Program-made: the position numbers and the translations under genes
The notes under the pieces: generated by a model
The model's input: only the letters and a program-made list of their open reading frames with translations
Databases searched by the model: none
What the model was told of the DNA's origin: nothing
NCBI GenBank assembly: GCA_040397235.1
Contig: JBBAWH010000006.1
Location: 8,854 to 72,853 of the forward strand
Origin: Candidatus Limnocylindrus sp.
GTDB taxonomy: Bacteria > Chloroflexota > Limnocylindria > Limnocylindrales > Limnocylindraceae
Reading direction: 5' to 3'
DNA: 64,000 nucleotides
Part shown: one piece after another, positions 1-64,000 of the stretch
Numbering within the stretch: position 1 is the stretch's first letter
Layout of the letters: the number at the start of each line of letters is the position of its first letter

Positions 1-185
1 CCGTCGGCCAGCCAGGCGAGGTAGGCCCAGCCACCAGCGGCGAAGACGGTAAACCCGCGGTAGCCCCGCGTTGACTCCGAGCGGTGGGTCAGCAGGAGAA
101 TGGCGGCCAAGCTGCCGACCGCAAGGCCGCTCACCACCACCCAGTTGATGAACGAGAGGGAGCGTGCAACGGTCTCAACAGGCAT
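1..185 (-). CDS. Membrane protein, 3'-truncated by window edge (MPVETVARSLSFINWVVVSGLAVGSLAAILLL...)
   Basis: Open frame from ATG at 185 to the window edge, with hydrophobic helices; TAGGCT -10-like hexamer 6 nt upstream. Confidence 0.6.
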   Translation of the reverse strand, partial: MPVETVARSLSFINWVVVSGLAVGSLAAILLLTHRSESTRGYRGFTVFAAGGWAYLAWLAD

Positions 186-256
186 CGTTGCAGCCTATCA
201 CCCACCCCGCACCCCTATCCTCCACGGATGAGCGGTCACAAACCTGAGGCATTGCG

Positions 257-2551
257 ATGATTCGCGGGGAGGAGCCGGCCCTCGGCACCCCTGAGCCGCC
301 ACGCTACGGGAGCGATGCCCCCTGGATGGGCGAGGTGGTCATTCAGGCGAAACACCTCCTCGTCTGGCTCGCGCAACTCTCCCAGCGCTACGGCGCGCCG
401 ATCCGTCGCCTCGACGAGATCCCTGACAAAGAGTTGCAACTTCTAGCGCAGCGCGGCGTGAGCGCACTCTGGCCGATCGGCATCTGGCGTCGCAGTGCCG
501 CCTCCCGTGCGATGAAGGTCGGCGCTGGAGATCTTGATGCTGAGGGCTCCGCCTACGCCGTTGCCGAATACGTCGTTGATGAGGGGTTGGGCGGCGATGC
601 AGCACTCGCGACGCTGCGCACCAGGGCCGGCGCCGTTGGCATTCGCATCGTGAGCGACATGGTGCCGAACCATGTCGCCATCGACGGCCGCTGGGTCAAC
701 GAGCGCTCTGAGCTGCTCCTCTCCTCCGCACATCCGCCCTTCCCAAAATATCGCTACAGCGGCGAGAATCTCTCAGGCGAGCCAGGCAGCGCCATCCGTA
801 TTGAAGACGGATACGAGCGCGGTGATGATGCCGCCGTCACCTTCGAGCGCCGCGCTACAGATTCGTTGCAGTACATCTATCACGGTAATGACGGCACGAA
901 CATGCCGTGGAAGGACACCGCCCAAATCGACTACCTCAATCCGGAGGCGCGTGAGGCGGTGATCCAAGAGATCCTCTCCGTTGCTCGGCGCTCCGACATC
1001 ATTCGCTTCGATGCGGCGATGACCCTTGCCGCGCAACATATCCGGCGTCTCTGGTATCCGGCGCGCGGCACGGCTGCGGCGATCCCATCGCGCAGCGAGT
1101 TTGCGATGACCGACCGGGAGTTCGCCAAACGACTCCCACGAGAGTTCTGGCGCGAGGTGGTGGAGCGCGTCGAACGCGAGCTACCCGGCACGATGCTCCT
1201 CGCCGAGGCCTTCTGGCTCCTCGAGGGCTACTTCGTGCGTGGGCTCGGCATGCACCGCGTCTACAACTCCGCCTTTATGGCGATGCTGCGCGACGGCAAG
1301 AACAGCGAGTACCGCACGATCCTGCGTGACACCACCGCGTACGACCCTGAGCTGCTGCGCCGCTACGTCAACTTCCTCACCACCCCCGACGAAGAGCCGG
1401 CCGCTGTGGGGTTCGGGATTGGCGACCGCGCTCTCTTGGCAGCAACGCTGTCGGCGACGCTCCCCGGCGTGCCGATGCTCGGTCACGGGCAGTGGGAGGG
1501 GCAGCGTGAGCGTTACGGCATGGAGTACCGTGCGCCACGCACCAGCGACCCGATCAGCACCGACCACGTTGAACGCTATGACCGCGAGATCGCCCCACTC
1601 CTTCGGGCACGGCACCTCTTCGCCGGCGTCGCGGACTTCCGCTGGTTCAATGCGAAGAGCGACAGCAAGGCGGTGCGTGAAAGTGCGTACGCCTTTAGCA
1701 ACGCGGCCGGGAGTGCTCGCACGCTGGTGATCGCCCTCAACAGCGATACGGGGGCAGAGCTCACCATCCAGCACGCCGCACCGGCGGTCTCCCCGTCGAG
1801 CTCACTTGGCGGGGCAGCTGCGAGCCCGCTCCCGGCCAGCGCGATTGCCGATCGACTCGGTGTTTCGGCGAGCGCTGGTGATGTGGTCGAGCTGCGCGAT
1901 GCGATCACCAACCGTAGTCTCCTGGTCAGCACCGCCTCACTGGCGCGCAGCGGACTTACGGTGCGGCTCCCTGCGTTCGGTCGCGTCGTCTTCTGGGGGA
2001 TTGCGCAGCATCACTCAACGCCGAGCGAGCCGTGGGGCGATCTTGCCACGCTGGCGAAGGGCGAGTTGCTGCACGATCCAGTCGCCGCGCTAGCTGTGCT
2101 CACGAGCGGCGGCACCCCCGCCGATGCGCTTTCGGCGAGAATAGAGCGGCCAACTGGCACAAGTGCGACGGGGAGGAAGCGCGTGACCGAACGCAAGCCC
2201 ACATCTGGGGAGTCGACCGCCGACCCGCGACTCTTGACGACGGAGACGCCTGCGCCGCCAGAGGCGGTGCGAGCGATTGCCGCACTCCTCGGCCGAGCCG
2301 CTGCCCCACTCCGCTCGGAGCGCCGCGCCGCAACTCCACCCCCGGCGCCGAAGTCAGAGCCCGAGGTTCAGGCGCCCATCGAGGGCCTGCGCGACCACGA
2401 GATTCTTGTGGAGGGCGAACATAGCGACCTGATTCGGCTCGCCGCACATGAGATTGATCAGGTGAAGCGGCGCGCCAAGCGCGCTCGACGAGCGGTACGT
2501 GAGGCACTCGCCCGCATCTCAACGCCAGGGGGCGACGAACTCGGCGGGTAG
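257..2551 (+). CDS. Alpha-amylase family (GH13) glycoside hydrolase with low-complexity C-terminal tail
   Basis: GH13 regions DMVPNH, IRFDAAM (nucleophile Asp), LAEAFW (acid/base Glu), NFLTTPDEE. Confidence 0.85.
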   Translation: MIRGEEPALGTPEPPRYGSDAPWMGEVVIQAKHLLVWLAQLSQRYGAPIRRLDEIPDKELQLLAQRGVSALWPIGIWRRSAASRAMKVGAGDLDAEGSAYAVAEYVVDEGLGGDAALATLRTRAGAVGIRIVSDMVPNHVAIDGRWVNERSELLLSSAHPPFPKYRYSGENLSGEPGSAIRIEDGYERGDDAAVTFERRATDSLQYIYHGNDGTNMPWKDTAQIDYLNPEAREAVIQEILSVARRSDIIRFDAAMTLAAQHIRRLWYPARGTAAAIPSRSEFAMTDREFAKRLPREFWREVVERVERELPGTMLLAEAFWLLEGYFVRGLGMHRVYNSAFMAMLRDGKNSEYRTILRDTTAYDPELLRRYVNFLTTPDEEPAAVGFGIGDRALLAATLSATLPGVPMLGHGQWEGQRERYGMEYRAPRTSDPISTDHVERYDREIAPLLRARHLFAGVADFRWFNAKSDSKAVRESAYAFSNAAGSARTLVIALNSDTGAELTIQHAAPAVSPSSSLGGAAASPLPASAIADRLGVSASAGDVVELRDAITNRSLLVSTASLARSGLTVRLPAFGRVVFWGIAQHHSTPSEPWGDLATLAKGELLHDPVAALAVLTSGGTPADALSARIERPTGTSATGRKRVTERKPTSGESTADPRLLTTETPAPPEAVRAIAALLGRAAAPLRSERRAATPPPAPKSEPEVQAPIEGLRDHEILVEGEHSDLIRLAAHEIDQVKRRAKRARRAVREALARISTPGGDELGG

Positions 2552-2556
2552 CCCCG

Positions 2557-3993
2557 CTACTGCGGGTCGGCGAGAACGAGCAGCTTGATCTCGGTCATCT
2601 CATCCATCGACCAGCGCACACCCTCTCGACCAAGACCGGAATCCTTCACGCCGCCGTACGGCATGTTGTCAATGCGATAGGTCGGCACATCATTCACGAT
2701 GACACCGCCAACCTCCAGATGGTCGAATGCGGCGCGTACATGCGCCAGGTCATTTGAGAAGAGTCCGCACTGCAGTCCGAAGCGGCTCTCGTTCACCGCG
2801 GCAATGGCCGCTGAGAAGTCGCTGAAGCGTTCGATGATCACCACGGGGGCAAAGGCCTCTTCGCTGCAGATGCGCGCGTCGCGCGGCACGTTCCTCAAGA
2901 TCGTTGGGGCGAAGAGTCGCGGGCTTGCCGCGTTCACCGCTGCGCCACCTGCAATCAGCGTCGCGCCAGCGGCGATCGCCTCGTTCACCCACTCTGCGGT
3001 GCGCGCCGCGGCACCATCATCAATGAGCGGTCCGAGGTCGGTCCTCTCGCTCGCCGGGTCACCGAGCACGAGCTTCGCAGCACCGGCGGCGAACTGCTCC
3101 TCAAAGGCGTCAGCCACAAACTCGTGCACAAAGATGCGCTGCACGCTGATGCACACCTGGCCGGCGTAGGCGAACGAGCCGACGAGCGATCGCTTCACCG
3201 CCCACGAGAGATCTGCGGTGGCGTCAACGATGCAGGCGGCATTGCCACCGAGCTCGAGGATGACGCGCTTCTTGCCGACACGCCCCTTCAGCGACCAACC
3301 AACAGTCGGTGATCCAGTGAACGAGAGCACCTTGAAGCGCTCGTCTTCAATCAAGCGATCCGCATCGGGGCGCGAGGTTGGGATCACGCTGAGCCCGCCA
3401 GCTGGGAGGCCAGCGTCGACGAGGATCTCCGCGACCTTCAGCATGATCAGCGGGTCTGCGCTCGGCGGCTTCAGCACCATGCTGCAGCCAACCGCGATGG
3501 CGGGTGCAACCTTATGGGCGGCGAGGTTCAGTGGGAAGTTGAATGGGCTGATCCCGAGCACTGGGCCAACAGGGAACCGCTGCGTGATGCCGAGGCGACC
3601 CTTGCTCGCAGGTGCTAGGTCAAGCGGGATCGTCTCGCCGATCATCCGCTCCGCCTCTTCAGCGGCGAGCCTAAAGGTCAGCGCGCCACGATCGATCTCT
3701 GCACGTGCATCGCGGATCGGCTTCCCCGCCTCGGCGGAGAGGAGTGCTGCCAGCTCTTCGCGACGCTCGGTGATCTTTGCTGCGGTGGTGCGCAAGATCG
3801 CGCCACGCTCCCATGCGCCGAGCTTGCGCATGGCGGCAAAGCCGGTGACGCTCCCCGCAGCGGCGCGCTCGACCTGCTCCGGTGTGGCGAGGTAGGTCGT
3901 GCCGACCAGATGGCCGTCGAAGGGCGACCGAATCTCGACAAGGTTCGGCGAGCTCTCCCATGCGCCTGCGACGAGGATCTTCTGTGGCTCCAT
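2557..3993 (-). CDS. NAD(P)-dependent aldehyde dehydrogenase
   Basis: PFNFP, FTGS, LELGGN, catalytic GQVCIS, EEAFAP, PYGGVKDSG; start reset to MEPQKIL (ATG 3993). Confidence 0.93.
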   Translation of the reverse strand: MEPQKILVAGAWESSPNLVEIRSPFDGHLVGTTYLATPEQVERAAAGSVTGFAAMRKLGAWERGAILRTTAAKITERREELAALLSAEAGKPIRDARAEIDRGALTFRLAAEEAERMIGETIPLDLAPASKGRLGITQRFPVGPVLGISPFNFPLNLAAHKVAPAIAVGCSMVLKPPSADPLIMLKVAEILVDAGLPAGGLSVIPTSRPDADRLIEDERFKVLSFTGSPTVGWSLKGRVGKKRVILELGGNAACIVDATADLSWAVKRSLVGSFAYAGQVCISVQRIFVHEFVADAFEEQFAAGAAKLVLGDPASERTDLGPLIDDGAAARTAEWVNEAIAAGATLIAGGAAVNAASPRLFAPTILRNVPRDARICSEEAFAPVVIIERFSDFSAAIAAVNESRFGLQCGLFSNDLAHVRAAFDHLEVGGVIVNDVPTYRIDNMPYGGVKDSGLGREGVRWSMDEMTEIKLLVLADPQ

Positions 3994-4028
3994 ATGGGGC
4001 GAGTCTAGCGGCGCGCGCGGCGGCGTGA

Positions 4029-4865
4029 TTAAAGCGCCTCGCCTCGTGGGTAGCTGCCGAGGATGCGCCGCTCCAACGTCACGTCGGCGAGCCCCTGCAT
4101 CACGCCGAGAATCTCGGGAGAGCCGGCTGCGCCGTCGAGGTCGAACCAGAAGATGTACTCCCACTCCCCGACCCGATTTGGGCGTGACTCCAACTTGCTG
4201 ATGTTGACGCCCGCCTTCGCAATCACCGCTAGTGCGGCGAGCAGGGTGCCCGGCTCGTTGCGCAGGCCGACCAGGAGGGTGGTGCGTGCTGGGCCAGCCT
4301 CGGCGTGCCGTGCAGGTCCACCCGCGCGCTGCACGATCCAGAAGCGCGTGCGATTCCCCTGCACCCCTTCGATTGGGCCGGTGAGTGGGTTGAGGCCGTG
4401 GATCACTGCGGCGCGTGACGAGAGGACGGCGGCGGCATCGCGCTCACCGCGCTCGCGAATCATCGCTCCGGCCCCTGCCGTGTTGTAGGTGGTGAGGAGT
4501 GCCCAGGGTCGACTGCGGAGATACTCCTCCGCCTGCGCGAGCGCCTGCGCGTGACTGTAGACGCGCTCCACCTGCTCGAGCGTCACGCCAGGAAGGGCGG
4601 CGAGTACGAGCGAGACGGGCACCACCACTTCGCCAACGATCTCGAGTGCGCCGTCGCGAAGGAGATCGAGCGTCTCGCGCACGGTGCCGTTGATCAGATT
4701 CTCAATCGGCAGAACGCCGTAGATCGCGCGCCCATCAAGGACGGCTGCGCGTACGTCACCAAATGAGGTGACGCTCAGCGATGCGGCCGCAGCACCGAAA
4801 TAGGAGAGGAGTGCATCCTCGGCGAAGGCGCCAGGCTCTCCGGCGTAGGCGATCGCCTCGCTCAT
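4029..4865 (-). CDS. pheA: Prephenate dehydratase (PDT + ACT)
   Basis: AYAGEPGAFAE, LPIENLING, SHAQALAQ, NRTRF, ESRP ACT motif. Confidence 0.92.
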   Translation of the reverse strand: MSEAIAYAGEPGAFAEDALLSYFGAAAASLSVTSFGDVRAAVLDGRAIYGVLPIENLINGTVRETLDLLRDGALEIVGEVVVPVSLVLAALPGVTLEQVERVYSHAQALAQAEEYLRSRPWALLTTYNTAGAGAMIRERGERDAAAVLSSRAAVIHGLNPLTGPIEGVQGNRTRFWIVQRAGGPARHAEAGPARTTLLVGLRNEPGTLLAALAVIAKAGVNISKLESRPNRVGEWEYIFWFDLDGAAGSPEILGVMQGLADVTLERRILGSYPRGEAL

Positions 4866-6523
4866 GCCGAACGACCGTTGGTGGCGTCTCGCTCGGTGCG
4901 GCGAGTAATCTCACCGCCCTGGAGGCGCAGCGCGTACTCGAGAGAGTCGGCAAGAGCCGCCGCCGATGCCGAGATGATGTTCTCGCCGACGCCCATCGTC
5001 GACCAGGTCTCCCCATCAGCGACAGAGTCAATGACGACGCGCGTCTTCGCCCCAGTCGCCGATGAGCCGTCGAGGATGCGCACCTTGTAGTCAACGAGGT
5101 GTACCGCGTCGAGCTGCGGATAGAACGCACCGAGCGCCTTGCGCAGCGCACGGTCAAGGGCGTTCACTGGGCCGTTGCCGTCGGCGGCGGTGTGGAGGCG
5201 CTCCCCAGCAACCTCGACGCGCACGGTGGCCTCGGCACGACCTGGAGCACCTTCACGCTGCTCCACGATCACGGTGAAATCTACGATGGTGAATGGGGCG
5301 ACGTACGTTGGTCGATGGCGCTCTACGAGCAGTTGGAACGAAGCCTCGGCGCCCTCGTAGCTTGCGCCGGCTGCCTCCATCTCCTTGACGAGGGTCGAGA
5401 GGGTCTTCGAGTCGAGGCCGGAATTTGCGAGCTCAACGCCAAGTTCAGCGGCGCGGCTCCCTGTGTTCGCCTTGCCGCCTAGCTCCGAGACGACGAGGCG
5501 CCCGCGGTTGCCGACCAGGGCTGGATCAATGTGTTGATAGGCCCGCGGCGTCTTCACCTGCGCCGCGCCGTGCACGCCACCCTTGTGAGCAAAGGCCGAG
5601 CGGCCAACGTACGGCTGGTGATCGTCGGGGGCGAGGTTGGCAATCTCCGCCACCTCATGCGAGAGGTGCGAGAGGTCGGCGAGGCGATCGGCACCGGCAA
5701 CGGTGTGCTGCGTCTTTAGGGCAAGGTTGGCGAGCAGCGACACCATGTTCGCATTGCCGGCTCGCTCGCCGTAACCATTGATCGTCGCCTGCACGTGACG
5801 TACGCCAGCATCAACCGCCGCAAGCGCATTCGCCACTGCGAGCTCGGCATCGTTATGTGTGTGGATCCCCCAAACGATCTCTTTCGCCGCCGCGTCGGCG
5901 GCGAGGGTCGCGCGCGCATCCTTCACGATCTCAGACATCCGACCGGTGAGGGTGCCGCCATTGGTATCGCAGAGAACGAGGGTCGATGCCCCAGCGTCAC
6001 GTGCGGCGCGCAGCGTATCGAGCGCGTAGTCACGATCCGCCTCAAAGCCGTCGAAGAAGTGCTCGGCGTCGTAGACCATCTCGCGTCCGCGTTCGGCGAT
6101 GTAGGCGACGCTCTCCGAGATCATCGCAAGGTTCTCGGCGCGCGACGCCTCAAGGACCGCCTCAACGTGCAGGGTCCAACTCTTGCCGAAGATCGTGACG
6201 ATCGGCGTCTCGGCATCAAGGAGTGCATTCAGGTTGACGTCATCACCAGGCTTATTCGACTTATGACGTGTGCTGCCGAAGGCGGCGAGCCTTGCGCGCT
6301 CCCAGCGAATCTTCTTCGCTGCGGCGAAGAACTCAATGTCCTTCGGATTGGAGCCTGGCCATCCGCCTTCGATCGCCAGCATGCCGAACTCATCGAGCGC
6401 ACGTGCGATGCGCAGCTTGTCTTGCAGCGAAAGGATTAGCCCCTCGCGCTGTGCCCCGTCGCGAAGGGTCGTGTCGTAGAGGAGGACCGGCTCCCGATCG
6501 GCGGCGCTGGCGCTGGTGGTCAC
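4862..6523 (-). CDS. cimA: Citramalate synthase
   Basis: YDTTLRDGAQREG, GGWPGSNPKD, YDAEHFFDG, HTHND, FAHKGGVH, DYKVRIL. Confidence 0.92.
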   Translation of the reverse strand: MTTSASAADREPVLLYDTTLRDGAQREGLILSLQDKLRIARALDEFGMLAIEGGWPGSNPKDIEFFAAAKKIRWERARLAAFGSTRHKSNKPGDDVNLNALLDAETPIVTIFGKSWTLHVEAVLEASRAENLAMISESVAYIAERGREMVYDAEHFFDGFEADRDYALDTLRAARDAGASTLVLCDTNGGTLTGRMSEIVKDARATLAADAAAKEIVWGIHTHNDAELAVANALAAVDAGVRHVQATINGYGERAGNANMVSLLANLALKTQHTVAGADRLADLSHLSHEVAEIANLAPDDHQPYVGRSAFAHKGGVHGAAQVKTPRAYQHIDPALVGNRGRLVVSELGGKANTGSRAAELGVELANSGLDSKTLSTLVKEMEAAGASYEGAEASFQLLVERHRPTYVAPFTIVDFTVIVEQREGAPGRAEATVRVEVAGERLHTAADGNGPVNALDRALRKALGAFYPQLDAVHLVDYKVRILDGSSATGAKTRVVIDSVADGETWSTMGVGENIISASAAALADSLEYALRLQGGEITRRTERDATNGRSA

Positions 6524-7695
6524 TTAAGGCTCAGCAGCTGCTCAACGATGGCGTCGGTCGCCTCGCGGGTGCCTGCAAGGGTGAAGCCAGCGGCGCGGGC
6601 ACCAGCGGCATCAAGCCCTGGGGCAAGGTCGGCGGTGCGCACCCCCGCACGAATCGTGTTGGCCACCGCCTGCTCAACGGCGGCGGCGGCATCGGCGCGA
6701 CCGAGCGACTCGCGGAGCATCATCGCCCCCGAGAGGATCGTGCCGATCGGGTTCGCCAGGTTCTTTCCTGCAATGTCGGGGGCGGAGCCGTGGATCGGCT
6801 CGTAGAGGCCGAAGGTGCCGTGCGCCGTGCGACGCGCACCGAGTGAGGCGGAGGGGAGCATGCCGAGTGAACCGGCCAGCACGGCGGCCTCATCAGAGAG
6901 GATGTCGCCGAAGAGATTCTCGGTGACGACCACATCGAAGGTGGCTGGCCAGGTCGCGAGCAGCATCGCGGTGGAGTCGACGAGGCGATGCTCTAACTTC
7001 ACGTCGGGGTAGTCGGCGCCAACCTCGGTAACGACCTTGCGCCAGAGTCGGCTGGTGGAGAGGACGTTCGCCTTGTCGACTGACGTAACGGACTTTCGTC
7101 GCGTGCGCGCCAACTCAAACGCGATCACGGCGACACGGTGAATCTCATCTTCGTGATACGGCAGCGTGTCGACGGCGCGGCGACCTGTTGGCGTCACCTC
7201 TTCACCCGACGGCTTGCCGAAGTAGAGACCGCCGGTGAGCTCGCGCACCATCAACATGTCGACGCCCTTTAGGCGCTCAGGCTTCAGTGGCGAGGCGTCG
7301 GCGAGCTCTGGGTAGATCGTGACGGGGCGAAGGTTGGCGAAGAGTTCGTAGCGGGTGCGAAAGGCGAAGAGTGCCTGCTCTGGTCGAACGGTGCCGTTCG
7401 GGTTATCCCACTTCGGACCACCAACGGCGCCAAGCAGCAGCGCGTCGGCTGTATCGGCAACCAGCAGATCCTCTTCGCGAACGGCAACGCCGTACGCGTC
7501 GATGGCGCAGCCACCGGCCAAGATCTCGCGCCAGGCGAGCTTGAAGCCAAACTTCGATCCCGCCGCATCGAGCACGCGCCGCGTCGCTGCGACCACATCA
7601 GGGCCAACTCCATCCCCTGGAATGGTGACGATCAGGTGATCGGCCGCACCGTCGCGCAGCGCCGAGAAGAGTGGTGCCGTTAGAGTCTCGCTCAC
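6520..7695 (-). CDS. leuB: 3-isopropylmalate dehydrogenase
   Basis: PGDGVGP, LFANLRP, VRELTGGLYFG, VDKANV, NLFGDILSD, EPIHGSAPDIAG. Confidence 0.97.
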   Translation of the reverse strand: MSETLTAPLFSALRDGAADHLIVTIPGDGVGPDVVAATRRVLDAAGSKFGFKLAWREILAGGCAIDAYGVAVREEDLLVADTADALLLGAVGGPKWDNPNGTVRPEQALFAFRTRYELFANLRPVTIYPELADASPLKPERLKGVDMLMVRELTGGLYFGKPSGEEVTPTGRRAVDTLPYHEDEIHRVAVIAFELARTRRKSVTSVDKANVLSTSRLWRKVVTEVGADYPDVKLEHRLVDSTAMLLATWPATFDVVVTENLFGDILSDEAAVLAGSLGMLPSASLGARRTAHGTFGLYEPIHGSAPDIAGKNLANPIGTILSGAMMLRESLGRADAAAAVEQAVANTIRAGVRTADLAPGLDAAGARAAGFTLAGTREATDAIVEQLLSLK

Positions 7696-9332
7696 TGCAT
7701 CGCCTCGCGCGATCCCTTCGTTGGCGCGCTTGCCGACCCGGACTCAAGCGCAGCGAGCTTGTTCGCTGCAGAGACGTAGGCGACGAGTGACGCATCGATG
7801 ATGTTCGTGGAGAGGCCCTGCCCCGTGACGATCGGCACGTTCGGAAGTGGCTTCCCCTCTGCGTCAAGATCGGTGGAGCGGCGACACTTCGCCGTCACCT
7901 GACCCTGGGCATCCTCCCCCTCGCTGACCGCGCGAATCTCGTACTCGGCGAGGATCGGATGCCAGCCGAGCGTTGGCTCCACCGCCTTATCAAGCGCCTC
8001 GTAGAGCGCATCGACCGGGCCGTTGCCGGTGGACTCGGCCGAGGCCTCGACCCCGTTCACGCGAATCTCGACGCGACCCGATGAGCCGCCGCCGCGTGAG
8101 CTGGCAACGCTCCAGTCCAAGAGCTCAATCGTTGCGGCGCTACCGGTGGCGGCACGCTTGTCGACGAGCGCGAGGAGGTCGGCGTCGGTCAGCTCCTTCT
8201 TCACATCGGCGAGGGCGATCGCCTCGCGGTAGAGGGCATCGAGCGCCTCTCCGCTGAGGTCGTGACCGAGCTCGGCAAACTTTGCCTGCAGGCCACGGCG
8301 ACCCGAAAGCTTGCCGATGGTGAGGCTTGAACCGAGCAGACCAACCGACTGCGGCGTCATGATCTCGTAGGTCAACGGATTCTTCAGCACACCGTCCTGA
8401 TGAATCCCCGACTCGTGGGCGAAGGCATTCGCACCGACGATCGCCTTGTTCGGCTGCACGGCGAATCCGGTCAGATACGAGACGAGTCGGCTCGCCGACG
8501 TCAACTGCTCTGTCTGCACCTGAATGTCGTGTGACTCGAACTGCCCTGGTCGGGTGCGCAGCGCCATTACGACCTCTTCGAGTGAGGCGTTGCCGGCGCG
8601 CTCGCCGAGTCCGTTGATCGTTACCTCTACCTGACGAGCACCAGCCTGCACCGCCGCCAAGGTATTGGCGGTCGCAAGGCCGAGGTCGTTATGGCAGTGG
8701 ACGCTGATCGTGGCGTCGCGTCCAACGCGATCCACCACCAACTTCGTGAGCGCGGCGTACTCCGACGGAATGGCATAGCCAACGGTGTCGGGGATGTTGA
8801 CCGTTGAGGCGCCCGCCTCGACCACGGCCTCGTACACCTGCAACAGGTAGTCGTGATCGGTGCGGCTCGCATCTTCGGCGGAGAACTCCACCTCAGCATC
8901 GCGACCGAGCTTCTCGCGTGCGTACTTCACCCACTTCACCGCCTCGGCTAGTGCCGCCTCGCGCGTGGTGCGCAGCTTGTGGGTGAGGTGAATGTCGGAG
9001 GTGGCGATAAAGAGATGCAGGTGCGGTCGATCCGAGACCTTGATCGCGTCGATGGCACGCTGTGGATCGCCATCTTTGCAGCGCGCGAGCGCCGCAATGC
9101 CGATCCCCTTCGTGGTGAGGGCGATCTGTCGTACCGCCTCAAAGTCGCCCTCAGAGGCTGCGGGGAAGCCCGCCTCAATAACGTCAACCTTCAGCTTGGC
9201 GAGTTGCCGAGCAACCTCGAGCTTCTCGGCAACGGTGAGGCCGGCGCCTGGCGCCTGCTCCCCATCGCGCAGGGTCGTGTCAAAGATGCGAACGGCGCCA
9301 GCGGCGACGCCAGGGCCCGGCGCCCCGTTCAC
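7692..9332 (-). CDS. leuA: 2-isopropylmalate synthase
   Basis: IFDTTLRDGEQAPG, HCHNDLG, GERAGNA, AFAHESGIHQDG. Confidence 0.96.
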   Translation of the reverse strand: MNGAPGPGVAAGAVRIFDTTLRDGEQAPGAGLTVAEKLEVARQLAKLKVDVIEAGFPAASEGDFEAVRQIALTTKGIGIAALARCKDGDPQRAIDAIKVSDRPHLHLFIATSDIHLTHKLRTTREAALAEAVKWVKYAREKLGRDAEVEFSAEDASRTDHDYLLQVYEAVVEAGASTVNIPDTVGYAIPSEYAALTKLVVDRVGRDATISVHCHNDLGLATANTLAAVQAGARQVEVTINGLGERAGNASLEEVVMALRTRPGQFESHDIQVQTEQLTSASRLVSYLTGFAVQPNKAIVGANAFAHESGIHQDGVLKNPLTYEIMTPQSVGLLGSSLTIGKLSGRRGLQAKFAELGHDLSGEALDALYREAIALADVKKELTDADLLALVDKRAATGSAATIELLDWSVASSRGGGSSGRVEIRVNGVEASAESTGNGPVDALYEALDKAVEPTLGWHPILAEYEIRAVSEGEDAQGQVTAKCRRSTDLDAEGKPLPNVPIVTGQGLSTNIIDASLVAYVSAANKLAALESGSASAPTKGSREAMQ

Positions 9333-10378
9333 TTGCCAGCGCCCTTCTCCGCGGCGCCCTGGGCGCCATCCATGTCGACCTCGACCGGATTCAAGAAGGT
9401 CATCTGATGGCGTAGCGCCTTGCCGACCTTCTCAATTGGGTGGCCCGAGTTCGCAGCGCGCAGGCGCTTGTACTCTGGGCGACCCGCCTCATCTTCTGCG
9501 ATCCACTTCTTCGCAAAGGTGCCGTCCTGAATCTCGGTGAGCACCTCCTTCATGCGCGCCTTCACCGACGCATCAATGATGCGTGGGCCCGACGTGTAGT
9601 CACCCCACTCGGCGGTGTCAGAGACGGAGAAGCGCATGAAGTCGAGTCCGCCGCGATACATCAGGTCAACGATGAGCTTCAACTCATGCATCGTCTCGAA
9701 GTAGGCGAGCTCTGGATCGTAGCCAGCCTCGACCAGCGTCTCCCACGCACTCTTCACGAGCTGCGCGGTACCGCCGCAGAGCACCGCCTGTTCGCCGAAG
9801 AGATCGCTCTCGGTCTCATCCTTGAAGGTCGTCTCCATGATTCCTGCGCGCGTGCAGCCGAGTCCGTTGGCGTACGCCATGACACGGGCACGTGCGGTGC
9901 CGCTCGCCTCTTGCCCAACGGCGAAGAGCGCGGGCACACCGCCGCCGGAGACGTAGACGGAGCGCACGAGGTGGCCTGGCCCCTTCGGCGCGATCATGCC
10001 AACGTCAGTTCCTTCGGCTGGCTTAATGCGACCGAAATGAATGTTGAAGCCGTGTGCGAAGAGGAGGAGCGCACCCTTCTTCAGATTGCCTGCGATTTCG
10101 GTGTCGTAGAGCGCCTTCTGCGCCGTGTCTGGCGCGGCGATCATCACCACGTCGGCGCGCTTTGTCGCCTCGGCGGCGGTGAAGACCTCAAAGTCGTCAG
10201 CGGCGGCAACGGCGCGGCTCTTCGAGCCTTCCTTGAGACCGATGATCACGGTGAGCCCCGACTCCTTCAGGTTGCGAGCGTGGGCGTGCCCCTGGCTGCC
10301 GTACCCGATCACGGCGATGATCTGGCCCTTCAGGGCCTCGATTGGCGCCTCGGCGCTGTAGTACATCTTTACGCTCAT
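9329..10378 (-). CDS. ilvC: Ketol-acid reductoisomerase
   Basis: IGYGSQGHAHA, APKGPGH, ETESDLFGEQAVLCGG, SVSDTAEWG. Confidence 0.97.
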   Translation of the reverse strand: MSVKMYYSAEAPIEALKGQIIAVIGYGSQGHAHARNLKESGLTVIIGLKEGSKSRAVAAADDFEVFTAAEATKRADVVMIAAPDTAQKALYDTEIAGNLKKGALLLFAHGFNIHFGRIKPAEGTDVGMIAPKGPGHLVRSVYVSGGGVPALFAVGQEASGTARARVMAYANGLGCTRAGIMETTFKDETESDLFGEQAVLCGGTAQLVKSAWETLVEAGYDPELAYFETMHELKLIVDLMYRGGLDFMRFSVSDTAEWGDYTSGPRIIDASVKARMKEVLTEIQDGTFAKKWIAEDEAGRPEYKRLRAANSGHPIEKVGKALRHQMTFLNPVEVDMDGAQGAAEKGAGK

Positions 10379-10926
10379 CGCTTCACCTGCTCCTCAATTG
10401 ACCCGCTGCCGCGGGACATCACTACTGAGCCGGTTCGCACCAGCTCCTTGATTCCGAACTCCCGAAGGAGCTCGACCAACGTGTCGATCTCGGTTGGCTC
10501 CCCAACCGCCTCGACGATCACCGCCTCATCACCAAGGTCGACCACCTTGGAGCGATGCATCTCCGCCACGCTCACGATCTCGGGGCGCGTTCGCTTGGTT
10601 GCGCGCACCTTGATCAGGGCGAATTCGTGCTCAACGATCGACTCGTCGGTCACATCTTGCACCTTCAGCACATCGATTAGCTTGTAGAGCTGCTTCGCCG
10701 CCTGCTCCACGTGCACCTCATCGCCGACGATCGTGAGGGTCATGCGCGACGTGTCGCTGCGCTCCGTCACCGAGACGGCGAGCGACTCAATGTTGAAGTT
10801 ACGCGCGCGCATCAGGCTCGCCACGCGATTCAGCACACCCGGCTTGTTGTTGACGATCGCCACGATCAGGTGGCGACGCTCCTCACCTGAGCCTGGAAGA
10901 GACCGCGCCGTTGAGCCAGCGCTCAC
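10375..10926 (-). CDS. ilvN: Acetolactate synthase small (regulatory) subunit
   Basis: NKPGVLNRV ACT motif, FNIESLAV, ELVRTG; stop/start overlaps with neighbours. Confidence 0.95.
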   Translation of the reverse strand: MSAGSTARSLPGSGEERRHLIVAIVNNKPGVLNRVASLMRARNFNIESLAVSVTERSDTSRMTLTIVGDEVHVEQAAKQLYKLIDVLKVQDVTDESIVEHEFALIKVRATKRTRPEIVSVAEMHRSKVVDLGDEAVIVEAVGEPTEIDTLVELLREFGIKELVRTGSVVMSRGSGSIEEQVKR

Positions 10927-12821
10927 CTCGCGCCTCTGCTCTGCGGATCTGTGGGGTCCACACGCGGGTCGCTGGCCCCGTCCGTCGCGTCTTCGCCGTC
11001 ATCGCCCCACTTATCGATCAGGTCGGAGAGCCCCTTACCGGCCGGCATCATCGGGTAGACGTTCTGTCGCTCTGCAATCTCAAACCAGATCAGCGCTGGG
11101 CCATCAGCGGCAAGCGCTGCGGTAACCGCAGCATCAACCTCTTCGGGCTTAGCGACCTTCCACGCAGGGAGGCCGTACGCCTCACAGAGCTTCAGATAAT
11201 CCGGTCCCGCTAACTCCTCTGAGTGGTAGTTCCCGCCATACACGATCTCTTGCCACTGGCGAATCATGCCGAGCTTCTTGTTGTCCATCAGCGCGATCTT
11301 TACGGGGATGCGCTCTTGCACGATGGTTGCCAACTCCTGCAGGGTCATCTGGAACCCGCCATCGCCAGCGATTGCCCACGAGACCTTGCCTGGTACCGCA
11401 ACGGCCGCACCCATTGCCGCGGGGAGGGCGAAGCCCATGGTGCCGAGTCCGCCCGACGAGAGGTGCGAGTTGGCACGGCGGAACCCGCCGTAGCGAGCGA
11501 CCCACATCTGGTTCTGGCCCACGTCGGCGGTGAGGTTGGCATCGAAGTTTGAGCCTGCTGCAACGCGCTCAACAACGAAGTCGGCTGAGAGCACCCCGTC
11601 ACGGAAGCCGCCGGAGCCGTGCCACGAAGAGGCTTCGCTCTCGGTGCGCCACGTTGCAAGTTCGGCAAAGTAGTCGACTCGAGTGGTTGGATCCACCTTG
11701 GTGATGAGTGGAAGGAGCGCGTCGAGCACGTGCTTGGCATCGCCCACGATTGGCAGATCGGCGACGACGTTCTTGCCGATCTCCGCCGGATCAATATCGA
11801 TGTGCACGATCTTCGCCTTCGGCGCATAGGTGCGCACGTTCCCCGTCACGCGGTCATCGAAGCGCATGCCGATGCCGATCAGAAGATCAGCCGACTGGAT
11901 CGCACGGTTCACATGCTTCCAGCCGTGCATCCCCATGTAGCCGTAAGCGAGCGGGTCGGTTTCATCAATGACGCCGATGCCGAGCAGTGTCCAGGTGATT
12001 GGAATCTGCGCCGCGCGCGCCAACTCGAGCAGCTCGCGCTCTGCACGAGCGATCAGCACACCGTGCCCTGCAAGGATGACCGGACGCTTTGCACCAGCGA
12101 TCGCCTCGGCGAGCAGCTTGATCTGACGTGGATGGCCATCGAGCTTCGGCTTATAGCCAGGGAGCCCCGCCTCAACCTCTGCGGCCGAAGGATGCATCGC
12201 TGTGGTCTGGCCCATCAGCGCATCTTTGGTGATGTCAACGTGCACCGGCCCAGGTCGCCCGCTGCGCGCAAGGTGGAATGCCTCAGCAATCACGTGCGGA
12301 ATCTCATCGGCGCTGCGCACCAGATAGTTGTGCTTCGTCATTGGCAGCGTGATGCCGGTGATGTCAATCTCTTGGAAGGCGTCCTTGCCGATGAGGGCGT
12401 TCGGAACGTTCCCCGTGATCACCACAAGGGGCACGGAGTCGAGCATTGCGGTGCCGATGCCGGTGACGAGGTTGGTGGCACCAGGGCCGGAGGTGCCCAG
12501 GCAAACTCCAACGTTGCCAGAGGCGCGTGCGTAGCCATCAGCAGCGTGCGAGGCCGCCTGCTCGTGACGGACCAAGATGTGGCGCAGCTCGGGGTGGTCA
12601 ACGAGCACGTCATAGAGCGGCAGGATCACGCCACCGGGATAGCCCCAGATGGTGTCGCTCCCCTGCAGCAGGATCGCCTCGCAGAGTGCGTCGGCGCCGA
12701 TGCGTGGGCGTACGCCGTCGCGAGCGGTGATGCGGGCATCGCGCAACATGTCACGTCGCGCGCGCTCTGCAGCACTCGCGGCCGGAGTTCCTGCGCCTGG
12801 TACGTGACCTGCCTGTGTCAT
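10923..12821 (-). CDS. ilvB: Acetolactate synthase large subunit
   Basis: GYPGG, VRHEQAA, TSGPGATN, DAFQE, RFDDRVTG, GDGGFQM ThDP motif. Confidence 0.97.
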   Translation of the reverse strand: MTQAGHVPGAGTPAASAAERARRDMLRDARITARDGVRPRIGADALCEAILLQGSDTIWGYPGGVILPLYDVLVDHPELRHILVRHEQAASHAADGYARASGNVGVCLGTSGPGATNLVTGIGTAMLDSVPLVVITGNVPNALIGKDAFQEIDITGITLPMTKHNYLVRSADEIPHVIAEAFHLARSGRPGPVHVDITKDALMGQTTAMHPSAAEVEAGLPGYKPKLDGHPRQIKLLAEAIAGAKRPVILAGHGVLIARAERELLELARAAQIPITWTLLGIGVIDETDPLAYGYMGMHGWKHVNRAIQSADLLIGIGMRFDDRVTGNVRTYAPKAKIVHIDIDPAEIGKNVVADLPIVGDAKHVLDALLPLITKVDPTTRVDYFAELATWRTESEASSWHGSGGFRDGVLSADFVVERVAAGSNFDANLTADVGQNQMWVARYGGFRRANSHLSSGGLGTMGFALPAAMGAAVAVPGKVSWAIAGDGGFQMTLQELATIVQERIPVKIALMDNKKLGMIRQWQEIVYGGNYHSEELAGPDYLKLCEAYGLPAWKVAKPEEVDAAVTAALAADGPALIWFEIAERQNVYPMMPAGKGLSDLIDKWGDDGEDATDGASDPRVDPTDPQSRGAR

Positions 12822-12844
12822 CGATCCCCCTTCACTTCGTTAAT

Positions 12845-12869
12845 AAAAAACCCCGCCTCTTTGGCGGGG
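12845..12869 (-). terminator. Attenuator terminator upstream of ilvB
   Basis: Minus strand CCCCGCC-AAAGA-GGCGGGG followed by TTTTTT, 24 nt before the ilvB ATG. Confidence 0.88.
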
Positions 12870-12913
12870 CTCTGAAGTTTCCTTCGGGCGGTATCTCCGC
12901 GCCTCTGGTCTCC

Positions 12914-13033
12914 TCAGCCCTGCCGGGGCTGAATAAGCAGCCCGAGTAGGTTGCTAATGCCCCCAATAAGGGCCCCAAAGAGCACAAAGAGAGCACCGAA
13001 GACTGGAGTCAAGAGCAGTGCGCTATTTGTCAT
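12914..13033 (-). CDS. Putative ilv/leu operon leader peptide, 39 aa (MTNSALLLTPVFGALFVLFGALIGGISNLLGLLIQPRQG)
   Basis: Hand-translated; 10 Leu, 3 Ile, 2 Val, 3 Phe; directly upstream of the terminator; TAGGCT 6 nt before the ATG. Confidence 0.82.
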   Translation of the reverse strand: MTNSALLLTPVFGALFVLFGALIGGISNLLGLLIQPRQG

Positions 13034-13064
13034 GGGTGCAGCCTACCAGAGCCTGTGTAGGCGA

Positions 13065-14327
13065 TCAAAGAACGTCGCGTGATCGCGAGGCCATCGGTCG
13101 GCCCACACGGAGCGGCTCTTCGGCTGCTGCGGCGCGCCCTAGCAGCAGGTCAACAGTGCGGCGGGCCCCGCCAGCGCTACACATGACCCCGTGACCCGAG
13201 TAGCCCGTGTTCACGAAGAGCCCCGCCTGATCGGTTGGCCCAAGGAAGGGTCGATGATCTGGGGTGTATTCATATTGTCCCGCCTGAAGGCGCCACGCCG
13301 GCGGACCGTCGCGCCAGACATCGCGCCAGAAGGGCGCCAGCAGGGCGAGCGATGTTGGTGATGCTGGATCGAGAAGTGCGTGAGCCATCGCCTCGTCGGT
13401 TGGCACCTCGAGGAGCGGCTCACCGACGGGCGTTGTCGGGTCGGTGCGCAACGCGAATGCCCCCGCGAGGGCCGGTCGCCAGTGTGATCCCGTCTCATCA
13501 TCGATCGTCATCGGCCCCGACTGATCGATCACCGGCAGGTTTGGCATGACCAGCTTCTGGCGAATCGTTGGCGCGATCGGCAGATCGAGAGCGGCGAGCT
13601 TGGCGACGACGCCACTCCACGGGCCGGCGGCGATCACCGTTTGCGGCGCATGCACCACACCACGATTTGTTGTTACCCCCGTAACGACGCCGCTCGCATC
13701 CCGCACGAATCCGGTGACGGTTGTCTCCAGTGCATAGGTGGCATGGCCAGAACCACTGGCGCCACTGATGTGCGCCGCGTGTGACGACGCGGCCGCATAT
13801 CCGTGGGTGAGTGCCACCTGATCAATGAAGCCGTCGCCGGCGCGGAAGCGCACCTGTCGAATCTTTGGAGAGAGGTACGACCAGCGAGCACGCGCCTCGT
13901 CACCGCTCAACAGCTCCACATCGGTGAGCCCGAACGTTCGTTGCAGAGCAACGAGTTCTCGCCCCTTCGCAGCACTTGCCTCGGTGCGGCTGCAGAAGAG
14001 ATACCCCTGCTGACGAATGTCGAGGTTCCATCCCGTGAGCCCCGACTCTTCGGCAAAGTTCAGATAGAGAGCCAAGCCCTCTTGTACGAGTGCAAGCTCA
14101 TCGGCGTTGTCGTGCTGCAAGCGAAACGCACCCGTTGATGCGGCGGTCGTGAGCGATGCGATGCTGCTGCGACGCTCAATCACCAACACCTTGAGTCCGG
14201 CGCGTGCGGCAAAGTACGCGGTCGCGGCACCCGCAACGCCTGCGCCAATAACGACGAGGTCGACACTTGCGGGAAGCTCTCCGTCGTTACGGTCGTAGAT
14301 TGGGAGGGCGCTGTTGTCGACGGTCAC
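13065..14327 (-). CDS. FAD-dependent oxidoreductase (DAO/sarcosine oxidase-beta family)
   Basis: VVIGAGVAG, AAGPWS, YTPDHRP, GYSGHGVM; GTG start overlaps the aldolase stop (GTGA). Confidence 0.85.
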   Translation of the reverse strand: MTVDNSALPIYDRNDGELPASVDLVVIGAGVAGAATAYFAARAGLKVLVIERRSSIASLTTAASTGAFRLQHDNADELALVQEGLALYLNFAEESGLTGWNLDIRQQGYLFCSRTEASAAKGRELVALQRTFGLTDVELLSGDEARARWSYLSPKIRQVRFRAGDGFIDQVALTHGYAAASSHAAHISGASGSGHATYALETTVTGFVRDASGVVTGVTTNRGVVHAPQTVIAAGPWSGVVAKLAALDLPIAPTIRQKLVMPNLPVIDQSGPMTIDDETGSHWRPALAGAFALRTDPTTPVGEPLLEVPTDEAMAHALLDPASPTSLALLAPFWRDVWRDGPPAWRLQAGQYEYTPDHRPFLGPTDQAGLFVNTGYSGHGVMCSAGGARRTVDLLLGRAAAAEEPLRVGRPMASRSRDVL

Positions 14328-15010
14328 GCGGGGTGCCCGGCGGCCGCGCGAGCGGCCCGCAGCTGAGCGGCAATCGCCGCTGCGCTCCACGGGTCTGCGC
14401 CGTCAAGGAGTCGCGGCCCAACGCCAAACCCAGCGGCACCAGCGGCCACCAGTGCGGCAATCTCGTCGAGCCCTACGTTCGTTGGCACGATCTTGCTGGT
14501 TGGGCTCGGTGCCAACGCTGCACGAATAAATGCTGGAGCGTTGATCGCCGCCGCGGGGAAGAGCTTCACGTAGGTTGCGCCAGATCGTTCGGCGAGGCTG
14601 ATCTCCGTTGGCGTGAAGGCACCGGGGAGCCAATCGACCCCGGCGGCGGAGGCAGCGGCGCCCGTTGCGGGGTCGGTGATTGGCGAGACGAGGAATCGTG
14701 CGCCGGCATCGATCATGCGCTGCGCCGTCGCGGCGTCGTACACGCTACCCGCGCCAACTGCGAGGGTTGGGTGACTGGAGCGTAGGGAGGCGATCGCGGC
14801 GGTCACCGCAGCCTCGGCCCCCTCGCCGCGCAAGAAGAGTTCGAGCGCTGGCACACCGGCATCGAGCGCAGCGTCAGCCCATGCCGACAAGACCGCGGCA
14901 TCCTGTGCGGCGACCGCCGGAAGGATTCCAACGCGCGAGAAGAGTGGGCCAAATACCTTCGCTTCCATGGCGGCAGTATCCCACGCTGCCCGCGCCTGGT
15001 CGGCACGCAT
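14324..15010 (-). CDS. KDPG/KHG aldolase family protein (divergent)
   Basis: VGAGSV, GARFLVSP, PGAFTPTEI, Schiff-base KLFPA. Confidence 0.8.
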   Translation of the reverse strand: MRADQARAAWDTAAMEAKVFGPLFSRVGILPAVAAQDAAVLSAWADAALDAGVPALELFLRGEGAEAAVTAAIASLRSSHPTLAVGAGSVYDAATAQRMIDAGARFLVSPITDPATGAAASAAGVDWLPGAFTPTEISLAERSGATYVKLFPAAAINAPAFIRAALAPSPTSKIVPTNVGLDEIAALVAAGAAGFGVGPRLLDGADPWSAAAIAAQLRAARAAAGHPA

Positions 15011-15076
15011 TCACCCTCGCCTTCAGTGGTGGCTCGCGGGGCTAGGGTGAGTTTCGCCCTCTGGTAGGCTCGCTCT

Positions 15077-16489
15077 ATGCCGAAGACCATCATTGAGAAG
15101 ATCTGGAACGAGCACGTTGTCGATCAGCAGGAGGGGGCGCCCGCCATCCTCGCAATCGACCTGCACCTCGTACACGAGGTCACCAGCCCCCAGGCCTTTA
15201 CCGGCCTTCGCGCCCGCGGGCTGAAGGTTCGCCGACCCGACCGCACGGTAGCCACCGCCGACCACTCCATTCCGACCACGCCACGCAACCTCCCGATCGC
15301 CGACGAGATGGCCGCCGCCCAGGTGAAGCAGCTCGAGGCGAACTGCGCCGAGTTCGGCGTTCCACTCCACGGCTGGGAGTCGCCGAACCAGGGGATCGTG
15401 CACGTCATTGGGCCAGAGCTCGGTCTGACGCAGCCTGGCGCAACCATCGTCTGTGGCGACTCACACACGGCAACCCACGGTGCCTTCGGCGCACTGGCGT
15501 TCGGCATCGGCACCAGCGAAGTGGAGATGGTCCTCGCCACCCAGTGCCTCTTGCAGCGCAAGCCGAAGACCTATCTCGTGCGCGTTGACGGAACACTGCG
15601 GCCAGGCGTCTCCGCAAAGGACATCATCTTGGCGCTGATCGCGCGCATCGGTGTCGGCGGTGGCACCGGTCACGTCTTTGAATATGCAGGCTCTGCGATT
15701 CTCGACCTCTCCATGGAAGAGCGCATGACGATCTGCAACATGAGCATCGAGGGTGGCGCGCGCGCCGGCCTCGTTGCCCCCGACGAGACGACCTTCGCCT
15801 ACTTGAAGGGTCGACCACATGCGCCGCAGGGTGCCGATTGGGATGCCGCCGTCGCACGCTGGCGCACACTCGCAAGCGACGATGGCGCAACGTACGACAA
15901 GGAGATCGTCATCAACGCTGACACCCTTGAGCCGATGGTGACCTACGGCACGAACCCAGGGATGGGCCTGCCGATCAGCGGCACGATTCCGAATCCAGCA
16001 GACGAGTCCGACCCGGCCGCGGCGCGCGCACTGACCCGCGCACTCGAATACATGGATCTGCGCGCGGGCGACAGCATCATCGGACGACCGGTGAACACCG
16101 TCTTTATTGGCAGCTGTACCAACGGTCGCATCAGCGACCTGCGCCTCGCCGCGAATGTGCTGAAAGGTCACACCATTGCGAAGGGGGTGCGCGTGATGGT
16201 GGTTCCTGGATCCGCCGACGTGAAGCGTCAAGCGGAGCGCGAAGGGCTCGACAAGATCTTCCGCGACGCGGGTGCCGATTGGCGCGAGGCGGGCTGCTCG
16301 ATGTGCATCGCCATGAATGGCGACCAGCTCGCCCCCGGCGAATACGCGATCAGCACCTCAAACCGCAACTTTGAGGGGCGCCAGGGGAAGGGGGGTCGCA
16401 CCTTCTTGGCCTCGCCGCTCACCGCCGCCGCCACCGCGCTCACCGGCGTCATCGCCGATCCACGCACGCTTCCAGGGATGATCCGCTGA
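15077..16489 (+). CDS. leuC: 3-isopropylmalate dehydratase large subunit
   Basis: [40 protein letters not shown]. Confidence 0.98.
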
Positions 16490-17121
16490 TGGCCGCCCCA
16501 AAGGTCGGCACCTTCACCACCGGGCTCGTGCCACTCCCCGCCGAGAACGTCGACACCGACCAGATCGTCCCCGCCCGCTACCTGAAGGTCATCGACAAGG
16601 CGGGCCTCGCCGATGCCCTCTTCCACGACTGGCGCTTTGAGGCCGACGGTAGCAAGAAGAACCCACCGTTCGTGATTGATGAGCCGCGCTACGCCGGCCA
16701 CGGCATCCTGGTTGCGGGCGACAACTTCGGCGGCGGCTCCAGCCGTGAGCATGCGCCGTGGGCCCTTGGCGCCTTCGGCATCAAGGCAATCCTCGCAACA
16801 AGCTTCGCCGACATCTTTAAGTCGAATGCACTGAAGAATGGAATCCTGCCGATCATCTTGCCCGCCGAGCTGCACAGCACGCTGATGCAGATTGCCAAGG
16901 ACGACCTCGCCGCAACGGTGACCATCGAACTTGCAGCCGCGACGTTGAGGGCCCCTGATGGCACTGCACATCAGTTCCCGATCGACGCCTTCAGCCAGAA
17001 GATGCTGCTCGATGGACTTGATGAGCTGGACTACATCCGCACGCAGGGCGAAAAGATTCTGGCGCACGAGACATCGCACCCAGGAACCATCAACACACTG
17101 CAGCCAAACGCACCGCGATGA
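16489..17121 (+). CDS. leuD: 3-isopropylmalate dehydratase small subunit
   Basis: [26 protein letters not shown]. Confidence 0.97.
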
Positions 17122-18857
17122 GCAAGAACCCGTACGACCGCGCGAGCGACCCAGCGAAGCGGCACTCCGCCGCAATGACCGACGGACCAGACCGCGCACC
17201 GGCGCGCGCGATGTTGAAGGCGGTCGGCTTCACCGATGAGGATCTCGCCAAGCCGATCATCGGCGTTGCCACCACCTGGATCGAGACGATGCCGTGCAAC
17301 TTGAATCAGCGCGAGCTGGCCGAAGCGGTGAAGCGCGGCATTCGGCGCGCGGGTGGCACGCCGATGGAGTTCGGCACCATCTCCGTCTCCGACGGCGTGG
17401 CGATGGGCACCGAAGGGATGAAGGCCTCGCTCATCTCGCGCGAGATCATCGCCGACTCCATTGAACTCGTCTCCGCAGGGCACAGCTTCGACGGCATCGT
17501 CTGCCTCACTGGCTGCGACAAGACCAGCCCCGGCGCCGCGATGGCGCTCGGCCGCCTGAATATTCCTGGGCTCGTCCTCTATAACGGCACGATCCTCCCC
17601 GGGACCTATAAGGGGAAGGATGTGACGGTGCAGAGCGTCTTCGAGGCGGTCGGCTCGTACAACGCAGGAAAGATCACCGCCGAGGAGCTCTGGGACCTTG
17701 AGAATGCCGCCTGCCCAGGGGCGGGCGCCTGCGGTGGCCAGTTCACCGCGAACACGATGAGCATGGCGCTCGAGGTGATCGGCCTCTCCCCCGCCGGCCT
17801 CAACGGCATCCCCGCCACCGACCCCGACAAGATCGCCGCCGCCGAGCGCTCGGGCGAAATCGCCGTGGAGCTGGTGCGCAAGAACCTGAAGCCGCGCGAC
17901 ATCGTCACCGGCAAGGCCCTCGAGAACGCGATTCGCGCGGTGGGTGCGACCGCCGGCTCAACGAATGCGGTGCTCCACCTGCTCGCCATCGCCCGCGAGT
18001 TTGACCTTCCCCTCGAGATCGAAGCCTTTGAGCGTCTCGGTGAATCGACGCCAGTGATCGGCAACCTGATCCCTGGCGGCTCGTACGCCGCACTCGACCT
18101 CTACAAGGCGGGCGGCATCGCCCTTGTGCTGCGCGAACTGGCCGCTGGCGGCCTTCTGCACCTCAACGAGCAGGGCGTCGACGGACGAACGATGGGCGAG
18201 ATCGCATCGCAGGCGAACGAGCGCGCCGGGCAGGATGTGATTCGTCCGATCAACAACCCAATCAAGAAGACGGGCGGCCTCACCGTGCTGCGTGGCAGCC
18301 TCGCGCCCGAGGGTGCGATCGTGAAGCTTGCCGGCCACGAGCGCCGACATCACAGCGGACCGGCGCGCATCTTCGATTCCGAGGAGGCGGCCTTCGCTGC
18401 GATCCGCGCCAACGCCATCGTTGCCGGCGACGTCGTCGTCATTCGCTATGAGGGGCCAGTCGGCGGGCCAGGGATGCGCGAGATGCTTGCCGTTACCGCT
18501 GCACTCGTGGGCCAGGGGCTCGGCGACGAGGTCGCACTCATTACGGATGGCCGCTTCTCTGGCGCGACCCACGGCTTCATGGTGGCGCACATCGCTCCTG
18601 AGGCGGCGCTCGGCGGGCCGATCGCGCTCGTACATGAGGGCGACACCATCACCATCGATGTTGACTCGCATGAGCTGCGCATTGAGGTCGCCGAGAGCGA
18701 GCTCGCCTCCCGTCGCGCCGCCTGGCGCGCCCCCGCACCACGCTACGCCGGCGGCGTCTGGGCGAAGTACGCTGCCCTGGTTAGCAGCGCGTCAGATGGC
18801 GCCATCACCACTGGGGTGCGCCTCGCCAAGGCGCTGAAAGGATCAACCGACCGATGA
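17118..18857 (+). CDS. ilvD: Dihydroxy-acid dehydratase
   Basis: [41 protein letters not shown]. Confidence 0.97.
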
Positions 18858-19087
18858 GCGCAGCGAAGGCGATCGACCCAAAAGATCCACGTGGTGGCCT
18901 GCGCGGCCTCGACGCTCCACTGGTTCCAGGTGGTGACCAGCTCACCAAAGCGCAGCAGGCGAAGGCCGATGCCGATGAGCGCAGCGGTGTGCGCGGCGTG
19001 AAGGTCATCGTGGGCGGACTCGTTGGCCTCACCATCGGCGCACTGATCGTGCAGCTGATCCTCACCATCGCTGGAGTTGGCAAGTGA
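18854..19087 (+). CDS. Small hypothetical protein with C-terminal TM helix
   Basis: Translationally coupled on both sides (ATGA and GTGA overlaps); hydrophobic C-terminus. Confidence 0.65.
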
Positions 19088-20592
19088 GCGGCGCATCGCG
19101 CTTCAACGCAACGGCTGCGGATCACTTTCCGAAGGGTCTCCCATCTGAATCAGTAGATGCCGCGCTGATGAAGCGCATCGGCGCCGAGGCGGGCGACGAT
19201 CTGGGGCAGCTGATTCGCGCCGAGAGCGTGAACCCACCAGGGAACGAGACGCGCGCCGCCAAGGTGCTGATTGAGCTGCTCCGCCGTGAGGGCCTGGAGC
19301 CTGAGTTCTTCGAGCCGATCCCCGACCGCGGCAACGTCAGCGTGCGACTGCGCGGCAGCGCCTCCGCTGCAAATCCGAAGCTTGACCCACGCGATCCAAA
19401 AGATGGCGCACTCCTCCTCTTCGCCCACCTCGACGTGGTGCCTGCCAATCAAGACGGCTGGACGGTTGATCCGTTTGAAGGCGTCGTCAAAGAGGGCTAC
19501 ATCTGGGGTCGTGGTGCTGTCGACATGAAGGGCGCCCTAGCGGTGCAGGTCGGCGTGATTCGACTCCTCTGCGCGCGCGCCCGCGCAGCCGGTCTGAATC
19601 CAGCGAAGGATGTGATCCCTGGCCTACGACGCGACATCATCCTCACCGCCACCGCTGACGAAGAGACGGGCGGCCTAGAGGGGATCGCCCTCGTCCTCCA
19701 AGACCGCAAGCACTGGCTCGACGCCGCGGTCGGACTCACCGAGGCGGGCGGCATGACGATCACCGCCGCTGGTCGTCGCATCTACCCACTGCAGGTTGCC
19801 GAGAAGGGCTTCGCCCGCTTCACCATCACCGTCAGCGGCCGCTGGGGTCACGCCTCGATGCCCGACAGCGACAACGCCCTCCTGCGCGCCGCCCAGGTGG
19901 TGGAGCGCGTCTCAGTGCCTGGCCCGGTCCAAATCGTGCCCGAGAACGAGGCCCTTCTTGCTGCACTTCGAGCCGCCCTCCCGGCTGGGGCGATGGGTCG
20001 CCTCGAGCGCCTCCTCAGCGAGAAGACCTTTGACGACGCCAAGGAGCTCAATGCCGAAGCGTCGGCCGCGGGCTGCGCCCCTGAGCTCCTGCGCGCGCTG
20101 CGCGCCGTGCTGCGCGACACGTTCGCGCCAACGATCCTTGCCTCAGGCATTCGCTCCAACGTGTTGCCAGGATCGGCAACCCTCACCGTTGACAGCCGCA
20201 TCCTGCCAGGGACAACGCGCGAAGCTGCAGAGCGCAACATGCTCGACCGCATCGGTGCTGACCTTGCACCGTTCGTGAAGCTTGACCTCATCGAATATGG
20301 TGGCGCGGTAAGCAACCCGATGGATCACGAGATCCTTGGCATTGCGAGCGCCGCGATTCGCACACGCGACAGTGAGGCGATCATGATGCCCGCCGTCGCG
20401 CCGTATGCGACCGACGCGAAGATCACCGTGCCAGCTGGGATTCCAACCTACGGATTCTCACCGTATCTGCTAGATCCGAAGGAGCGCTTCATGGAGCGAT
20501 TCCACGGCATCGACGAGCGCGTCTCACAAGAGGCCCTCGCCTGGGGCGTTGAGGTGCTGTACGACGTGGCTATGGGGTACGCGGGGGAGTAA
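19084..20592 (+). CDS. M20/M25/M40 family metallo-hydrolase
   Basis: AHLDVVP, GRGAVDMKG, ADEE, GHAS, FHGIDER. Confidence 0.9.
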   Translation: MSGASRFNATAADHFPKGLPSESVDAALMKRIGAEAGDDLGQLIRAESVNPPGNETRAAKVLIELLRREGLEPEFFEPIPDRGNVSVRLRGSASAANPKLDPRDPKDGALLLFAHLDVVPANQDGWTVDPFEGVVKEGYIWGRGAVDMKGALAVQVGVIRLLCARARAAGLNPAKDVIPGLRRDIILTATADEETGGLEGIALVLQDRKHWLDAAVGLTEAGGMTITAAGRRIYPLQVAEKGFARFTITVSGRWGHASMPDSDNALLRAAQVVERVSVPGPVQIVPENEALLAALRAALPAGAMGRLERLLSEKTFDDAKELNAEASAAGCAPELLRALRAVLRDTFAPTILASGIRSNVLPGSATLTVDSRILPGTTREAAERNMLDRIGADLAPFVKLDLIEYGGAVSNPMDHEILGIASAAIRTRDSEAIMMPAVAPYATDAKITVPAGIPTYGFSPYLLDPKERFMERFHGIDERVSQEALAWGVEVLYDVAMGYAGE

Positions 20593-21151
20593 CCGGCGCG
20601 CGCGTTGCCAGCGCGGCAACAGCAGCAGCAACAAGGCCACGCTCCGCCTTCGGTAGTCGTCGCACCAGATCCACAAACTGTTCCGCGCGACCGCGATCAA
20701 TCGAAGTGAGTAGCGCTTCTCCACTTGGAGCAAGCTGCGATCGACGCACGCGGGCATCACTCGTTGGCGCGGCGCGCAGATAGCGACGCCCATGCAAGAA
20801 GCTGACCAGGCGACTGGTCGCCGAATGCGAGCGGCCGAGGTCTCGAGCGATCTCCCCTACCGATCGCGGCCTCCCGTCAGCGAGTAGATAGAGGGCGGCG
20901 ACCTGCGCGAGCGAGAGTTCGCTCGGTGCCAACTGCTGCGCCGTTGAAAGCACGAGCTCACGCCAGAGGCGACGGATGGAGACGATGCGACCGCCGATCT
21001 CACCGAGACTCTGCCGGCGTCGCGACACCTCGTCGAGCGGGCTCTCACCCATCTCACCGCGGGCAACGCGGACTGCGGCGGGGAGGCGGCTGCGCAGCCC
21101 CTCGGCGGCCTTGGCAATCTCAGCAATTCGGTTCCGGCGAGGTGTATGCAT
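20570..21151 (-). CDS. MarR family transcriptional regulator
   Basis: LSLAQ..AL..L, EIARDLGRSHSATSRLV HTH, DARVRRSQL wing; start at 21151 or 21163. Confidence 0.8.
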   Translation of the reverse strand: MHTPRRNRIAEIAKAAEGLRSRLPAAVRVARGEMGESPLDEVSRRRQSLGEIGGRIVSIRRLWRELVLSTAQQLAPSELSLAQVAALYLLADGRPRSVGEIARDLGRSHSATSRLVSFLHGRRYLRAAPTSDARVRRSQLAPSGEALLTSIDRGRAEQFVDLVRRLPKAERGLVAAAVAALATRAPVTPPRTP

Positions 21152-21162
21152 ATGCGCATACA
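21143..21162. promoter_or_regulatory. Palindromic operator candidate TGTATGC-N6-GCATACA between marR and fabD
   Basis: Perfect 7-bp inverted repeat, AT-rich for this genome, over the marR start and 27 nt from the fabD -10 hexamer. Confidence 0.6.
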
Positions 21163-21202
21163 TTAGCGCGGTGAGCCCAGTCGGGCGGCTACGATTCCCC
21201 GC

Positions 21203-22144
21203 ATGTCACCGAATACCTCGTGGATCTTCCCTGGGCAGGGCTCGCAGAGCGTCGGTATGGGTGCCGCCGCCCTCGCCGCCTCCCCCGCCGCACGCGCCGT
21301 GCTGGCAGAGGCTGAAACCGCCCTGAGCCAGCCGCTCGGCCAGCTGATGGCGACCGGTCCGATCGAGGCGCTTGAGCGCACCGAGGTGGCGCAGCCCGCC
21401 ATCCTCACGATCTCGATCGCCCTCCTTGCCGCCGCGCGCGAACGCGCCGCATCCGCAGGCACCCCACTCGACGAACCGATCCTGATCGCCGGACACTCGG
21501 CCGGCCAGTATGCCGCCGCGGTCGCCGCAGGCGCACTCTCCGTTGCCGATGGCGTTCGACTCGCCCGCCGACGTGGCGAGCTGATGCAGGCATCAGGGGG
21601 CGGACGACCTGGTGCTATGGCCGCCATCCTCGGTCTCCCTGAGAGCGCCGAGGCCGACGTGATCACCGCTGGCGCAAAGCTCGGCATCTTGGTCTTCGCC
21701 AATCGCAACTCGCCGGGGCAGATCGTGCTCTCGGGCGAGGTCGCCGCCATTGAGGCCGCCGTTGCCGCAGCAAGCGCCGCCGGCGCAAAGCGCGCCGTGC
21801 GACTGCAGGTCAGTATCGCCAGCCACTCACCACTGATGGAGGAGGCCGCCGCCGGCATGCGCGAGGCGCTCGCCGCCGTAACCATTGCTGATCCAAAGAC
21901 ACCGATGCTCGCCAACGCTAGTGCAGCACGCATCACCACCGCCGCACAGCTGCGCGACGAACTCTCGAATCACCTCACCGGTGGTGTCGACTGGATCGCC
22001 GCGGTGAACACCATGGCGGCCGCCGGTACGAAGCGCTACATCGAGGTCGGCTCGGGTCGCGTGCTCGCCGGACTTGTGAAGCGAATCCCGTCGGCCGATG
22101 GCGCCGAGATCCTCTCCATTGAAGAATTAACCCCAGCAGCCTAA
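21203..22144 (+). CDS. fabD: Malonyl-CoA:ACP transacylase
   Basis: FPGQGSQ, AQPAI, GHSAGQY (GxSxG), ANRNSPGQ, ASHS. Confidence 0.93.
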   Translation: MSPNTSWIFPGQGSQSVGMGAAALAASPAARAVLAEAETALSQPLGQLMATGPIEALERTEVAQPAILTISIALLAAARERAASAGTPLDEPILIAGHSAGQYAAAVAAGALSVADGVRLARRRGELMQASGGGRPGAMAAILGLPESAEADVITAGAKLGILVFANRNSPGQIVLSGEVAAIEAAVAAASAAGAKRAVRLQVSIASHSPLMEEAAAGMREALAAVTIADPKTPMLANASAARITTAAQLRDELSNHLTGGVDWIAAVNTMAAAGTKRYIEVGSGRVLAGLVKRIPSADGAEILSIEELTPAA

Positions 22145-22162
22145 GAGGGAAGGAGTAGCAGC

Positions 22163-23428
22163 ATGCGCGAGCCAGATCACACCCGACGCGTCGTTATCAC
22201 CGGACTCGGCATCGTCTCGCCGATCGGCAACACCGTTGGCGACGTGTGGACGTCACTCACCGAAGGTCGTAGCGGCATCGCGCAGATCACCCACTGGGAT
22301 CCAACCCCCTACGCACCATACGTGGTCGCGGGCGAGGTGAAGAACTTTGACGTCACCCAGTTCCTCGACGCAAAGCAGATTCGACGCACCGGCCCTGAGA
22401 TCCATTGGGGCGTTGCCGCGGCGAAGGCCGCGCTGCTCGACTCGGGGCTCGAGATCACCGACGCGAACCGCGAAGAGGTCGGCGTGGTCTTCGGTTCAGG
22501 CGCTGGTGGGCAGGGGCTCTTCATTGAGAACCAGATGAGCTGGAAGGAGAAGGGGCCGCGCGCTGTTGCGCCAACCTTCATCGCCCACGGTCTGGTCGAC
22601 AGCACCTCGGGGATGATCGCTATTGAGTCCGGTGCCGTGGGGCACAACCTGGCGGTCGTCTCCGCCTGCGCCACCGGCACGCACGCCCTGGGCGAGGCGG
22701 CTGAGGCGATCAAGCGCGGCGACGTGACCGCCGTCATCGCCGGCTCCACCGAGAACCCCCTCATTGAGGTGGCGCACATCGGCTTCATGAACATGCGTGG
22801 CCTCGCCGGCCCCCGCGACGGCGAAGGGCCAGCATCGGCCTGCCGACCGTACGACGTGGATCGCGCCGGCTTCGTTCTCGGCGAAGGGGCGGGCGCCTTC
22901 ATCGTTGAGGATCTCGCCTCGGCTACGGCGCGCGGCGCCACGATCTACGCCGAGGTGGTCGGCTACGGCAGCTCCGCCGATGCGCACGACATGATCCAGC
23001 CGATCGAGGGTGGCGCCGGCTCAGCGCGCTCCATCAGGTGGGCGCTGCAGCGCGGCAAGATCGACCCGACCGAGATTGACCTGATCAATCCGCACGGCAC
23101 CAGCACGCCGGTGGGCGATGAGCGTGAGGCGCTCGCCTTCCACGCCTCCTTCGGGCCACGTGCCGCAGAGATTCCCATCTCAGCAACGAAGTCACTGACG
23201 GGACACCTGATGGGTGCCGCGGGCGCCGTGGAGGCAGTCTTCACGACCCTCTCGCTGCACCACCAGGTGATTCCAGGAACTCTGCATACGAAGAACGTCG
23301 ACCCCGCCTGCAACCTGAACGTCAACTGTGAAACACGCCCGGCCGAGATTCGTGCCGCGGTGAGCAACAACGTTGGGCTCGGTGGCCATAATGGCGCCAT
23401 CGTGTTGCGGCGCTGGACCGGAAAGTAG
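22163..23428 (+). CDS. fabF: Beta-ketoacyl-ACP synthase II paralog 1
   Basis: RRVVITGLG, SACATG, HGTST, KSLTGH; C-terminal NNVGLGGHN variant. Confidence 0.85.
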   Translation: MREPDHTRRVVITGLGIVSPIGNTVGDVWTSLTEGRSGIAQITHWDPTPYAPYVVAGEVKNFDVTQFLDAKQIRRTGPEIHWGVAAAKAALLDSGLEITDANREEVGVVFGSGAGGQGLFIENQMSWKEKGPRAVAPTFIAHGLVDSTSGMIAIESGAVGHNLAVVSACATGTHALGEAAEAIKRGDVTAVIAGSTENPLIEVAHIGFMNMRGLAGPRDGEGPASACRPYDVDRAGFVLGEGAGAFIVEDLASATARGATIYAEVVGYGSSADAHDMIQPIEGGAGSARSIRWALQRGKIDPTEIDLINPHGTSTPVGDEREALAFHASFGPRAAEIPISATKSLTGHLMGAAGAVEAVFTTLSLHHQVIPGTLHTKNVDPACNLNVNCETRPAEIRAAVSNNVGLGGHNGAIVLRRWTGK

Positions 23429-23436
23429 GAGGAGCC

Positions 23437-24714
23437 ATGAGCACCACCCCCGTACGAACCGACACGCAGCGCGCGGTCATCACCGGCTACGGCGCGATTA
23501 CGCCGATCGGCAATAGCGCTGGCGAATACTGGGAGAGCCTGATCGCAGGACGCTCAGGTGCGGGCCTCATCACCCACTTCGACGCCTCACCAAACGACGT
23601 GCGCATCGCCGCCGAGGTGAAGGGCTTCGATCCGCTCCTCACCATGGATATGAAGATGGCGCGTCGCATGAGCCGCTTCGTGCAGTTCGCGATCGCCGCC
23701 GCCACCGAAGCCATCGAACATGCCGGCCTCGCCGACATTGCCAGCTGGGAGCCAGAGCGCCGCGACCGCGTTGCCACGGTGATCAACACCGGCGGTGGTG
23801 GCATCGAGCAGGTCACCATCGGGAGCGACGCCTATCGCGAAAAGGGCGGCCGCTTCGTGAGCGCCTTCGCCATTCCTGCCCTTAGCCCGAGCATGGGCGC
23901 CTGCATGGTCAGCATGAAGTACGGCCTCACCGGCGCCGCGATCACCCAGGCCGCCGCCTGCGCCACGGGCGTGCTCGCCTTTCAAGATGCACTCCGCCTG
24001 ATCCGCAGCGGCGAGGCCGACGTGGTCGTCGCCGGTGGCGTCGAGGCACCACTCCTGCCGATGGCCTTCGCCGCCCTCAGCAACATGGGCGCCCTCAGCA
24101 AGCGCAACGACGACCCAACGCACGCCAGCCGACCGTTTGACAAGAACCGCGACGGCTTCGTCTTCGGCGAAGGCGGTGCCGTCTTCGTGGTCGAGTCGCT
24201 CGCCCACGCGAAGGCGCGCGGGGCCACGATTCGCGCCGAGCTGCTCGGTGCCGGTGCAACCGCCGACGCCTTCCACATCAGCGCCCCTGAGCCAACCGGC
24301 CGCGGCGCTGCAGGCTCCATGACCAAGGCGATCCTCGATGGCGGCGCCGTCATCGAAGACATCAGCTACATCGTGGCGCACGGCACGAGCACCCCACTCA
24401 ACGACCTCACCGAGACGAAGGCGATTAAGCGCGCCCTTGGTGATCATGCCTACAAGATTCCGATCAGCTCCCCAAAAAGCATGGTCGGCCACCTCTTGGG
24501 TGGCGCTGGCGCCGTTGCCGGACTCGCCGCCATCAAGGCGATCGAGACGGGCACCGTGCCACCCACGATCAACCTCGACACGCCAGACCCTGAGTGCGAC
24601 CTCGACTACGTGCCGCACACCGCGCGCACCAACCAGTCAGTCGACCGCGTGCTGATCAATGGCTTCGGCTTCGGTGGCCAGAACGCCTCGGCGCTCTTCG
24701 GAAAGCTTCGCTAG
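23437..24714 (+). CDS. fabF: Beta-ketoacyl-ACP synthase II paralog 2
   Basis: AACATG, SRPFDKNRDGFV, HGTST, KSMVGH, NGFGFGGQN. Confidence 0.9.
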   Translation: MSTTPVRTDTQRAVITGYGAITPIGNSAGEYWESLIAGRSGAGLITHFDASPNDVRIAAEVKGFDPLLTMDMKMARRMSRFVQFAIAAATEAIEHAGLADIASWEPERRDRVATVINTGGGGIEQVTIGSDAYREKGGRFVSAFAIPALSPSMGACMVSMKYGLTGAAITQAAACATGVLAFQDALRLIRSGEADVVVAGGVEAPLLPMAFAALSNMGALSKRNDDPTHASRPFDKNRDGFVFGEGGAVFVVESLAHAKARGATIRAELLGAGATADAFHISAPEPTGRGAAGSMTKAILDGGAVIEDISYIVAHGTSTPLNDLTETKAIKRALGDHAYKIPISSPKSMVGHLLGGAGAVAGLAAIKAIETGTVPPTINLDTPDPECDLDYVPHTARTNQSVDRVLINGFGFGGQNASALFGKLR

Positions 24715-24741
24715 CTCAGCGGCGCCCTACACGGACTGTTG

Positions 24742-25935
24742 TTATCGCCACGAGGAGAAGCTGCGAACTGATCCTGCAGACGGCAGTTTCAGCCACGGAT
24801 ATGGATGCAGCTCAGCAACCGATGTGAATTTTCGAAATGATGGAACGGGCGCATAGGTCACGGCTACCGGATGCTCTTGTGCAAACTGGTAGGGATCACC
24901 GATATACACCTCCACACCTCGCTGAGCACTGAGCTCGCCAAGCGTCTGCAGATAGAACCCAATTCGCCGCGCGCTCAGCTGTAGTTTCCTCAGCGCACCC
25001 TCATTGAAGACAAAGATCGCGGGCAAGGTCGGATTGGCCCGAAGCGCCGGATCGTGCATTCCGAGTGAGTCGATCGTCAGCAGCACATGCGTCGCAGGGC
25101 GTTTGATTCTGGGCGTGATCGGCCCAGTGGTGCGCTGCACGTTGGGATCGTTGTCCAGAAGCGGATCTCGCTCAAGCTGCTCTAGGTGTACCTCGCGCGG
25201 GAACTCCTCGATCGGGCAGTTGGCCTTGAGGGGACATCGTGAACAGATGCCTGGCGCTCGCTTGTCCACCTGCCACTTCGCAAAACCGTAGGGCTTGCCG
25301 GTGCCCGCACCGACCGTCCACTGCCATCCAAGCAGGTTGGCGGCCCTGGAGCCATCGATGAGCTCTTGGTGCATGCGCTCCTGGCCCGAGATCCAGCCAA
25401 CGCCATTTCGAACGGTCCAGTGGGATGCCAGCCACATGCGAGTCTGATTGACGAGCCAGCCATCCCCCTCGAGCTCAGAGACAACTTCGTCGATGCAGAG
25501 CATCTCCCGATTCCAGCCGTTCCCCTCGCCGCGCCAGTTCGCTGCAAAGCGCAGGTTTTCGAATAGGCGCACACCAATGCGGGCGTAGAGGTGACGCGCG
25601 TATTCCTGCCACCAGAGCTCGTCGCGGAATTTCTCACGATCTTTGGCTGGTGCACCCTGAACGGCGTCATACACCTGGCGCAGCGTGATCATGTTGTGAC
25701 GAATGTACGGAGAGAGCACGCTCGCGCCTCGATTCGCCCGCGGAAGCACTTGCGAGCGGCGGTCGGCATACCCCCTGATATCGAGCTGCTGAAGCGCCCT
25801 GTCGGCTGCCTGTTGCCCGCCGCTGATTGAGCTCAGGCCAAGCGTCCCTGAATAGAGGCCCTCGAAGTGTTCGGCCAGTAGTTTGAGGGGGTCCTCGGTT
25901 GCATCGATCTTCTTTAGGCCGAGGGGGGTCACCAT
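24742..25935 (-). CDS. Photolyase/cryptochrome family protein with inverted domain order (NewPHL-like)
   Basis: N-terminal FAD domain (SVLSPYIRH, ELWWQEY, GWLVNQTRM, LIDGSRAANLLGWQW); C-terminal antenna-like domain; start reset to ATG 25935. Confidence 0.82.
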   Translation of the reverse strand: MVTPLGLKKIDATEDPLKLLAEHFEGLYSGTLGLSSISGGQQAADRALQQLDIRGYADRRSQVLPRANRGASVLSPYIRHNMITLRQVYDAVQGAPAKDREKFRDELWWQEYARHLYARIGVRLFENLRFAANWRGEGNGWNREMLCIDEVVSELEGDGWLVNQTRMWLASHWTVRNGVGWISGQERMHQELIDGSRAANLLGWQWTVGAGTGKPYGFAKWQVDKRAPGICSRCPLKANCPIEEFPREVHLEQLERDPLLDNDPNVQRTTGPITPRIKRPATHVLLTIDSLGMHDPALRANPTLPAIFVFNEGALRKLQLSARRIGFYLQTLGELSAQRGVEVYIGDPYQFAQEHPVAVTYAPVPSFRKFTSVAELHPYPWLKLPSAGSVRSFSSWR

Positions 25936-26645
25936 GGGATTACGTTTCGCTCCTCCCACAGCACTCCAGTCAGCTTCTCTTGATCGGAAGCGCCCTCGAC
26001 GTTGAACGGTCGGGTTGCCAACCAGATCGCCGTATCGGCGCCCTCTTTGGCAGAGAGTGGTGCGCCTGGCCCGCCCATATCGGTCCGGGAGTGATTCGGG
26101 CAGACAGCGTCGATCAGGAAGCCGCGCTTGCCATGGAGCGTTTCATGCGCAAGGTTGCGCACGAGTGCATTGACCCCCGCCTTGCTCACACGGTACGGCA
26201 CCAATCCCCCTGCATTGCCTGGTCCTGACATGCGACCAAGACACGCCGAGAAGACAACCACTCGCCCCTGGCGCGCCTCAGCCATTGGCTTCGCAAGAAT
26301 ATTGAGTGCACAAAAGACAGAATCCAAATTGATCGACATCACCCGGCGCCACTCGTCGATATTCGTAGCGAAGGTTTTGGAAGACTTTTCACTCATCACC
26401 CCGTGCGCAAGGATCAGCGCATCAGGGGCACCACGCGTGGCGAGGATCGCAGTGAACGCCTTCTCGGTCGCCTCAAGATCCGCAAGGTCCACACTCTGGT
26501 ACTCACAGCCCAGGCTTTGGGCAGCTGCGGCCAAGCGCGGTTCATCCTTTGCGATCAGCAGCACCGTTTGGCCGCTCGCCCGCAGCGCCTTGGCGCACTC
26601 GAAACCAAGACCTCGAGATCCTCCGGTGATGAGGGTGTATCCCAC
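25929..26645 (-). CDS. Short-chain dehydrogenase/reductase
   Basis: TGGSRGLG, YRVSK (YxxxK), RTDMGG; GTG start downstream of AGGAGG. Confidence 0.9.
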   Translation of the reverse strand: MGYTLITGGSRGLGFECAKALRASGQTVLLIAKDEPRLAAAAQSLGCEYQSVDLADLEATEKAFTAILATRGAPDALILAHGVMSEKSSKTFATNIDEWRRVMSINLDSVFCALNILAKPMAEARQGRVVVFSACLGRMSGPGNAGGLVPYRVSKAGVNALVRNLAHETLHGKRGFLIDAVCPNHSRTDMGGPGAPLSAKEGADTAIWLATRPFNVEGASDQEKLTGVLWEERNVIPW

Positions 26646-26760
26646 TTTTGGAAAACCTCCTTGCCTTGACTCAGCTGCTCTCATGCAACTGCGGCTGGGA
26701 TGACAGTTTGCCGACCAAACTTGCGCCAATCAGTAGCCCGAGAAATCCTAGCAGGGGGTG

Positions 26761-26898
26761 CTAGTTCAACCGATCTCGCTCTAGTGGCAGCCTTCGCAGC
26801 CTCAGGGCATTCAGCACCACCGTCACGCTCGATCCGCCCATGGCGGCTGCGGCGAGTGCTGGATCGAGGCCGATCCTAAAGGCTGGGAGAACTAGGCC
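26761..26898 (-). pseudogene. Orphan duplicate of the copA 3' end with its own stop (…LPAFRIGLDPALAAAAMGGSSVTVVLNALRLRRLPLERDRLN*)
   Basis: 26786-26898 aligns without gaps to 30008-30120 (99/113 nt by hand count). Confidence 0.88.
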
Positions 26899-27527
26899 GC
26901 ACGCACCTCGATTGCCCAGTTAGGGCGAAAAGCCCAGAGCGCTGTACCCAACCCAAGCAATATCCACGTACACGCCCAGGCCCAACCGTCATTCGCCGGG
27001 AGACCGATCCAAGCCCATTCAGCCGCAGCGGATTCGTCAGCGAAACCAAAGACTCCAACCGCCAGGAGGTAGAGCGCCGGCGCAATTGAAGCGGTGCGCC
27101 ATCCAACAAAAAACCGGGCGACGAGTAGCCAGCCTAGGTAGGTCATAAGCGCTCGTGTGGCAATTAGATACGTATCGCCTACACCTGAAACATTGATTCC
27201 CGCAGACACCTGTGCACCGATGGCTCCAAGAGCCAAGAATGCACAAACGCTTGAGGCCACGAGTACAGCGTCATAGCGACGTATACGGCGCGCTGCTACG
27301 GACTCTTGCGCGGGAAGTCCGCTAGACAGCCCAAATCCTAAGGCGCTTGGCAACCCCAAAGCGATGAAGAGGGCGATCATCAGCGGTGCGCCAATAGGAC
27401 TCACCCGAATAGAGATTGCGCTGGCCGGGACTTGCAAAAGAAGTGCCGATCCGACGACCGAAAGAGTGATCAGATTAACTCGACGAATTTTTCGATACAG
27501 GGACACGCTATTGAACGCTGTAGTCAT
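26892..27527 (-). CDS. Multi-pass membrane protein (putative ABC permease 2)
   Basis: About six hydrophobic segments; last gene of the ABC operon; start uncertain. Confidence 0.65.
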   Translation of the reverse strand: MTTAFNSVSLYRKIRRVNLITLSVVGSALLLQVPASAISIRVSPIGAPLMIALFIALGLPSALGFGLSSGLPAQESVAARRIRRYDAVLVASSVCAFLALGAIGAQVSAGINVSGVGDTYLIATRALMTYLGWLLVARFFVGWRTASIAPALYLLAVGVFGFADESAAAEWAWIGLPANDGWAWACTWILLGLGTALWAFRPNWAIEVRAA

Positions 27528-28782
27528 CGGGCGACTGGCATTCAGCAACCAAGGATGTAAGCCGCTCCAACCAAGCAACGCGCGATGTGACTGGAGCGGA
27601 GCCAACGGCGCTGTATAGGTCCTTGATTGGAATGCCGCCAGATGCTGACGGATCTGCGATCAACCAGCCGAGATTCTCTTGCAGCATCGCTTCGGACCCA
27701 CCCATCGCAGTGAACCACCAGCCCCGCAACACATCAATTGAGGAACCGCTAAACCCTGAGTCTGAAGCCTCCGAACACGCTGGCCAGGGCGCCAGTCCCT
27801 GTGCGATTGACCAGCGAATTGAATCTGGATCTGACTTCCACAAGTCGAGCGTCAACGTATCCACTGATGTGGCGCTCGCGAGCTCTTCACTCCAGCGGCC
27901 TGGGATCGGCAATTCCTGACGAGCCAGTTCCACTATCACTGCAGTCAGCGTCGGCCGAAACAGTTGTGTGGGGCTGTCGTGCTCGGGCCACAGGCACAAC
28001 TCTGCTGCGCTCACTGTGCTGCACTTTAAGGCGGACTGATCGCGCGCAACCTCTGGGATCGGACCAACATTCCAGGCGAACGCGCTACTGACCATCACCC
28101 CTGTAACGAGCATTGCGGTTGCGACGATGCGTGACCATCGCATACCGAGAGCGCCGATCGCATAGAGCGCTATGACGATGATTGTCACATTCATGATCAG
28201 GCCTGCGAGCAGCGCCGCCGGGGCAATATCGGCACCGATCCGGCAGCAATCTCGGTACATGCCGCTGAGATGACGCAAGCATTCCACAGGGAGTGCTGGC
28301 ACAAAGGCGAACCAGAGGAATGGCGCCAAAAGCATGCCCGGTAGCGACACCGACATGGGGAGTCGTAGTCCTGCAAGGAAGCCCACCAGGCTCCACGCAC
28401 AGATTGCAACGAATCCAACGACAACCATGCGAATCTCAGGCAGCCCGGCCTGACCGTAGACAGAGGCAGCAACGACAGTCCCGAGTAGGAATACGGCTCC
28501 CAATAGAATTGAGGGGGTTACCGCAATGATGGTGATGTCGAACCTAGAACGTGTATGCGGCGCATCCCAAATGCCGCCGCGACGAAGCCGTGCAGCCTCC
28601 CATGCCGCAGTCATCGCAACAAATCCAACCAAGAACGCCATGGACGAGGTTGCACCCGCCGTCGCTGCGACACCGTAGTTGTTCGGGTAGATCGCCTTGG
28701 TCACATAGAGAATGGACAGAATCAGCGTAGGTATTGTCAGCCAAACTGCGGGCGAAATTCTGAGCATTGTGCGAAGACGCAC
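27508..28782 (-). CDS. Membrane protein (ABC permease-like) with Cys-containing C-terminal soluble domain
   Basis: Many N-terminal TM helices, RHLSG..RDCC, LCLWPEH; abuts the ATPase stop. Confidence 0.7.
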   Translation of the reverse strand: MRLRTMLRISPAVWLTIPTLILSILYVTKAIYPNNYGVAATAGATSSMAFLVGFVAMTAAWEAARLRRGGIWDAPHTRSRFDITIIAVTPSILLGAVFLLGTVVAASVYGQAGLPEIRMVVVGFVAICAWSLVGFLAGLRLPMSVSLPGMLLAPFLWFAFVPALPVECLRHLSGMYRDCCRIGADIAPAALLAGLIMNVTIIVIALYAIGALGMRWSRIVATAMLVTGVMVSSAFAWNVGPIPEVARDQSALKCSTVSAAELCLWPEHDSPTQLFRPTLTAVIVELARQELPIPGRWSEELASATSVDTLTLDLWKSDPDSIRWSIAQGLAPWPACSEASDSGFSGSSIDVLRGWWFTAMGGSEAMLQENLGWLIADPSASGGIPIKDLYSAVGSAPVTSRVAWLERLTSLVAECQSPDDYSVQ

Positions 28783-29529
28783 CTACTTACCGCCAGCGAT
28801 CAGAGCCAGAAATGCGGATTCAATCGGGCGCTCACTCCCCGCTGGGGCACGCGCCGAGAAGGCCTGCAAGGCGCCGTCAAAGGCGATGTTTCCTGCGTGA
28901 AGTACCGCGACATGCTCATAGGCCGTCGTGATTTCACCTGTGTCGTGTGTTGAAACCACAACCGTTCGGTCGGCGCCAATGTTTACCAGTAGTTCACGGA
29001 ACAGGGCTCGCTGCTCTGGATCGAGCCCAGAGGTGGGCTCATCGAGCAGCAACACTTCTGCGTCGTGGACCAGGGCACTGGCAAGGCCAACGCGCCGTTG
29101 CTGGCCTCCTGAAAGTTCACTTGCAGGCTGGTCAGCTAGATCCTGCAGCGCCACGCGTGCCAACGCTTCGGAGGCCCCGCGCCATGCATCGTCACGACTC
29201 ATACCCTTCAGCCAACCGGAATACGCCACCTGTTCTCGAACTGTGAGCCCCGGTACTGCTCGATATTGCTGCGGCATCCATGCCACGCGCGCTCGAAACT
29301 GGGTTCGCTGATCGCGGGAATCCAGCTCGTTGAGTGACACCTTGCCACTCCTCGGCATCAACGCCGTCGCGCCAAGGGACAAGAGCGTGCTCTTGCCTGC
29401 ACCATTGATGCCAAGCAGGGCGGTAACGCCTGTAGGCACGTGCCAAGTTAAGCGTTGTAGGACGGCTAGCTCTCCTTGATTCTTCCGTTTATAGCCAAAA
29501 CTAATCTCTCGAAACAGGAGCCCGCGCAT
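28783..29529 (-). CDS. ABC transporter ATP-binding protein
   Basis: GINGAGKST, LSGGQ, LLLDEPTSGLD, VSTH. Confidence 0.95.
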   Translation of the reverse strand: MRGLLFREISFGYKRKNQGELAVLQRLTWHVPTGVTALLGINGAGKSTLLSLGATALMPRSGKVSLNELDSRDQRTQFRARVAWMPQQYRAVPGLTVREQVAYSGWLKGMSRDDAWRGASEALARVALQDLADQPASELSGGQQRRVGLASALVHDAEVLLLDEPTSGLDPEQRALFRELLVNIGADRTVVVSTHDTGEITTAYEHVAVLHAGNIAFDGALQAFSARAPAGSERPIESAFLALIAGGK

Positions 29530-29909
29530 TAATACGAGATGAAATAGGTCAGGCTTACCGTCGCGCTATTGATCCAAGGGCTGTATTCGACGCTATAGTC
29601 ACCCACGGTGTTGCTCCAAGTTTTTGAGACATACGTTGACGATGAACTGCACGTGTAGGTTTTCTTACCAGTGCCAGTACTAGGGGAAAACAGCCAGTGC
29701 CTCATGACCTCGAACGTCAAAGTTGAAGCTGATGCTGAGCAATTTCGAATACTGAACGTAGTATTAGTCGCTTGGTATGTAATTGAATTCCAGCCTGGAC
29801 CCTGACTGGTAAGCGTGTTTGGGCCGATCGAACTAGCAATGGCGGCCGACGCTAGAGCTAGGCTGGCGACCCCACCCGAGATTAGCCCCAAGTACTTGTT
29901 GCGACGCAT
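29529..29909 (-). CDS. Small secreted Ser/Thr-rich protein (126 aa)
   Basis: Sec signal (MRRNK-hydrophobic-AIA/S), 2 Cys, GGAGG RBS, TAATG coupling to the ATPase. Confidence 0.75.
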   Translation of the reverse strand: MRRNKYLGLISGGVASLALASAAIASSIGPNTLTSQGPGWNSITYQATNTTFSIRNCSASASTLTFEVMRHWLFSPSTGTGKKTYTCSSSSTYVSKTWSNTVGDYSVEYSPWINSATVSLTYFISY

Positions 29910-29964
29910 TTTCTTACCTCCCCTTACTCAGAATCTGGTTCAGATGCGGAGAAGGTAGCAGGTT

Positions 29965-32313
29965 TTAACGCGGATTCCTAACAGGATTCAGGTTGTTGCG
30001 TTCTAACGGCAGCCTTCGCAGCCTCAGAGCATTCAGCACCACCGTCACGCTCGATCCACCCATGGCGGCGGCGGCGAGTGCTGGGTCAAGTCCGATGCCG
30101 AAAGTTGGGAGCAAGAGGCCGGCGGCGAGTGGCACCAGGATGATGTTGTAACCAAAGGCCCAACCAAGGTTCTGCTTGATGATGCGCGTGGTGGCGCGCG
30201 CAAGATCGACGAGGAGTGGCACACCGCGCGGGTCTGCGCCGCTCAAGGTTGCAGCCGATGCATCGATCGCGATCTCGGTTCCGCCACCCATGGAGATACC
30301 TACGTCAGCAGCGGCGAGTGCTGGCGCGTCGTTCACGCCATCTCCCACCATCGCTACGGGCCCACTGCTGCTGCGTCGAATCTCGGCGATCGCCTCGCCC
30401 TTACCGCCAGGAAGAATGCCGCCGCGGGCGCGCTCTGATGGAATGCTGAGGTCGTGGGCGATGGCGTTCACCACCTCTTGGCGATCGCCGCTGATGATCC
30501 ACGACTCAATGCCGCGTGCGCTCAGTGCACGGATCGCGGCGGCGCTCTCTGGGCGAACCGTATCGGCAAGGCTGAGCGCGCCGGCAGATTCGCCGTTGAT
30601 TGAGATAAAGAGCGGCGTGCGTCCCGCAGCCGCCTCTCCTGATGCCCACCTGGTGAGCTCGGGGTTGATCGTGGCGGTGAAGGCCTCGGTGCCGATGCGC
30701 ACCGCTGCACCATCGACGGTTGCGCTTACGCCATGCCCGGCGTGCATGGCGAAGTCGGTGGCGCTTGCCGTGACAGCGCCTGCGGCACGCACGATCGCGC
30801 GGGCGAGTGGATGTTCCGATGGGTTCTCGACCGCGGCGGCGATCTGTAGGAGTCGATCGGTGTTGCCGGCGAGCGGGCCGTCGGCGAGGGCGATACGGCC
30901 GACGAGGGCGTGCTGGCCGAGGGTGAGGGTGCCGGTCTTATCCCAGACCACGGCGCGCAGCTTCCCTGCCGCCTCGAGGATGGCGGCGTCGCGCACGAGG
31001 ATTCCCGCCTCGGCGCCGCGGCCGGTGCCGGCGATCACGGCGGTGGGGGTGGCGAGGCCCATTGCGCAGGGGCAGGCAACCACGAGCACGGCGATGGCGG
31101 TGGCCACGGCGCGCACCAGGCGCGGCTCCGCCCCGAGCAGGTACCAGCCAACGAAGGTCGCCACGGCGATCAGCAGGATGGCCGGCACGAATACCTCTGA
31201 GATGCGGTCGGCGAGGCGGGCGATCGCAGGCTTCGATCCCTGCGCGCGCTCGACCATGGCGACGATGCGGGCCAGCGTGGTGTTCGCGCCAACCTGTGTG
31301 GCGCGCATCACAATTGCGGCGTCGGTAAGCAGCGTGCCTGCGGCGAGTCTGCTCCCTGGACCGCGCTCTACTGGGAGCGACTCACCGGTGATCGCCGACT
31401 CATCAACGGCGGCGCGTCCACTCACGATGATGCCGTCTACAGGGATGCGCCCACCAGGACGAATGCGCAGCAGGTCACCAGCGATGATCTTGTTCACGGC
31501 GATGGTGGTTGCGGTTGGGGCGTCGGCGGTTGCAAGCAGCTCTGCCTCGCGCGGTTGAAGCGCCAGGATCCCGCGCACCGCGCTGGTTGTCTGCTCCTTG
31601 GCGCGCGCCTCCATCCAGCGACCGAGTGCGACAAAACCGAGAATGAGTGCCGCGGCGTCCCACGTTGCGTGCGCCGGAATGCCAACGCGCATCAGCTGCG
31701 AATGGAAGAGGGTAATCGCCACCGACCAGCTCCATGCCGCCGTGGTGCCGAGACTGACGAGCGTCTCCATGGTGAGTGAACCGTGACGAAGTGCGCGCAG
31801 TGCGCGCGAGTGGAAGCGCCAGCCAACGGCGAACTGAATGATGGTGGAGGGCACGATCAGGATCCAGTTGACACGCTCCATGCTAATAAAGAGCCACGGC
31901 TGCAACATCAGTACCATCGCGCCGAAGCCGAAGATCGTGGCGATGATTCCGTCACGGAGAAGTCCGCGCGTCTCTTTGGTGCGCGCGGCGACGAGCTCGG
32001 CATCGAGTGCGGCGCGCGCGTCCTGTGCATCGGCGTCCCCTTCACGTCCGGCGAGGACGAGTGCGGCGGCGGGAACCTCGTATCCAGCTGCGCTGATCAC
32101 CGCAGCGAGATCGGCAACGCCCGTTGCCTCTGGCGCGTACTGAATGGTGGCCATCGAGGTCGCAAGGTTCACGCTCGCCCCGCTCACGCCGTCGGCCTTC
32201 TTCAGGAATCGCTCCACGCGGTTCACGCACGAGGCGCAGGTCATCCCAGTGACGGGGAGGGCAATCTCCGCCACGGGGGTGGTTGGCGCCGCAGGAACAG
32301 GCTCAGTCAACAT
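29965..32313 (-). CDS. copA: Cu(I)-translocating P1B-type ATPase
   Basis: GMTCASC, TGES, CPC, DKTGT, SEHP, GDGVND, YN and MxxSS Cu(I) motifs. Confidence 0.93.
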   Translation of the reverse strand: MLTEPVPAAPTTPVAEIALPVTGMTCASCVNRVERFLKKADGVSGASVNLATSMATIQYAPEATGVADLAAVISAAGYEVPAAALVLAGREGDADAQDARAALDAELVAARTKETRGLLRDGIIATIFGFGAMVLMLQPWLFISMERVNWILIVPSTIIQFAVGWRFHSRALRALRHGSLTMETLVSLGTTAAWSWSVAITLFHSQLMRVGIPAHATWDAAALILGFVALGRWMEARAKEQTTSAVRGILALQPREAELLATADAPTATTIAVNKIIAGDLLRIRPGGRIPVDGIIVSGRAAVDESAITGESLPVERGPGSRLAAGTLLTDAAIVMRATQVGANTTLARIVAMVERAQGSKPAIARLADRISEVFVPAILLIAVATFVGWYLLGAEPRLVRAVATAIAVLVVACPCAMGLATPTAVIAGTGRGAEAGILVRDAAILEAAGKLRAVVWDKTGTLTLGQHALVGRIALADGPLAGNTDRLLQIAAAVENPSEHPLARAIVRAAGAVTASATDFAMHAGHGVSATVDGAAVRIGTEAFTATINPELTRWASGEAAAGRTPLFISINGESAGALSLADTVRPESAAAIRALSARGIESWIISGDRQEVVNAIAHDLSIPSERARGGILPGGKGEAIAEIRRSSSGPVAMVGDGVNDAPALAAADVGISMGGGTEIAIDASAATLSGADPRGVPLLVDLARATTRIIKQNLGWAFGYNIILVPLAAGLLLPTFGIGLDPALAAAAMGGSSVTVVLNALRLRRLPLERNNLNPVRNPR
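30008..30120. repeat. Direct-repeat copy within the functional copA 3' end
   Basis: Matches 26786-26898; the first 77 nt differ at only 3 positions. Confidence 0.9.
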
Positions 32314-32328
32314 ACTCAGGGGGAGTAT
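32312..32328. promoter_or_regulatory. CsoR-type operator candidate ATACTC-AGGGG-GAGTAT
   Basis: ATAC/GTAT inverted repeat around a G-tract, overlapping the copA -10 (TATACT) and start codon. Confidence 0.65.
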
Positions 32329-32371
32329 ACGCCTCATCTGGCCGATAAGTGCCTCGGGCTAGGCTGCGCGC

Positions 32372-32902
32372 ATGAAGATCTATTCGTGGACGAGCCCGTG
32401 GGGAGTGCTGCCCGTTGCGGTGGAGAACGGCCGCATCTGTGCCATCGCCCTCGATCCAGGTGCGCCGTTTGCGCCTGCTGCCACGACGGCGGTTGGCCGC
32501 CGATCTCCAGGGCCGATCACCAGTGCACGTGAGGTGAACCGCATCCTGAACGCCGCGCTACGTGGGCAGCTCAGTGCGCGAGAGCGACTCGCGGCCGTCG
32601 ACCTAACTTGGGCGACCGAGTTTGAGCAGCGCGTGTTCCGTGCGTTAGCTGGCGTGCGCTTTGGTGCCACGGTCACGTATGGCGAACTTGCAGCGGCGAG
32701 TGGGTCGCCACGTGCCGCGCGTGCCGTGGGCGGTGCGCTCGGCAAGAACCGCGTGCCCGTGCTGATCCCCTGCCACCGCGTGTTGGCGTCAAACGGCATC
32801 GGTGGATTCGGTGGTGGCGCAGGGAGCAGCTGGCGTCCTGGGGCAACGGATCCAATTGCCTTCAAGCGCGCACTGCTGCGCGGCGAAGGGGTCGACGCTT
32901 AG
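32372..32902 (+). CDS. ogt: Methylated-DNA--protein-cysteine methyltransferase
   Basis: TYGELA, AARAVG, IPCHRV. Confidence 0.9.
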   Translation: MKIYSWTSPWGVLPVAVENGRICAIALDPGAPFAPAATTAVGRRSPGPITSAREVNRILNAALRGQLSARERLAAVDLTWATEFEQRVFRALAGVRFGATVTYGELAAASGSPRAARAVGGALGKNRVPVLIPCHRVLASNGIGGFGGGAGSSWRPGATDPIAFKRALLRGEGVDA

Positions 32903-33210
32903 GCGTGCAGCGTCAGGCTGTGGAAGCCGAGCACCACACGCGCTCGCGGTGAGTCGGCAAAGATCAGCGCAATCTCACCTTCGCGTACGAGGCTCTCAAT
33001 GATGCGCGCCTCGCGCTCCGGAAGGCCGATCCACGCTAGGCCTTCGGGTGTCTCGATGCGCGTGGTGATCTCTTCATCACCAGGTAGCCCATAGGTTCGT
33101 CGCAAGTCATGCAGCGGCACATACGGTCGCGCCTTGGCGATACGACGCACCTGCGCCGGTGTCGCCTGACGAACCTGCTGCTGTGCGCTTGCGACTGGAC
33201 CGTCGGTCAT
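32899..33210 (-). CDS. Hypothetical protein
   Basis: Coupled to the M24 gene by ATGA overlap; globular-looking 103 aa. Confidence 0.65.
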   Translation of the reverse strand: MTDGPVASAQQQVRQATPAQVRRIAKARPYVPLHDLRRTYGLPGDEEITTRIETPEGLAWIGLPEREARIIESLVREGEIALIFADSPRARVVLGFHSLTLHA

Positions 33211-34454
33211 CCGGCTACCACATAGAGGTCACGCTTGGTGTGATTCAGCGCATCCACTGCGCTGTCGCCACAAAGGACGATGTCTTCGATGCGGGCACCG
33301 TTGACACCCTCGACGTAGATGCCTGGCTCGATCGAGAAGGCGTGACCCGGGACGAGTTTCGTGGTGTTCCCCGCGACGATATACGGATCCTCGTGCTCCT
33401 CGAGGCCGATTCCGTGCCCGGTGCGGTGGAAGAAGCGGGCCCCCTCCCCTGCCGCGTCGATCACGGCGCGGGCGGCGGCGTCGACCGATTCGCAGCTCAC
33501 CCCTGGGCGAACATGATCCATCGCCGCCTGGTGGGAGCGCTTCAAGATCTCGTAGCGGCGCAGGTAGTCGTCGCTTGGTGGCACCGCCCCGTTCGGGCCG
33601 GTCACCCAGATGGTGCGCGTGGTGTCGGAGCCGTAGCCGCCGAAGACGCCACCAATGTCGAGCACGATCGCGTCACCAGCGTTGATCACGCGCGATGAGG
33701 CCTCGTGATGTGGTGAGGCCGAGTTCGGGCCGGAGCCAACGATGGCAAACGATGAGACCTCATGCCCAGCACCGGTAAGTCGCTCGCGCACTTCGCGCGC
33801 CACATCGTTCTCGGTGCGACCAAGCAGCTTGCCGCTCGTGATCGCCATCACGACGGTGTCCACAGCGCGACCCGCGCCGCGGAGCAGAGACGCCTCTTCA
33901 GCTGACTTCACCATGCGCAGCTTGCCAATCACATGCGACGCCAGCTGTGTCTGGGTAATGGCGCCGTGGGTACGCAGCGCCGCCTCAATGCGGATCAAGA
34001 AGGTTGACCAGAGTCGGTCAGAGACAGCCACGCCGCGCGCAGCAGAGCCAGGTCGGCCGCCAGCCTTCACTGCTGTTGCGACAAGGGCGAACGGATCGTC
34101 GGTTTCGCCAAAGGGGACGCGGGCCACGTGACCACCGCGCATTGCGGGGGCGTCACCAGCCATGCCTGTTTCGAGTCGCGGCACGATGAGTGTTGGTGCA
34201 CCGTTCGCTGGAATCACCAGCATGGTGAGTCGCTCCAGTGCTGGTGCGGCGTAACCGGTGAGGTAGCGCATGTCGGCGCCGAAGCCGAGCAACACGGCGT
34301 CAAGGCCGGCGTCGTTCACCGCGTCACGCGCGGCGGAGAGTCGCGCAGCGTAGGCGGCGGGGCCGATGAGCTTCGCCTCGAGGGCGTGTCCGGCGCCAAG
34401 CCCTGGGGTGGCAGCGGCGTAGGCGGCGTCAATCTCGGCGCTTCGGTTGCTCAT
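33207..34454 (-). CDS. Xaa-Pro peptidase (M24 family)
   Basis: SPHH, LDIGG, SDTTRT, HRTGHGIGL, IEPGIY, RIED. Confidence 0.93.
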   Translation of the reverse strand: MSNRSAEIDAAYAAATPGLGAGHALEAKLIGPAAYAARLSAARDAVNDAGLDAVLLGFGADMRYLTGYAAPALERLTMLVIPANGAPTLIVPRLETGMAGDAPAMRGGHVARVPFGETDDPFALVATAVKAGGRPGSAARGVAVSDRLWSTFLIRIEAALRTHGAITQTQLASHVIGKLRMVKSAEEASLLRGAGRAVDTVVMAITSGKLLGRTENDVAREVRERLTGAGHEVSSFAIVGSGPNSASPHHEASSRVINAGDAIVLDIGGVFGGYGSDTTRTIWVTGPNGAVPPSDDYLRRYEILKRSHQAAMDHVRPGVSCESVDAAARAVIDAAGEGARFFHRTGHGIGLEEHEDPYIVAGNTTKLVPGHAFSIEPGIYVEGVNGARIEDIVLCGDSAVDALNHTKRDLYVVAG

Positions 34455-34867
34455 GCACCCTCCTCAGTTGCTCTCGCTGGACTCGTTGCCGGTGGCACCG
34501 GCAGATCGAGTAGCCCTGCGAGGATCGCATGCCCGCGCTCAAAGAGGGCGCGGTACGGCATGGCGCGCACCGCCCCTGCGGCGATCAGGCTCGCCCGCCC
34601 CTCTGGATCGTCGTGCTGGACCAGGGCGAGGACCCGTGCCCCGGTCGCCGCCACGGCCCGAACCGCCCCCTCGGCGTCGTAGGCGCGGGCGGTGGCATCG
34701 ATGGCCACCAGGTCGGTGGGGGTGGCAGGCTGAGCGGCGAGGAGCGCAAGGAGGGGCGCTGGCGTGGTGAATCGCTGGACATCAGCGCCAAGGGTGCGCC
34801 CCTGTCCTTCGAGTCGGGTGGCCCAGATAAGATCGTCGGCCAGCACCAGAAGGCGCGGCGCGGTCAC
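34451..34867 (-). CDS. Stand-alone receiver (REC)-like protein, atypical
   Basis: LLVLADD, DLVAID, AGA pattern; GTGA overlap with korB stop. Confidence 0.6.
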   Translation of the reverse strand: MTAPRLLVLADDLIWATRLEGQGRTLGADVQRFTTPAPLLALLAAQPATPTDLVAIDATARAYDAEGAVRAVAATGARVLALVQHDDPEGRASLIAAGAVRAMPYRALFERGHAILAGLLDLPVPPATSPARATEEGA

Positions 34868-35895
34868 TCGACCGTCCAGGTCTCCCCTGAGGCGAGGAGC
34901 TTCTGTAGGTCGACGGGGCCCTTCGCGGCGCGCGCCGCCTTCGCTCCATCGATCTGCTCCACCAGGAGCTGGTCGTGTGTTGGGCGTGGCACGCGACGGA
35001 AGACGCCAACTGGCACTGGGAAGTCGGGCCACCACATGCGGCTCAAGATCTGCGTGCGCGTGGCATCAGGGTCGGTCTCGTCGTGCACCCAGAGGTCGGC
35101 AACGCTCACGCCGTTCTCGCCAATGGTCACGACCTCTGGTCGTAGACCGTTGAGGCGAATCCCCTTGTTCTTCTCGGCGCCGAAGATCATCGGCTCGCCG
35201 TGCTTCAGCACCAGCATGCGATCCTCTTTCACCGACTTATCGGTGAAGTCGCGCCAGGCGCCGTCGTTGAAGATGTTGCAGTTCTGCAGCACCTCGAGGA
35301 AGGCGGCACCCGAGTGCTCGCCGGCACGATGCATCATCTCTTGCAGGTGCTCGGAGTGCGTATCAACTGATCGAGCGATGAAGCTCGCCTCGGCGGCGGC
35401 AACGAGGTTGAGCGGAATGATCGGCGTTTCGATGGTGCCGAGCGGCGTCGACTTCGTCTTCTTCCCCATCGGCGAGGTTGGCGATGCCTGACCCTTGGTG
35501 AGACCGTAGATGCGGTTGTTGAACATGATCATTTTCATGTCGACGTTGCGGCGCATCGCGTGGATCAGGTGGTTGCCGCCGATGGAGAGGGCGTCACCAT
35601 CACCGGTGATCACCCAGACCATCAGGTCAGGACGCGCCGCCTTGAGGCCAGTTGCAATGGTTGCCGCACGGCCGTGGATCGTATGGAAGCCGTAGGTGTT
35701 CATGTAGTACGGGAGGCGACCCGAGCAGCCGATACCAGAGATGAAAACGATCTTCTCCTTGGCGACGCCGAAGGTAGGCATGGCCTTCTGAGTCTGCGCC
35801 AGGATCGCATAGTCACCGCACCCTGGGCACCAGCGCACATCCTGGTCGGACTCGAAATCCTTCTTCGTCAGCACAGGGAGCTCAGACTGGGTCAC
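34864..35895 (-). CDS. korB: 2-oxoacid:ferredoxin oxidoreductase beta subunit
   Basis: WCPGCGD, SGIGCS, HGR, GDGD, YGLTKGQ.SPT. Confidence 0.93.
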   Translation of the reverse strand: MTQSELPVLTKKDFESDQDVRWCPGCGDYAILAQTQKAMPTFGVAKEKIVFISGIGCSGRLPYYMNTYGFHTIHGRAATIATGLKAARPDLMVWVITGDGDALSIGGNHLIHAMRRNVDMKMIMFNNRIYGLTKGQASPTSPMGKKTKSTPLGTIETPIIPLNLVAAAEASFIARSVDTHSEHLQEMMHRAGEHSGAAFLEVLQNCNIFNDGAWRDFTDKSVKEDRMLVLKHGEPMIFGAEKNKGIRLNGLRPEVVTIGENGVSVADLWVHDETDPDATRTQILSRMWWPDFPVPVGVFRRVPRPTHDQLLVEQIDGAKAARAAKGPVDLQKLLASGETWTVE

Positions 35896-37772
35896 TTTGC
35901 GGCCTCCACACTCTCGCCGAGGATTGACTCGGCCTTCGCCTCAATCTCACCGATCTGGAACGGCTTGCCGCGCACCAGATTGAAGCCCACCGCATCGACC
36001 AGATACTTGGCGCGAATCAGCATGCGCAGCTGGCCGGCATTGAGCTCGGGCATCAGCACGTGCTTGAAGTTCTTCAGCATCGCACCGAGATCGTTCGGGA
36101 GTGGGTTCAGGTAGCGCAGGTGGGCGTGGCTGACGCGCTTGCCGCGCGACTGCAGGCGCTCGACCGCCGAACGAATCGCCCCATAGGTTGAGCCCCAGCC
36201 CAAGATGAGCAGGTCGCCAGTGGTCTCACCATAGATTTCGGTCGGTGGAATGTCGCGGGCGACGCGCGCCACCTTCTCGGCGCGCAACAGGTTCATGCGG
36301 TGGTGGTTATCGGGGTCGTAGCTGACCGTCCCCAACTCGTCGAGCTTCTCGAGGCCGCCGATGCGGTGCTCAAGCCCTGGCGTTCCAGGCACCGCCCACG
36401 GGCGTGCCAGCGTCTCGGGGTCGCGCTGATACGGTCGGAAGCCTGGCTTGTCTGAGGCGGGTGCATTCTCGACCTTGATCGATGGCAGGTCAGCAACGTT
36501 CGGAATGCTCCACGGCTCGGCACCTGTCGCCAAGAAGGCGTCGCTCAAGAAGACAACCGGCGTCATGTGGTGCAGCGCGATGCGCCACGCCTCGATCGCC
36601 ATCGTGAAGCACTCGGCGGGCGTTGCTGGTGCAATCACGGGAATCGGTGAATCGGAGTTGCGGCCGAACATGCTCATCAGCAGGTCGCCCTGCTCGGTCT
36701 TCGTTGGCATACCGGTCGACGGACCGGCGCGCTGCACATCAACAACCACGAGTGGCAGCTCAACCATGACGGCGAGACCGAGCATCTCAGCCTTTAACGC
36801 CATGCCAGGGCCAGAGGTGGTGGTCATGCCCATGGCACCGCCGTATGCGGCACCAACCGCGGCGCCGATCGCCGCGATCTCATCTTCGGACTGCACCGTC
36901 TTAATGCCGAGGTGCTTGTACGACGAGAGCTGATGCAGGATGTCGGAGGCTGGCGTGATCGGATAGCTAGCCAAGAAGAGGTCGCGCTCGGCGAGCTTTG
37001 ACGCCATCACGAAGCCGAGGGCGGTCGCCTCGTTGCCGGTGATGTTGCGATACGTGCCGGGTGGTAGGTGCGCTGCGGCGACGCGGTAGTGCGTGTGGAA
37101 GATCTCGGTCGTCTCACCGAAGGCGTAGCCAGCGTGCAGTGCACGACGGTTCGCCTCGGCGATCGCATCCTTGCCGGCGAACTTCTCGGCGATCCACTTC
37201 TCGGTGCCAGCCATTGAGCGCTCGTAGAGCCAGAACATCACGCCAAGGGCGAAGAAGTTTTTGGAGAGCTCGACCTGCTTGCTGCTGAGGCCGAGGCCCT
37301 CGCAGACACCAGCGACCATCGTTGACATTGGAATCTCGTAGAGGTTGAACCCTTGCAGGCTCTGGTTCTTCAGCGGATCTTCGGCGAAGCCCGCCTTGCG
37401 CAGGTTGATCTCGTTGAAGGCGTCGGTGTTCACGATGATCGCGCCACCTGGAACCAGGTCGCCAAGGTTCACCTTGAGCGCCGCTGGGTTCATGGCGACG
37501 AGCACGTCGGGGCGGTCGCCCGGCGTGTGAATGTCGCCGCTCGAGAAACTGATCTGGAATCCCGAAACGCCAGGGAGCGAGCCGGCTGGTGCGCGAATCT
37601 CGGCCGGGTAGTCGGGCAAGGTCGAGACGTCGTTGCCGAAGAGTGCGGTCGTGGCGGTGAACTGCGAGCCGGTCAGCTGCATCCCGTCGCCCGAGTCGCC
37701 GGCGAAGCGAATCGTGACGCGGTCAAGCTCGGTTACCGTGCCGTGCTGCGCTCCCGAATCGGGGGTGGTCAC
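35892..37772 (-). CDS. korA: 2-oxoacid:ferredoxin oxidoreductase alpha subunit
   Basis: FAGDSGDGMQ, YPITPAS, EDEIAA, TSGPG, QRAGPSTGMPT. Confidence 0.93.
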   Translation of the reverse strand: MTTPDSGAQHGTVTELDRVTIRFAGDSGDGMQLTGSQFTATTALFGNDVSTLPDYPAEIRAPAGSLPGVSGFQISFSSGDIHTPGDRPDVLVAMNPAALKVNLGDLVPGGAIIVNTDAFNEINLRKAGFAEDPLKNQSLQGFNLYEIPMSTMVAGVCEGLGLSSKQVELSKNFFALGVMFWLYERSMAGTEKWIAEKFAGKDAIAEANRRALHAGYAFGETTEIFHTHYRVAAAHLPPGTYRNITGNEATALGFVMASKLAERDLFLASYPITPASDILHQLSSYKHLGIKTVQSEDEIAAIGAAVGAAYGGAMGMTTTSGPGMALKAEMLGLAVMVELPLVVVDVQRAGPSTGMPTKTEQGDLLMSMFGRNSDSPIPVIAPATPAECFTMAIEAWRIALHHMTPVVFLSDAFLATGAEPWSIPNVADLPSIKVENAPASDKPGFRPYQRDPETLARPWAVPGTPGLEHRIGGLEKLDELGTVSYDPDNHHRMNLLRAEKVARVARDIPPTEIYGETTGDLLILGWGSTYGAIRSAVERLQSRGKRVSHAHLRYLNPLPNDLGAMLKNFKHVLMPELNAGQLRMLIRAKYLVDAVGFNLVRGKPFQIGEIEAKAESILGESVEAAK

Positions 37773-37802
37773 GTCGCTCGTACTCCTCTGCCCGTGGGTC
37801 GA

Positions 37803-38459
37803 TTAGCGCCCAGACCGGGCGCGTCCACGCGAGACTACCGCATCTGGGTAGGCGACCCGTAGGGCGGCCAGGAGGCGCTCCTCGTCACGGCGGGAGAGGA
37901 AGTGCCAGAGCAGATAGAGGGTGACGCCGATGGTCCAGAGCACCCCAGCGACAAGCACGCCCGCGTGCATCCCCCCGGCCCCCACCTGGGCGAGGCTCTC
38001 GTTGAGTCCCGCCCCCCAGAGGAGCGCCGCGGCAATGGAGTAGCCGATCGTCATGACGCTGCCGTAGCCGCTCAGCCGACCAAACGAGAGGAACGAGAGC
38101 TTCGGTGCGTCGGGTTCATAGAAGTAGGATGCCTCCAGCCGATGGACTGCCAGCACGTCACGACCGAGTCGCGCGTTGATAGTGCGCTCCAAAAATTCTG
38201 CATGTCGTCGCGCAAACACCGTGTAGTAGAAGGTGTAGCCCGCCTCGAGAAAAGCGAACGGAACCACAAAGAGGAGAGTGACGGCAACGGGCGCGTCAAC
38301 GCTGAGGCCAGAGAGCGCAAGGAGTACCAGGCTCACGACACCCCAGATGGTGATCTGTCGAAAGAAGAGTTCCGAATACGCGCCGAGCATGCCGCGCATG
38401 CGGTCGAGCTGCGCCTCAAGGATGCGGAGCTCTTCTGCTCCCCCACGTCGTGCCACCAT
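37803..38459 (-). CDS. Hypothetical membrane protein
   Basis: About four TM helices; strong AAGGAGGAG RBS. Confidence 0.7.
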   Translation of the reverse strand: MVARRGGAEELRILEAQLDRMRGMLGAYSELFFRQITIWGVVSLVLLALSGLSVDAPVAVTLLFVVPFAFLEAGYTFYYTVFARRHAEFLERTINARLGRDVLAVHRLEASYFYEPDAPKLSFLSFGRLSGYGSVMTIGYSIAAALLWGAGLNESLAQVGAGGMHAGVLVAGVLWTIGVTLYLLWHFLSRRDEERLLAALRVAYPDAVVSRGRARSGR

Positions 38460-38500
38460 CGTCTCCTCCTTAACTAATTGCTTGCGGGTATATTCGCATG

Positions 38501-38890
38501 ATGAAGCGATTGACCGTGCTGCTCCTGACCCTCGTTGCCGCCACGAGCCTCGCGGCCTGCGGCACCGCCATCGGGCCTACTGGCACCCCGGCGTACACGG
38601 TCACCCGCAGCTGGTCGAACGGCATGGAGGAGCAGGCGGTCGTCTATGCCGATGGCCGGACCGTCATGACCCACGAACAGCACTCCGAAAGAGTTACCCT
38701 GCCAGCCGATCAGATGGCCACACTTGCCGCAGCGGCCGCTCTCGAGATTCCTGCGGGCGCCAGCAGCGACGACCCGATCATTGGGGTCACGATTGGCGCC
38801 GGCGCACCGATTCGACCAGCGGGGCTTACGAAGGATTCCCTTCCTGAACTATTGAATCGGCTCCTCGATTCGCACACCCTGAATCCGTAA
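38501..38890 (+). CDS. Putative lipoprotein
   Basis: MKR-hydrophobic-LAAC lipobox; TATATT 6 nt upstream of ATG 38501. Confidence 0.7.
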   Translation: MKRLTVLLLTLVAATSLAACGTAIGPTGTPAYTVTRSWSNGMEEQAVVYADGRTVMTHEQHSERVTLPADQMATLAAAAALEIPAGASSDDPIIGVTIGAGAPIRPAGLTKDSLPELLNRLLDSHTLNP

Positions 38891-38896
38891 GGGCTG

Positions 38897-39757
38897 CTAG
38901 CGCGCGGTTGCCTCGATCAGCACCAGGTGCCGCCCCAGCACTTCGGCGCGTCGATCCGCAAAACGTGAGCCGAGCATCTCCCCCGCCGCCTGCTCCAACG
39001 TCGCCGGGTCAAAGTTCGGCGGGGCGAGATCGATCACCGCAATGCGCCCACCTGGCGCGAGCCATGCGTGAGCCACATCGATCATGCGGGTGCGCGGCTC
39101 CGCGGCGAGCTGACTCAACACGAATGGCACGACGACGAGGCCGGCGGGCGCCCCCTCTGGCCCCTCATCAATTGCGCGCGGATGCAGATGTGCGGTGAGA
39201 CCGTGGGCGATCAACCTGCGACGGGCGCGCTCCAGGCGATCTTCGCGCGCGTCGTAGGCGCTCGTCTCGCCGCGCGACGCGAGCAGCACCGTCCAGAACC
39301 CGATCCCTGCACCGAGCTCCACGATACGACCCTCATACGGGAGTGAATCAAGCCAGAGCACGGCGCGGTCGAGTTCGCCCTGCCAGGTTGCACCACCGAG
39401 TGGTCCGCGATCGTATGGGGCACGATTCAAGTACCACGCCTCAAGTTCGTCAGGATGCTGTGGTGGTGGCAAGAGGCCAAGTCGCGCTGGAACGCCACTC
39501 TCACCAGCATCGGGTGCGCCGCTAACTGCAGGCGCTATTGGTGTTGGTGTCGATGCGAGTGGAATGCCGACGGGTGGTTGCGCACCTTCGGCACGTCGGC
39601 GCAAGCCCTCCTTCAGCTTTGCTTTTAAATATGGCTGGCCGGGTGCTCGCTCAAGACAGGCGGCACAGAGAAGGGTCCATGCCGAGAGGTCCTCAAGCGT
39701 TGTTGCAGATACGGGGAGACCGCACCAAGAGCAGGAGAATGGTGCGACGGCGCTCAA
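38897..39757 (-). CDS. Class I SAM methyltransferase with N-terminal CxxC...CxxC domain
   Basis: IVELGAGIG, LAPGGRI; CSWC and CAAC at the N-terminus. Confidence 0.75.
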   Translation of the reverse strand: MSAVAPFSCSWCGLPVSATTLEDLSAWTLLCAACLERAPGQPYLKAKLKEGLRRRAEGAQPPVGIPLASTPTPIAPAVSGAPDAGESGVPARLGLLPPPQHPDELEAWYLNRAPYDRGPLGGATWQGELDRAVLWLDSLPYEGRIVELGAGIGFWTVLLASRGETSAYDAREDRLERARRRLIAHGLTAHLHPRAIDEGPEGAPAGLVVVPFVLSQLAAEPRTRMIDVAHAWLAPGGRIAVIDLAPPNFDPATLEQAAGEMLGSRFADRRAEVLGRHLVLIEATAR

Positions 39758-39767
39758 GGCGCCCGCC

Positions 39768-40055
<288 letters not shown>

Positions 40056-40132
40056 GGTCGCGAGCTCCTCTCTCTCTTATCCCCTGCTGGAGACCTGTGC
40101 GCGAGAAGGTACCACTTCCCGCCCGACTTGCC

Positions 40133-40375
40133 CTACATCCCCGAGGGCTGATACCCCGCGTCAAGGAACCGAGCGGGGTCGTCCTGGAAGTCGAGGAGGC
40201 AGCCACGCCCGCAGAAGTAGAAGCGCTCCTGCCCAGGGGCGCTCACGTCGAGTGCTCCACGATGGCGGTCGGCCTGGCCGGCAACGGCGAGCCCTGCGAC
40301 TTCAATAGAGGCGGTGAGGGCGTCAGGGGCGATCGTCACCTCCATGCCGCAGACCGGATCGATTGCCACGCTCAC
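40133..40375 (-). CDS. YHS/TRASH domain protein
   Basis: DPVCGMEV ... FYFCGRGC...F..DP. Confidence 0.8.
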   Translation of the reverse strand: MSVAIDPVCGMEVTIAPDALTASIEVAGLAVAGQADRHRGALDVSAPGQERFYFCGRGCLLDFQDDPARFLDAGYQPSGM

Positions 40376-41316
40376 TCTTCACTCCTCTTCCGCTCCGCGA
40401 GGAGCACCTCTCGTCGACGGATCTCCGCGATTGCGGCCGCCGTCTGCGCCTCATCGTATCGCGATTCGGGGCGATCCTCAGACTTTGCCAGCGCGGCCAA
40501 GACCACGAAGATCGCGGCCAGGAAGAGCGCGTCGCCAACGAGCCACATGATCGCGCCGGCGAGCTGCTGATCCTCGAGGGGCGACGGCCCCCAGGTGCGC
40601 TGCAGCGTCAGGTAGTGGGGGTAGAGCGGGGTCGTTGACCACATGATCGCCACACCGAGGAAGCTGTTCTGTGGCATCTGGGTAATGAGGTAGGCCAGCG
40701 CACTCCCGCCGCGAAGGCGGTGCCTGATCGGATCAACAGAGAAGATCGGCGCCCAGAAGAGGAGGGCGGTGCCCAGATAGAGCGAATGCTCCATGTTGTG
40801 GATGAAGGGATCCTCAAGTGCCGCCTCGAACAGGGTCGACAGGTGTGTCCCCCACATCACCGCGATGAGGAGTGTCCATCCGACGAGCGGGTGGCTGATC
40901 ACCCCAACGGCGCGGCTCTGCAAAATGGCGAGGATCCGCGCGCGCCAACGTGGCGAGGCGACGCGCAGGAGCAGGGTGACCGGCCCCGCCTGCAGCAGCA
41001 GGATCGGCACGGGGAAGAGCAGGATGAGGTGCTGAATCATGTGCATCGAGAAGAGGGTGGTGTCGTAGCGCTCGATACCTGACTGCAGCGCTAGGAGAAC
41101 GAAGGCAAGCGCGGCAGCGAAGCTGACCGTGCGGCGACGTGGATACGGGTTCCCCGGATGTTCGCGTGCCACCTGGCGGATCGCACGGGCCCAGAGCAGG
41201 CCAACGAGCACAACCGCAACTGTGACAACGGGTGGCCAGGCCCAGTAGAGGAGCGACTCAGGGGAGAGCTCCGGCGGGATCGGCCCATGGGTCGGGACCA
41301 GCAGCAGATGCGTCAT
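40372..41316 (-). CDS. ctaG: Cytochrome c oxidase assembly protein (caa3 CtaG family)
   Basis: FSMHMIQHLIL, HNMEH, DQQLAGAIMW. Confidence 0.85.
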   Translation of the reverse strand: MTHLLLVPTHGPIPPELSPESLLYWAWPPVVTVAVVLVGLLWARAIRQVAREHPGNPYPRRRTVSFAAALAFVLLALQSGIERYDTTLFSMHMIQHLILLFPVPILLLQAGPVTLLLRVASPRWRARILAILQSRAVGVISHPLVGWTLLIAVMWGTHLSTLFEAALEDPFIHNMEHSLYLGTALLFWAPIFSVDPIRHRLRGGSALAYLITQMPQNSFLGVAIMWSTTPLYPHYLTLQRTWGPSPLEDQQLAGAIMWLVGDALFLAAIFVVLAALAKSEDRPESRYDEAQTAAAIAEIRRREVLLAERKRSEE

Positions 41317-41410
41317 ACCCGCATCTTCGTCCAGTTCGTGATTTTTTGGGCGGCGCTACAATCACCGAGGCAGAATCGACCAGCCCCTCAACTGAAAGGT
41401 GGGAGCAGCC

Positions 41411-41575
41411 ATGAACAAGTACGCCTACGCATTTGGCCTCCTCTTCGTGGTCCTCAGCGCCGTCTATCTCTTCGTCTCGAACGACCTGCAGGGCGCCACG
41501 CTCCTCTTCGCCTTGGGGATTGCCATGGCGACGATGACGCTGATCCTGATCCACGCGATGAACACCGACAGCTAA
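41411..41575 (+). CDS. Small 2-TM protein resembling the N-half of actinobacterial oxidase subunit IV (54 aa)
   Basis: Hand-translated MNKYAYAFGLLFVVLSAVYLFVSNDLQGATLLFALGIAMATMTLILIHAMNTDS; GGGAG RBS; not in the ORF track. Confidence 0.6.
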   Translation: MNKYAYAFGLLFVVLSAVYLFVSNDLQGATLLFALGIAMATMTLILIHAMNTDS

Positions 41576-41590
41576 CGGAGCCACACCGAC

Positions 41591-42676
41591 ATGGAGTTTC
41601 TCCGCTCCCTTCTTGAGTGGGTGATCTCACTCCTTGGGCCATTCGTCTCCCCCGACTGGGGCGCACTCATCAAGCTCATCCCACTCGGCGTCCTTCTTTT
41701 GGTCGTTGCCTTCTACGGCTGGGTCTTCTGGCGCTTCCGCCGCGCCGGGCCTCGTCGCATCGGCATGCCGATCCGCAAGCCACAGGTGCCATCAGGCGTT
41801 CACCTGCCTGGGCCAAGCCTCGCACCCTTCCTGATCTCGGCAGCATCGGCCGCACTCTTCTTCTCCGTGGCACTCGGCGGCCCAGCACTCGCCGTCGCGG
41901 GACTCCTCTTCGTCTTGGCGCTCGTTGCCTGGGGCCGCGAAGCGGTCCGCGAGTACGACGCACTCGGCGCAGGCTCAGCGATGGCGCTGCGCGCTGACGA
42001 TGCCGCAGCAACAACAGCGCCGAACGGCCCACCAGAGGGTGTTCATCTGCCGCCGCCATCGCTCCTGCCACTCCTCGTGAGCGCCGGCGCTGCCGTGATG
42101 CTCTTCGGCGTTGCGGTTGGTCTCGAGTTCGCACTTCTTGGCACGCTCATGACGGCGCTCGCGCTGATTGGCTGGCTCCTTGATGCAGGGCGCGAATATC
42201 GCGCCACCGCCGAGGCCGATACAACTGGCCACCTGGTCAATCCGACGCCACGCAAAATGCCAACGGTGGCCATCGCACTCTTCAGCATGCTCTTCCTCTT
42301 CTTCGCCGGCTCGCAGGCTGGCGTGATCGGCGGGAGCGGCGCAAGCCCGTCACCGAGCGGCGAACCCGTTGCCTGCGCCGAGAGTGGCACCGCGACCGTC
42401 ACGATGTGCGCTGAGCTCATAGCCTTTAATAGCGAATCAATCACGGTGCCGGCTAGTGCGCCATTTACCATCCGCTTCGTAAACTACGACGCAGGAATCC
42501 CGCACAATGTCGCGATCCACGAGGATACGGGCACCGGCCCAGAGATCTACCTCGGCGAGATCTTCAACGGTGCCGATGAGCGCACCTACGACGTGCCCGC
42601 CCTCACCGCCGGGAAGACTTATGTCTACATCTGCACCGTCCACCCGAACATGCTTGGGGCGATCGTCCTGCAGTGA
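41591..42676 (+). CDS. Membrane protein with two GVHLPxPS-TM-TM repeats and a C-terminal type-1 copper cupredoxin
   Basis: Repeats GVHLPGPSLAP and GVHLPPPSLLP; PHNV...CTVHPNM. Confidence 0.78.
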   Translation: MEFLRSLLEWVISLLGPFVSPDWGALIKLIPLGVLLLVVAFYGWVFWRFRRAGPRRIGMPIRKPQVPSGVHLPGPSLAPFLISAASAALFFSVALGGPALAVAGLLFVLALVAWGREAVREYDALGAGSAMALRADDAAATTAPNGPPEGVHLPPPSLLPLLVSAGAAVMLFGVAVGLEFALLGTLMTALALIGWLLDAGREYRATAEADTTGHLVNPTPRKMPTVAIALFSMLFLFFAGSQAGVIGGSGASPSPSGEPVACAESGTATVTMCAELIAFNSESITVPASAPFTIRFVNYDAGIPHNVAIHEDTGTGPEIYLGEIFNGADERTYDVPALTAGKTYVYICTVHPNMLGAIVLQ

Positions 42677-43194
42677 CCAGCCTGGCGCGCATCCGTCGCG
42701 TCGCAGTCGCACTCCTCGCCGCTAGCCTGATCGCCGCCTGCGGCGGCCCCACCGCCAGCAGCGACGACCTTCTGGGCCGAACGATGCGGATCGGCGAGGC
42801 GCACCCCCTCACTGACCCGACCGCTACGTTCACCTCGTGGCCAGAGGTTGCGGGTGGCAACCAGCGCATCCTGTTGAACTTCTGGGCGAGCTGGTGCATC
42901 CCCTGCCGCGATGAGATTCCGCTCCTCTTCGACTACTCCGCCAGCTTCGCCCCTGGCGCCACAGTGCTCGGCGTTCTCTATAGAGATTCGATTGGTCCGG
43001 CAGCAGCCACCGCGGCGGAGCTCGGCGCAACCTGGGTGACGCTGATCGATGCCGACGGCGCTATCGCTGCGCAGGTGCCGGTAAATGCCGCGCCGCTGAC
43101 CCTGCTCCTTGACGCAAGCGGCGTGGTGCTCGACTACCGCGTCGGTCCGTTCACCAGCGTTGCAGAGATCGCCGAATTCGCCGACGGCCCATAG
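42673..43194 (+). CDS. TlpA/ResA-like thiol-disulfide oxidoreductase lipoprotein
   Basis: NFWASWCIPC; IAAC lipobox. Confidence 0.85.
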   Translation: MTSLARIRRVAVALLAASLIAACGGPTASSDDLLGRTMRIGEAHPLTDPTATFTSWPEVAGGNQRILLNFWASWCIPCRDEIPLLFDYSASFAPGATVLGVLYRDSIGPAAATAAELGATWVTLIDADGAIAAQVPVNAAPLTLLLDASGVVLDYRVGPFTSVAEIAEFADGP

Positions 43195-43228
43195 GCGGGC
43201 GTGCCCCGATACGGGGTTGAAGTCCTCT

Positions 43229-43303
43229 TGGTTGCGGGGGATGGATTCGAACCACCGACCTTCGGGTTATGAGCCCGACGAGCTGCCACTGCTCCACCCC
43301 GCT
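43229..43303 (-). tRNA. tRNA-fMet (CAT)
   Basis: Anticodon arm TCGGG-CTCATAA-CCCGA, TTCGAAT T-loop, unpaired 1:72, encoded CCA. Confidence 0.95.
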
Positions 43304-43346
43304 CGCGAAGTATCGGCAGCGCGGGGCAAACCGTCAAATGCGCAGC

Positions 43347-43676
43347 TTATTCCCCGTACGTAACGGGGAGCCCTGCGGCCTCCCAGTCGGAAATGCCGCC
43401 CGCGAGGTTCGCAACGTTCGTGCGGCCAGCGGTGCGCAGTGCCAGCGCCGCCTGACCTGAACGACCACCCGAGCGGCATTGCATGATCAGCGCCCGACCT
43501 GCGGGGATCTCGTCTTGGCGTGCCACAAACTGCGAGAGCGGAATCAGCAGTGCACCAGGGATGCGCACCTCGTTCCACTCCGACTCTTCACGAACATCGA
43601 TCATCAACGGGGCATCGGGTCCTTCGAGGAGCGCCGCCGCCTCTGCGGGGGCGAGTGTCAGCGGGAGACCGCTCAC
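43347..43676 (-). CDS. Rhodanese-like protein
   Basis: IDVRE..EW, IPGA, CRSGGRS, NLAGGI..W. Confidence 0.9.
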   Translation of the reverse strand: MSGLPLTLAPAEAAALLEGPDAPLMIDVREESEWNEVRIPGALLIPLSQFVARQDEIPAGRALIMQCRSGGRSGQAALALRTAGRTNVANLAGGISDWEAAGLPVTYGE

Positions 43677-44173
43677 TAGCGCTCGGATTCGGCGGATGCG
43701 GCGAGGCGGCGCAGGAACTCCGCGACCGGCAGGCGCGAGCCGTATCCGTCGCCCATGTTGTGCGCGAAGAGCACCTCGTCACCATCCCCCTCCTCCCAGC
43801 AGAGCAGGAACTGGTGGCCGAAGGCGATCGCTGGAAAGTCGACGAGGCCGCGATCAATATCGCGCAGCTCAACGCCCCGGCCGGTGACCCGATCGACGCT
43901 CGCCTGCATCTGATCTACCGCGGCCCGAATGCGCATCTCAACCACCGAGCTACTGGCTAGTTTGTCGCGAAGGGCAGGGTCGAGGTCAGCCGGCTGCAAC
44001 TGATTCTGGTCGGCGCCACCTGGCAGGGCGCCCATGCGCTCGAGGCGGCGGAGGCGCAACAGGTCATCCTTCATGCGCTCGAGTTCGATGCGCTGGTCAC
44101 GGAGGAGGTTGATGATCGGGCGCAGCCCGGCCAGCTCCTTCGTCGCCGCATCAATGGTCCATGAGCGCCTCAT
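43676..44173 (-). CDS. DUF2203-like protein
   Basis: W/F-T..A N-terminus, GVELRDIDRGLVDFP, LLCW..G, H....G..SRLP. Confidence 0.7.
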   Translation of the reverse strand: MRRSWTIDAATKELAGLRPIINLLRDQRIELERMKDDLLRLRRLERMGALPGGADQNQLQPADLDPALRDKLASSSVVEMRIRAAVDQMQASVDRVTGRGVELRDIDRGLVDFPAIAFGHQFLLCWEEGDGDEVLFAHNMGDGYGSRLPVAEFLRRLAASAESER

Positions 44174-44231
44174 GCCCCTATTCTCCCACGCCCAGGGCTC
44201 ATAATGCGGCCCGCCGTGGGAGAATCTGCGC

Positions 44232-44306
44232 GGGCCGGTAGCTCAGCGGTAGAGCAGGGGTCTTTTAAACCCTTGGTCGCGGGTTCGAACCCCGCTCGGC
44301 TCACCA
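44232..44306 (+). tRNA. tRNA-Lys (TTT)
   Basis: GGGCCGGTAGCTCAG..., GGGGT-CTTTTAA-ACCCT, GGTTCGAA, CCA end. Confidence 0.95.
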
Positions 44307-44310
44307 ACTC

Positions 44311-44997
44311 CTATGCGTTCCCCCGTCGCCGAAGCAGGCGCTCGGCGCCCAGATAGAGGAGCGCCACGACGTACCCGCCAATGATGACGCCGCCCATCAA
44401 CATCAGGACCGATGCGTATCCATACTTGATGACGTTGAAGAACCCATACGGATAGACCGAGGCAATCGCGCCGTGCAGCAGCGTATAGGCCAGATACGCG
44501 ATTGGGATGATGAAGACGGCGAACGTATCGCCGAGCGGGAATCGGCCGCGCGGTCCTGCAATGGCCCAGACGAGGATCGTCAGCACGGGGGTGATGTAGT
44601 GCTGCAACAGATTGGTCACCGCGTACCAACTCTGCGGGTTTGCTGAGCCTGCGAGGAGCAGGTGGTAGAGGACTATCGTCATCGTGATCATCAGTAGTCC
44701 AGTGTTCCGAAGGCGGTTGAAGATCCGACCCGTGCGTTCCGGGTTGAGGTAGAGCGCGGTCAGGGTGATTGCCACCACAATGTTGGACCAGGTGGTGAAG
44801 TATCCGTGGGAGTCATACACGCGACCGATAGCTCCAGCGAGTCCTTCTGCGTGGCCGCCAAACAAGTTGCTGCCTGGGTCGTATGGGGTGCTCCGCGGCA
44901 CTAGGCCGAAAATGTTCACTACCTGCACCATGCCGTAGCCGAGCCACGCGATGAACGCATTGATGCCGTAGAGGCGCTTGGCGGTTGCTGTGTTCAT
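44311..44997 (-). CDS. Pr6Pr/FAR-17a-like membrane protein
   Basis: YFTTWSN, LYHLLL, QHYITP, YPYGFFN. Confidence 0.75.
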   Translation of the reverse strand: MNTATAKRLYGINAFIAWLGYGMVQVVNIFGLVPRSTPYDPGSNLFGGHAEGLAGAIGRVYDSHGYFTTWSNIVVAITLTALYLNPERTGRIFNRLRNTGLLMITMTIVLYHLLLAGSANPQSWYAVTNLLQHYITPVLTILVWAIAGPRGRFPLGDTFAVFIIPIAYLAYTLLHGAIASVYPYGFFNVIKYGYASVLMLMGGVIIGGYVVALLYLGAERLLRRRGNA

Positions 44998-45060
44998 GTT
45001 TCCTCCCACTTCACACCCGGGCAGGTGTTTCGCGGAAGTATACGGCGGTAGCGAGTCGAA

Positions 45061-46587
45061 CTAGCGGGCGGATGCGCCCTTGCGGCCGAGCTTGGCCCCG
45101 ACCCACGCACGGAAGCGCTCACGCTGACCGTAGGCGACTGCGGCACCGAGCATGATCACGAAGTTGAGTGTCCATGCGCCCGCTGCAGAGAGGAAGCCGA
45201 TCTGCTGACCAACCTCACCCTGGAGGGCCAAGCCAGGAACGGTGAGGCCGAAGAGGCCGACGCGGAAGACGGGCGCCTTTGGCGATGTGCCGGCAGAGAG
45301 TGCCCCCGCGCTATATGCGCCAGAGGCATCCGCACCGCCGAGAAGGAGCACATGTGCACCGATCACAACGCCGCTCGCGCCGACTCGCGCGCCGTCGGCT
45401 GGGAGGTTGCTCAACTCAACAGCCGTCCAGGTGGTGATACCTGTTGCGGCGGCTGGCGCCGCCCAAAGCACGCTTGTTGTTGCCGCTCCACCAATCGTGC
45501 CACCTGCGACATAGAGGGTGCCGTTGGCACTCCACATCGCAGCACCGTCGCGTGGGGTTGGCAGGTTGCTCTCTAATGCCCCCTCCTCCCAGCGGAAGAT
45601 CGTGCCGATCTCGGCATCACCCTGCGCCTCAGCGTCGGGATTCACCACTGGGGCGCTGTGTGCCTCACCAACTGCAGGGGCAACGGCGATGTCGCCGCGA
45701 AGCGCTGCGGCGGCCGGTCCGCTCGCGTCATCACCGCCCCAGACGTAGATTGAATCGCCAACAACCGCCGCGGCGGCGAAGCTTCGCGGTTCCGGAAGCT
45801 CCATGAAGGTTGCCCACGGCTCGAGTTCGCCGCTGGCGCCGAGCTTCGCCTTCCATACGGTGGTGGTTGGTGAACGGTCAGTCCCCTCGCCGCCGAGCAC
45901 CACGATTCCGTCAGAGACGACGGTGACCGACGCGCCAGATCGTGCGGCCGGCAACTCAAGTGCGTCGAGTCGCTCCCATGCAGTGATCAAACCACTGGTT
46001 GCGTCAGGTGTTCCTACGTAGACCGATGCGGTTGCAGGTGCGGTGTCAGATGCGCCACCGATGATGTATGCCTTGCCGGCGAAGAAGGCCACGCCCGCAT
46101 GGGCGCGCGCCTCAGGGAGCGGCGTGCCAGCAGCCCAAGCGCTCAGCCCCGCGGCATCAATGGTTGCAACGGAGACGTTCGTCGTGGCGAGGCGTGTTGC
46201 CGCGCCGCTCGTGCCGCCGACGTAGTAGAGATGTGAGCCAGCCTGCAGTAGGGAGCCATCAACGCCATCACCTGGCAGGTCTCCCTCGGTCGCGCTCTTC
46301 CAGGGGATCAGTGCGCCAGCGGGTGCTGGGCATGGGAGTCCCTCATTCTCCGCAGGGCAGATGTTCACGAGGGAGGCGAGGTTGAGCCCAAGCTCAACGG
46401 TTGGCGAGACGGTCAGGTAGTAGGCGCGGTCTGGGATGTAGCCGAGCATCAAGATGATGACGAGGGTCCAGAGCACTGAACGGACACCAGCCCAGCCCCA
46501 GCCATCAGCGTCGAGGAGGCCGAAGAGCACGCGGCGCGGCGCGACGGCTCCTGGGCCAATCGCGCGTGGATCGCCGCTGCCGCTCAT
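45061..46587 (-). CDS. Membrane-anchored Kelch-repeat (beta-propeller) protein
   Basis: About six YxxGG...W...LP..R repeats flanked by N- and C-terminal TM helices; overlaps the upstream stop. Confidence 0.8.
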   Translation of the reverse strand: MSGSGDPRAIGPGAVAPRRVLFGLLDADGWGWAGVRSVLWTLVIILMLGYIPDRAYYLTVSPTVELGLNLASLVNICPAENEGLPCPAPAGALIPWKSATEGDLPGDGVDGSLLQAGSHLYYVGGTSGAATRLATTNVSVATIDAAGLSAWAAGTPLPEARAHAGVAFFAGKAYIIGGASDTAPATASVYVGTPDATSGLITAWERLDALELPAARSGASVTVVSDGIVVLGGEGTDRSPTTTVWKAKLGASGELEPWATFMELPEPRSFAAAAVVGDSIYVWGGDDASGPAAAALRGDIAVAPAVGEAHSAPVVNPDAEAQGDAEIGTIFRWEEGALESNLPTPRDGAAMWSANGTLYVAGGTIGGAATTSVLWAAPAAATGITTWTAVELSNLPADGARVGASGVVIGAHVLLLGGADASGAYSAGALSAGTSPKAPVFRVGLFGLTVPGLALQGEVGQQIGFLSAAGAWTLNFVIMLGAAVAYGQRERFRAWVGAKLGRKGASAR

Positions 46588-47597
46588 CACTTCACCGTCA
46601 GCTTGCCGACCATGTTTGGGTGCACGGTGCAGATAAACGCATAGGTGCCGGCCGTGAGGGCTGGAACGTTATAGGTGCGCGTGCCAATGCCCGCGAAGAT
46701 CTCACCCTTGAAGACTTCGGCTCCTGTTGCAGTACCAACGTGGATCGCGACGTTGTGTGGGACTCCAACATTGTTGTTGCTAAAGACGATGGTGAACAGA
46801 GCACCAGCCGCCACCTCAAAGGCACTCTGCTCGAAGGCAATCGGATTCACGGCGCTAATCTGGTAGGTCTCCCCCGTTCCGCCAGATGGCATCGGAGTGG
46901 CGCTTCCCGTTGGCGTCGGGGATACGGCGAAGGCATCTTTCCAGCAGGCAGGGACCGGAGTCGCGTCTGCAGCAGGCGCGTACGCGACGTCGCGCCAGCC
47001 GGTGACCTCCACCATTTCGCCCGTTGCGGGATCCCTCACCTCAACGGTGTCCGTATTGGTTGCACGCACCCAGGCGATCAGCTCTTCAATCTCGCGGTAG
47101 TTCATCGGACCACCATTGGTGTCGGACCACACGCCCATCAGTGAATTTGCATCTCCGCAGATGTAGCGCCCGCCAACGGTGAGCACATTCAGCAGGTACT
47201 GCGGCGTGAGGTGGGCGAGCAACTTCCCCTGGTCGTTGAGCACTGGCCCGATGCCGCCCTGGCCCTGTGCGCCGTGGCAGCGGGCGCAGTTCGCCTCAAA
47301 GAGGTTGTAGCCGCGCTTCACCGTCTCCAGGTACTGCTCGCGCTTTGCTGCGTCGAGGCGCGACGAGCCGGTCACGCCCGGGAGACCCTGGTCGTAGAAG
47401 GCGTAGACGATGATGAAGAGGGTGACGATGGCGATGCCGAGAAGTGCCGCCAATCGCGATGAGCCGCTCTGGTTGACGATCTTTGCGGCGCGGTCTGCAG
47501 TGAGGCCGCGCGTTTGGATCTGGCTCGGGCTCGAGAGGCGCGGCACCGGCGTGCTCACCTTCTCGCTCGGCACTGGGAGCTGCTTCTCGTCGCTCAT
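46587..47597 (-). CDS. Membrane-anchored cytochrome c fused to a C-terminal cupredoxin
   Basis: TM helix, CARCH, distal Met (LMGVW), P/T linker, PHNV...CTVHPNM. Confidence 0.88.
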   Translation of the reverse strand: MSDEKQLPVPSEKVSTPVPRLSSPSQIQTRGLTADRAAKIVNQSGSSRLAALLGIAIVTLFIIVYAFYDQGLPGVTGSSRLDAAKREQYLETVKRGYNLFEANCARCHGAQGQGGIGPVLNDQGKLLAHLTPQYLLNVLTVGGRYICGDANSLMGVWSDTNGGPMNYREIEELIAWVRATNTDTVEVRDPATGEMVEVTGWRDVAYAPAADATPVPACWKDAFAVSPTPTGSATPMPSGGTGETYQISAVNPIAFEQSAFEVAAGALFTIVFSNNNVGVPHNVAIHVGTATGAEVFKGEIFAGIGTRTYNVPALTAGTYAFICTVHPNMVGKLTVK

Positions 47598-48266
47598 CTA
47601 GATGCAACCTGTGGCGGCGCGTGGCGCCTCAATCCCTGGTGCGCCGATCGCGAGCGGTACCGTGCCGAGGCTGATCTTGCCGGTGTCGAGGGTCAGAACG
47701 CCGTCGTTGTCGACCACCGCAGCGAAGCGGTCCATGCCGCGTGCGGCAGGGCCGAGCCCCTCCGCCTTGGTGCCGAGTCGGTCGTAGCGGCTGCCGTGAC
47801 AGGCGCACTCGAGCCAATAGGTCTTGATGCAGGGGTTCGGCTTGCAGCCAAGGTGTGGGCAGCGCTGGTAGAGGGCGCGAACATTCAGTGCGGCACCATC
47901 GCCGGTTGCATCTTCGCCGGCCACGAACTCTTGGCGGTTCGGATCAACCAACATGATGAAGGCGCGCGCATCTTGCACATAGGCGGGGTAGCCCTCGGCA
48001 ATGGGGAGTCCCGCGTTGGCGTCGATCAGTGACTTGAGTGTGCCGACGCGAATCTTGCCGCCGAACCCTCCTTCAAGGTTTGGCCAGAGGAAGCCGAGGG
48101 TTCCGGCGGTCACCTGGACCAGCCAGAGCCCGAAGCCTGCGCCGATCGAGGTTCGTAGCAGTCGTCGTCGTGAGATCCCCTTGACCTCCTCGTGGCGCAG
48201 CGCCTTGATGGTCTGCGCGGTGAGGGCCTTCGGCGTGTCGCTCGGCTCAACGCTGTAATGGCTCAC
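47598..48266 (-). CDS. Rieske 2Fe-2S subunit
   Basis: Tat-like SRRRLL + TM, CPHLGC, CACHGSRY. Confidence 0.93.
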   Translation of the reverse strand: MSHYSVEPSDTPKALTAQTIKALRHEEVKGISRRRLLRTSIGAGFGLWLVQVTAGTLGFLWPNLEGGFGGKIRVGTLKSLIDANAGLPIAEGYPAYVQDARAFIMLVDPNRQEFVAGEDATGDGAALNVRALYQRCPHLGCKPNPCIKTYWLECACHGSRYDRLGTKAEGLGPAARGMDRFAAVVDNDGVLTLDTGKISLGTVPLAIGAPGIEAPRAATGCI

Positions 48267-48279
48267 CGCACTCCTCCGA

Positions 48280-48867
48280 TCACAAGCTGAAGAAGAAGCC
48301 GGTCGACCACGGCAGGATGAAGGCGTAGCCAGGGCCGCGGAAGAAGATACCGATGAAGGTCACCGCAAGGCCAACAGCCCAGAGCACGGAGAAGAGCGTC
48401 ACCTCGAGCTTGCGCTCCGATGGCTTCGTACTGTGGATGTTGCGGCGATCAAGATACGGAATGAGCGCCGAGCCAACCAGCACAGCAGCTGGCGTCAGCG
48501 CACCAGCAACGGTTGGGTGGAAATAGGCGAGCAGCTCCTGCAGGCCCAAGAAGTACCACGGCGCCTTCGCTACGGCGGGCGTGACGTTCGGGTTGGCGAG
48601 CTCTTCGAGCGGAGCATTGATGAAGAGGCCAAGCAGTAGCAGGAAGATGCTCATCGCCACCGCCGACAAGAACTCGATCGTCAGAAGGTGTGGCCAGGTC
48701 AGGACCGTGTCATCTGGCTCCTTCTGCACACGAACGACGGCGTCTTGCTTCACGAGTGCGAGGAGTCGGTACGGTCGTGCCGCCATCGGCACGCGCTGCT
48801 TGTCGATCTCCGTCTGGCGCGACGGATCTACCGGCAGGGAGCTCGCTGGGCGCTGCTCGTCACTCAT
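48280..48867 (-). CDS. Cytochrome b C-terminal subunit (subunit IV-like)
   Basis: WPHLL, ANPNVTP, KAPWYFLG, PYLDR. Confidence 0.88.
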   Translation of the reverse strand: MSDEQRPASSLPVDPSRQTEIDKQRVPMAARPYRLLALVKQDAVVRVQKEPDDTVLTWPHLLTIEFLSAVAMSIFLLLLGLFINAPLEELANPNVTPAVAKAPWYFLGLQELLAYFHPTVAGALTPAAVLVGSALIPYLDRRNIHSTKPSERKLEVTLFSVLWAVGLAVTFIGIFFRGPGYAFILPWSTGFFFSL

Positions 48868-48870
48868 AGA

Positions 48871-49599
48871 TCACAGCGGTCCGCTGATGCCGCCGTCCTT
48901 GCGGATCCGCCAGAAGTGGACCGCGAGAAAGACTGCCGCCAAGAGTGGGAAGACCATCACGTGCAGCACATAGAAGCGAAGCAGCGTGTTCTGCCCTACC
49001 TCGAGGCCGCCCAGCAGGAGCAGCTTCGATGGGGTGTTGAGGAGCGGCGCGTAGCCGGCCATGTTCGAGCCGATCGTGATCGCCCAGTAGGCGATCTGGT
49101 CCCACGGCAGCAGGTAGCCGGTGAAGCTGAGCATCAGGGTAAGGAAGAGCAGGATCACGCCAACGACCCAGTTGAATTCGCGTGGTGGCTTGTAAGCGCC
49201 GTGATAGAAGACGCGCATCATGTGCAGGAAGACGAAGAAGACCATGAGGTGCGCGCCCCAGCGGTGGATGTTGCGCGTGATCTGTCCGAATGGAATCAGC
49301 GTTTGAATCTTGAGAATGTCAGAGTAGGCCTGCGTCGCCGACGGCGCGTAGAAGAACATCAGGTAGACGCCCGTCACGGTAAGGACCAGGAAGAGGAAGA
49401 AGCTCAAGCCGCCGAGGCAGAAGGTGTAGGCGAACTTCACCGCATGCTGGCGCACGCGCACCGGATGGAGGTGCAGGAAGACGTTGTTCATCACCGCATA
49501 GGCGCGACTTCGCTCGTCGTTGGGGTAGGCGTTGCGGAAGACGGAGCGCCAGGCTGCAGACCTGCGAACCGCCTGATCGACCCTCGCCAGTAGGCTCAC
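48871..49599 (-). CDS. Cytochrome b6-type N-terminal subunit
   Basis: FCLGG (heme ci Cys), HRWGAH...LH, H-x14-H in helix D, GYLLPWDQ, GISGPL; GTG 49599 overlaps the upstream stop. Confidence 0.93.
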   Translation of the reverse strand: MSLLARVDQAVRRSAAWRSVFRNAYPNDERSRAYAVMNNVFLHLHPVRVRQHAVKFAYTFCLGGLSFFLFLVLTVTGVYLMFFYAPSATQAYSDILKIQTLIPFGQITRNIHRWGAHLMVFFVFLHMMRVFYHGAYKPPREFNWVVGVILLFLTLMLSFTGYLLPWDQIAYWAITIGSNMAGYAPLLNTPSKLLLLGGLEVGQNTLLRFYVLHVMVFPLLAAVFLAVHFWRIRKDGGISGPL

Positions 49600-51458
49600 T
49601 GTGCCCCTCCCGCTACGCCAGCGACTCCGGCCAACTGACCATCCCGGTAGGACTCCTTGTAGAGGCGTCCGTCCGAGCTGATCTCTTGTAGTTCGAACCT
49701 CTCCATCGTAATCGCGTCGAAGGGACAGCGCTTTACGCAGAGGGCGCAGCGGATGCAGCGCTCCTCGTCTAGGAGCATTGCCGCACCGTTCTCCCAGCCG
49801 TACGCCTCGGAGAGTTCGGGAAGGGCGCCCTCCGACTTGAGCTGGTTGATGTCGACCATGTGGATGACCCCCTCGGGGCATACGTCGGCGCAGGCGCCGC
49901 AGAGGACGCAGCGCATCGGGTCGAACCAGATGTTGTAGTTGCACATGAGGCAACGGGTGCTCTCGGCGACTGCCTGCTGCGCGCCGTAGCCGAGCTCAAC
50001 CTGGGTGGCAAAGTTCTCTGTCGGGTCCCCTGACGGAAGGCGCGCGGCCAGCGGCAGCACCGGGATGTGCTGGCGTGGGATGCGGTCGTAGAACTCGGGC
50101 ATCTCATGGCGCCACGAGCTGGTGATCTTCACGTTGGTGTCGACGGTGATCTCGGCCTGTCCGTCGAGGTAGCGGTCGATGGCGTATGCGCACTTCTTGG
50201 CGTGGCCCGCCGCCTCGATCATGGTGGCAGGGCCGGTGACGAAGTCGCCGCAGGCCCAGACCCCCTTGATGTTGGTGGCGTAGGTGGCCGGGTCAACCTT
50301 TACGCGACCGCGCGCGACTTCGAAGGTGCTCTCAACCGGGAGGAAGCCTAGCTCGGAGGCTTGCGACACGGCGGGGATCACGGTGTCAGCTGGCAGGATG
50401 AACTCGGAGCCTTCAATTGGAACTGGGCTGCGGCGACCAGATGCGTCTGGCTCGCCGAGACGATTCTTGATCATGCGCACACCGGTGATGTTGCCGTTCT
50501 CCCCGATCACTTCGAGTGGCGAGACGAGGAAGTCCATGCGCACACCCTCGCGTTCCGTCTCGCCGAGCTCCTCCTCGTCAACGACGAGCTCGGAACGGGT
50601 GCGACGATAGGCGATGGTGACGCGCTCTGCACCGTGGCGGAGCGAGGTGCGTGAGCAATCCATGGCGGTATAGCCGCCACCGATGACGACCACATCTTTG
50701 CCGACGCTGAGCGGCTTGCCGAGGTTGGCATCTTTCATGAAGTCCACGCCGTAGACGAGTCCGTTCAGATCGGCGCCCGGAACATCGAGGGCAACGGCGT
50801 TCATGGCGCCGGCGCAGATCGCGATCGCGTTGTACTGCTGCTGCAACTGCTCGAAGGTGATGTCGCGACCGACCTCGGTGTTGTAGACAAACTTCACGCC
50901 GAGTCGCTCAATGAGGCGCACGTCGGTCTCGATCGCCTCGCGCGGAAGTCGGAAGGCAGGAACGCCGATGAGCATCGTGCCACCGCCGTACGGCAGGCTG
51001 TCGTAGACGGTGACCTGGTAGCCCTTCACGGCAAGCTCGCGCGCAACGGAGAGGCCGGCAGGGCCAGCACCAATCACGGCGACGCTCTCGGCGCGTGGCG
51101 TGATCTCTGGCGCAACGTCGGGGATGCCCGACGCGGCGTGCCACTCAACAAGGAAGCGCTTCATCGCGCGAATCGCGAGCGGTCGATCGATGTCGCCGCG
51201 GCGACAGGCGCGCTCGCACGGCGCGGAGCAGACGTACGAACACATGGCGGCAATCGGGTTCGGCTCGCGGGAGAGGAGGTAGCCCTCTTCGAACCGACCC
51301 TCGGCGGCCAGGTTGAGGTAGCCGCGGCAGTTGGTGCCGACAGGGCAGGCCTCTTGGCACTCGATGTTGCACTGAAGCCAGGAGGCGTCTACTGGCTGGA
51401 CGAGGAAGTCCTGCGTTTCAAGCGTCACAGTGAGCCTTTCGGTGTTGCCGCGAGTCAT
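49596..51458 (-). CDS. GltD/NfnB-like FAD/NAD(P)H oxidoreductase with N-terminal Fe-S clusters and a C-terminal 2[4Fe-4S] domain
   Basis: CQEACP, CSYVCSAPCERAC, GAGPAG, GGGYTAMD + YRR, RCLMC, CVLCGACADVCP, CIRCALCVKRCP. Confidence 0.9.
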   Translation of the reverse strand: MTRGNTERLTVTLETQDFLVQPVDASWLQCNIECQEACPVGTNCRGYLNLAAEGRFEEGYLLSREPNPIAAMCSYVCSAPCERACRRGDIDRPLAIRAMKRFLVEWHAASGIPDVAPEITPRAESVAVIGAGPAGLSVARELAVKGYQVTVYDSLPYGGGTMLIGVPAFRLPREAIETDVRLIERLGVKFVYNTEVGRDITFEQLQQQYNAIAICAGAMNAVALDVPGADLNGLVYGVDFMKDANLGKPLSVGKDVVVIGGGYTAMDCSRTSLRHGAERVTIAYRRTRSELVVDEEELGETEREGVRMDFLVSPLEVIGENGNITGVRMIKNRLGEPDASGRRSPVPIEGSEFILPADTVIPAVSQASELGFLPVESTFEVARGRVKVDPATYATNIKGVWACGDFVTGPATMIEAAGHAKKCAYAIDRYLDGQAEITVDTNVKITSSWRHEMPEFYDRIPRQHIPVLPLAARLPSGDPTENFATQVELGYGAQQAVAESTRCLMCNYNIWFDPMRCVLCGACADVCPEGVIHMVDINQLKSEGALPELSEAYGWENGAAMLLDEERCIRCALCVKRCPFDAITMERFELQEISSDGRLYKESYRDGQLAGVAGVAGGAQ

Positions 51459-51607
51459 TGCTTGCAGGCCTAAGGGTAGCAGGGGCTCCCCAAAAGCGTG
51501 CTCAACGCGATAGTTGCAATCTGGCCACTTTTCCTTGTACTGAACGTGAATTTCTGCCAGAATCGCCGCCTAAGGCGGTGCCGGCGTCCCCCCAAAGGCA
51601 CCGCCTT

Positions 51608-52093
51608 TTATCCCCTCTGGCTGGTGATCTCCGCAAGCACCTCTGCCGCATGCCCGGTCGGGGTCACGCTCTCCCAGACCTTCGCCACCCGCCCCTCGGG
51701 GTTGATGAGGAAGGTGACCCGATGGGTGCTCATGAAGCTCTTCCCCATCATCTGCTTCTCGCCCCAGACCCCGTAGGTCTCGGCGACCTGATGGTCGAGG
51801 TCGGAGAGGATCGGGAAGTTCAGCGAGAACTTGTCGCGGAAGGCCGCCTTGCTCGACTGGTCGTCAGGGCTCACACCCCAGACGAGTGCGCCCGCCGCCT
51901 GCAGGGCTGTCTCCGAATCGCGGAACTCGCAAGCCTCAATGGTGCAGCCAGGGGTGTCATCCTTCGGATAGAAGTAGATGACCAGCCACTTACTACGCGC
52001 AGCAAGGGTGCTGTGCTCTCCGCCCGTCGCATCGCGCAACGTGAAGGCTGGGGCTTCGCTACCGGCGGGTGGGAACGCCTTAAATGGACTCAT
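51608..52093 (-). CDS. bcp: Peroxiredoxin BCP/PrxQ
   Basis: YFYPKDDTPGCTIEAC. Confidence 0.93.
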   Translation of the reverse strand: MSPFKAFPPAGSEAPAFTLRDATGGEHSTLAARSKWLVIYFYPKDDTPGCTIEACEFRDSETALQAAGALVWGVSPDDQSSKAAFRDKFSLNFPILSDLDHQVAETYGVWGEKQMMGKSFMSTHRVTFLINPEGRVAKVWESVTPTGHAAEVLAEITSQRG

Positions 52094-54225
52094 GCCGCGA
52101 GTATAGCCTCGACAACGGCGCGGGCCACCGAGACCAGGAGACCGCCAAGGCTGAGGCTCACGATGAGCAGATCCGCACGACCAAATTTTGACGGTCGCCG
52201 TCGTGTTGGTGGCGCTTTACCTGTTGGGAGGCGCACGCCGCGCACCTCAAGGGCGATCGCCAGTTGTGGCACGGCGCGAATCACCGAATCAAACATGTCC
52301 ACGAGGAGCAGCGGATCTGCGCCGCTTCGAGTGAGTCGGCCAATCGCGCGGCGTTCACGCGCCTCATCGCGCAGTGTCGGAATTCGCGCGGCGGTAGCGA
52401 GCAGAGCCATCGTTGGCGCGAATGGTGCACGGAGTTTTTCGATGAGCGTATCCGCCATGCGTAACGGTTCAAACGGGCGCAAGAGCACCAGGCTACCGGC
52501 GGCAAAGGCGAGGAGTCGCGTGCCAGCGCCGACCGCCTCTTCGACTGATGCGCCGCCGAAGAGGTTGGCGAGCACGATGCCCGCGAGCGCCGGTGTGAGC
52601 GCCAAGGCGAGTTTCAGTGTGGCAAGAATCTGCACACCAGAGACCCACGCCACCACGAGCACTGGAAGGGCGATCGCCACCTGTGCCACCGGCGTTGCGG
52701 GGCTCGCAGCAGCGAGGGCGAACCAGAAGAGAGCAAGGCCAAGGCGCGTGAGTGGATTGGCTGTACCGATCAGTCTTCGGCCGAGCTCTGGCGAGAGGAG
52801 ACGTTCGGCGCTCTCGGCGACTCGCGCCGCAGGCGCTGGCAGGAGCGCCGCGAGGCCACCCTCGGCGATCTCGACGCTGCTCCCTGTCTCCTCGGGGTGG
52901 CGCACTCGGCGCAGCGGCCACGCGTCTGGGCGGCTCAGCGCACCCAGCCGTGCGTCGTGCGTGGCAATCAGCACAGCGCTCGTGCCGAGCAGCTCCCGAT
53001 CGCCAAGTAGATCGCAGAGCGCCGCAACGCGCGCGTCGTCGAGGCCACCACTCGGCTCGTCGAGCAGGAGAACGTCTGGGGCTGCGGCAAGGGTCACGAC
53101 GATCGCGAGTCGACGCCGCTCGCCGTCAGATAGTCGCCCAGGCGACGCGTCGAGAAGATGAGTGACGTCGAGGCGTTGGGCAAGGACTTCGGCACGGGCG
53201 GCATCACCTACGGCAATCAGCGCACGCGCCGGACGTGCGCCGAGAAGGAGGCCCGAATCTTGCGGCGCGAATCTGATCCGCAGTTCAGGTGTGGCGATTC
53301 GTTCGCCCCCATCAAGTGGCAGCGTCCCCGCCACAAGATGTAGGAGGGTGGACTTACCGCTCCCCGTGTCGCCGGTGAGTAGCGTTGTGGCGCCGCGCAT
53401 CACGGCGAGGCTTGACGGCCCCACCGCGCGACCCTCCGCAGTGGCGCGCACCAGTTGCACGATCGGTGCCCCACCTCCGACGTCGCTGCGCATCTCACTC
53501 CAGGCTGGCGCAGCCGCTGGCACCACTGCCGTCGCGACGACCCTGCCGTTTTCGAGGCTGATGTGCTCTGCCGTTACGGAGCTCAGCAGCGAGAGGTCAT
53601 GTGCCGCAATCACGCGCGTCGCACCACTCTCGCGCAACGTCGCTGCCAAGCGTTCTGCTGATCGTGCGTCAAGACCACCAAGCGGCTCATCGGCGATGAG
53701 GAGATCGGGCGATGCGACAAGGGCGACGAGTGCCGCCGCCGCCGATCGCTCGCCACCGCTAAACGTGGTGAGACTGCGATCAATCAGGGCGACCTCTACC
53801 GCCGCGTCGCGCGCATAAAGCTCGATAAGCGAGCGCATCTCCTCGGTGGGAACCCCTCGCGACTCCAGCGGTAGCGCCGCATCATCTAGTAGGAGCGGCA
53901 ACGCATAGGTGGGGGCGGGGCCAGCCGCCACGTAACCGAGCCGCTCGCTGAGCGCACGTGGAATCCCTGACTCCGTTGCAGCGGCCGCAATCAAGTCGAT
54001 CCCGCCGACACAAAGCTGCCCGCGCAGTTCGCCCGGAAGCACCGTGCCGAGCATCCCAGCGATCGCGCGCAAGAGGGTGCTCTTCCCTGCGCCAGAGGCG
54101 CCGCTCACAAGGAGCAGCCCACCGGCGGGAAGGCTGATCGAGGTTCCGCGCAGGTCGAGCGTGAGCCGATCAGATCCGGCCGGGCGCCAGGTCAGATCGG
54201 CGATCTCTAGAGCGAGCGGCGGCAC
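52090..54225 (-). CDS. ECF transporter, fused ATPase-ATPase-T component
   Basis: Two Walker A (GASGAGKST, GDTGSGKST), FSGGE/LSDGE, DEP motifs; C-terminal NPLTRL...ALEVRG T domain. Confidence 0.8.
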   Translation of the reverse strand: MPPLALEIADLTWRPAGSDRLTLDLRGTSISLPAGGLLLVSGASGAGKSTLLRAIAGMLGTVLPGELRGQLCVGGIDLIAAAATESGIPRALSERLGYVAAGPAPTYALPLLLDDAALPLESRGVPTEEMRSLIELYARDAAVEVALIDRSLTTFSGGERSAAAALVALVASPDLLIADEPLGGLDARSAERLAATLRESGATRVIAAHDLSLLSSVTAEHISLENGRVVATAVVPAAAPAWSEMRSDVGGGAPIVQLVRATAEGRAVGPSSLAVMRGATTLLTGDTGSGKSTLLHLVAGTLPLDGGERIATPELRIRFAPQDSGLLLGARPARALIAVGDAARAEVLAQRLDVTHLLDASPGRLSDGERRRLAIVVTLAAAPDVLLLDEPSGGLDDARVAALCDLLGDRELLGTSAVLIATHDARLGALSRPDAWPLRRVRHPEETGSSVEIAEGGLAALLPAPAARVAESAERLLSPELGRRLIGTANPLTRLGLALFWFALAAASPATPVAQVAIALPVLVVAWVSGVQILATLKLALALTPALAGIVLANLFGGASVEEAVGAGTRLLAFAAGSLVLLRPFEPLRMADTLIEKLRAPFAPTMALLATAARIPTLRDEARERRAIGRLTRSGADPLLLVDMFDSVIRAVPQLAIALEVRGVRLPTGKAPPTRRRPSKFGRADLLIVSLSLGGLLVSVARAVVEAILAA

Positions 54226-54229
54226 GCCG

Positions 54230-54787
54230 TTAGGAACCGATCAGGTCAAGGGCACCGCTACGTCGAAGAGCCTTGCGCAAGAGCAGTGCACCGAGGCCAC
54301 CGATGATCGCCGAGCTTGCCACCATCGCCGCCACCAGGGCTGCTGCGAACGAGGTGCTGACGTCGGGGAAGTAGAGGGGTAGATCATGCAGCGCCATGCC
54401 GACTCCCGAGAGTGCGCCAGCGGCCAGCGCCACGCGCCAACCGGCGACGCGATAGCCGACAGCGGCGAAGGCGAGTTCTGCGCCGATCCCTTGCGCTGCG
54501 CCAGAGAAGATCGCATCAACCGACCACTGGCTCGCGAGCAAGAACGAGACAGAGGCGGCGATCATCTCACCGGCGAGTGCCGCACCAGGGCGACGCACGA
54601 TCAGTCCGGCGAGTGGCCCAGCAATCACCCACGTGCCAGCGAACAACAAATACTGCAACGGCAGAACGGCGGCGAAGAGTGGTGATGCGGCGCCCCACAC
54701 CAGATTCCATCCGGCGAAGAGCACGCCTGAGGCGATGCCGATCGTTGCCACGGTGACGAGATCCATAAGTCCCCACGAACGCTTCAT
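54230..54787 (-). CDS. ECF S component (YkoE-like; thiamine/HMP)
   Basis: GLIVRRPGAALAGEMIAA, QGIGAELAF; in a TPP-riboswitch operon. Confidence 0.85.
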   Translation of the reverse strand: MKRSWGLMDLVTVATIGIASGVLFAGWNLVWGAASPLFAAVLPLQYLLFAGTWVIAGPLAGLIVRRPGAALAGEMIAASVSFLLASQWSVDAIFSGAAQGIGAELAFAAVGYRVAGWRVALAAGALSGVGMALHDLPLYFPDVSTSFAAALVAAMVASSAIIGGLGALLLRKALRRSGALDLIGS

Positions 54788-54788
54788 G

Positions 54789-55442
54789 CTACGCCTCCCC
54801 TTCACTCACGAGCACGGCACCGTTGTGGGCCGTGATGATTGACTCTGTGGCAGTTGCCACATTAGAAATTCCCCGCGTGCTGCCAGCAAGGAGCAGCGCA
54901 GAGGCAAGTGGCCAACGCACACCGGTCGCAGAGACCGTTGCATCGCCACCCCATGGCGTGATCGAAATGATGCGACCAGGTGTGCCGCGCAAGGTGACCC
55001 TTGCGCCACTACGCAGCAGCTGCGTCCGTGTCTGCTCATCAAGGATCACAACGTCTGCAGCGCCGCAGCGTGGGTGTGCCAACAGCGCAAGGGTGCCAAT
55101 AGCGTGATCACTGCGGCCGCCCCAGGTGCAGAGCAGCGTGATCTCAGTCGCACCCGCATCGAGCGCCGCAAGAAGGGCGAGCTCGGTGTCGGTTGCATCT
55201 TTATTGGTCGGGAAGCGCGTCACGGTCACACCAGCCGCTTCGAGTTCAACAACGTCGCTTGCGCTGAGCGAATCAAAATCACCGACCACCCGGTGGAGGG
55301 GTAGACCGAGTGGTGCCGCGTGCCGGGCGCCGCCATCGGCGGCGATCACCAGTTCGGCGTCACGCCATCCGGGCCAGTGCGTATCGAGCAGCGCCGGATC
55401 GGGTCGATCGCCCCCCGCAAGAATCAACGCGCGCACAGGCAC
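54789..55442 (-). CDS. thiN: Thiamine pyrophosphokinase
   Basis: AADGG, GDFDS, KDATDTELA, GGRSDH, RGISN. Confidence 0.92.
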   Translation of the reverse strand: MPVRALILAGGDRPDPALLDTHWPGWRDAELVIAADGGARHAAPLGLPLHRVVGDFDSLSASDVVELEAAGVTVTRFPTNKDATDTELALLAALDAGATEITLLCTWGGRSDHAIGTLALLAHPRCGAADVVILDEQTRTQLLRSGARVTLRGTPGRIISITPWGGDATVSATGVRWPLASALLLAGSTRGISNVATATESIITAHNGAVLVSEGEA

Positions 55443-55469
55443 CTCGCTCTCTATCGCGCGGGGTACACC

Positions 55470-55560
55470 TGCGTCCTCCCTTCGCCGGCATGACCCGGAT
55501 CAGGTTCGTAGGGTTCGCGGACCTTCCGCATCTCAGCGCCCGATGGCGCTCCCCTGTCGC
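55470..55560 (-). ncRNA. TPP riboswitch
   Basis: Minus strand GGGGAGC..GCTGAGA..ACCC..GAACCTGATCCGGGTCATGCCGGCGAAGGGA upstream of thiN; ends approximate. Confidence 0.93.
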
Positions 55561-55572
55561 GATGGCATCAGT

Positions 55573-56220
55573 CTAGCGCTTTGCTCCGTCGAGAAGCGTG
55601 GCAACCCAGTCGGCAACGGAGGGGGCGTGCTCGTGCGCATCAGCCGTATAGAAGTCGTCGGGGTGGAAGAAGGGCGAGTGGATGCCGACCGCATGCGCCC
55701 CTGCAGCGCGCGCCATGCGCACGTCGTCGAGGGTGTCGCCGAGGTAGGCCGTCTCGGCTGGCGTGGATGCGTGACCGAGTGCGGCAAGCCCGCGGCGGAG
55801 CGGTGCTGGGTCGGGCTTCTGCTCGACTGAGTCATCGCCATACACAGCCGAGCCGATCAGGTCGGCGACGCCGGTGCGGCGCAGCTGCCCGGCAACAACC
55901 TTGCGGTCGCCAGCGGTAACGATGCCGAGGGGGATCCCTGCAGCGACGAGTCGCTCCAGCGCCGGGTAGGCGCCAGGGAGGAGTTCTGCACTGTGCCCCT
56001 TATAGGCACCGTGCCAGACGTCGGCTGCGCCTTCAACAAGGTGCTCGGGGACGCCGAGGGCGGCGTACATGCGGCGCCAGTTCGGTGAGAAGGCGGCCCC
56101 ATACCGCTCGCGGGTGAGGGGTGGGAGGCCGAAGGACTTCATCACGGCAACGTTGGCCTCATAGACGTGCTCGGTCGTATCAATAAGGGTCCCATCCCAG
56201 TCGAACAACACAGCCTTCAT
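55573..56220 (-). CDS. HAD family hydrolase
   Basis: FDWDGTL, KPDP, YLGDTLDD. Confidence 0.9.
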   Translation of the reverse strand: MKAVLFDWDGTLIDTTEHVYEANVAVMKSFGLPPLTRERYGAAFSPNWRRMYAALGVPEHLVEGAADVWHGAYKGHSAELLPGAYPALERLVAAGIPLGIVTAGDRKVVAGQLRRTGVADLIGSAVYGDDSVEQKPDPAPLRRGLAALGHASTPAETAYLGDTLDDVRMARAAGAHAVGIHSPFFHPDDFYTADAHEHAPSVADWVATLLDGAKR

Positions 56221-56253
56221 TCCCTAAGCGTACGTCGCGCCTAGAATCGCTGG

Positions 56254-56868
56254 GTGAACGAACGTACGAGCGCCCCCATCCCAACCGGAGCCGGCGAGCC
56301 GAAGAGTCGCATCAGCGACTTCCCGGGCGGCCTGCACGTTCGCGCCACCTGGGGGAGCAGCGGCCAGGCTGCCGCGGTCTTCGCCCTCTCGGAAGTCGGC
56401 GCCACCCTCGTGGACCATGGCGCACTCGGCGCCGGCGCCGAGGGTGACCCTGATCGACTCTGCCGCATGGAGCTTCGCGTTGAGACGCCGGGCGGCGCTT
56501 GGGCGGTACGACTCGCCACCGTCATCTACGACGAGCCGCGCGCAATCCATTGGGACGACGCCCAACTCTTTGTGGTCGGGTACGGCTTCACCGTCTACGC
56601 CTTCGGCGCACGCACCGGCGCGCTCGTTTGGAGTCATCAAACTGGGACACCGGTAGTGGAGTTGATCGCCTCACCGAGATTCGGTCATGTGATCGTTCAG
56701 AGCGAGGTTGAGACCTGGGCGATTCGCGGTGACGGTGAGGTGCGCTGGCGACTGGCGCACAGCGATGTTGTTGGTGCCGCCGAACTGATCGGCGGTCGAC
56801 TGGTCGTCACCAGCATCAATGGTGACGTGCAGGCGATCGACCCCGACAGCGGCAAGCAAGGTTCATGA
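56254..56868 (+). CDS. Hypothetical protein with PQQ-like beta-propeller repeats
   Basis: YAF.ARTG..VW, GEVRW, AIDPDSGK. Confidence 0.6.
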   Translation: MNERTSAPIPTGAGEPKSRISDFPGGLHVRATWGSSGQAAAVFALSEVGATLVDHGALGAGAEGDPDRLCRMELRVETPGGAWAVRLATVIYDEPRAIHWDDAQLFVVGYGFTVYAFGARTGALVWSHQTGTPVVELIASPRFGHVIVQSEVETWAIRGDGEVRWRLAHSDVVGAAELIGGRLVVTSINGDVQAIDPDSGKQGS

Positions 56869-57806
56869 ACCCCATCGCGCTGATCGGCGCCGCGCTAATC
56901 GTTGTCGGACTGCTGCTCACGCGACGTGCCGATGTGCGCACGCGCGCAGGGCAACTACTCGCCGGCCTCTCCCCCGTCTCCCCGACCGAGGCGCTCCGCC
57001 TTGCCGCGTTACGTGGCGATTCGGCACCGTATCTAGCCATCAAGGGGAGCATCGACGCGCCAGAGATCTTTGAGGACGAGAACCATCGGCCACTCGTCTT
57101 CCGTCGTGAGCGCGTCTCCATTGCCGACGAGGGGAGTTGGCGTGTGATTGATGTCGCCGTGCGCAGCCTCCCATTTGTCATTAGTGATGCAAGCAGCACC
57201 ATCAGCGTCGCGGCCGCAGATCTTGCCGACGGGCTGGTAGTAGTTGAGCGACGTTGGAAGGGGAGCGTCGCCGAGCTCCATGCCACGGGTCGCGAGTATC
57301 AGAGCCCCGAGACGGCGGCGCTGGTTGCCGCGATTGCGGCGAGTGACCCGAAGCGCGGCGCGCGCGTTGGCCTGGAGCAGATCAGCAACTTGGATCGCGC
57401 CACCGCAGCCGGCCAACTCGTTGACGGAGAGCTGCGCGCCGGTGTTGGTCGACCGCTCGTCGTGACCACGCTCGAGCGAGCCGAGGCGCTGCGACTCCTT
57501 GGCGGCGAGGGGCGCGGGCGGCTCGCCAGCAGCACGGCGGCGCTCGCCCTCCTGGCACTCGGCCTCCTGCTGCTCCTAGGTGGCATCGCGCTCACGCTTG
57601 CCTCGCCCGCACTCGTTACCGACGCGGCGAGCCCCTCCCCAGTACCCGCACCGACGCCAACGCCAGAGTCTGGCGATGCGCGCAACGGCGGGGTTGGCGT
57701 TGGCCCCGGCGGACTACTCGGCCTCGCCCTGATGTTCGCCCTCCCCCTCCTCTTCGCCGCCATGGTCGTGCTGATCACGCGACTCGCGACTCGCCAACGC
57801 CGCTAA
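56865..57806 (+). CDS. Hypothetical membrane protein
   Basis: N-terminal TM, soluble domain, two C-terminal TMs; ATGA coupling. Confidence 0.65.
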   Translation: MNPIALIGAALIVVGLLLTRRADVRTRAGQLLAGLSPVSPTEALRLAALRGDSAPYLAIKGSIDAPEIFEDENHRPLVFRRERVSIADEGSWRVIDVAVRSLPFVISDASSTISVAAADLADGLVVVERRWKGSVAELHATGREYQSPETAALVAAIAASDPKRGARVGLEQISNLDRATAAGQLVDGELRAGVGRPLVVTTLERAEALRLLGGEGRGRLASSTAALALLALGLLLLLGGIALTLASPALVTDAASPSPVPAPTPTPESGDARNGGVGVGPGGLLGLALMFALPLLFAAMVVLITRLATRQRR

Positions 57807-57823
57807 CCCAGTACGATCGCGCC

Positions 57824-59104
57824 ATGACCACCAAGCCGTACGACGTCAACGCGATTCGCGCACGATTCCCATCGCTCGCGAACGCCCTCCCCGACGGTCG
57901 GCCGATCAGCTTCCTCGATGGCCCGGCGGGGACACAGGTGCCGCAGTCGGTGATTGATGCGTATCGCGACTTCTTCTTGCACTCCAACGCTAACTCCGGC
58001 GGCGTCTTCATCACCTCACAACGGCAGCAACTCGTTGAAGATGCGGCGCACCGTGCAGCCGAAGATCTGCTGAATGCGCCGAAGGAGACGGTGAAGTTCG
58101 GCGCGAACATGTCGACGCTCAACTTCCAGCTCTCCCGATCGCTGGCGAAGAGCCTGAAGCCCGGCGATGAGGTGATCGTTTCGCAGCTCGATCACGATGC
58201 GAACTACAGCCCGTGGCTCTGGCTCGCCGAAGACTTCGGTCTCACCCTGAAGGTCATTCCGATCCGTACCAGCGATGCCACCCTCGACATTGAGGCGTAC
58301 GCAGCGCTGCGCTCACCACGCACCAAGATCGTTGCGGTCGGCATGTCGTCCAACGCCGTCGGCACCATCAACCCGTCTAAGGAGATCGTGCGTCTCGCCC
58401 ATGAGGTTGGTGCGCTCACGGTGCTCGACGCGGTCTGCTCCGCGCCGCACTACCCAATTGATGTGCAGGCGCTCGACACCGACTTCCTGCTCTGCTCCCC
58501 GTATAAGTTCTACGGGCCGCATGCAGGGCTCCTCTACGGGAAGTTGCCGCTCCTCGAGCGCTTCGGTCGATATAAGGTGCGCCCCGCCCACGATCTCTGG
58601 GAGACGGGGACCCCAAGCTTTGAAGGCATGGCGGGAACAACGGCATCGATCGACCACCTCGCCTGGATCGGCCGCGAGTTTGGGCACACGGGCGCACCAA
58701 CACCACTGACCGGCCGCCGAGCCGAGATTCGTGCGGGCCTGCAGGCGATCACCCTCTACGAGCGCGAACTGATCGTGCACCTGCTCGACCGACTCGCCGA
58801 GATCCCCGGGGTCAAGGTCTACGGGATCACCGACCGCGATCAGCTTGACCACCGCACCTCGATCGTCTCGTTCACGATGGAGTGGGCCACCCCAACCGAA
58901 GCGGCAACGCACCTTGGCGCAGACGGAATTCAGGTGTGGGATGGCGACTTCTACGCCGTGAATCCAGTTGCGGCACTCGGCCTTACCGAGCGCGGTGGCC
59001 TGCTTCGCGTTGGCCTCATGTCGTACAACACCGCCGAAGAGGTCGACCACCTCATTAGTTCGCTCAAGGAACTCGCAAAGGCGAGCGGAGTGCAGATCGG
59101 CTGA
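57824..59104 (+). CDS. Cysteine desulfurase-like PLP enzyme (class V aminotransferase)
   Basis: FLDGPAGTQVP, LDHDAN..PW, CSPYKFYGPH, ETGT. Confidence 0.88.
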   Translation: MTTKPYDVNAIRARFPSLANALPDGRPISFLDGPAGTQVPQSVIDAYRDFFLHSNANSGGVFITSQRQQLVEDAAHRAAEDLLNAPKETVKFGANMSTLNFQLSRSLAKSLKPGDEVIVSQLDHDANYSPWLWLAEDFGLTLKVIPIRTSDATLDIEAYAALRSPRTKIVAVGMSSNAVGTINPSKEIVRLAHEVGALTVLDAVCSAPHYPIDVQALDTDFLLCSPYKFYGPHAGLLYGKLPLLERFGRYKVRPAHDLWETGTPSFEGMAGTTASIDHLAWIGREFGHTGAPTPLTGRRAEIRAGLQAITLYERELIVHLLDRLAEIPGVKVYGITDRDQLDHRTSIVSFTMEWATPTEAATHLGADGIQVWDGDFYAVNPVAALGLTERGGLLRVGLMSYNTAEEVDHLISSLKELAKASGVQIG

Positions 59105-59829
59105 TGAGCGCGCCGCTCATCCTCATCACCGTTGCGGATCATGACGAGCCTGGTGACGCTGCACCAATCCACCTGATCAACGCACGCTACGCCGACGGCG
59201 TGCGACGCGCTGGCGGCATTCCGATTCTGATGAGCGCCAACGCCAACGAAGAGCAGCGCGCAACCGCATTTGCCACGATGGATGGCTTACTCCTTTCGGG
59301 TGGTGCTGATATCGACCCCGCCCGTTACAACGAACCCGTCGATGGCGCCATCGGCATTGAGCCGGCGCGCGATGCACTGGAGTGGACGGCGCTCGACGCC
59401 GCCGATCGTCGCGGCATTCCCGTGTTTGGCATCTGCCGTGGACTGCAGTTCTTGAATGTGCATCGCGGCGGTTCGCTGCTGCAGCATGTGGAGGGGCAGG
59501 TCGGCGCGGCGTATCCGGCAACACCAGCGCTCTCGCATCCGCTCGACGTGCAGGGTGGCACCAAGCTGGCGCAGATCCTCGGCGATCGCACCACACCACT
59601 CGCGGTGAACAGCTACCACCATCAGGCGGTGAGCCCAGAGCGACTCGCGCCCACGTTGCGCGCTTCAGCCTTTACCGACTCGCCGCGCGGCACCCTTGTT
59701 GAGGGGCTCGAGGAGCCGGGCGAACGATTCGTGCTCGGCGTGCAGTGCCATCCCGAGCGCACCGAGAGCAGCCCCGTCGACCTGGAGCGTGTCTGGGCCG
59801 CATTCGTTGCGGCGGCACGGGGGCGTTAA
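59104..59829 (+). CDS. Gamma-glutamyl-gamma-aminobutyrate hydrolase family (peptidase C26)
   Basis: LSGGADIDP, GICRGLQ, VNSYHHQ, VQCHPE. Confidence 0.9.
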   Translation: MSAPLILITVADHDEPGDAAPIHLINARYADGVRRAGGIPILMSANANEEQRATAFATMDGLLLSGGADIDPARYNEPVDGAIGIEPARDALEWTALDAADRRGIPVFGICRGLQFLNVHRGGSLLQHVEGQVGAAYPATPALSHPLDVQGGTKLAQILGDRTTPLAVNSYHHQAVSPERLAPTLRASAFTDSPRGTLVEGLEEPGERFVLGVQCHPERTESSPVDLERVWAAFVAAARGR

Positions 59830-59876
59830 ACCTGAGGGGTACTCCCAACTGGGGGTGGAGTGGCACAATCTGAGCC

Positions 59877-60899
59877 ATGAGCAATCACTCACCTGAGGGC
59901 GACGCCGACTTCCAGAAGAGCGACCGCAGCGCCCGACTCCTGCGCACCCTGCGCTACGTGGAGGCCGCCGGCGAGGCAGGGATCCGACCGGAAGATCTCG
60001 CTAAGAAGCTCGGCGTCAGTCGCCGTACCGCCTATCGCGACCTGCAAGCGCTCGAAGCGAGTGTTGGTGTGCCGGTGTGGAACAACCTCGGCCGCTGGGG
60101 CGTCTCGCAAGAGGGGCTACTGCCAGAGCTGCGCTTTAGTAAGGACGAAGCCATCTCCGTTGTTCTTGCCGCGCGACTCCTTGCAAAGTTCTCTACCGGA
60201 TACGACCCCGAACTTGGCGCCGCGCTGATGAAGCTCGGCAGCCTGCTTGAGAATCCGCTGCGCAGCGCGGTGGAGCGCACCGTGACGCAACTCAGTCAAC
60301 TCACGACTGATAGCGATGCGCGTGATCGACTACGCCAACTCACCACCGCCTGGGTCACAGGCCGTGTCGTTGAGTTTGACTACGCACCAGCCTGGAGCAA
60401 TCCGGGGAGTAGCCGCCGCGCCCGTGTTCATCCGTATCTGATGGAGCCGTCGGCGGCCACACACACCACCTACCTTATTGGCCACGATGAGACGCGCAAC
60501 GCGCTGCGCACCTTCCGCGTGGACCGCATCAGCAACGTGCGCGTGACCACCGCAACGTTTGAGTTACCGAAAGAGGTGGAGCTTGAACGCACCCTCGCCT
60601 CTGCGTGGGACATTGTTGCCGACCAGCCACTTGAAGAGATCGTGATCCGCTTCACGAAAGAGTCGGCGCCGCGCGCGAAAGAGACGCGCTGGCATCCGTC
60701 GCAAACGATTGAAGAGCAGGCCGATGGATCGCTGATCTGGCGCGCGCGAATCTCGGGGCTGCTGGAGATTCGCGCCTGGGTGCTGACCTGGGGAGATGGA
60801 GCCGAAGTGCTGCGACCAGAGACACTTCGCGATGACATGGCGCGCACGCACAGTGCCGCCGCTGCGCGATACGGCACCGCAGCGAAGCCGAACGCGTAG
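59877..60899 (+). CDS. HTH-WYL-WCX transcriptional regulator
   Basis: LGVSRRTAYRDL, VHPYL, YLIGHD, RTFRVDRI, WVLTWG..AEVL.P. Confidence 0.92.
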   Translation: MSNHSPEGDADFQKSDRSARLLRTLRYVEAAGEAGIRPEDLAKKLGVSRRTAYRDLQALEASVGVPVWNNLGRWGVSQEGLLPELRFSKDEAISVVLAARLLAKFSTGYDPELGAALMKLGSLLENPLRSAVERTVTQLSQLTTDSDARDRLRQLTTAWVTGRVVEFDYAPAWSNPGSSRRARVHPYLMEPSAATHTTYLIGHDETRNALRTFRVDRISNVRVTTATFELPKEVELERTLASAWDIVADQPLEEIVIRFTKESAPRAKETRWHPSQTIEEQADGSLIWRARISGLLEIRAWVLTWGDGAEVLRPETLRDDMARTHSAAAARYGTAAKPNA

Positions 60900-60901
60900 C
60901 C

Positions 60902-62302
60902 ATGGACGCGGAGCAGTTCAAGGCGGTCAACCTGATCAGCGACCCGATCCACGGCTATATCGAGCTCACAAAGCGCCTCACCCCTGAGGGTGCAGCCGCC
61001 ACCGGCTACGCCACCGAGGAGGCGGCCGAAGAGGATCTGCTCGACAGCCCGTGGCTACAGCGTCTGCGCCGCATCAGCCAGCTGCAGAGTGCACGCTGGG
61101 TCTTCCCCACCGCCGAGCACAGCCGCTTCTCGCATGGCCTCGGCGTCATGCACGAGGCCGGCCTCTGGGCGCGGCACCTCTACTCGTCACTTGCGACACG
61201 ACTCACGAACGACGGCGAAACTCCACCAAGCGAAGGACTCGTCGTTGAGACGCTGCGCGTCGCTGGTCTTCTGCACGACGTTGGCCACGGGCCCTTCGCG
61301 CACTTCTTCGATCACGCCGTTCTTGAAGCCTTCCCTGCTCCAGCTGATCCGCGCCGACCGAAGGGGAAGCGCCTCGCGCATGAAGATCTCTCCGCGCTGA
61401 TCATTGAGCGCGAACTTGCGCCGATCATCACCAAGCTACGTCGTGCGCCCGGCGACTCGGCCGCGCGCGACGCGTTCGCCGCCACAGAGTCGATTGATCC
61501 ACGCTGGGTCAGCTTCCTGATCTCGAAGCCACCGCTTGAAGATGCAACAGTCCCCGCCTGGGTGCGCATCATGCAGCCGCTCCTCTCGGGCGTCTTCACC
61601 GTTGACAACCTCGACTACGTGCGACGCGATTCCTACATGACCGGCGTGCGCACTGCGGCGGTCGACGTGGAGCGACTTCGTCACTACAGCTTCATTGGCG
61701 CGCGCGGCCTCACGCTGTACGAGCCAGCGGTTGGCGCACTCGAGTCATTCCTCGGTGCGCGACAGTTCCTCTATCAGCAGGTCTACCTGCATCGCACCGT
61801 GCGCGGCATCGACCTCGACATGAAGGAGGCGTTCGCGCCAGGGATTCGCGCCATCTTTGGCGACACCTCGCCGGCCGACGACCTAGCCGCCTATTTGGAG
61901 CTCGACGAGTACACCCTGTTGCACCAGGCCGCCCGCTGGTCGCGCGGGCAAGACCTCTCGCCGAACCCGCAGCCGAAGGACGGCACCGTCACCCCCGCCG
62001 TGGCGGACGCCTGGCGCGCCGTGCTCTTCCGCAGCCCCCGCTGGCAGATGGAGGACGAGCTCCGCGCCGACTACTTTGAGGAGCCGCTCCCGCACGATCT
62101 CGCTGACCGGCTCGGTACCCCGATCCCTGGGGAGGTCGAGATCGACGTCGCCTACTGCGACCCCCGGCACGTGGAGGGTGATGCCGCCGACCGCCTGCTG
62201 GCGGTCGAAGGGCCCAACGGCCGAGAGGGGCGCCCCATCTCAAGCCTATTACTGAAACTACCTCTGTTTTCAGTGGTCGCTAGGCGCTACCGTCGCAGGT
62301 AA
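60902..62302 (+). CDS. HD-domain phosphohydrolase (SAMHD1/dNTPase-like)
   Basis: DPIHGYI, QRLRRISQL, HSRFSHGLG, LLHDVGHGPFAH, DNLDY.RRD, VYLH. Confidence 0.88.
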   Translation: MDAEQFKAVNLISDPIHGYIELTKRLTPEGAAATGYATEEAAEEDLLDSPWLQRLRRISQLQSARWVFPTAEHSRFSHGLGVMHEAGLWARHLYSSLATRLTNDGETPPSEGLVVETLRVAGLLHDVGHGPFAHFFDHAVLEAFPAPADPRRPKGKRLAHEDLSALIIERELAPIITKLRRAPGDSAARDAFAATESIDPRWVSFLISKPPLEDATVPAWVRIMQPLLSGVFTVDNLDYVRRDSYMTGVRTAAVDVERLRHYSFIGARGLTLYEPAVGALESFLGARQFLYQQVYLHRTVRGIDLDMKEAFAPGIRAIFGDTSPADDLAAYLELDEYTLLHQAARWSRGQDLSPNPQPKDGTVTPAVADAWRAVLFRSPRWQMEDELRADYFEEPLPHDLADRLGTPIPGEVEIDVAYCDPRHVEGDAADRLLAVEGPNGREGRPISSLLLKLPLFSVVARRYRRR

Positions 62303-62359
62303 GGGACCGCCCAACCCTCATTAGAGGGCTGCCTCTCCCCCAAAAGGGAGGTGCCCGCC

Positions 62360-64000
62360 ATGAGCCGCCAGTCACACACGGCAACCCCACGAGGAACCCG
62401 CCGCACGATCATTTTGATCGCGATGCTGGCAGCAGCCCTGCTCGCGCCAAGCGCGGCAGCTACAACGAGAAAGATGAATCCATTTGCAGGGCGCAGCCCA
62501 ATCGAGAGCAAGGTGCTCCTCCGCGGCGCCGACAAGAACGGCACCCTCCACCTGGTCGTTACCCTTCGCACCCCAGGCATCGGCGCACCACGCTCCGCTG
62601 GTGGTGCTGCGCAACCGTTTGCGTTGCAGGGCGCCCAGATTCGCGAGCGCATCAGCGCCCGCGCAGCAGTCACCGCTCTTGGCGGCACGGTGAATGCTGA
62701 ATACCGCTACCTCTTCAACGGACTGCGCGTTCACATTCCTGCCTCGCAGCTCGAAGCGCTTCGAGCCAACCCACACGTTGCCGACGTTCAGCTCGTGACC
62801 CGCTACAAGCGAATGACCGTCACCGGCGGCGCAGTAAGTGGCCGTGGTGGCGCAACGCCATCCAATGGTGGCGCAGCCACCGAAGTTCAGGCGAAGAACG
62901 TCTGGGCGCAGACCGCAACATCAAAGGCCGGCACCGGCTACGGCGTGAAGGTTGCCGTGATTGACACGGGTATTGACTACACCCATGACGACTTTGTCCG
63001 CAACGGCAATGTCACCTTCCCAACCGCGAAGGTCCGCGCGGGCTACGACCTTGTCGGTGATGACTACGCGCCTGGCGAGGGTGGCCTCGCTGAGTTGCCA
63101 CAGCCAGATAGCGATCCAATGGATTGCTCGATCGACGATGGTGGCGGCCACGGCACGCACGTCGCAGGCACCATTGCCGGCTACGGCATCAAGTCCAACG
63201 GCGATACCTACGGCATTGCTTCTACAGAGCGATACACGAGCACCCTCGACACTTCGACGTTCATACTTGCTCCAGGAATGGCTCCGCTTGCATCGCTGAT
63301 TGCAATTCGCGTCTTCGGTTGCGATGGATCAACAGAGCTCACCGCAGACGGCATTGAGAAGGCGGTCGCCCTTGGGGCGAAGGTGATCAATCTCTCCCTT
63401 GGCTCGCCGTACGGCATCAAGGGTGGCGCTGAACAGGCTGCGATCAACGCCGCTGAGAAGGCGGGCGTGACCGTGGTCATCGCCGCAGGAAACGACGGCG
63501 ATCAGCCGTTCCTCGTTGCCTCACCTTCTACGGAAGATGGCGCGATCTCGGTTGCCGCGCTCGATGACCGAGCGTCGTACCCAGGGGCCAAGCTCACGTT
63601 GGGCTCCGCGGTTCTTGGCGGGGCTAGCCCCGTCGCATTCTCAAACACCAATGTGTTTGATCTCACCACCTCAGTTTCAGGTTCCATTAACAGCCTGTTC
63701 ACCATCGCGGATCCAGCCGCGTATTCACTCGGGTGCCCCGCTACGGGAGATGACGGCGCTACCTACACCCCTGACTGGGCATCGGGTGATTTCACGGGCA
63801 AGATCGTTATCTTGCGCCGCGGCACCTGCACCTTCAAGGAGAAGGTGAACGCCATGATTACAGCGGGCGCCTCGGGGGTCATCATCTTGCAGCGACTGGA
63901 TGTGACCGACGGGTCATACCCTCCATTCCAGGGCGTAGATACGCCAACGGCATTGATTCCAGTACTCATGCTCGACGCGACCGGCGAGACTGCGCTCGTC
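62360..64000 (+). CDS. Secreted S8 subtilisin-like protease with propeptide and PA domain (3'-truncated by window edge)
   Basis: Signal peptide, VAVIDTGIDY, GHGTHVAG, AAGNDG, RGTCTF.EK; GGGAGG RBS; absent from the ORF track. Confidence 0.92.
   Translation, partial: MSRQSHTATPRGTRRTIILIAMLAAALLAPSAAATTRKMNPFAGRSPIESKVLLRGADKNGTLHLVVTLRTPGIGAPRSAGGAAQPFALQGAQIRERISARAAVTALGGTVNAEYRYLFNGLRVHIPASQLEALRANPHVADVQLVTRYKRMTVTGGAVSGRGGATPSNGGAATEVQAKNVWAQTATSKAGTGYGVKVAVIDTGIDYTHDDFVRNGNVTFPTAKVRAGYDLVGDDYAPGEGGLAELPQPDSDPMDCSIDDGGGHGTHVAGTIAGYGIKSNGDTYGIASTERYTSTLDTSTFILAPGMAPLASLIAIRVFGCDGSTELTADGIEKAVALGAKVINLSLGSPYGIKGGAEQAAINAAEKAGVTVVIAAGNDGDQPFLVASPSTEDGAISVAALDDRASYPGAKLTLGSAVLGGASPVAFSNTNVFDLTTSVSGSINSLFTIADPAAYSLGCPATGDDGATYTPDWASGDFTGKIVILRRGTCTFKEKVNAMITAGASGVIILQRLDVTDGSYPPFQGVDTPTALIPVLMLDATGETALV

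Follow-up and report, generated by a model that had tools for sequence, protein, structure and literature searches.

Two alternative cassette haplotypes stacked between fabF and copA in Candidatus Limnocylindrus, probably through homology-facilitated illegitimate recombination

Within the 64,000-nt stretch of Candidatus Limnocylindrus DNA analysed here (the window), a photolyase-SDR haplotype, together with 123 nt of its own copA tail, is stacked onto an ABC-cassette haplotype of the same locus (Table 1). The stack is probably the product of homology-facilitated illegitimate recombination (HFIR), in which one end of the incoming DNA would be anchored by homology and the other joined illegitimately at a 6-nt microhomology. 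If the join is indeed an HFIR product, then the orphan copA tail lying between the two cassettes is a scar, left where the flank gene of one haplotype was broken, and not an att site. The fabF-copA interval may be pictured as a small flexible islet of a streamlined freshwater Chloroflexota genus, whose cassettes would normally be exchanged through RecA-type homologous recombination within fabF and copA, its conserved and convergent flank genes. The arrangement in the window would stem from a single event in which one alternative haplotype did not replace the other but was fused to it.

Across Candidatus Limnocylindrus, the interval between the convergent fabF and copA genes is a hotspot for cargo. 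The flanks, fabF on one side and copA-ogt-M24 on the other, are conserved across the genus, and the cargo varies by genome: some relatives carry just the photolyase-SDR block, others just the ABC cassette or just a small YCII gene, and others again unrelated genes. A census of 30 relatives' loci found two stacked like the window, five with the ABC cassette only and four with photolyase-SDR, the latter being the sole cargo in G045 and G044, cut by the contig end in G009 and stacked with RCC1 genes in G022. A further 15 loci, with both flanks on the contig, hold neither cassette (YCII only, MFS, luciferase-like, UbiA-PAS or an SDR homologue), and in the remaining four only copA lies on the contig. 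Both the empty sites and the alternative cargo that an earlier, sequence-only reading of this DNA had proposed looking for are therefore present among relatives. Its suggestion that the SDR-photolyase block belongs to this hotspot as a cassette in its own right also holds, as this block stands alone in G045 and G044 and lies beside a second copA fragment in G022; in G022 and G009 it is placed directly beside copA, with a single tail. In a literature search by the genus name, the matches listed gave no description of this hotspot, and PMC13212565 does not use the term "genomic island".

Table 1. Features of the stacked islet and its flanks (positions in the window)
Feature	Position	Strand	Evidence or remark
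Recombination tract near-identical with G050	23177..30738		99.0% over 7,562 nt; outside, 87.2% over 54,118 aligned nt
fabF, beta-ketoacyl-ACP synthase II	23437..24714	+	NCBIfam TIGR03150, 501.5 bits, above cut-off
Photolyase/cryptochrome-like protein, first gene of the "P" cassette	24742..25959	-	Pfam FAD_binding_7, E 1.6e-8
SDR (short-chain dehydrogenase), second gene of the "P" cassette	25929..26729	-	Pfam adh_short, E 1.5e-29
Orphan copA 3' fragment	26761..26899	-	~45 codons plus own stop; repeat spans ~41 codons
mem237, integral membrane protein, last gene of the ABC cassette	26892..27605	-	Always after perm424 in relatives
Illegitimate junction, 6-nt microhomology CGGCCT (minus-strand reading)	26894..26899	-	Common to the mem237 end and copA
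perm424, membrane protein	27508..28782	-	Weak DUF7224 match, Pfam PF23866, E 3.6e-5, below cut-off
ABC transporter ATP-binding protein	28783..29529	-	Pfam ABC_tran, E 9.4e-31
sm126, small predicted secreted protein, low-GC segment	29529..29909	-	Only in the "C+" cassette form
Live copA, P1B-type copper ATPase	29965..32337	-	Pfam E1-E2_ATPase, Hydrolase, HMA; TIGR01511, 527.8 bits, above cut-off

The conserved left flank, fabF, is a homology anchor and adjoins the variable interval in relatives. On the right, copA contains PF00122, PF00702 and PF00403 and scores above the cut-offs of TIGR01511 and TIGR01525, as expected of a P1B-type ATPase; its positions 29999-30121 are the live copy of the repeat described below. 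Among the cargo genes, the photolyase-like protein has weak NCBIfam matches far below cut-off, and those of the ABC ATP-binding protein are generic and likewise all below cut-off. The SDR probably starts near 26645, given that relatives align only from residue 26 on. No Pfam or NCBIfam match was found for mem237 or sm126, and neither database yielded a named family for perm424 beyond the sub-threshold DUF7224 match. A homologue search with perm424 gave 465 representatives at E<=1e-3, and at the Nanopelagicales loci L076 and L077 homologues occur, at 28-29% identity, in the same ABC-perm-membrane order. Only three close homologues of sm126 were found, along with weak Atlas look-alikes among small secreted actinobacterial proteins; the gene is absent from G019, G001, G013 and G018 and present in G057, G050, G051, L100 and L104. 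The ABC module, sm126, the SDR and the photolyase-like protein make up the cargo, which is not a polymorphic toxin-immunity system; the only PADLOC matches are generic P-loop hits of the ABC ATPase. The GC content of the cargo, noted earlier as lower, is 0.55-0.62 and drops to 0.48-0.50 over 29400-29999, compared with 0.64-0.73 in copA.

A repeat search of the window identified a 123-nt direct repeat at 86% identity (26777-26899 versus 29999-30121), one copy being the orphan and the other the live copA end. Recomputation reproduced the ungapped core reported from the sequence alone, 26786-26898 versus 30008-30120, with 99 of 113 positions identical, and a codon-by-codon check agreed that the six differences within its first 89 nt are all synonymous. 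In the same check, 11 of the 14 differing codons are synonymous, and the three that are not (L>V, T>A and G>R) all lie within the 25 nt adjoining the upstream junction. The orphan was also correctly read as having its own stop: it ends in ...LPLERDRLN*, and the live gene in ...LPLERNNLNPVRNPR*. Of the 17 positions at which the two copies differ, 12 have in the orphan a base that is also found in the live copA alleles of other genomes, which indicates that the orphan is a captured allele and not a local duplicate, and which supports the earlier proposal that both tails evolved as coding sequence, in different alleles.

In the haplotypes compared, each of the two tails stays with its own cassette. 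The orphan is natively linked to the photolyase-SDR cassette, since its stop, the hairpin that follows and the SDR leader are collinear with the live copA-SDR junction of the P-type genomes G009, G022, G045 and G044. The ending of the live gene, ...NNLNPVRNPR*, is that of the ABC haplotype with sm126 and recurs in the orphan-less G057, L100 and L104; in G057 the sm126 leader matches as well. In relatives that lack sm126, copA ends in short forms similar to ...ERDRLN*. This ending, which had been described as an alternative C-terminus left behind by an insertion, is the form proper to photolyase-SDR haplotypes. As guides to the direction of the event, a nearest-allele comparison of each tail and the placement of the G022 orphan gave mosaic or equidistant results. 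As for the hairpin itself, the predicted palindrome is present (CTAGCA-CCCCC-TGCTAG, 26745-26764, minus strand), but at -8.1 kcal/mol it folds no better than shuffled sequences (z 0.52). No terminator-like or promoter-like site was found there, and the hairpin was rejected as a terminator or recombination site, its stability being that of shuffles and its motif not enriched.

Only one novel join exists in the stack, the CGGCCT at the mem237 stop codon. In cassette-only genomes mem237 ends ...GCGGCCTAG, and copA alleles read ...GCCGGCCT(G/C)...; the 2-4 nt after the microhomology match neither parent exactly. The evidence for microhomology is one junction of single origin. Identical architecture and junction occur in three of the 42 genus genomes (G000, G050 and G051, the last at 96% identity) and in metagenome contig L097, and a 37-kb Logan contig of run X3, which belongs to a different study, spans 24600-30400 with 65 differences. 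In run X5, a minor Logan contig (depth 6.9 versus ~40) joins 24704 to 26892, from which it follows that the cassette-only form coexists with the stacked form.

All of the genomes are metagenome-assembled and the read evidence consists of assembled contigs, which leaves room in principle for an assembly chimera of two co-occurring strains, or for a copA end that was duplicated in tandem on the spot and then decayed. The contigs of run X4 do break inside the repeat (26806-26835 and 30029-30058), as a chimera might lead one to expect. However, the junction sequence is found in neither parent haplotype, six nucleotides are too short to mislead an assembler, and the same join is shared by G000, G050, G051, L097 and the independent-study contig, while the orphan's polymorphisms oppose duplication. 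An artefact, which the sequence-only reading had recognised as fatal to its own proposal, and a decayed duplicate are both so improbable that they can be set aside.

Could a recombinase have placed the cassette? Flanking of the cargo by a direct repeat of a gene 3' end, together with empty sites in relatives, is what a trans-acting tyrosine or serine recombinase would be expected to leave after integrating the cassette site-specifically, with attB at the copA 3' end and a tail copy on the cassette as attP, much as in a tRNA-targeting additive island or a tycheposon-like satellite. Two tyrosine-recombinase genes do exist in the genome to which the window belongs (93.5% complete), both on contig C1, with the window on C6. 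Nevertheless, a profile search of the window genes detected no integrase, transposase or recombinase family, consistent with the islet having been called integrase-less, and none of 22 cargo ORFs from 12 genomes belongs to such a family; a search for serine recombinases in the same 93.5% complete genome came back empty. Nor is the post-stop motif repeated, with 16 genome matches versus 14 for its reversed control and no second copy in the window.

The other orphans at the hotspot point in the same direction. In G022, a copA orphan of ~300 nt with its own stop adjoins the photolyase stop, and a 71-nt fabF tail is present in addition; in L108, a copA tail of ~58 nt is joined to a YCII gene reduced to its last 29 codons. 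These are independent stacks, and their orphan ends differ from that of the window. copA orphans of such differing lengths (~58, 123 and ~300 nt), together with orphans of fabF and of the YCII gene, argue against a fixed att site. Furthermore, the outer end of the cassette abuts fabF or YCII without a copA repeat in G019, G057, G018 and nine of 15 metagenome loci. The trans-mobilised integration considered in the sequence-only reading, having neither a common crossover core nor a linked recombinase, is thus very improbable, and copA cannot be regarded as a specific landing site when the hotspot is the whole fabF-copA interval.

HFIR, by comparison, would require no recombinase of this kind. 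Its first partner would have been the photolyase-SDR haplotype, including the final 123 nt of the copA gene it carried, and its second the ABC haplotype mem237-perm424-ABC-sm126-copA. The earlier view of the ABC cassette as a newcomer with a foreign tail is not compelled by the arrangement, which is fitted equally by addition of the photolyase-SDR-tail block to an ABC genome. On mechanistic grounds the latter direction seems the better one: a donor fragment running from fabF through photolyase and SDR to the copA tail may have used fabF as its anchor and been joined to the DNA of a recipient with the ABC cassette, and the same event would have removed a short spacer or the YCII gene of the recipient. 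The stacked genomes lack the YCII gene that G057 has, and L108 retains a remnant of it, which would fit such a loss. Uptake of the donor DNA may have occurred by transformation, and ComEC and DprA homologues are present in the genome, although both proteins are widespread in bacteria not known to be transformable.

The opposite direction, that of the sequence-only reading, is embodied in a Campbell-type insertion, in which a donor fragment extending from the mem237 stop to ~123 nt inside copA would have circularised at CGGCCT and entered a photolyase-SDR genome by a single RecA crossover in the copA tail, duplicating the tail and displacing the native end. Such an event would yield the exact observed order and a direct repeat of two different alleles, and microhomology is present at both ends of the presumed fragment. 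In addition, the fabF side of G051 and its copA beyond the tail are closest to the P-type G045 (94-99%). Yet this pattern is equally consistent with later import of the whole stacked islet, as between G000 and G050. The scheme also requires a double-stranded circular intermediate, and a search of the 93.5% complete genome gave no Ku; alone, it leaves the fabF-tail and YCII-fragment orphans unaccounted for. No tail-to-tail (excision) joint appears in the Logan contigs of runs X1, X3, X4 and X5, a weak argument given that these are contigs and not raw reads. Campbell-type insertion is therefore rather unlikely, and HFIR remains the preferred account of the join.

After the HFIR event, ordinary homologous recombination would have carried the stacked islet whole from lineage to lineage. 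The 7.56-kb tract shared with G050 holds the whole stacked islet, starts at the end of the upstream KAS gene and reaches into copA, so that it ends inside flanking genes, as in a replacement-type flexible island. Identity of 99.0% inside the tract versus 87.2% in the collinear flanks indicates that the islet moves by homologous recombination in its flanks, and in this respect the homology-driven movement proposed from the sequence was well founded. Sliding-window identity shows G051 to be a patchy mosaic relative to its relatives, and in comparisons of G000 and G051 with 14-15 relatives no single genome is consistently nearest on either side.

HFIR was classically defined in laboratory transformation of other phyla, the primary papers reportedly being those of de Vries and Wackernagel in 2002, Prudhomme in 2002, and Meier and Wackernagel in 2003. 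It is known from naturally transformed Acinetobacter, Streptococcus pneumoniae and Pseudomonas stutzeri and from conjugation in E. coli; PMC3240628 and PMC5361080 also deal with it. Like HFIR products, the stack combines a homologous anchor with a single illegitimate joint, which lies at a short GC-rich microhomology; foreign DNA is added without a dedicated recombinase, and recipient DNA beside the anchor may have been lost, as the truncated YCII gene of L108 would suggest. It differs in being only a natural footprint in uncultivated Chloroflexota, and in that donor and recipient are two alleles of one locus, with the result that part of the opposite flank gene sits at the illegitimate end.

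A related process, C-terminal displacement, produces the T6SS effector-immunity arrays of Vibrio cholerae and the orphan 3' ends of Rhs and CDI systems, for which the available text of PMC5361080 proposes HFIR. There too, according to the same paper, a conserved gene gains modules at its 3' end without an integrase, and older modules, with remnants of the displaced 3' end, are pushed downstream. In the islet, however, the conserved gene is a housekeeping copper ATPase, the cargo is no toxin-immunity pair, and orphans derive from both flanks and from an internal gene.

The flexible islands of streamlined aquatic bacteria offer further parallels within the accessible part of PMC10872708. Replacement islands have conserved syntenic flanks, unrelated cargo and exchange by homologous recombination, as here, and the stacked cassettes of the islet, with repeats of a flank-gene 3' end between them, resemble the additive type with its tRNA-end repeats. 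The additive type is attributed there to mobile elements and fixed-length repeats (20 nt of tRNA-Lys), whereas in the islet a protein-gene tail of variable length is repeated and no mobile-element gene is present. An integrase-mediated integrative island would share the flanking direct repeat and the empty site in relatives, but not the lack of a linked recombinase, a common crossover core and common repeat boundaries. Unlike an integron, the interval has no integrase nearby, and its boundary motif is not a repeated element.

The case would be a natural example of a known process, in which two cassettes were stacked without an integrase. Most of what is known of HFIR comes from laboratory transformation, and it is uncommon to find a natural footprint whose two parental haplotypes are still sampled; in this genus both parents (photolyase-SDR only and ABC only), the product and the product's later spread are all visible. 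The finding also serves as a warning that a duplicated gene 3' end around cargo is insufficient evidence for an integrative element. More speculatively, and with doubt prevailing, the islet might grow additively, in a genome almost free of mobile elements, by illegitimate capture of rival haplotypes, with the tail repeats serving as portable homology for RecA-only deletion, re-insertion or transfer of single cassettes; it would then do the work of an additive island or integron without an integrase. Between lineages that share only 87% identity, the stacked unit has already been passed on. For a genus of abundant, uncultivated, genome-reduced lake bacteria, the stack shows that gene addition, beyond the swapping of cassettes, is possible in such genomes without mobile elements.

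The sequence-only reading had described a duplicated copA tail, and this observation was borne out. A repeat search of the window returned the two copies listed in the table, whose ungapped core is identical at 99 of 113 positions. Comparison by codon shows that 11 of the 14 differing codons are synonymous, and that the three non-synonymous ones all lie at most 25 nt from the upstream junction; within the repeat's first 89 nt all six differences are synonymous, as had been claimed. At 12 of the 17 positions that separate the window's two copies, the base of the orphan (the copA 3' fragment) is found in live copA alleles elsewhere, while five changes occur in the orphan alone. The orphan ends in ...LPLERDRLN and the live copA in ...LPLERNNLNPVRNPR, each followed by a stop; beyond the orphan stop, the likeness to the live copy extends into the CCTGCTAGGAT motif, given an indel of about 8 nt. 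The post-stop motif has 16 matches in the window's own genome (G000), versus 14 for the reversed control. The hairpin previously read at the end of the orphan is indeed present, but its stability is no higher than that of shuffled sequence. The cargo, as had been noted, is lower in GC than copA.

Features of the fabF-copA interval and of related loci (window positions unless a contig or locus is named)
Feature	Position	Role or description
copA	29965..32337 (-)	conserved right flank; P1B copper ATPase
sm126		cargo; small secreted-looking protein, without family
ABC ATPase		cargo of ABC cassette
perm424		cargo; sub-threshold DUF7224 match
mem237		cargo of ABC cassette
Orphan	26761..26899 (-)	copA 3' fragment
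SDR and photolyase-like protein		past the orphan, seen from the ABC cassette
SDR ORF as listed	25929-26729	TTG start
fabF		other side of interval; converges on cargo genes
copA tail direct repeat	26777-26899, 29999-30121	123 nt, 86% identity
Hairpin	26745-26764
Tract shared with G050	23177-30738
Tyrosine recombinases of G000	C1:97119-97646, C1:124864-125409
Tandem RCC1-repeat units, G022	L014:1285-3928
Decayed ABC cassettes	L109:230-991, L110:233-993
ABC ATPase gene in two pieces	L105:2187-2820
copA duplication, G051	L050:10707-10916
Nanopelagicales module	L076:5072-7802

Among the 42 genomes searched, G000 included, the whole stretch is present in three (G000, G050, G051), and the ABC cassette (mem237, perm424 and the ABC ATPase, with or without sm126) in eight (these three, G057, G019, G001, G018 and G013). 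When the window's proteins were mapped onto loci from 30 relatives, two were stacked like the window, with photolyase-SDR, orphan and ABC cassette in one interval; five held the ABC cassette only (G057 with sm126 and a long copA ending; G019, G001, G013 and G018 without sm126); four had photolyase-SDR adjoining copA (G045, G044, G009, G022); 15 had neither cassette on a contig carrying both flanks; and on four the contig carried copA only. In the simplest form of the interval, fabF and copA are separated only by a 108-aa YCII-like gene. Alternative cargos include MFS transporters, luciferase-like monooxygenases, a UbiA-PAS protein, RCC1-repeat proteins, DUF2200, DUF1905 and a lumazine-binding protein. 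Pfam was applied to 22 of the 89 ORFs listed from the relatives' loci at a size of at least 60 aa, namely likely genes of at least 95 aa picked by eye and unmatched by the window's proteins, with several ORFs of that length omitted; none of these 22 matched a recombinase family. The 15 metagenome loci with mem237 comprise nine in which it adjoins the YCII gene without an orphan, two cassettes with an internal deletion, one stacked as in the window, one further arrangement (L108) and two that give no context.

The decayed cassettes of L109 and L110, which lack perm424 and run from ABC residue 185 straight into mem237 residue 168, retain their position between copA and the YCII gene, and the ABC ATPase gene of L105 matches as residues 1-32 and 69-248 and may be broken. 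In G051, copA is split into ORFs of 711 and 128 aa by a tandem duplication of 155 bp whose 55-nt repeats are perfect; the split may be a genuine disruption, or it may have arisen during assembly.

From the orphan through its stop and hairpin to the SDR leader, the sequence is collinear with the live copA-SDR junction of G009, G022, G045 and G044. G057 is collinear with the live copA tail, through the extended ending to the sm126 leader, and metagenome loci L100 and L104 likewise have a full-length copA ending adjoining sm126. This collinearity makes the long copA C-terminus a property of the sm126 cassette form. Cassette-only genomes without sm126 have short copA ends (...ERERLS in G019 and G001, ...ERDQLS in G013), followed after the stop by a related motif and then by a leader resembling that of sm126; in the alignment, the long C-terminus looks to have originated by small indels that deleted the old stop.

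The stacked structure consists of a photolyase-SDR haplotype, taken from its left side as far as 123 nt into copA, joined to the right-hand portion of an sm126-ABC haplotype, which begins at the mem237 stop. In cassette-only genomes mem237 ends in ...GCGGC(C/T)TAG and lies against the YCII stop or, in G019, directly against fabF, and copA alleles read ...GCCGGCCT(G/C)... at the junction position. The window's joint between the mem237 end and copA lies at CGGCCT, and the following 2-4 nt match neither parent exactly. Since the identical orphan-mem237 junction is found in G050, G051 and metagenome contig L097, the joining took place a single time. The L097 orphan has several non-synonymous changes, as expected for a dead fragment.

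One illegitimate joint, with homology elsewhere, is the product expected of homology-facilitated illegitimate recombination (HFIR). HFIR usually results in an insertion accompanied by loss of a short piece of recipient DNA, and for a photolyase-SDR donor anchored in fabF such an event would suffice. This direction agrees with the truncated YCII gene of L108, where the order is mem237, the last 29 YCII codons, about 58 nt of copA tail with a 1-nt deletion, a hairpin remnant, SDR and fabF. An ABC-cassette donor anchored in copA would yield an identical product, but would require either a circular intermediate or a joint falling back within the homologous tail. We prefer the fabF-anchored photolyase-SDR donor, tentatively and at somewhat less than an even chance, and regard the copA-anchored donor as possible and less probable; other readings share the remainder.

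L108 and G022 are independent stacks. In G022, fabF is followed by an RCC1 gene, 71 nt copied from the fabF end along with the sequence downstream of it, another RCC1 gene, about 300 nt of open copA fragment that has its own stop and is 78-82% identical to close-clade alleles, photolyase-SDR and copA. A single att site does not fit, because the fragments vary in length and derive from three different genes. The tandem RCC1-repeat units of G022 encode proteins of 392 and 414 aa, each with a fabF 3' end in front of it, and the 5' parts of the two genes are 89% identical over 249 nt.

The window and G050 are 99.0% identical over 7,562 nt inside their shared tract, versus 87.2% over 54,118 aligned nt outside it. 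The tract spans the end of the upstream KAS gene, fabF, both cassettes, the orphan and the last 0.77 kb of copA. It shows that homologous recombination recently carried the stacked islet from one diverged lineage to another, with smaller patches overlaid later. Of its 76 mismatches, 24414-24591 holds 9 and 25402-26271 holds 45, and the other 22 are spread over about 6.5 kb; G051 is likewise a patchwork. Elsewhere, 38001-39000, 42001-47000 and 52001-54000 are just 76-82% identical to G050, where the background identity is about 87-90%, and may be other variable or fast-evolving regions.

Four public runs were compared as assembled contigs only. Contigs of X1, which may be the run from which the window itself derives, are identical to the window; X3, from another study, crosses the whole stretch in a single 37-kb contig with 65 differences; the X4 contigs break within the repeat; and a minor contig of X5 joins 24704 to 26892, the cassette-only form, as in G019. 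The G000 genome (1.18 Mb, 15 contigs, 93.5% complete) yielded only two tyrosine recombinases, with open frames of 326 and 362 aa, which may be XerC/XerD; neither a serine recombinase nor Ku was found in this 93.5% complete genome, and ComEC and DprA are both present.

With the sole exception of fabF, every gene of the region lies on the minus strand. The ABC cassette is a predicted export-type ABC module. Homologue and look-alike searches returned no informative relatives of sm126. Nanopelagicales MAG loci L076 and L077 encode, in conserved order, an ABC ATPase, a DUF7224-like membrane protein and a small membrane protein with 28-41% identity to those of the window, which suggests that freshwater plankton share the module. 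The same cassette occurs in MAGs named Candidatus Limnocylindrus, Ca. Aquidulcis and uncultured Chloroflexi; one such locus named Thermoflexus hugenholtzii is probably a mislabel. As for the listed SDR ORF, the alignment of relatives begins only at residue 26, and an AAGGAGG motif precedes the probable true start, near 26645.

The sequence-only reading of integrase-less, homology-driven movement at a multi-cassette hotspot was right in its broad idea; that copA was the landing site of a cassette importing a foreign tail is unsupported as stated. The closest published parallel is found in T6SS effector-immunity modules and Rhs 3' ends, whose stacking has been proposed to result from HFIR (PMC5361080). 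In the terms used for flexible genomic islands in PMC10872708, exchange of the islet follows the replacement type but its growth follows the additive type, without mobile-element genes. What is seen here is a new instance of known processes, and its interest is moderate, since the parents, the product and the product's spread have all been sampled.

What the first reader, a model, noticed from the sequence alone, without database searches (positions are those of the whole stretch)
45061..51458. Rieske/cytochrome b complex with a built-in NAD(P)H flavo-Fe-S subunit
Seen: one tightly packed operon (gaps of 13 nt or less, or overlaps): GltD/NfnB-like oxidoreductase with an extra 2[4Fe-4S] domain -> b6-type cytochrome b with heme-ci Cys -> subunit IV -> Rieske -> cyt c-cupredoxin -> Kelch protein. 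No gltB or nfnA partner is present. Known: heme ci sits at the cytoplasmic Qi site, b6f interacts with FNR/ferredoxin in cyclic flow, and anammox Rieske/b operons encode NAD(P) oxidoreductases proposed to couple quinol oxidation to NAD(P) reduction. Inference: an apparently aerobic heterotroph (oxidase assembly genes, photolyase) has a complex III that exchanges electrons directly with NAD(P)H or ferredoxin, either as an NADPH entry point or by bifurcation/reverse flow. KorAB and fdxA 5-10 kb away could supply reduced ferredoxin. This is the strongest candidate for an undescribed system here.
Basis: partly seen in the sequence, partly recalled or inferred. Interest (0 to 1): 0.87.

Follow-up and report, generated by a model that had tools for sequence, protein, structure and literature searches.

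The report
Complex III with built-in NADP(H) flavoprotein
A freshwater Chloroflexota bacterium (Candidatus Limnocylindrus) encodes its only complex III in one operon with an NADP(H)-type iron-sulfur flavoprotein, an arrangement already described for anammox bacteria but here found in an apparent aerobe.

Summary
On the minus strand, 45061-51458 holds six tightly packed genes (overlaps of 4 nt, gaps of 0-13 nt). In order they are a GltD/NfnB-like FAD/NAD(P) protein with four Fe-S sites, a b6-type cytochrome b with the heme-cn Cys, subunit IV (APWY Qo motif), Rieske, a cytochrome c-cupredoxin fusion and a membrane Kelch protein.

Linkage is conserved in every Limnocylindria locus examined (9 of 9, then 23 of 23). 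Same-order genomes without the flavoprotein also lack the cytochrome b (0 of 5). In Acidimicrobiia, 48 of 57 homologous operons keep only a free-standing 2[4Fe-4S] protein, homologous to the flavoprotein's C-terminal domain, directly before cytochrome b. That domain therefore looks like the docking and wire element.

The genome has no GltB, no evident NfnA, one cytochrome b, one COX1 and no NrfD (ACIII).

The "undescribed system" claim fails. Anammox Rieske/cytochrome b complexes carry the same kind of subunit (PMC12954380), and Dibrova et al. 2017 note the linkage "in many other cases".

Electron-flow direction is unresolved: quinol-driven NADP+ reduction or NADPH feeding the Qi site. The complex prediction gave no answer.

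Verdict: a real feature, a new member of a known but biochemically untested kind.

The parts
49596..51458 (-). GltD/NfnB-like flavoprotein, 620 aa. It has an N-terminal two-cluster domain, FAD and NAD(P) Rossmann folds (GxGxxG at 130-135, GGGxxAxD at 260-267, YRR at 284-286) and a C-terminal 2[4Fe-4S] domain. No hydrophobic segment was found.
   Evidence: Pfam. NCBIfam best match NF009410 at 432 bits, below its cut-off of 516. Cofactor motifs invariant in 21 sequences. Best PDB match 9bov/9bp5. Maximum KD19 of 1.52.
49689..49952 (-). C-terminal 2[4Fe-4S] ferredoxin-like domain of the flavoprotein (about residues 503-590). Eight Cys (517, 520, 523, 527, 568, 571, 574, 578) are invariant. I propose it as the docking and wire element to cytochrome b.
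   Evidence: Alignment A2 of 66 sequences from two phyla. A free-standing homologue lies directly upstream of cytochrome b in 48 of 57 non-Limnocylindria loci.
48871..49599 (-). b6-type four-helix cytochrome b, 242 aa. Its GTG start overlaps the flavoprotein stop. It carries the CxGG Cys61 for heme cn and four His heme ligands. His43, His45 and His52 ahead of helix A are invariant.
   Evidence: NCBIfam NF040969 cytb_ExtP at 297 bits, above its cut-off of 290.
48280..48867 (-). Subunit IV, 195 aa, with three hydrophobic helices. The Qo motif is KAPWY (APWY type). The WPHLLxxE motif is invariant.
   Evidence: APWY clade as defined in PMC4122944.
47598..48266 (-). Rieske [2Fe-2S] protein, 222 aa. 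It has a twin-arginine N-terminus (SRRRLL), cluster boxes CPHLGC and CACHGSRY, and both the Ser and the Tyr of high-potential Rieske proteins.
   Evidence: The two best PDB matches are 9rk4 and 9rk3, the anammox Rieske proteins Kuste4569 and Kustd1480.
46587..47597 (-). Membrane-anchored monoheme cytochrome c (CARCH) fused to a type-1 cupredoxin (His, Cys, His and Met ligands readable). Taken as the P-side electron exit.
   Evidence: One N-terminal hydrophobic helix at residues 49-67.
45061..46590 (-). Kelch beta-propeller protein, 509 aa, with a hydrophobic helix near each end. Its start overlaps the cytochrome c stop. Role unknown; it may be a periplasmic accessory or assembly subunit.
   Evidence: Present downstream in order-level relatives and not found in class-level relatives or Acidimicrobiia.
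51459..51607 (.). A 149-nt intergenic stretch between the upstream AhpC/TSA gene and the flavoprotein start. Presumed promoter region, by inference only.
   Evidence: No promoter scan was run.

Best explanation
The six genes encode one membrane complex. It is the organism's only quinol:cytochrome c/cupredoxin oxidoreductase, a b6-type Rieske/cytochrome b complex of the APWY clade. On its cytoplasmic face it carries a soluble GltD/NfnB-like subunit with FAD, an NADP(H) site and four Fe-S clusters.

This subunit docks through its C-terminal 2[4Fe-4S] domain. That wires the low-potential chain (heme bL, heme bH, heme cn) to NADP+/NADPH.

Shown here: gene content, cofactor motifs, conserved linkage, co-loss, and conservation of the 2[4Fe-4S] element next to this cytochrome b in two phyla.

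Inferred: physical binding and electron transfer.

My preferred direction, held weakly, is the one proposed for anammox. Quinol oxidation at Qo sends one electron to the high-potential Rieske protein, then cytochrome c, cupredoxin and the aa3-type oxidase. The other electron goes across the membrane to the Fe-S chain, FAD and NADP+. The wire is likely reversible.
For: 1. Translational coupling. The flavoprotein stop and cytochrome b start overlap as GTGA.

2. Conserved gene order.
- The order flavoprotein, cytochrome b, subunit IV, Rieske, cytochrome c holds in 9 of 9 Limnocylindria-class loci that I picked by hand from 276 genomes with a match.
- It also holds in 23 of 23 Limnocylindria-type loci among the 80 returned by an independent cytochrome b search. 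One of these is cut by its contig end.

3. Co-loss. Seven of 23 same-order (family f2) genomes lack the close flavoprotein orthologue. I tested 5 of the 7, and none has a close cytochrome b.

4. The ferredoxin-like domain travels with this cytochrome b. In 48 of the other 57 loci, mostly Acidimicrobiia, a protein of about 137 aa lies directly upstream of cytochrome b. It is homologous only to residues of about 510-590 of the flavoprotein. All eight Cys are invariant in 66 sequences.

5. Conservation. In 14 order-level loci the flavoprotein is on average 81% identical. That compares with cytochrome b 83%, subunit IV 69%, Rieske 57% and cytochrome c 44%.

6. No alternative partner. There is no GltB and only a PyrK-like protein in a pyr cluster.

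7. Cofactor motifs are invariant, including the YRR motif. I recall YRR as the NADPH-type signature of GltD and NfnB.

8. Links to the anammox complexes.
- The Rieske protein has the Ser and Tyr that raise potential.
- Its two best PDB matches are the anammox Rieske proteins, measured at +303 and +335 mV.
- The flavoprotein's best PDB match, 9bov/9bp5, is the entry the anammox paper found for Kuste4570.

9. Genome context. A complex I operon with NuoE, NuoF, NuoD and NuoH is present, so NADH oxidation does not need this module. The genome has one cytochrome b, one COX1 and no NrfD family.

10. Weak expression hint. Four of 4 laid RNA-library runs hold a contig bridging the flavoprotein/cytochrome b junction at 92-97% likeness. 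DNA carry-over is not excluded.
Against: - No direct evidence of binding exists for this organism.
- The genome also has PntB and G6PD, so no NADPH shortage forces this route.
- Ten of 11 other Chloroflexota homologues with the same architecture (39-46% identity) are not next to cytochrome b.
- Dictyobacter alpinus keeps its homologue about 2.9 Mb from its cytochrome b operon. The protein family therefore also works unlinked, or on its own.
- Acidimicrobiia manage with the ferredoxin-like subunit alone, so the flavoprotein is not needed for the core complex.
- One genome (G359) has the flavoprotein plus cytochrome b with no detectable subunit IV. This fits a plain NAD(P)H:quinone enzyme better than Qo bifurcation.
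- The quinone type is unknown. Neither MenB nor MqnA/D was found, so the energetic argument cannot be closed.
- Pushing an electron to -320 mV against the membrane potential is marginal by my own estimate.
Confidence: 0.5

Rival explanations
1. Same complex, opposite direction. The flavoprotein is an NADPH entry module. NADPH reduces FAD. Electrons run through the four Fe-S clusters to heme cn/bH and reduce quinone at the Qi site. This is a non-pumping NADPH:quinone reductase built onto complex III, and the Q cycle then passes the electrons to cytochrome c.
For: - The step is exergonic and needs no special tuning.
- Genome G359 has the flavoprotein next to a b6-type cytochrome b with no subunit IV detected, the layout of a membrane-anchored dehydrogenase. 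Dibrova et al. take that as the ancestral form (PMC5600118, section 9).
- The same genome's complex I operon also carries a GltD-like module. This suggests NADPH is routinely fed to quinone-reactive complexes.
- Subunit IV keeps an invariant His and Glu (WPHLLxxE). This matches the His/Glu pair near heme cn that the anammox paper says would suit quinone reduction.
Against: - It wastes about 250 mV and spends NADPH, in a 1.18-Mb streamlined genome that keeps PntB and G6PD to make NADPH.
- The anammox authors reject this direction for the same energetic reason (PMC12954380).
- The high-potential Rieske signature is not needed for it.
Confidence: 0.25
2. The flavoprotein is a soluble NADPH-dependent Fe-S oxidoreductase with its own substrate, such as a soluble ferredoxin or a small molecule. 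It is merely co-transcribed with complex III and does not bind it.
For: - Homologues with the same architecture of about 600 aa are widespread and mostly unlinked to cytochrome b (10 of 11 other Chloroflexota loci; Dictyobacter).
- The Atlas lists look-alike clusters in Pseudomonadota, Acidobacteriota, Gemmatimonadota and Actinomycetota.
- There is no transmembrane segment.
Against: - GTGA coupling to cytochrome b.
- Linkage kept down to 47-56% identity across the class.
- Co-loss with cytochrome b.
- The ferredoxin-like domain alone stays glued to this cytochrome b in another phylum.
- Conservation nearly equals that of cytochrome b.
- According to Dibrova 2017's account of de Almeida 2016, anammox complexes containing both subunits are expressed.
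Confidence: 0.12
3. The 2[4Fe-4S] domain is the working part. It takes electrons from soluble reduced ferredoxin, made for example by the nearby KorAB, and passes them to heme cn and quinone, giving ferredoxin:quinone reductase activity like that once proposed for b6f. The GltD part only equilibrates this node with NADPH, in the manner of NfnB.
For: - KorAB-type oxidoreductase lies at 34864-37772.
- Acidimicrobiia keep only the ferredoxin-like subunit.
- The flavoprotein's nearest solved relatives are Nfn-type enzymes that handle ferredoxin.
Against: - No ferredoxin-binding feature was identified.
- A second route for such electrons may exist at the unusual complex I module.
- This reading is pure inference.
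Confidence: 0.1

Closest known systems
Anammox Rieske/cytochrome b complexes Kuste4569-4574 and Kustd1480-1485 of Kuenenia stuttgartiensis (Kartal et al. 2013 as cited; Hauser et al. 2025, PMC12954380)
   Same: - b6-type four-helix cytochrome b with heme cn, separate subunit IV and a Rieske protein.
- A cytoplasmic NAD(P) oxidoreductase with FAD and four Fe-S clusters encoded beside cytochrome b.
- The Rieske protein has the Ser (and Tyr) signature.
- Our Rieske protein's two best PDB matches are these two proteins.
- The same nearest solved relative, 9bp5, for the flavoprotein.
   Different: - The P side here is a monoheme cytochrome c-cupredoxin fusion plus a Kelch protein, not hexa- or octaheme cytochromes or an HAO-like protein.
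- Subunit IV has three hydrophobic helices, not five (against section 13 of the paper).
- The host has an oxidase and no anammox chemistry.
- Here it is the only Rieske/cytochrome b complex, not one of three.
- I could not align the anammox sequences themselves, because none was obtainable.
'Subfamily G' short cytochromes b with neighbouring NAD(P)-binding Fe-S oxidoreductases (Dibrova et al. 2013, 2017) and the 'APWY clade' (Kao and Hunte 2014)
   Same: CxGG motif, split cytochrome b, APWY Qo motif, and linkage to a large NAD(P)/Fe-S oxidoreductase. Chloroflexi and Actinobacteria are listed in the APWY clade.
   Different: - Those papers give the pattern in general terms.
- The main text of the 2017 paper does not mention Chloroflexi (0 occurrences).
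- Its Figure S1 and the 2013 paper were not available to me (supplements closed).
- Kao and Hunte suggest reverse operation, which fits poorly with a sole complex III in an oxidase-bearing organism.
Bfu-type NfnABC of Caldicellulosiruptor saccharolyticus (PDB 9bov/9bp5), and NfnB/GltD/DPD small-subunit folds
   Same: The N-terminal two-cluster domain plus FAD/NADPH folds. Best PDB match E 4e-108 over residues 29-513.
   Different: Those are soluble enzymes with NuoE/F-like or NfnA or GltB partners. Here no such partner is found, and a C-terminal 2[4Fe-4S] domain and a cytochrome b neighbour take their place.
Chloroplast/cyanobacterial cytochrome b6f with bound FNR
   Same: The b6 fold and heme cn at the N side. 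An NADP-linked flavoenzyme at the N side was reported to co-purify (Zhang et al. 2001, as cited in PMC5600118).
   Different: FNR is an unrelated fold with no Fe-S wire, is not encoded in the operon, and works through soluble ferredoxin.
Geobacter ExtO/ExtP/ExtQ Rieske/cytochrome b module
   Same: The cytochrome b scores above the NCBIfam cut-off for cytb_ExtP. Subunit IV resembles ExtQ.
   Different: The ext cluster has multiheme cytochromes and a porin, and no flavoprotein is listed among its products (PMC5877670).

Membership tests
Rieske/cytochrome b complex, b6-type (split cytochrome b) | Four-helix cytochrome b with two His pairs at b6 positions, with 14 residues between the helix D histidines | tested here: met
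   His112, 126, 213 and 228 align with His86, 100, 187 and 202 of cytochrome b6 chains 6rqf_I and 1q90_B. They are invariant in 66 sequences.
Rieske/cytochrome b complex, b6-type (split cytochrome b) | CxGG cysteine for covalent heme cn | tested here: met
   Cys61 in TFCLGG aligns with Cys35 of b6 and is invariant. Heme attachment itself cannot be tested here.
Rieske/cytochrome b complex, b6-type (split cytochrome b) | Separate subunit IV with a Qo (PEWY-type) motif | tested here: met
   PF00032 match. KAPWY is invariant in 66 sequences.
Rieske/cytochrome b complex, b6-type (split cytochrome b) | Rieske [2Fe-2S] subunit with CxH and CxxH boxes, exported by Tat | tested here: met
   PF00355 match. 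CPHLGC, CACHGS and SRRRLL read.
APWY clade of cytochrome bc complexes (Kao and Hunte 2014) | APWY in place of PEWY | tested here: met
   definition from PMC4122944.
Anammox-type Rieske/cytochrome b complex with an NAD(P) oxidoreductase subunit | NAD(P)/FAD/multi-Fe-S oxidoreductase gene inside the operon next to cytochrome b | tested here: met
Anammox-type Rieske/cytochrome b complex with an NAD(P) oxidoreductase subunit | Four Fe-S sites leading to FAD | tested here: met
   This is at motif level only. N-terminal Cys34, 38, 77, 81 and 85 and the C-terminal eight Cys are invariant, and Cys503 and Cys506 are invariant as well.
Anammox-type Rieske/cytochrome b complex with an NAD(P) oxidoreductase subunit | Multiheme (hexa- or octaheme) cytochrome c on the P side | tested here: not met
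   One CxxCH plus a cupredoxin domain.
Anammox-type Rieske/cytochrome b complex with an NAD(P) oxidoreductase subunit | Five-helix subunit IV | tested here: not met
   Three hydrophobic helices in 195 aa by a simple hydropathy scan.
Anammox-type Rieske/cytochrome b complex with an NAD(P) oxidoreductase subunit | Flavoprotein physically part of the membrane complex | not testable with these tools
   This needs co-purification or a structure.
Glutamate synthase small subunit (GltD) | Partner large subunit GltB in the genome | tested here: not met
   PF01645 gave only one 20.5-bit match in a 393-aa frame. The control rang in 14 of 14 genomes. The genome is 93.5% complete.
NfnB of NfnAB transhydrogenase | Partner NfnA (FAD/[2Fe-2S] PyrK-like protein), usually adjacent | tested here: not met
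   The one DHODB_Fe-S_bind protein sits between pyrC-like and pyrE-like genes and best matches PyrK families below their cut-offs. A moonlighting role cannot be excluded.

The most novel reading that the evidence does not exclude
In abundant aerobic freshwater bacteria, the only complex III may be a Qo-bifurcating quinol:(cytochrome c + NADP+) oxidoreductase. Respiration to oxygen would then make NADPH directly, without spending proton-motive force.

The 2[4Fe-4S] element would be a so far unnamed, ancestral cytoplasmic subunit of APWY-clade complexes. It is free-standing in Acidimicrobiia and fused to a GltD-like flavoprotein in Limnocylindria (and, by the literature, present in anammox). It would turn heme cn into an electron gate to the cytoplasm.

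Together with the NfnA-like module in this genome's complex I operon, this would point to a general class of NADP(H)/Fe-S plug-ins on the N side of respiratory complexes.
Probability: 0.25. Interest if true: 0.85.

Novelty: new member of a known kind. Interest (0 to 1): 0.55.

Why it matters
Nobody has yet shown biochemically what a Rieske/cytochrome b complex with an NAD(P) oxidoreductase subunit does. The only studied hosts are slow-growing anammox bacteria with three such complexes and unusual chemistry.

Here the same core is the single complex III of a small-genome, oxidase-bearing lineage that is common in lakes. Its P-side exit is simple: one heme c and one copper. That makes the open question directly testable in a simpler background. 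The question is whether the Q-cycle's low-potential electron can be diverted to NADP+, or whether NADPH is fed into Qi.

The Acidimicrobiia variant narrows the docking element to a domain of about 90 residues. If the wire is real, textbook schemes of aerobic electron transport in two abundant freshwater groups need an extra branch.

Tried and rejected
Complex prediction. I sent cytochrome b x2, subunit IV (residues 28-195) x2 and the flavoprotein's C-terminal 176 residues, each with a 66-row alignment. The score was 0.06 against a mark of 0.32, and the verdict was 'no answer'. I count it neither for nor against binding.

I used the record titles from the search for related loci instead. I could not obtain any anammox sequence, so homology to Kuste4570/4571 rests on the paper's descriptions and on shared PDB neighbours.

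Natural flavoprotein-cytochrome b fusions. A local BLAST of the five other operon proteins against all 270 stored proteins gave 0 hits.

Quinone type. PF02621 and TIGR01929 both gave nothing in the own genome, so it stays unresolved.

Glu65 of subunit IV. I tried to map it onto Phe40 of b6f subunit IV, but the printed alignments did not include a b6f chain. It is left open.

GltD or NfnB identity. Rejected for lack of partners.

Geobacter ext-type system. Rejected, because no flavoprotein is listed among the ext products and the P-side module differs.

RNA runs. All 18 RNA rows held small shares (0.05-0.09). Only the four I laid are used, and only for what their contigs bridge.

Literature searches bearing on 'not in print for Limnocylindria': (main text of PMC13212565: one 'cytochrome' hit, unrelated). 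Supplements, including Figure S1 of Dibrova 2017, were closed, and Dibrova 2013 is not held. Either may already list Chloroflexota cases.

Full report
**What is there.** The interval 45061-51458 is a six-gene minus-strand operon.

Pfam and NCBIfam identify, in order of transcription:
- a 620-aa GltD/NfnB-like protein, with Fer4_20 at residues 28-110, Pyr_redox_2 at 125-419 and two Fer4 at about 510-590
- a 242-aa b6-type cytochrome b
- subunit IV
- a Rieske protein
- a cytochrome c fused to a plastocyanin/amicyanin-type cupredoxin
- a Kelch-repeat protein

The cytochrome b GTG start overlaps the flavoprotein stop as GTGA. The other junctions are 3, 13 and 0 nt, and a 4-nt overlap.

A hydropathy scan gives:
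- no membrane segment in the flavoprotein
- three clear segments in cytochrome b (helix B falls below the threshold)
- three in subunit IV
- one N-terminal anchor in the cytochrome c fusion
- one segment near each end of the Kelch protein

**Cofactor sites.** Against solved cytochrome b6 (6rqf, 1q90), Cys61 aligns with Cys35, the heme-cn cysteine. His112, 126, 213 and 228 align with His86, 100, 187 and 202.

Subunit IV carries KAPWY, invariant in 66 sequences. This places the complex in the APWY clade of Kao and Hunte 2014 (PMC4122944, passages read). That clade holds delta-proteobacteria, Chloroflexi, Nitrospirales, Planctomycetes and Actinobacteria.

The Rieske boxes read CPHLGC and CACHGSRY, with both the Ser and the Tyr that raise potential (role of these residues as described in PMC12954380).

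In the flavoprotein, the following are invariant across 21 orthologues and paralogues:
- the FAD GxGxxG motif
- the second Rossmann motif GGGxxAxD, with YRR at 284-286
- the N-terminal cysteines
- ten C-terminal cysteines

That YRR marks NADPH specificity is my recollection of GltD and NfnB, not a tool result.

**The organism and its other genes.** The closest flavoprotein homologues are named Candidatus Limnocylindrus or Limnocylindrales. Related loci carry the same names. The assembly has 1.18 Mb in 15 contigs and is 93.5% complete.

| Searched in the own genome | Result |
|---|---|
| Cytochrome b | one |
| COX1 | one |
| NrfD family (ACIII) | none |
| Complex I subunits NuoD, NuoH, NuoE, NuoF | present |
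| PntB | present |
| G6PD | present |
| MenB | none |
| MqnA/D | none |
| GltB | one marginal 20.5-bit match |
| DHODB_Fe-S_bind (NfnA/PyrK type) | one PyrK-like protein in a pyr cluster |

This operon is therefore the only candidate quinol:cytochrome c route. The flavoprotein also has no GltB or evident NfnA partner.

The window's neighbours fit aerobic respiration:
- AhpC/TSA upstream
- CtaG
- a thioredoxin-like protein
- a second cupredoxin protein
- a KorAB-type 2-oxoacid:ferredoxin oxidoreductase downstream

**Is the linkage conserved?** A search of 401 Chloroflexota genomes found a GltD-like match in 276. I picked 20 loci by hand, taking the best hits of different families, and scanned them with the six window proteins.
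- All 9 Limnocylindria-class loci have flavoprotein, cytochrome b, subunit IV, Rieske and cytochrome c in that order. Flavoprotein identity is 47-98%.
- Kelch and the cupredoxin part appear only at genus and order level.
- Of the 11 other loci (39-46% identity, same length and domains), one (G359) has cytochrome b adjacent and 10 do not.

An independent cytochrome b-based scan of 185,579 species genomes returned 80 loci.
- All 23 Limnocylindria-type loci have the flavoprotein directly upstream. One is cut by its contig end.
- In family f2 of the same order, 7 of 23 genomes lack the close flavoprotein orthologue. None of the 5 I tested has a close cytochrome b. This is whole-operon loss, which is expected of linked genes but still consistent with one unit.

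**The informative variant.** The other 57 loci are mostly Acidimicrobiia, with cytochrome b 59-67% identical.
- 48 have, directly upstream of cytochrome b, a small gene that matches only residues of about 510-590 of the flavoprotein. In L045 it is a 137-aa protein with Fer4 domains only.
- In a 66-sequence alignment spanning both phyla, the eight cluster cysteines are invariant.
- Three complete Acidimicrobiia genomes have only an ordinary GltD of about 490 aa elsewhere.
- Nine loci show no such gene. One of them has no upstream DNA, and five are other Chloroflexota. Among these is Dictyobacter alpinus, which keeps a 613-aa homologue about 2.9 Mb away.

The 2[4Fe-4S] element, not the flavoprotein as a whole, is therefore the part that stays with this cytochrome b. 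I read it as the docking and wire domain.

Across 14 order-level loci the flavoprotein is as conserved as cytochrome b (81% against 83% mean identity). It is far more conserved than Rieske (57%) or cytochrome c (44%).

**Expression hint.** Contigs from four RNA libraries of river, lake and freshwater samples were laid at 92% likeness or more. Each run includes a contig bridging the flavoprotein/cytochrome b junction. Contigs cannot prove a single transcript, and DNA carry-over is possible.

**What is known.** Hauser et al. 2025 (PMC12954380; abstract, passages and sections 13-14 read) describe two Kuenenia complexes.
- They have a b6-like cytochrome b, a subunit IV-like protein, a Rieske protein, multiheme cytochromes and a cytoplasmic NAD(P) oxidoreductase.
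- Four Fe-S clusters lead to FAD.
- The Rieske potentials are +303 and +335 mV.
- AlphaFold3 models place the reductase over the cytochrome b dimer, with a possible extra heme on His43.
- The standing proposal is that Qo bifurcation makes NAD(P)H.

Our Rieske protein's two best PDB matches are exactly those two proteins, 9rk4 and 9rk3. Our flavoprotein's best PDB match, 9bov/9bp5, is the entry they found for Kuste4570. Our cytochrome b has invariant His43, His45 and His52 ahead of helix A. I could not align these to Kuste4571.

Dibrova et al. 2017 (PMC5600118, section 9 read) write that subfamily G short cytochromes b co-occur with large NAD(P)-binding Fe-S oxidoreductases. They state that their tree shows this 'in many other cases'.

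My searches found no paper discussing this for Limnocylindria. Supplements and the 2013 paper were out of reach.

**How it most likely works.** I take the six products as one complex. The flavoprotein sits on the N side through its 2[4Fe-4S] domain, so that hemes bH and cn exchange electrons with Fe-S, FAD and NADP(H).

For direction I lean to quinol-driven NADP+ reduction, for these reasons:
- the high-potential Rieske signature
- the presence of a separate NADH-oxidising complex I
- the parallel with anammox

That lean is weak, for these reasons:
- the genome already has PntB and G6PD
- the quinone is unknown
- the energetics are marginal once the membrane potential is counted
- G359's two-gene module looks like a plain NAD(P)H:quinone enzyme

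The opposite direction, a ferredoxin-entry role, and mere co-transcription are kept as rivals.

**Verdict.** It is not a new kind. It is a new member, in an aerobic streamlined freshwater lineage and with a simple heme c/copper exit, of a kind known from anammox bacteria and flagged in comparative work. No function has been shown for that kind. The Acidimicrobiia ferredoxin-only form and the GltD-like module in this genome's complex I operon are the most interesting by-products.

Noticed in passing
G000:C2:85499-88099 (= L102:6499-9099, + strand), outside the window: The genome's complex I operon runs NuoC, NuoD, NuoH, NuoE, NuoF, then an 866-aa protein, then NuoJ/L/M/N-like genes. The 866-aa protein has a NuoG-type N-terminal [2Fe-2S] domain, a GltD-like Fer4_20 plus Pyr_redox_2 core, and Fer4_Nqo3 with two Fer4. 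It is 31% identical to the window's flavoprotein over residues 30-583. It resembles the large subunit of Bfu-type NfnABC, sitting where NuoG/NuoI would be.
   Followed up: partly
L018:8393-11407 (minus strand; G244:C69): In another Chloroflexota genome, a 1004-aa open frame inside a nuo operon appears to join a NuoH-like N-terminus to a GltD-like/2[4Fe-4S] protein (42% identity to the window's). I judged the NuoH part from the first residues only. It was not scanned against Pfam.
   Followed up: no
L045:6522-6935 and 47 further loci among L045-L101: Acidimicrobiia and other Actinomycetota carry a free-standing 2[4Fe-4S] protein of about 137 aa directly upstream of a b6-type cytochrome b, subunit IV, Rieske, cytochrome c operon. 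It has a conserved TDANPPMPEF-like N-terminus and an HGYxYGxR-like C-terminus. My searches found no description of such a complex III subunit.
   Followed up: partly
L017:7684-10360 (minus strand; G359:C6): A two-gene module: a 614-aa GltD-like/2[4Fe-4S] protein followed by a b6-type cytochrome b (54% identity, CxGG kept), then a response regulator. No subunit IV homologue was found in this 98%-complete genome with the window's protein as query.
   Followed up: partly
window 34864-37772 (minus strand): A KorAB-type 2-oxoacid:ferredoxin oxidoreductase (POR, POR_N and TPP_enzyme_C domains) in an oxidase-bearing genome. It implies a pool of reduced ferredoxin that must be re-oxidised.
   Followed up: no
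window 40372-43194: A respiratory assembly neighbourhood. CtaG (caa3 assembly factor) lies at 40372-41316. A 361-aa protein with a C-terminal cupredoxin domain lies at 41591-42676; it is 49% identical to the operon's cupredoxin and has a weak Cyt_c_ox_IV match. A thioredoxin-like AhpC/TSA-fold protein lies at 42673-43194.
   Followed up: no
whole genome G000: Neither MenB (TIGR01929) nor MqnA/D (PF02621) was found in this 93.5%-complete genome, although it has complex I, complex III and an oxidase. The source and type of quinone are unexplained.
   Followed up: no
G142, G160, G169, G196, G178 (same order, family f2): These genomes of 2.6-3.4 Mb lack both the flavoprotein orthologue and the cytochrome b orthologue. 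The whole operon has been lost or replaced in genera g5 and g6. What serves as their complex III was not examined.
   Followed up: no
window 45061-46590: The Kelch beta-propeller protein has a membrane helix near each end and is translationally coupled to the cytochrome c gene. It is conserved at 37-42% identity in 11 order-level loci. It is not found in class-level relatives or in Acidimicrobiia. Its role in the complex is unknown.
   Followed up: partly
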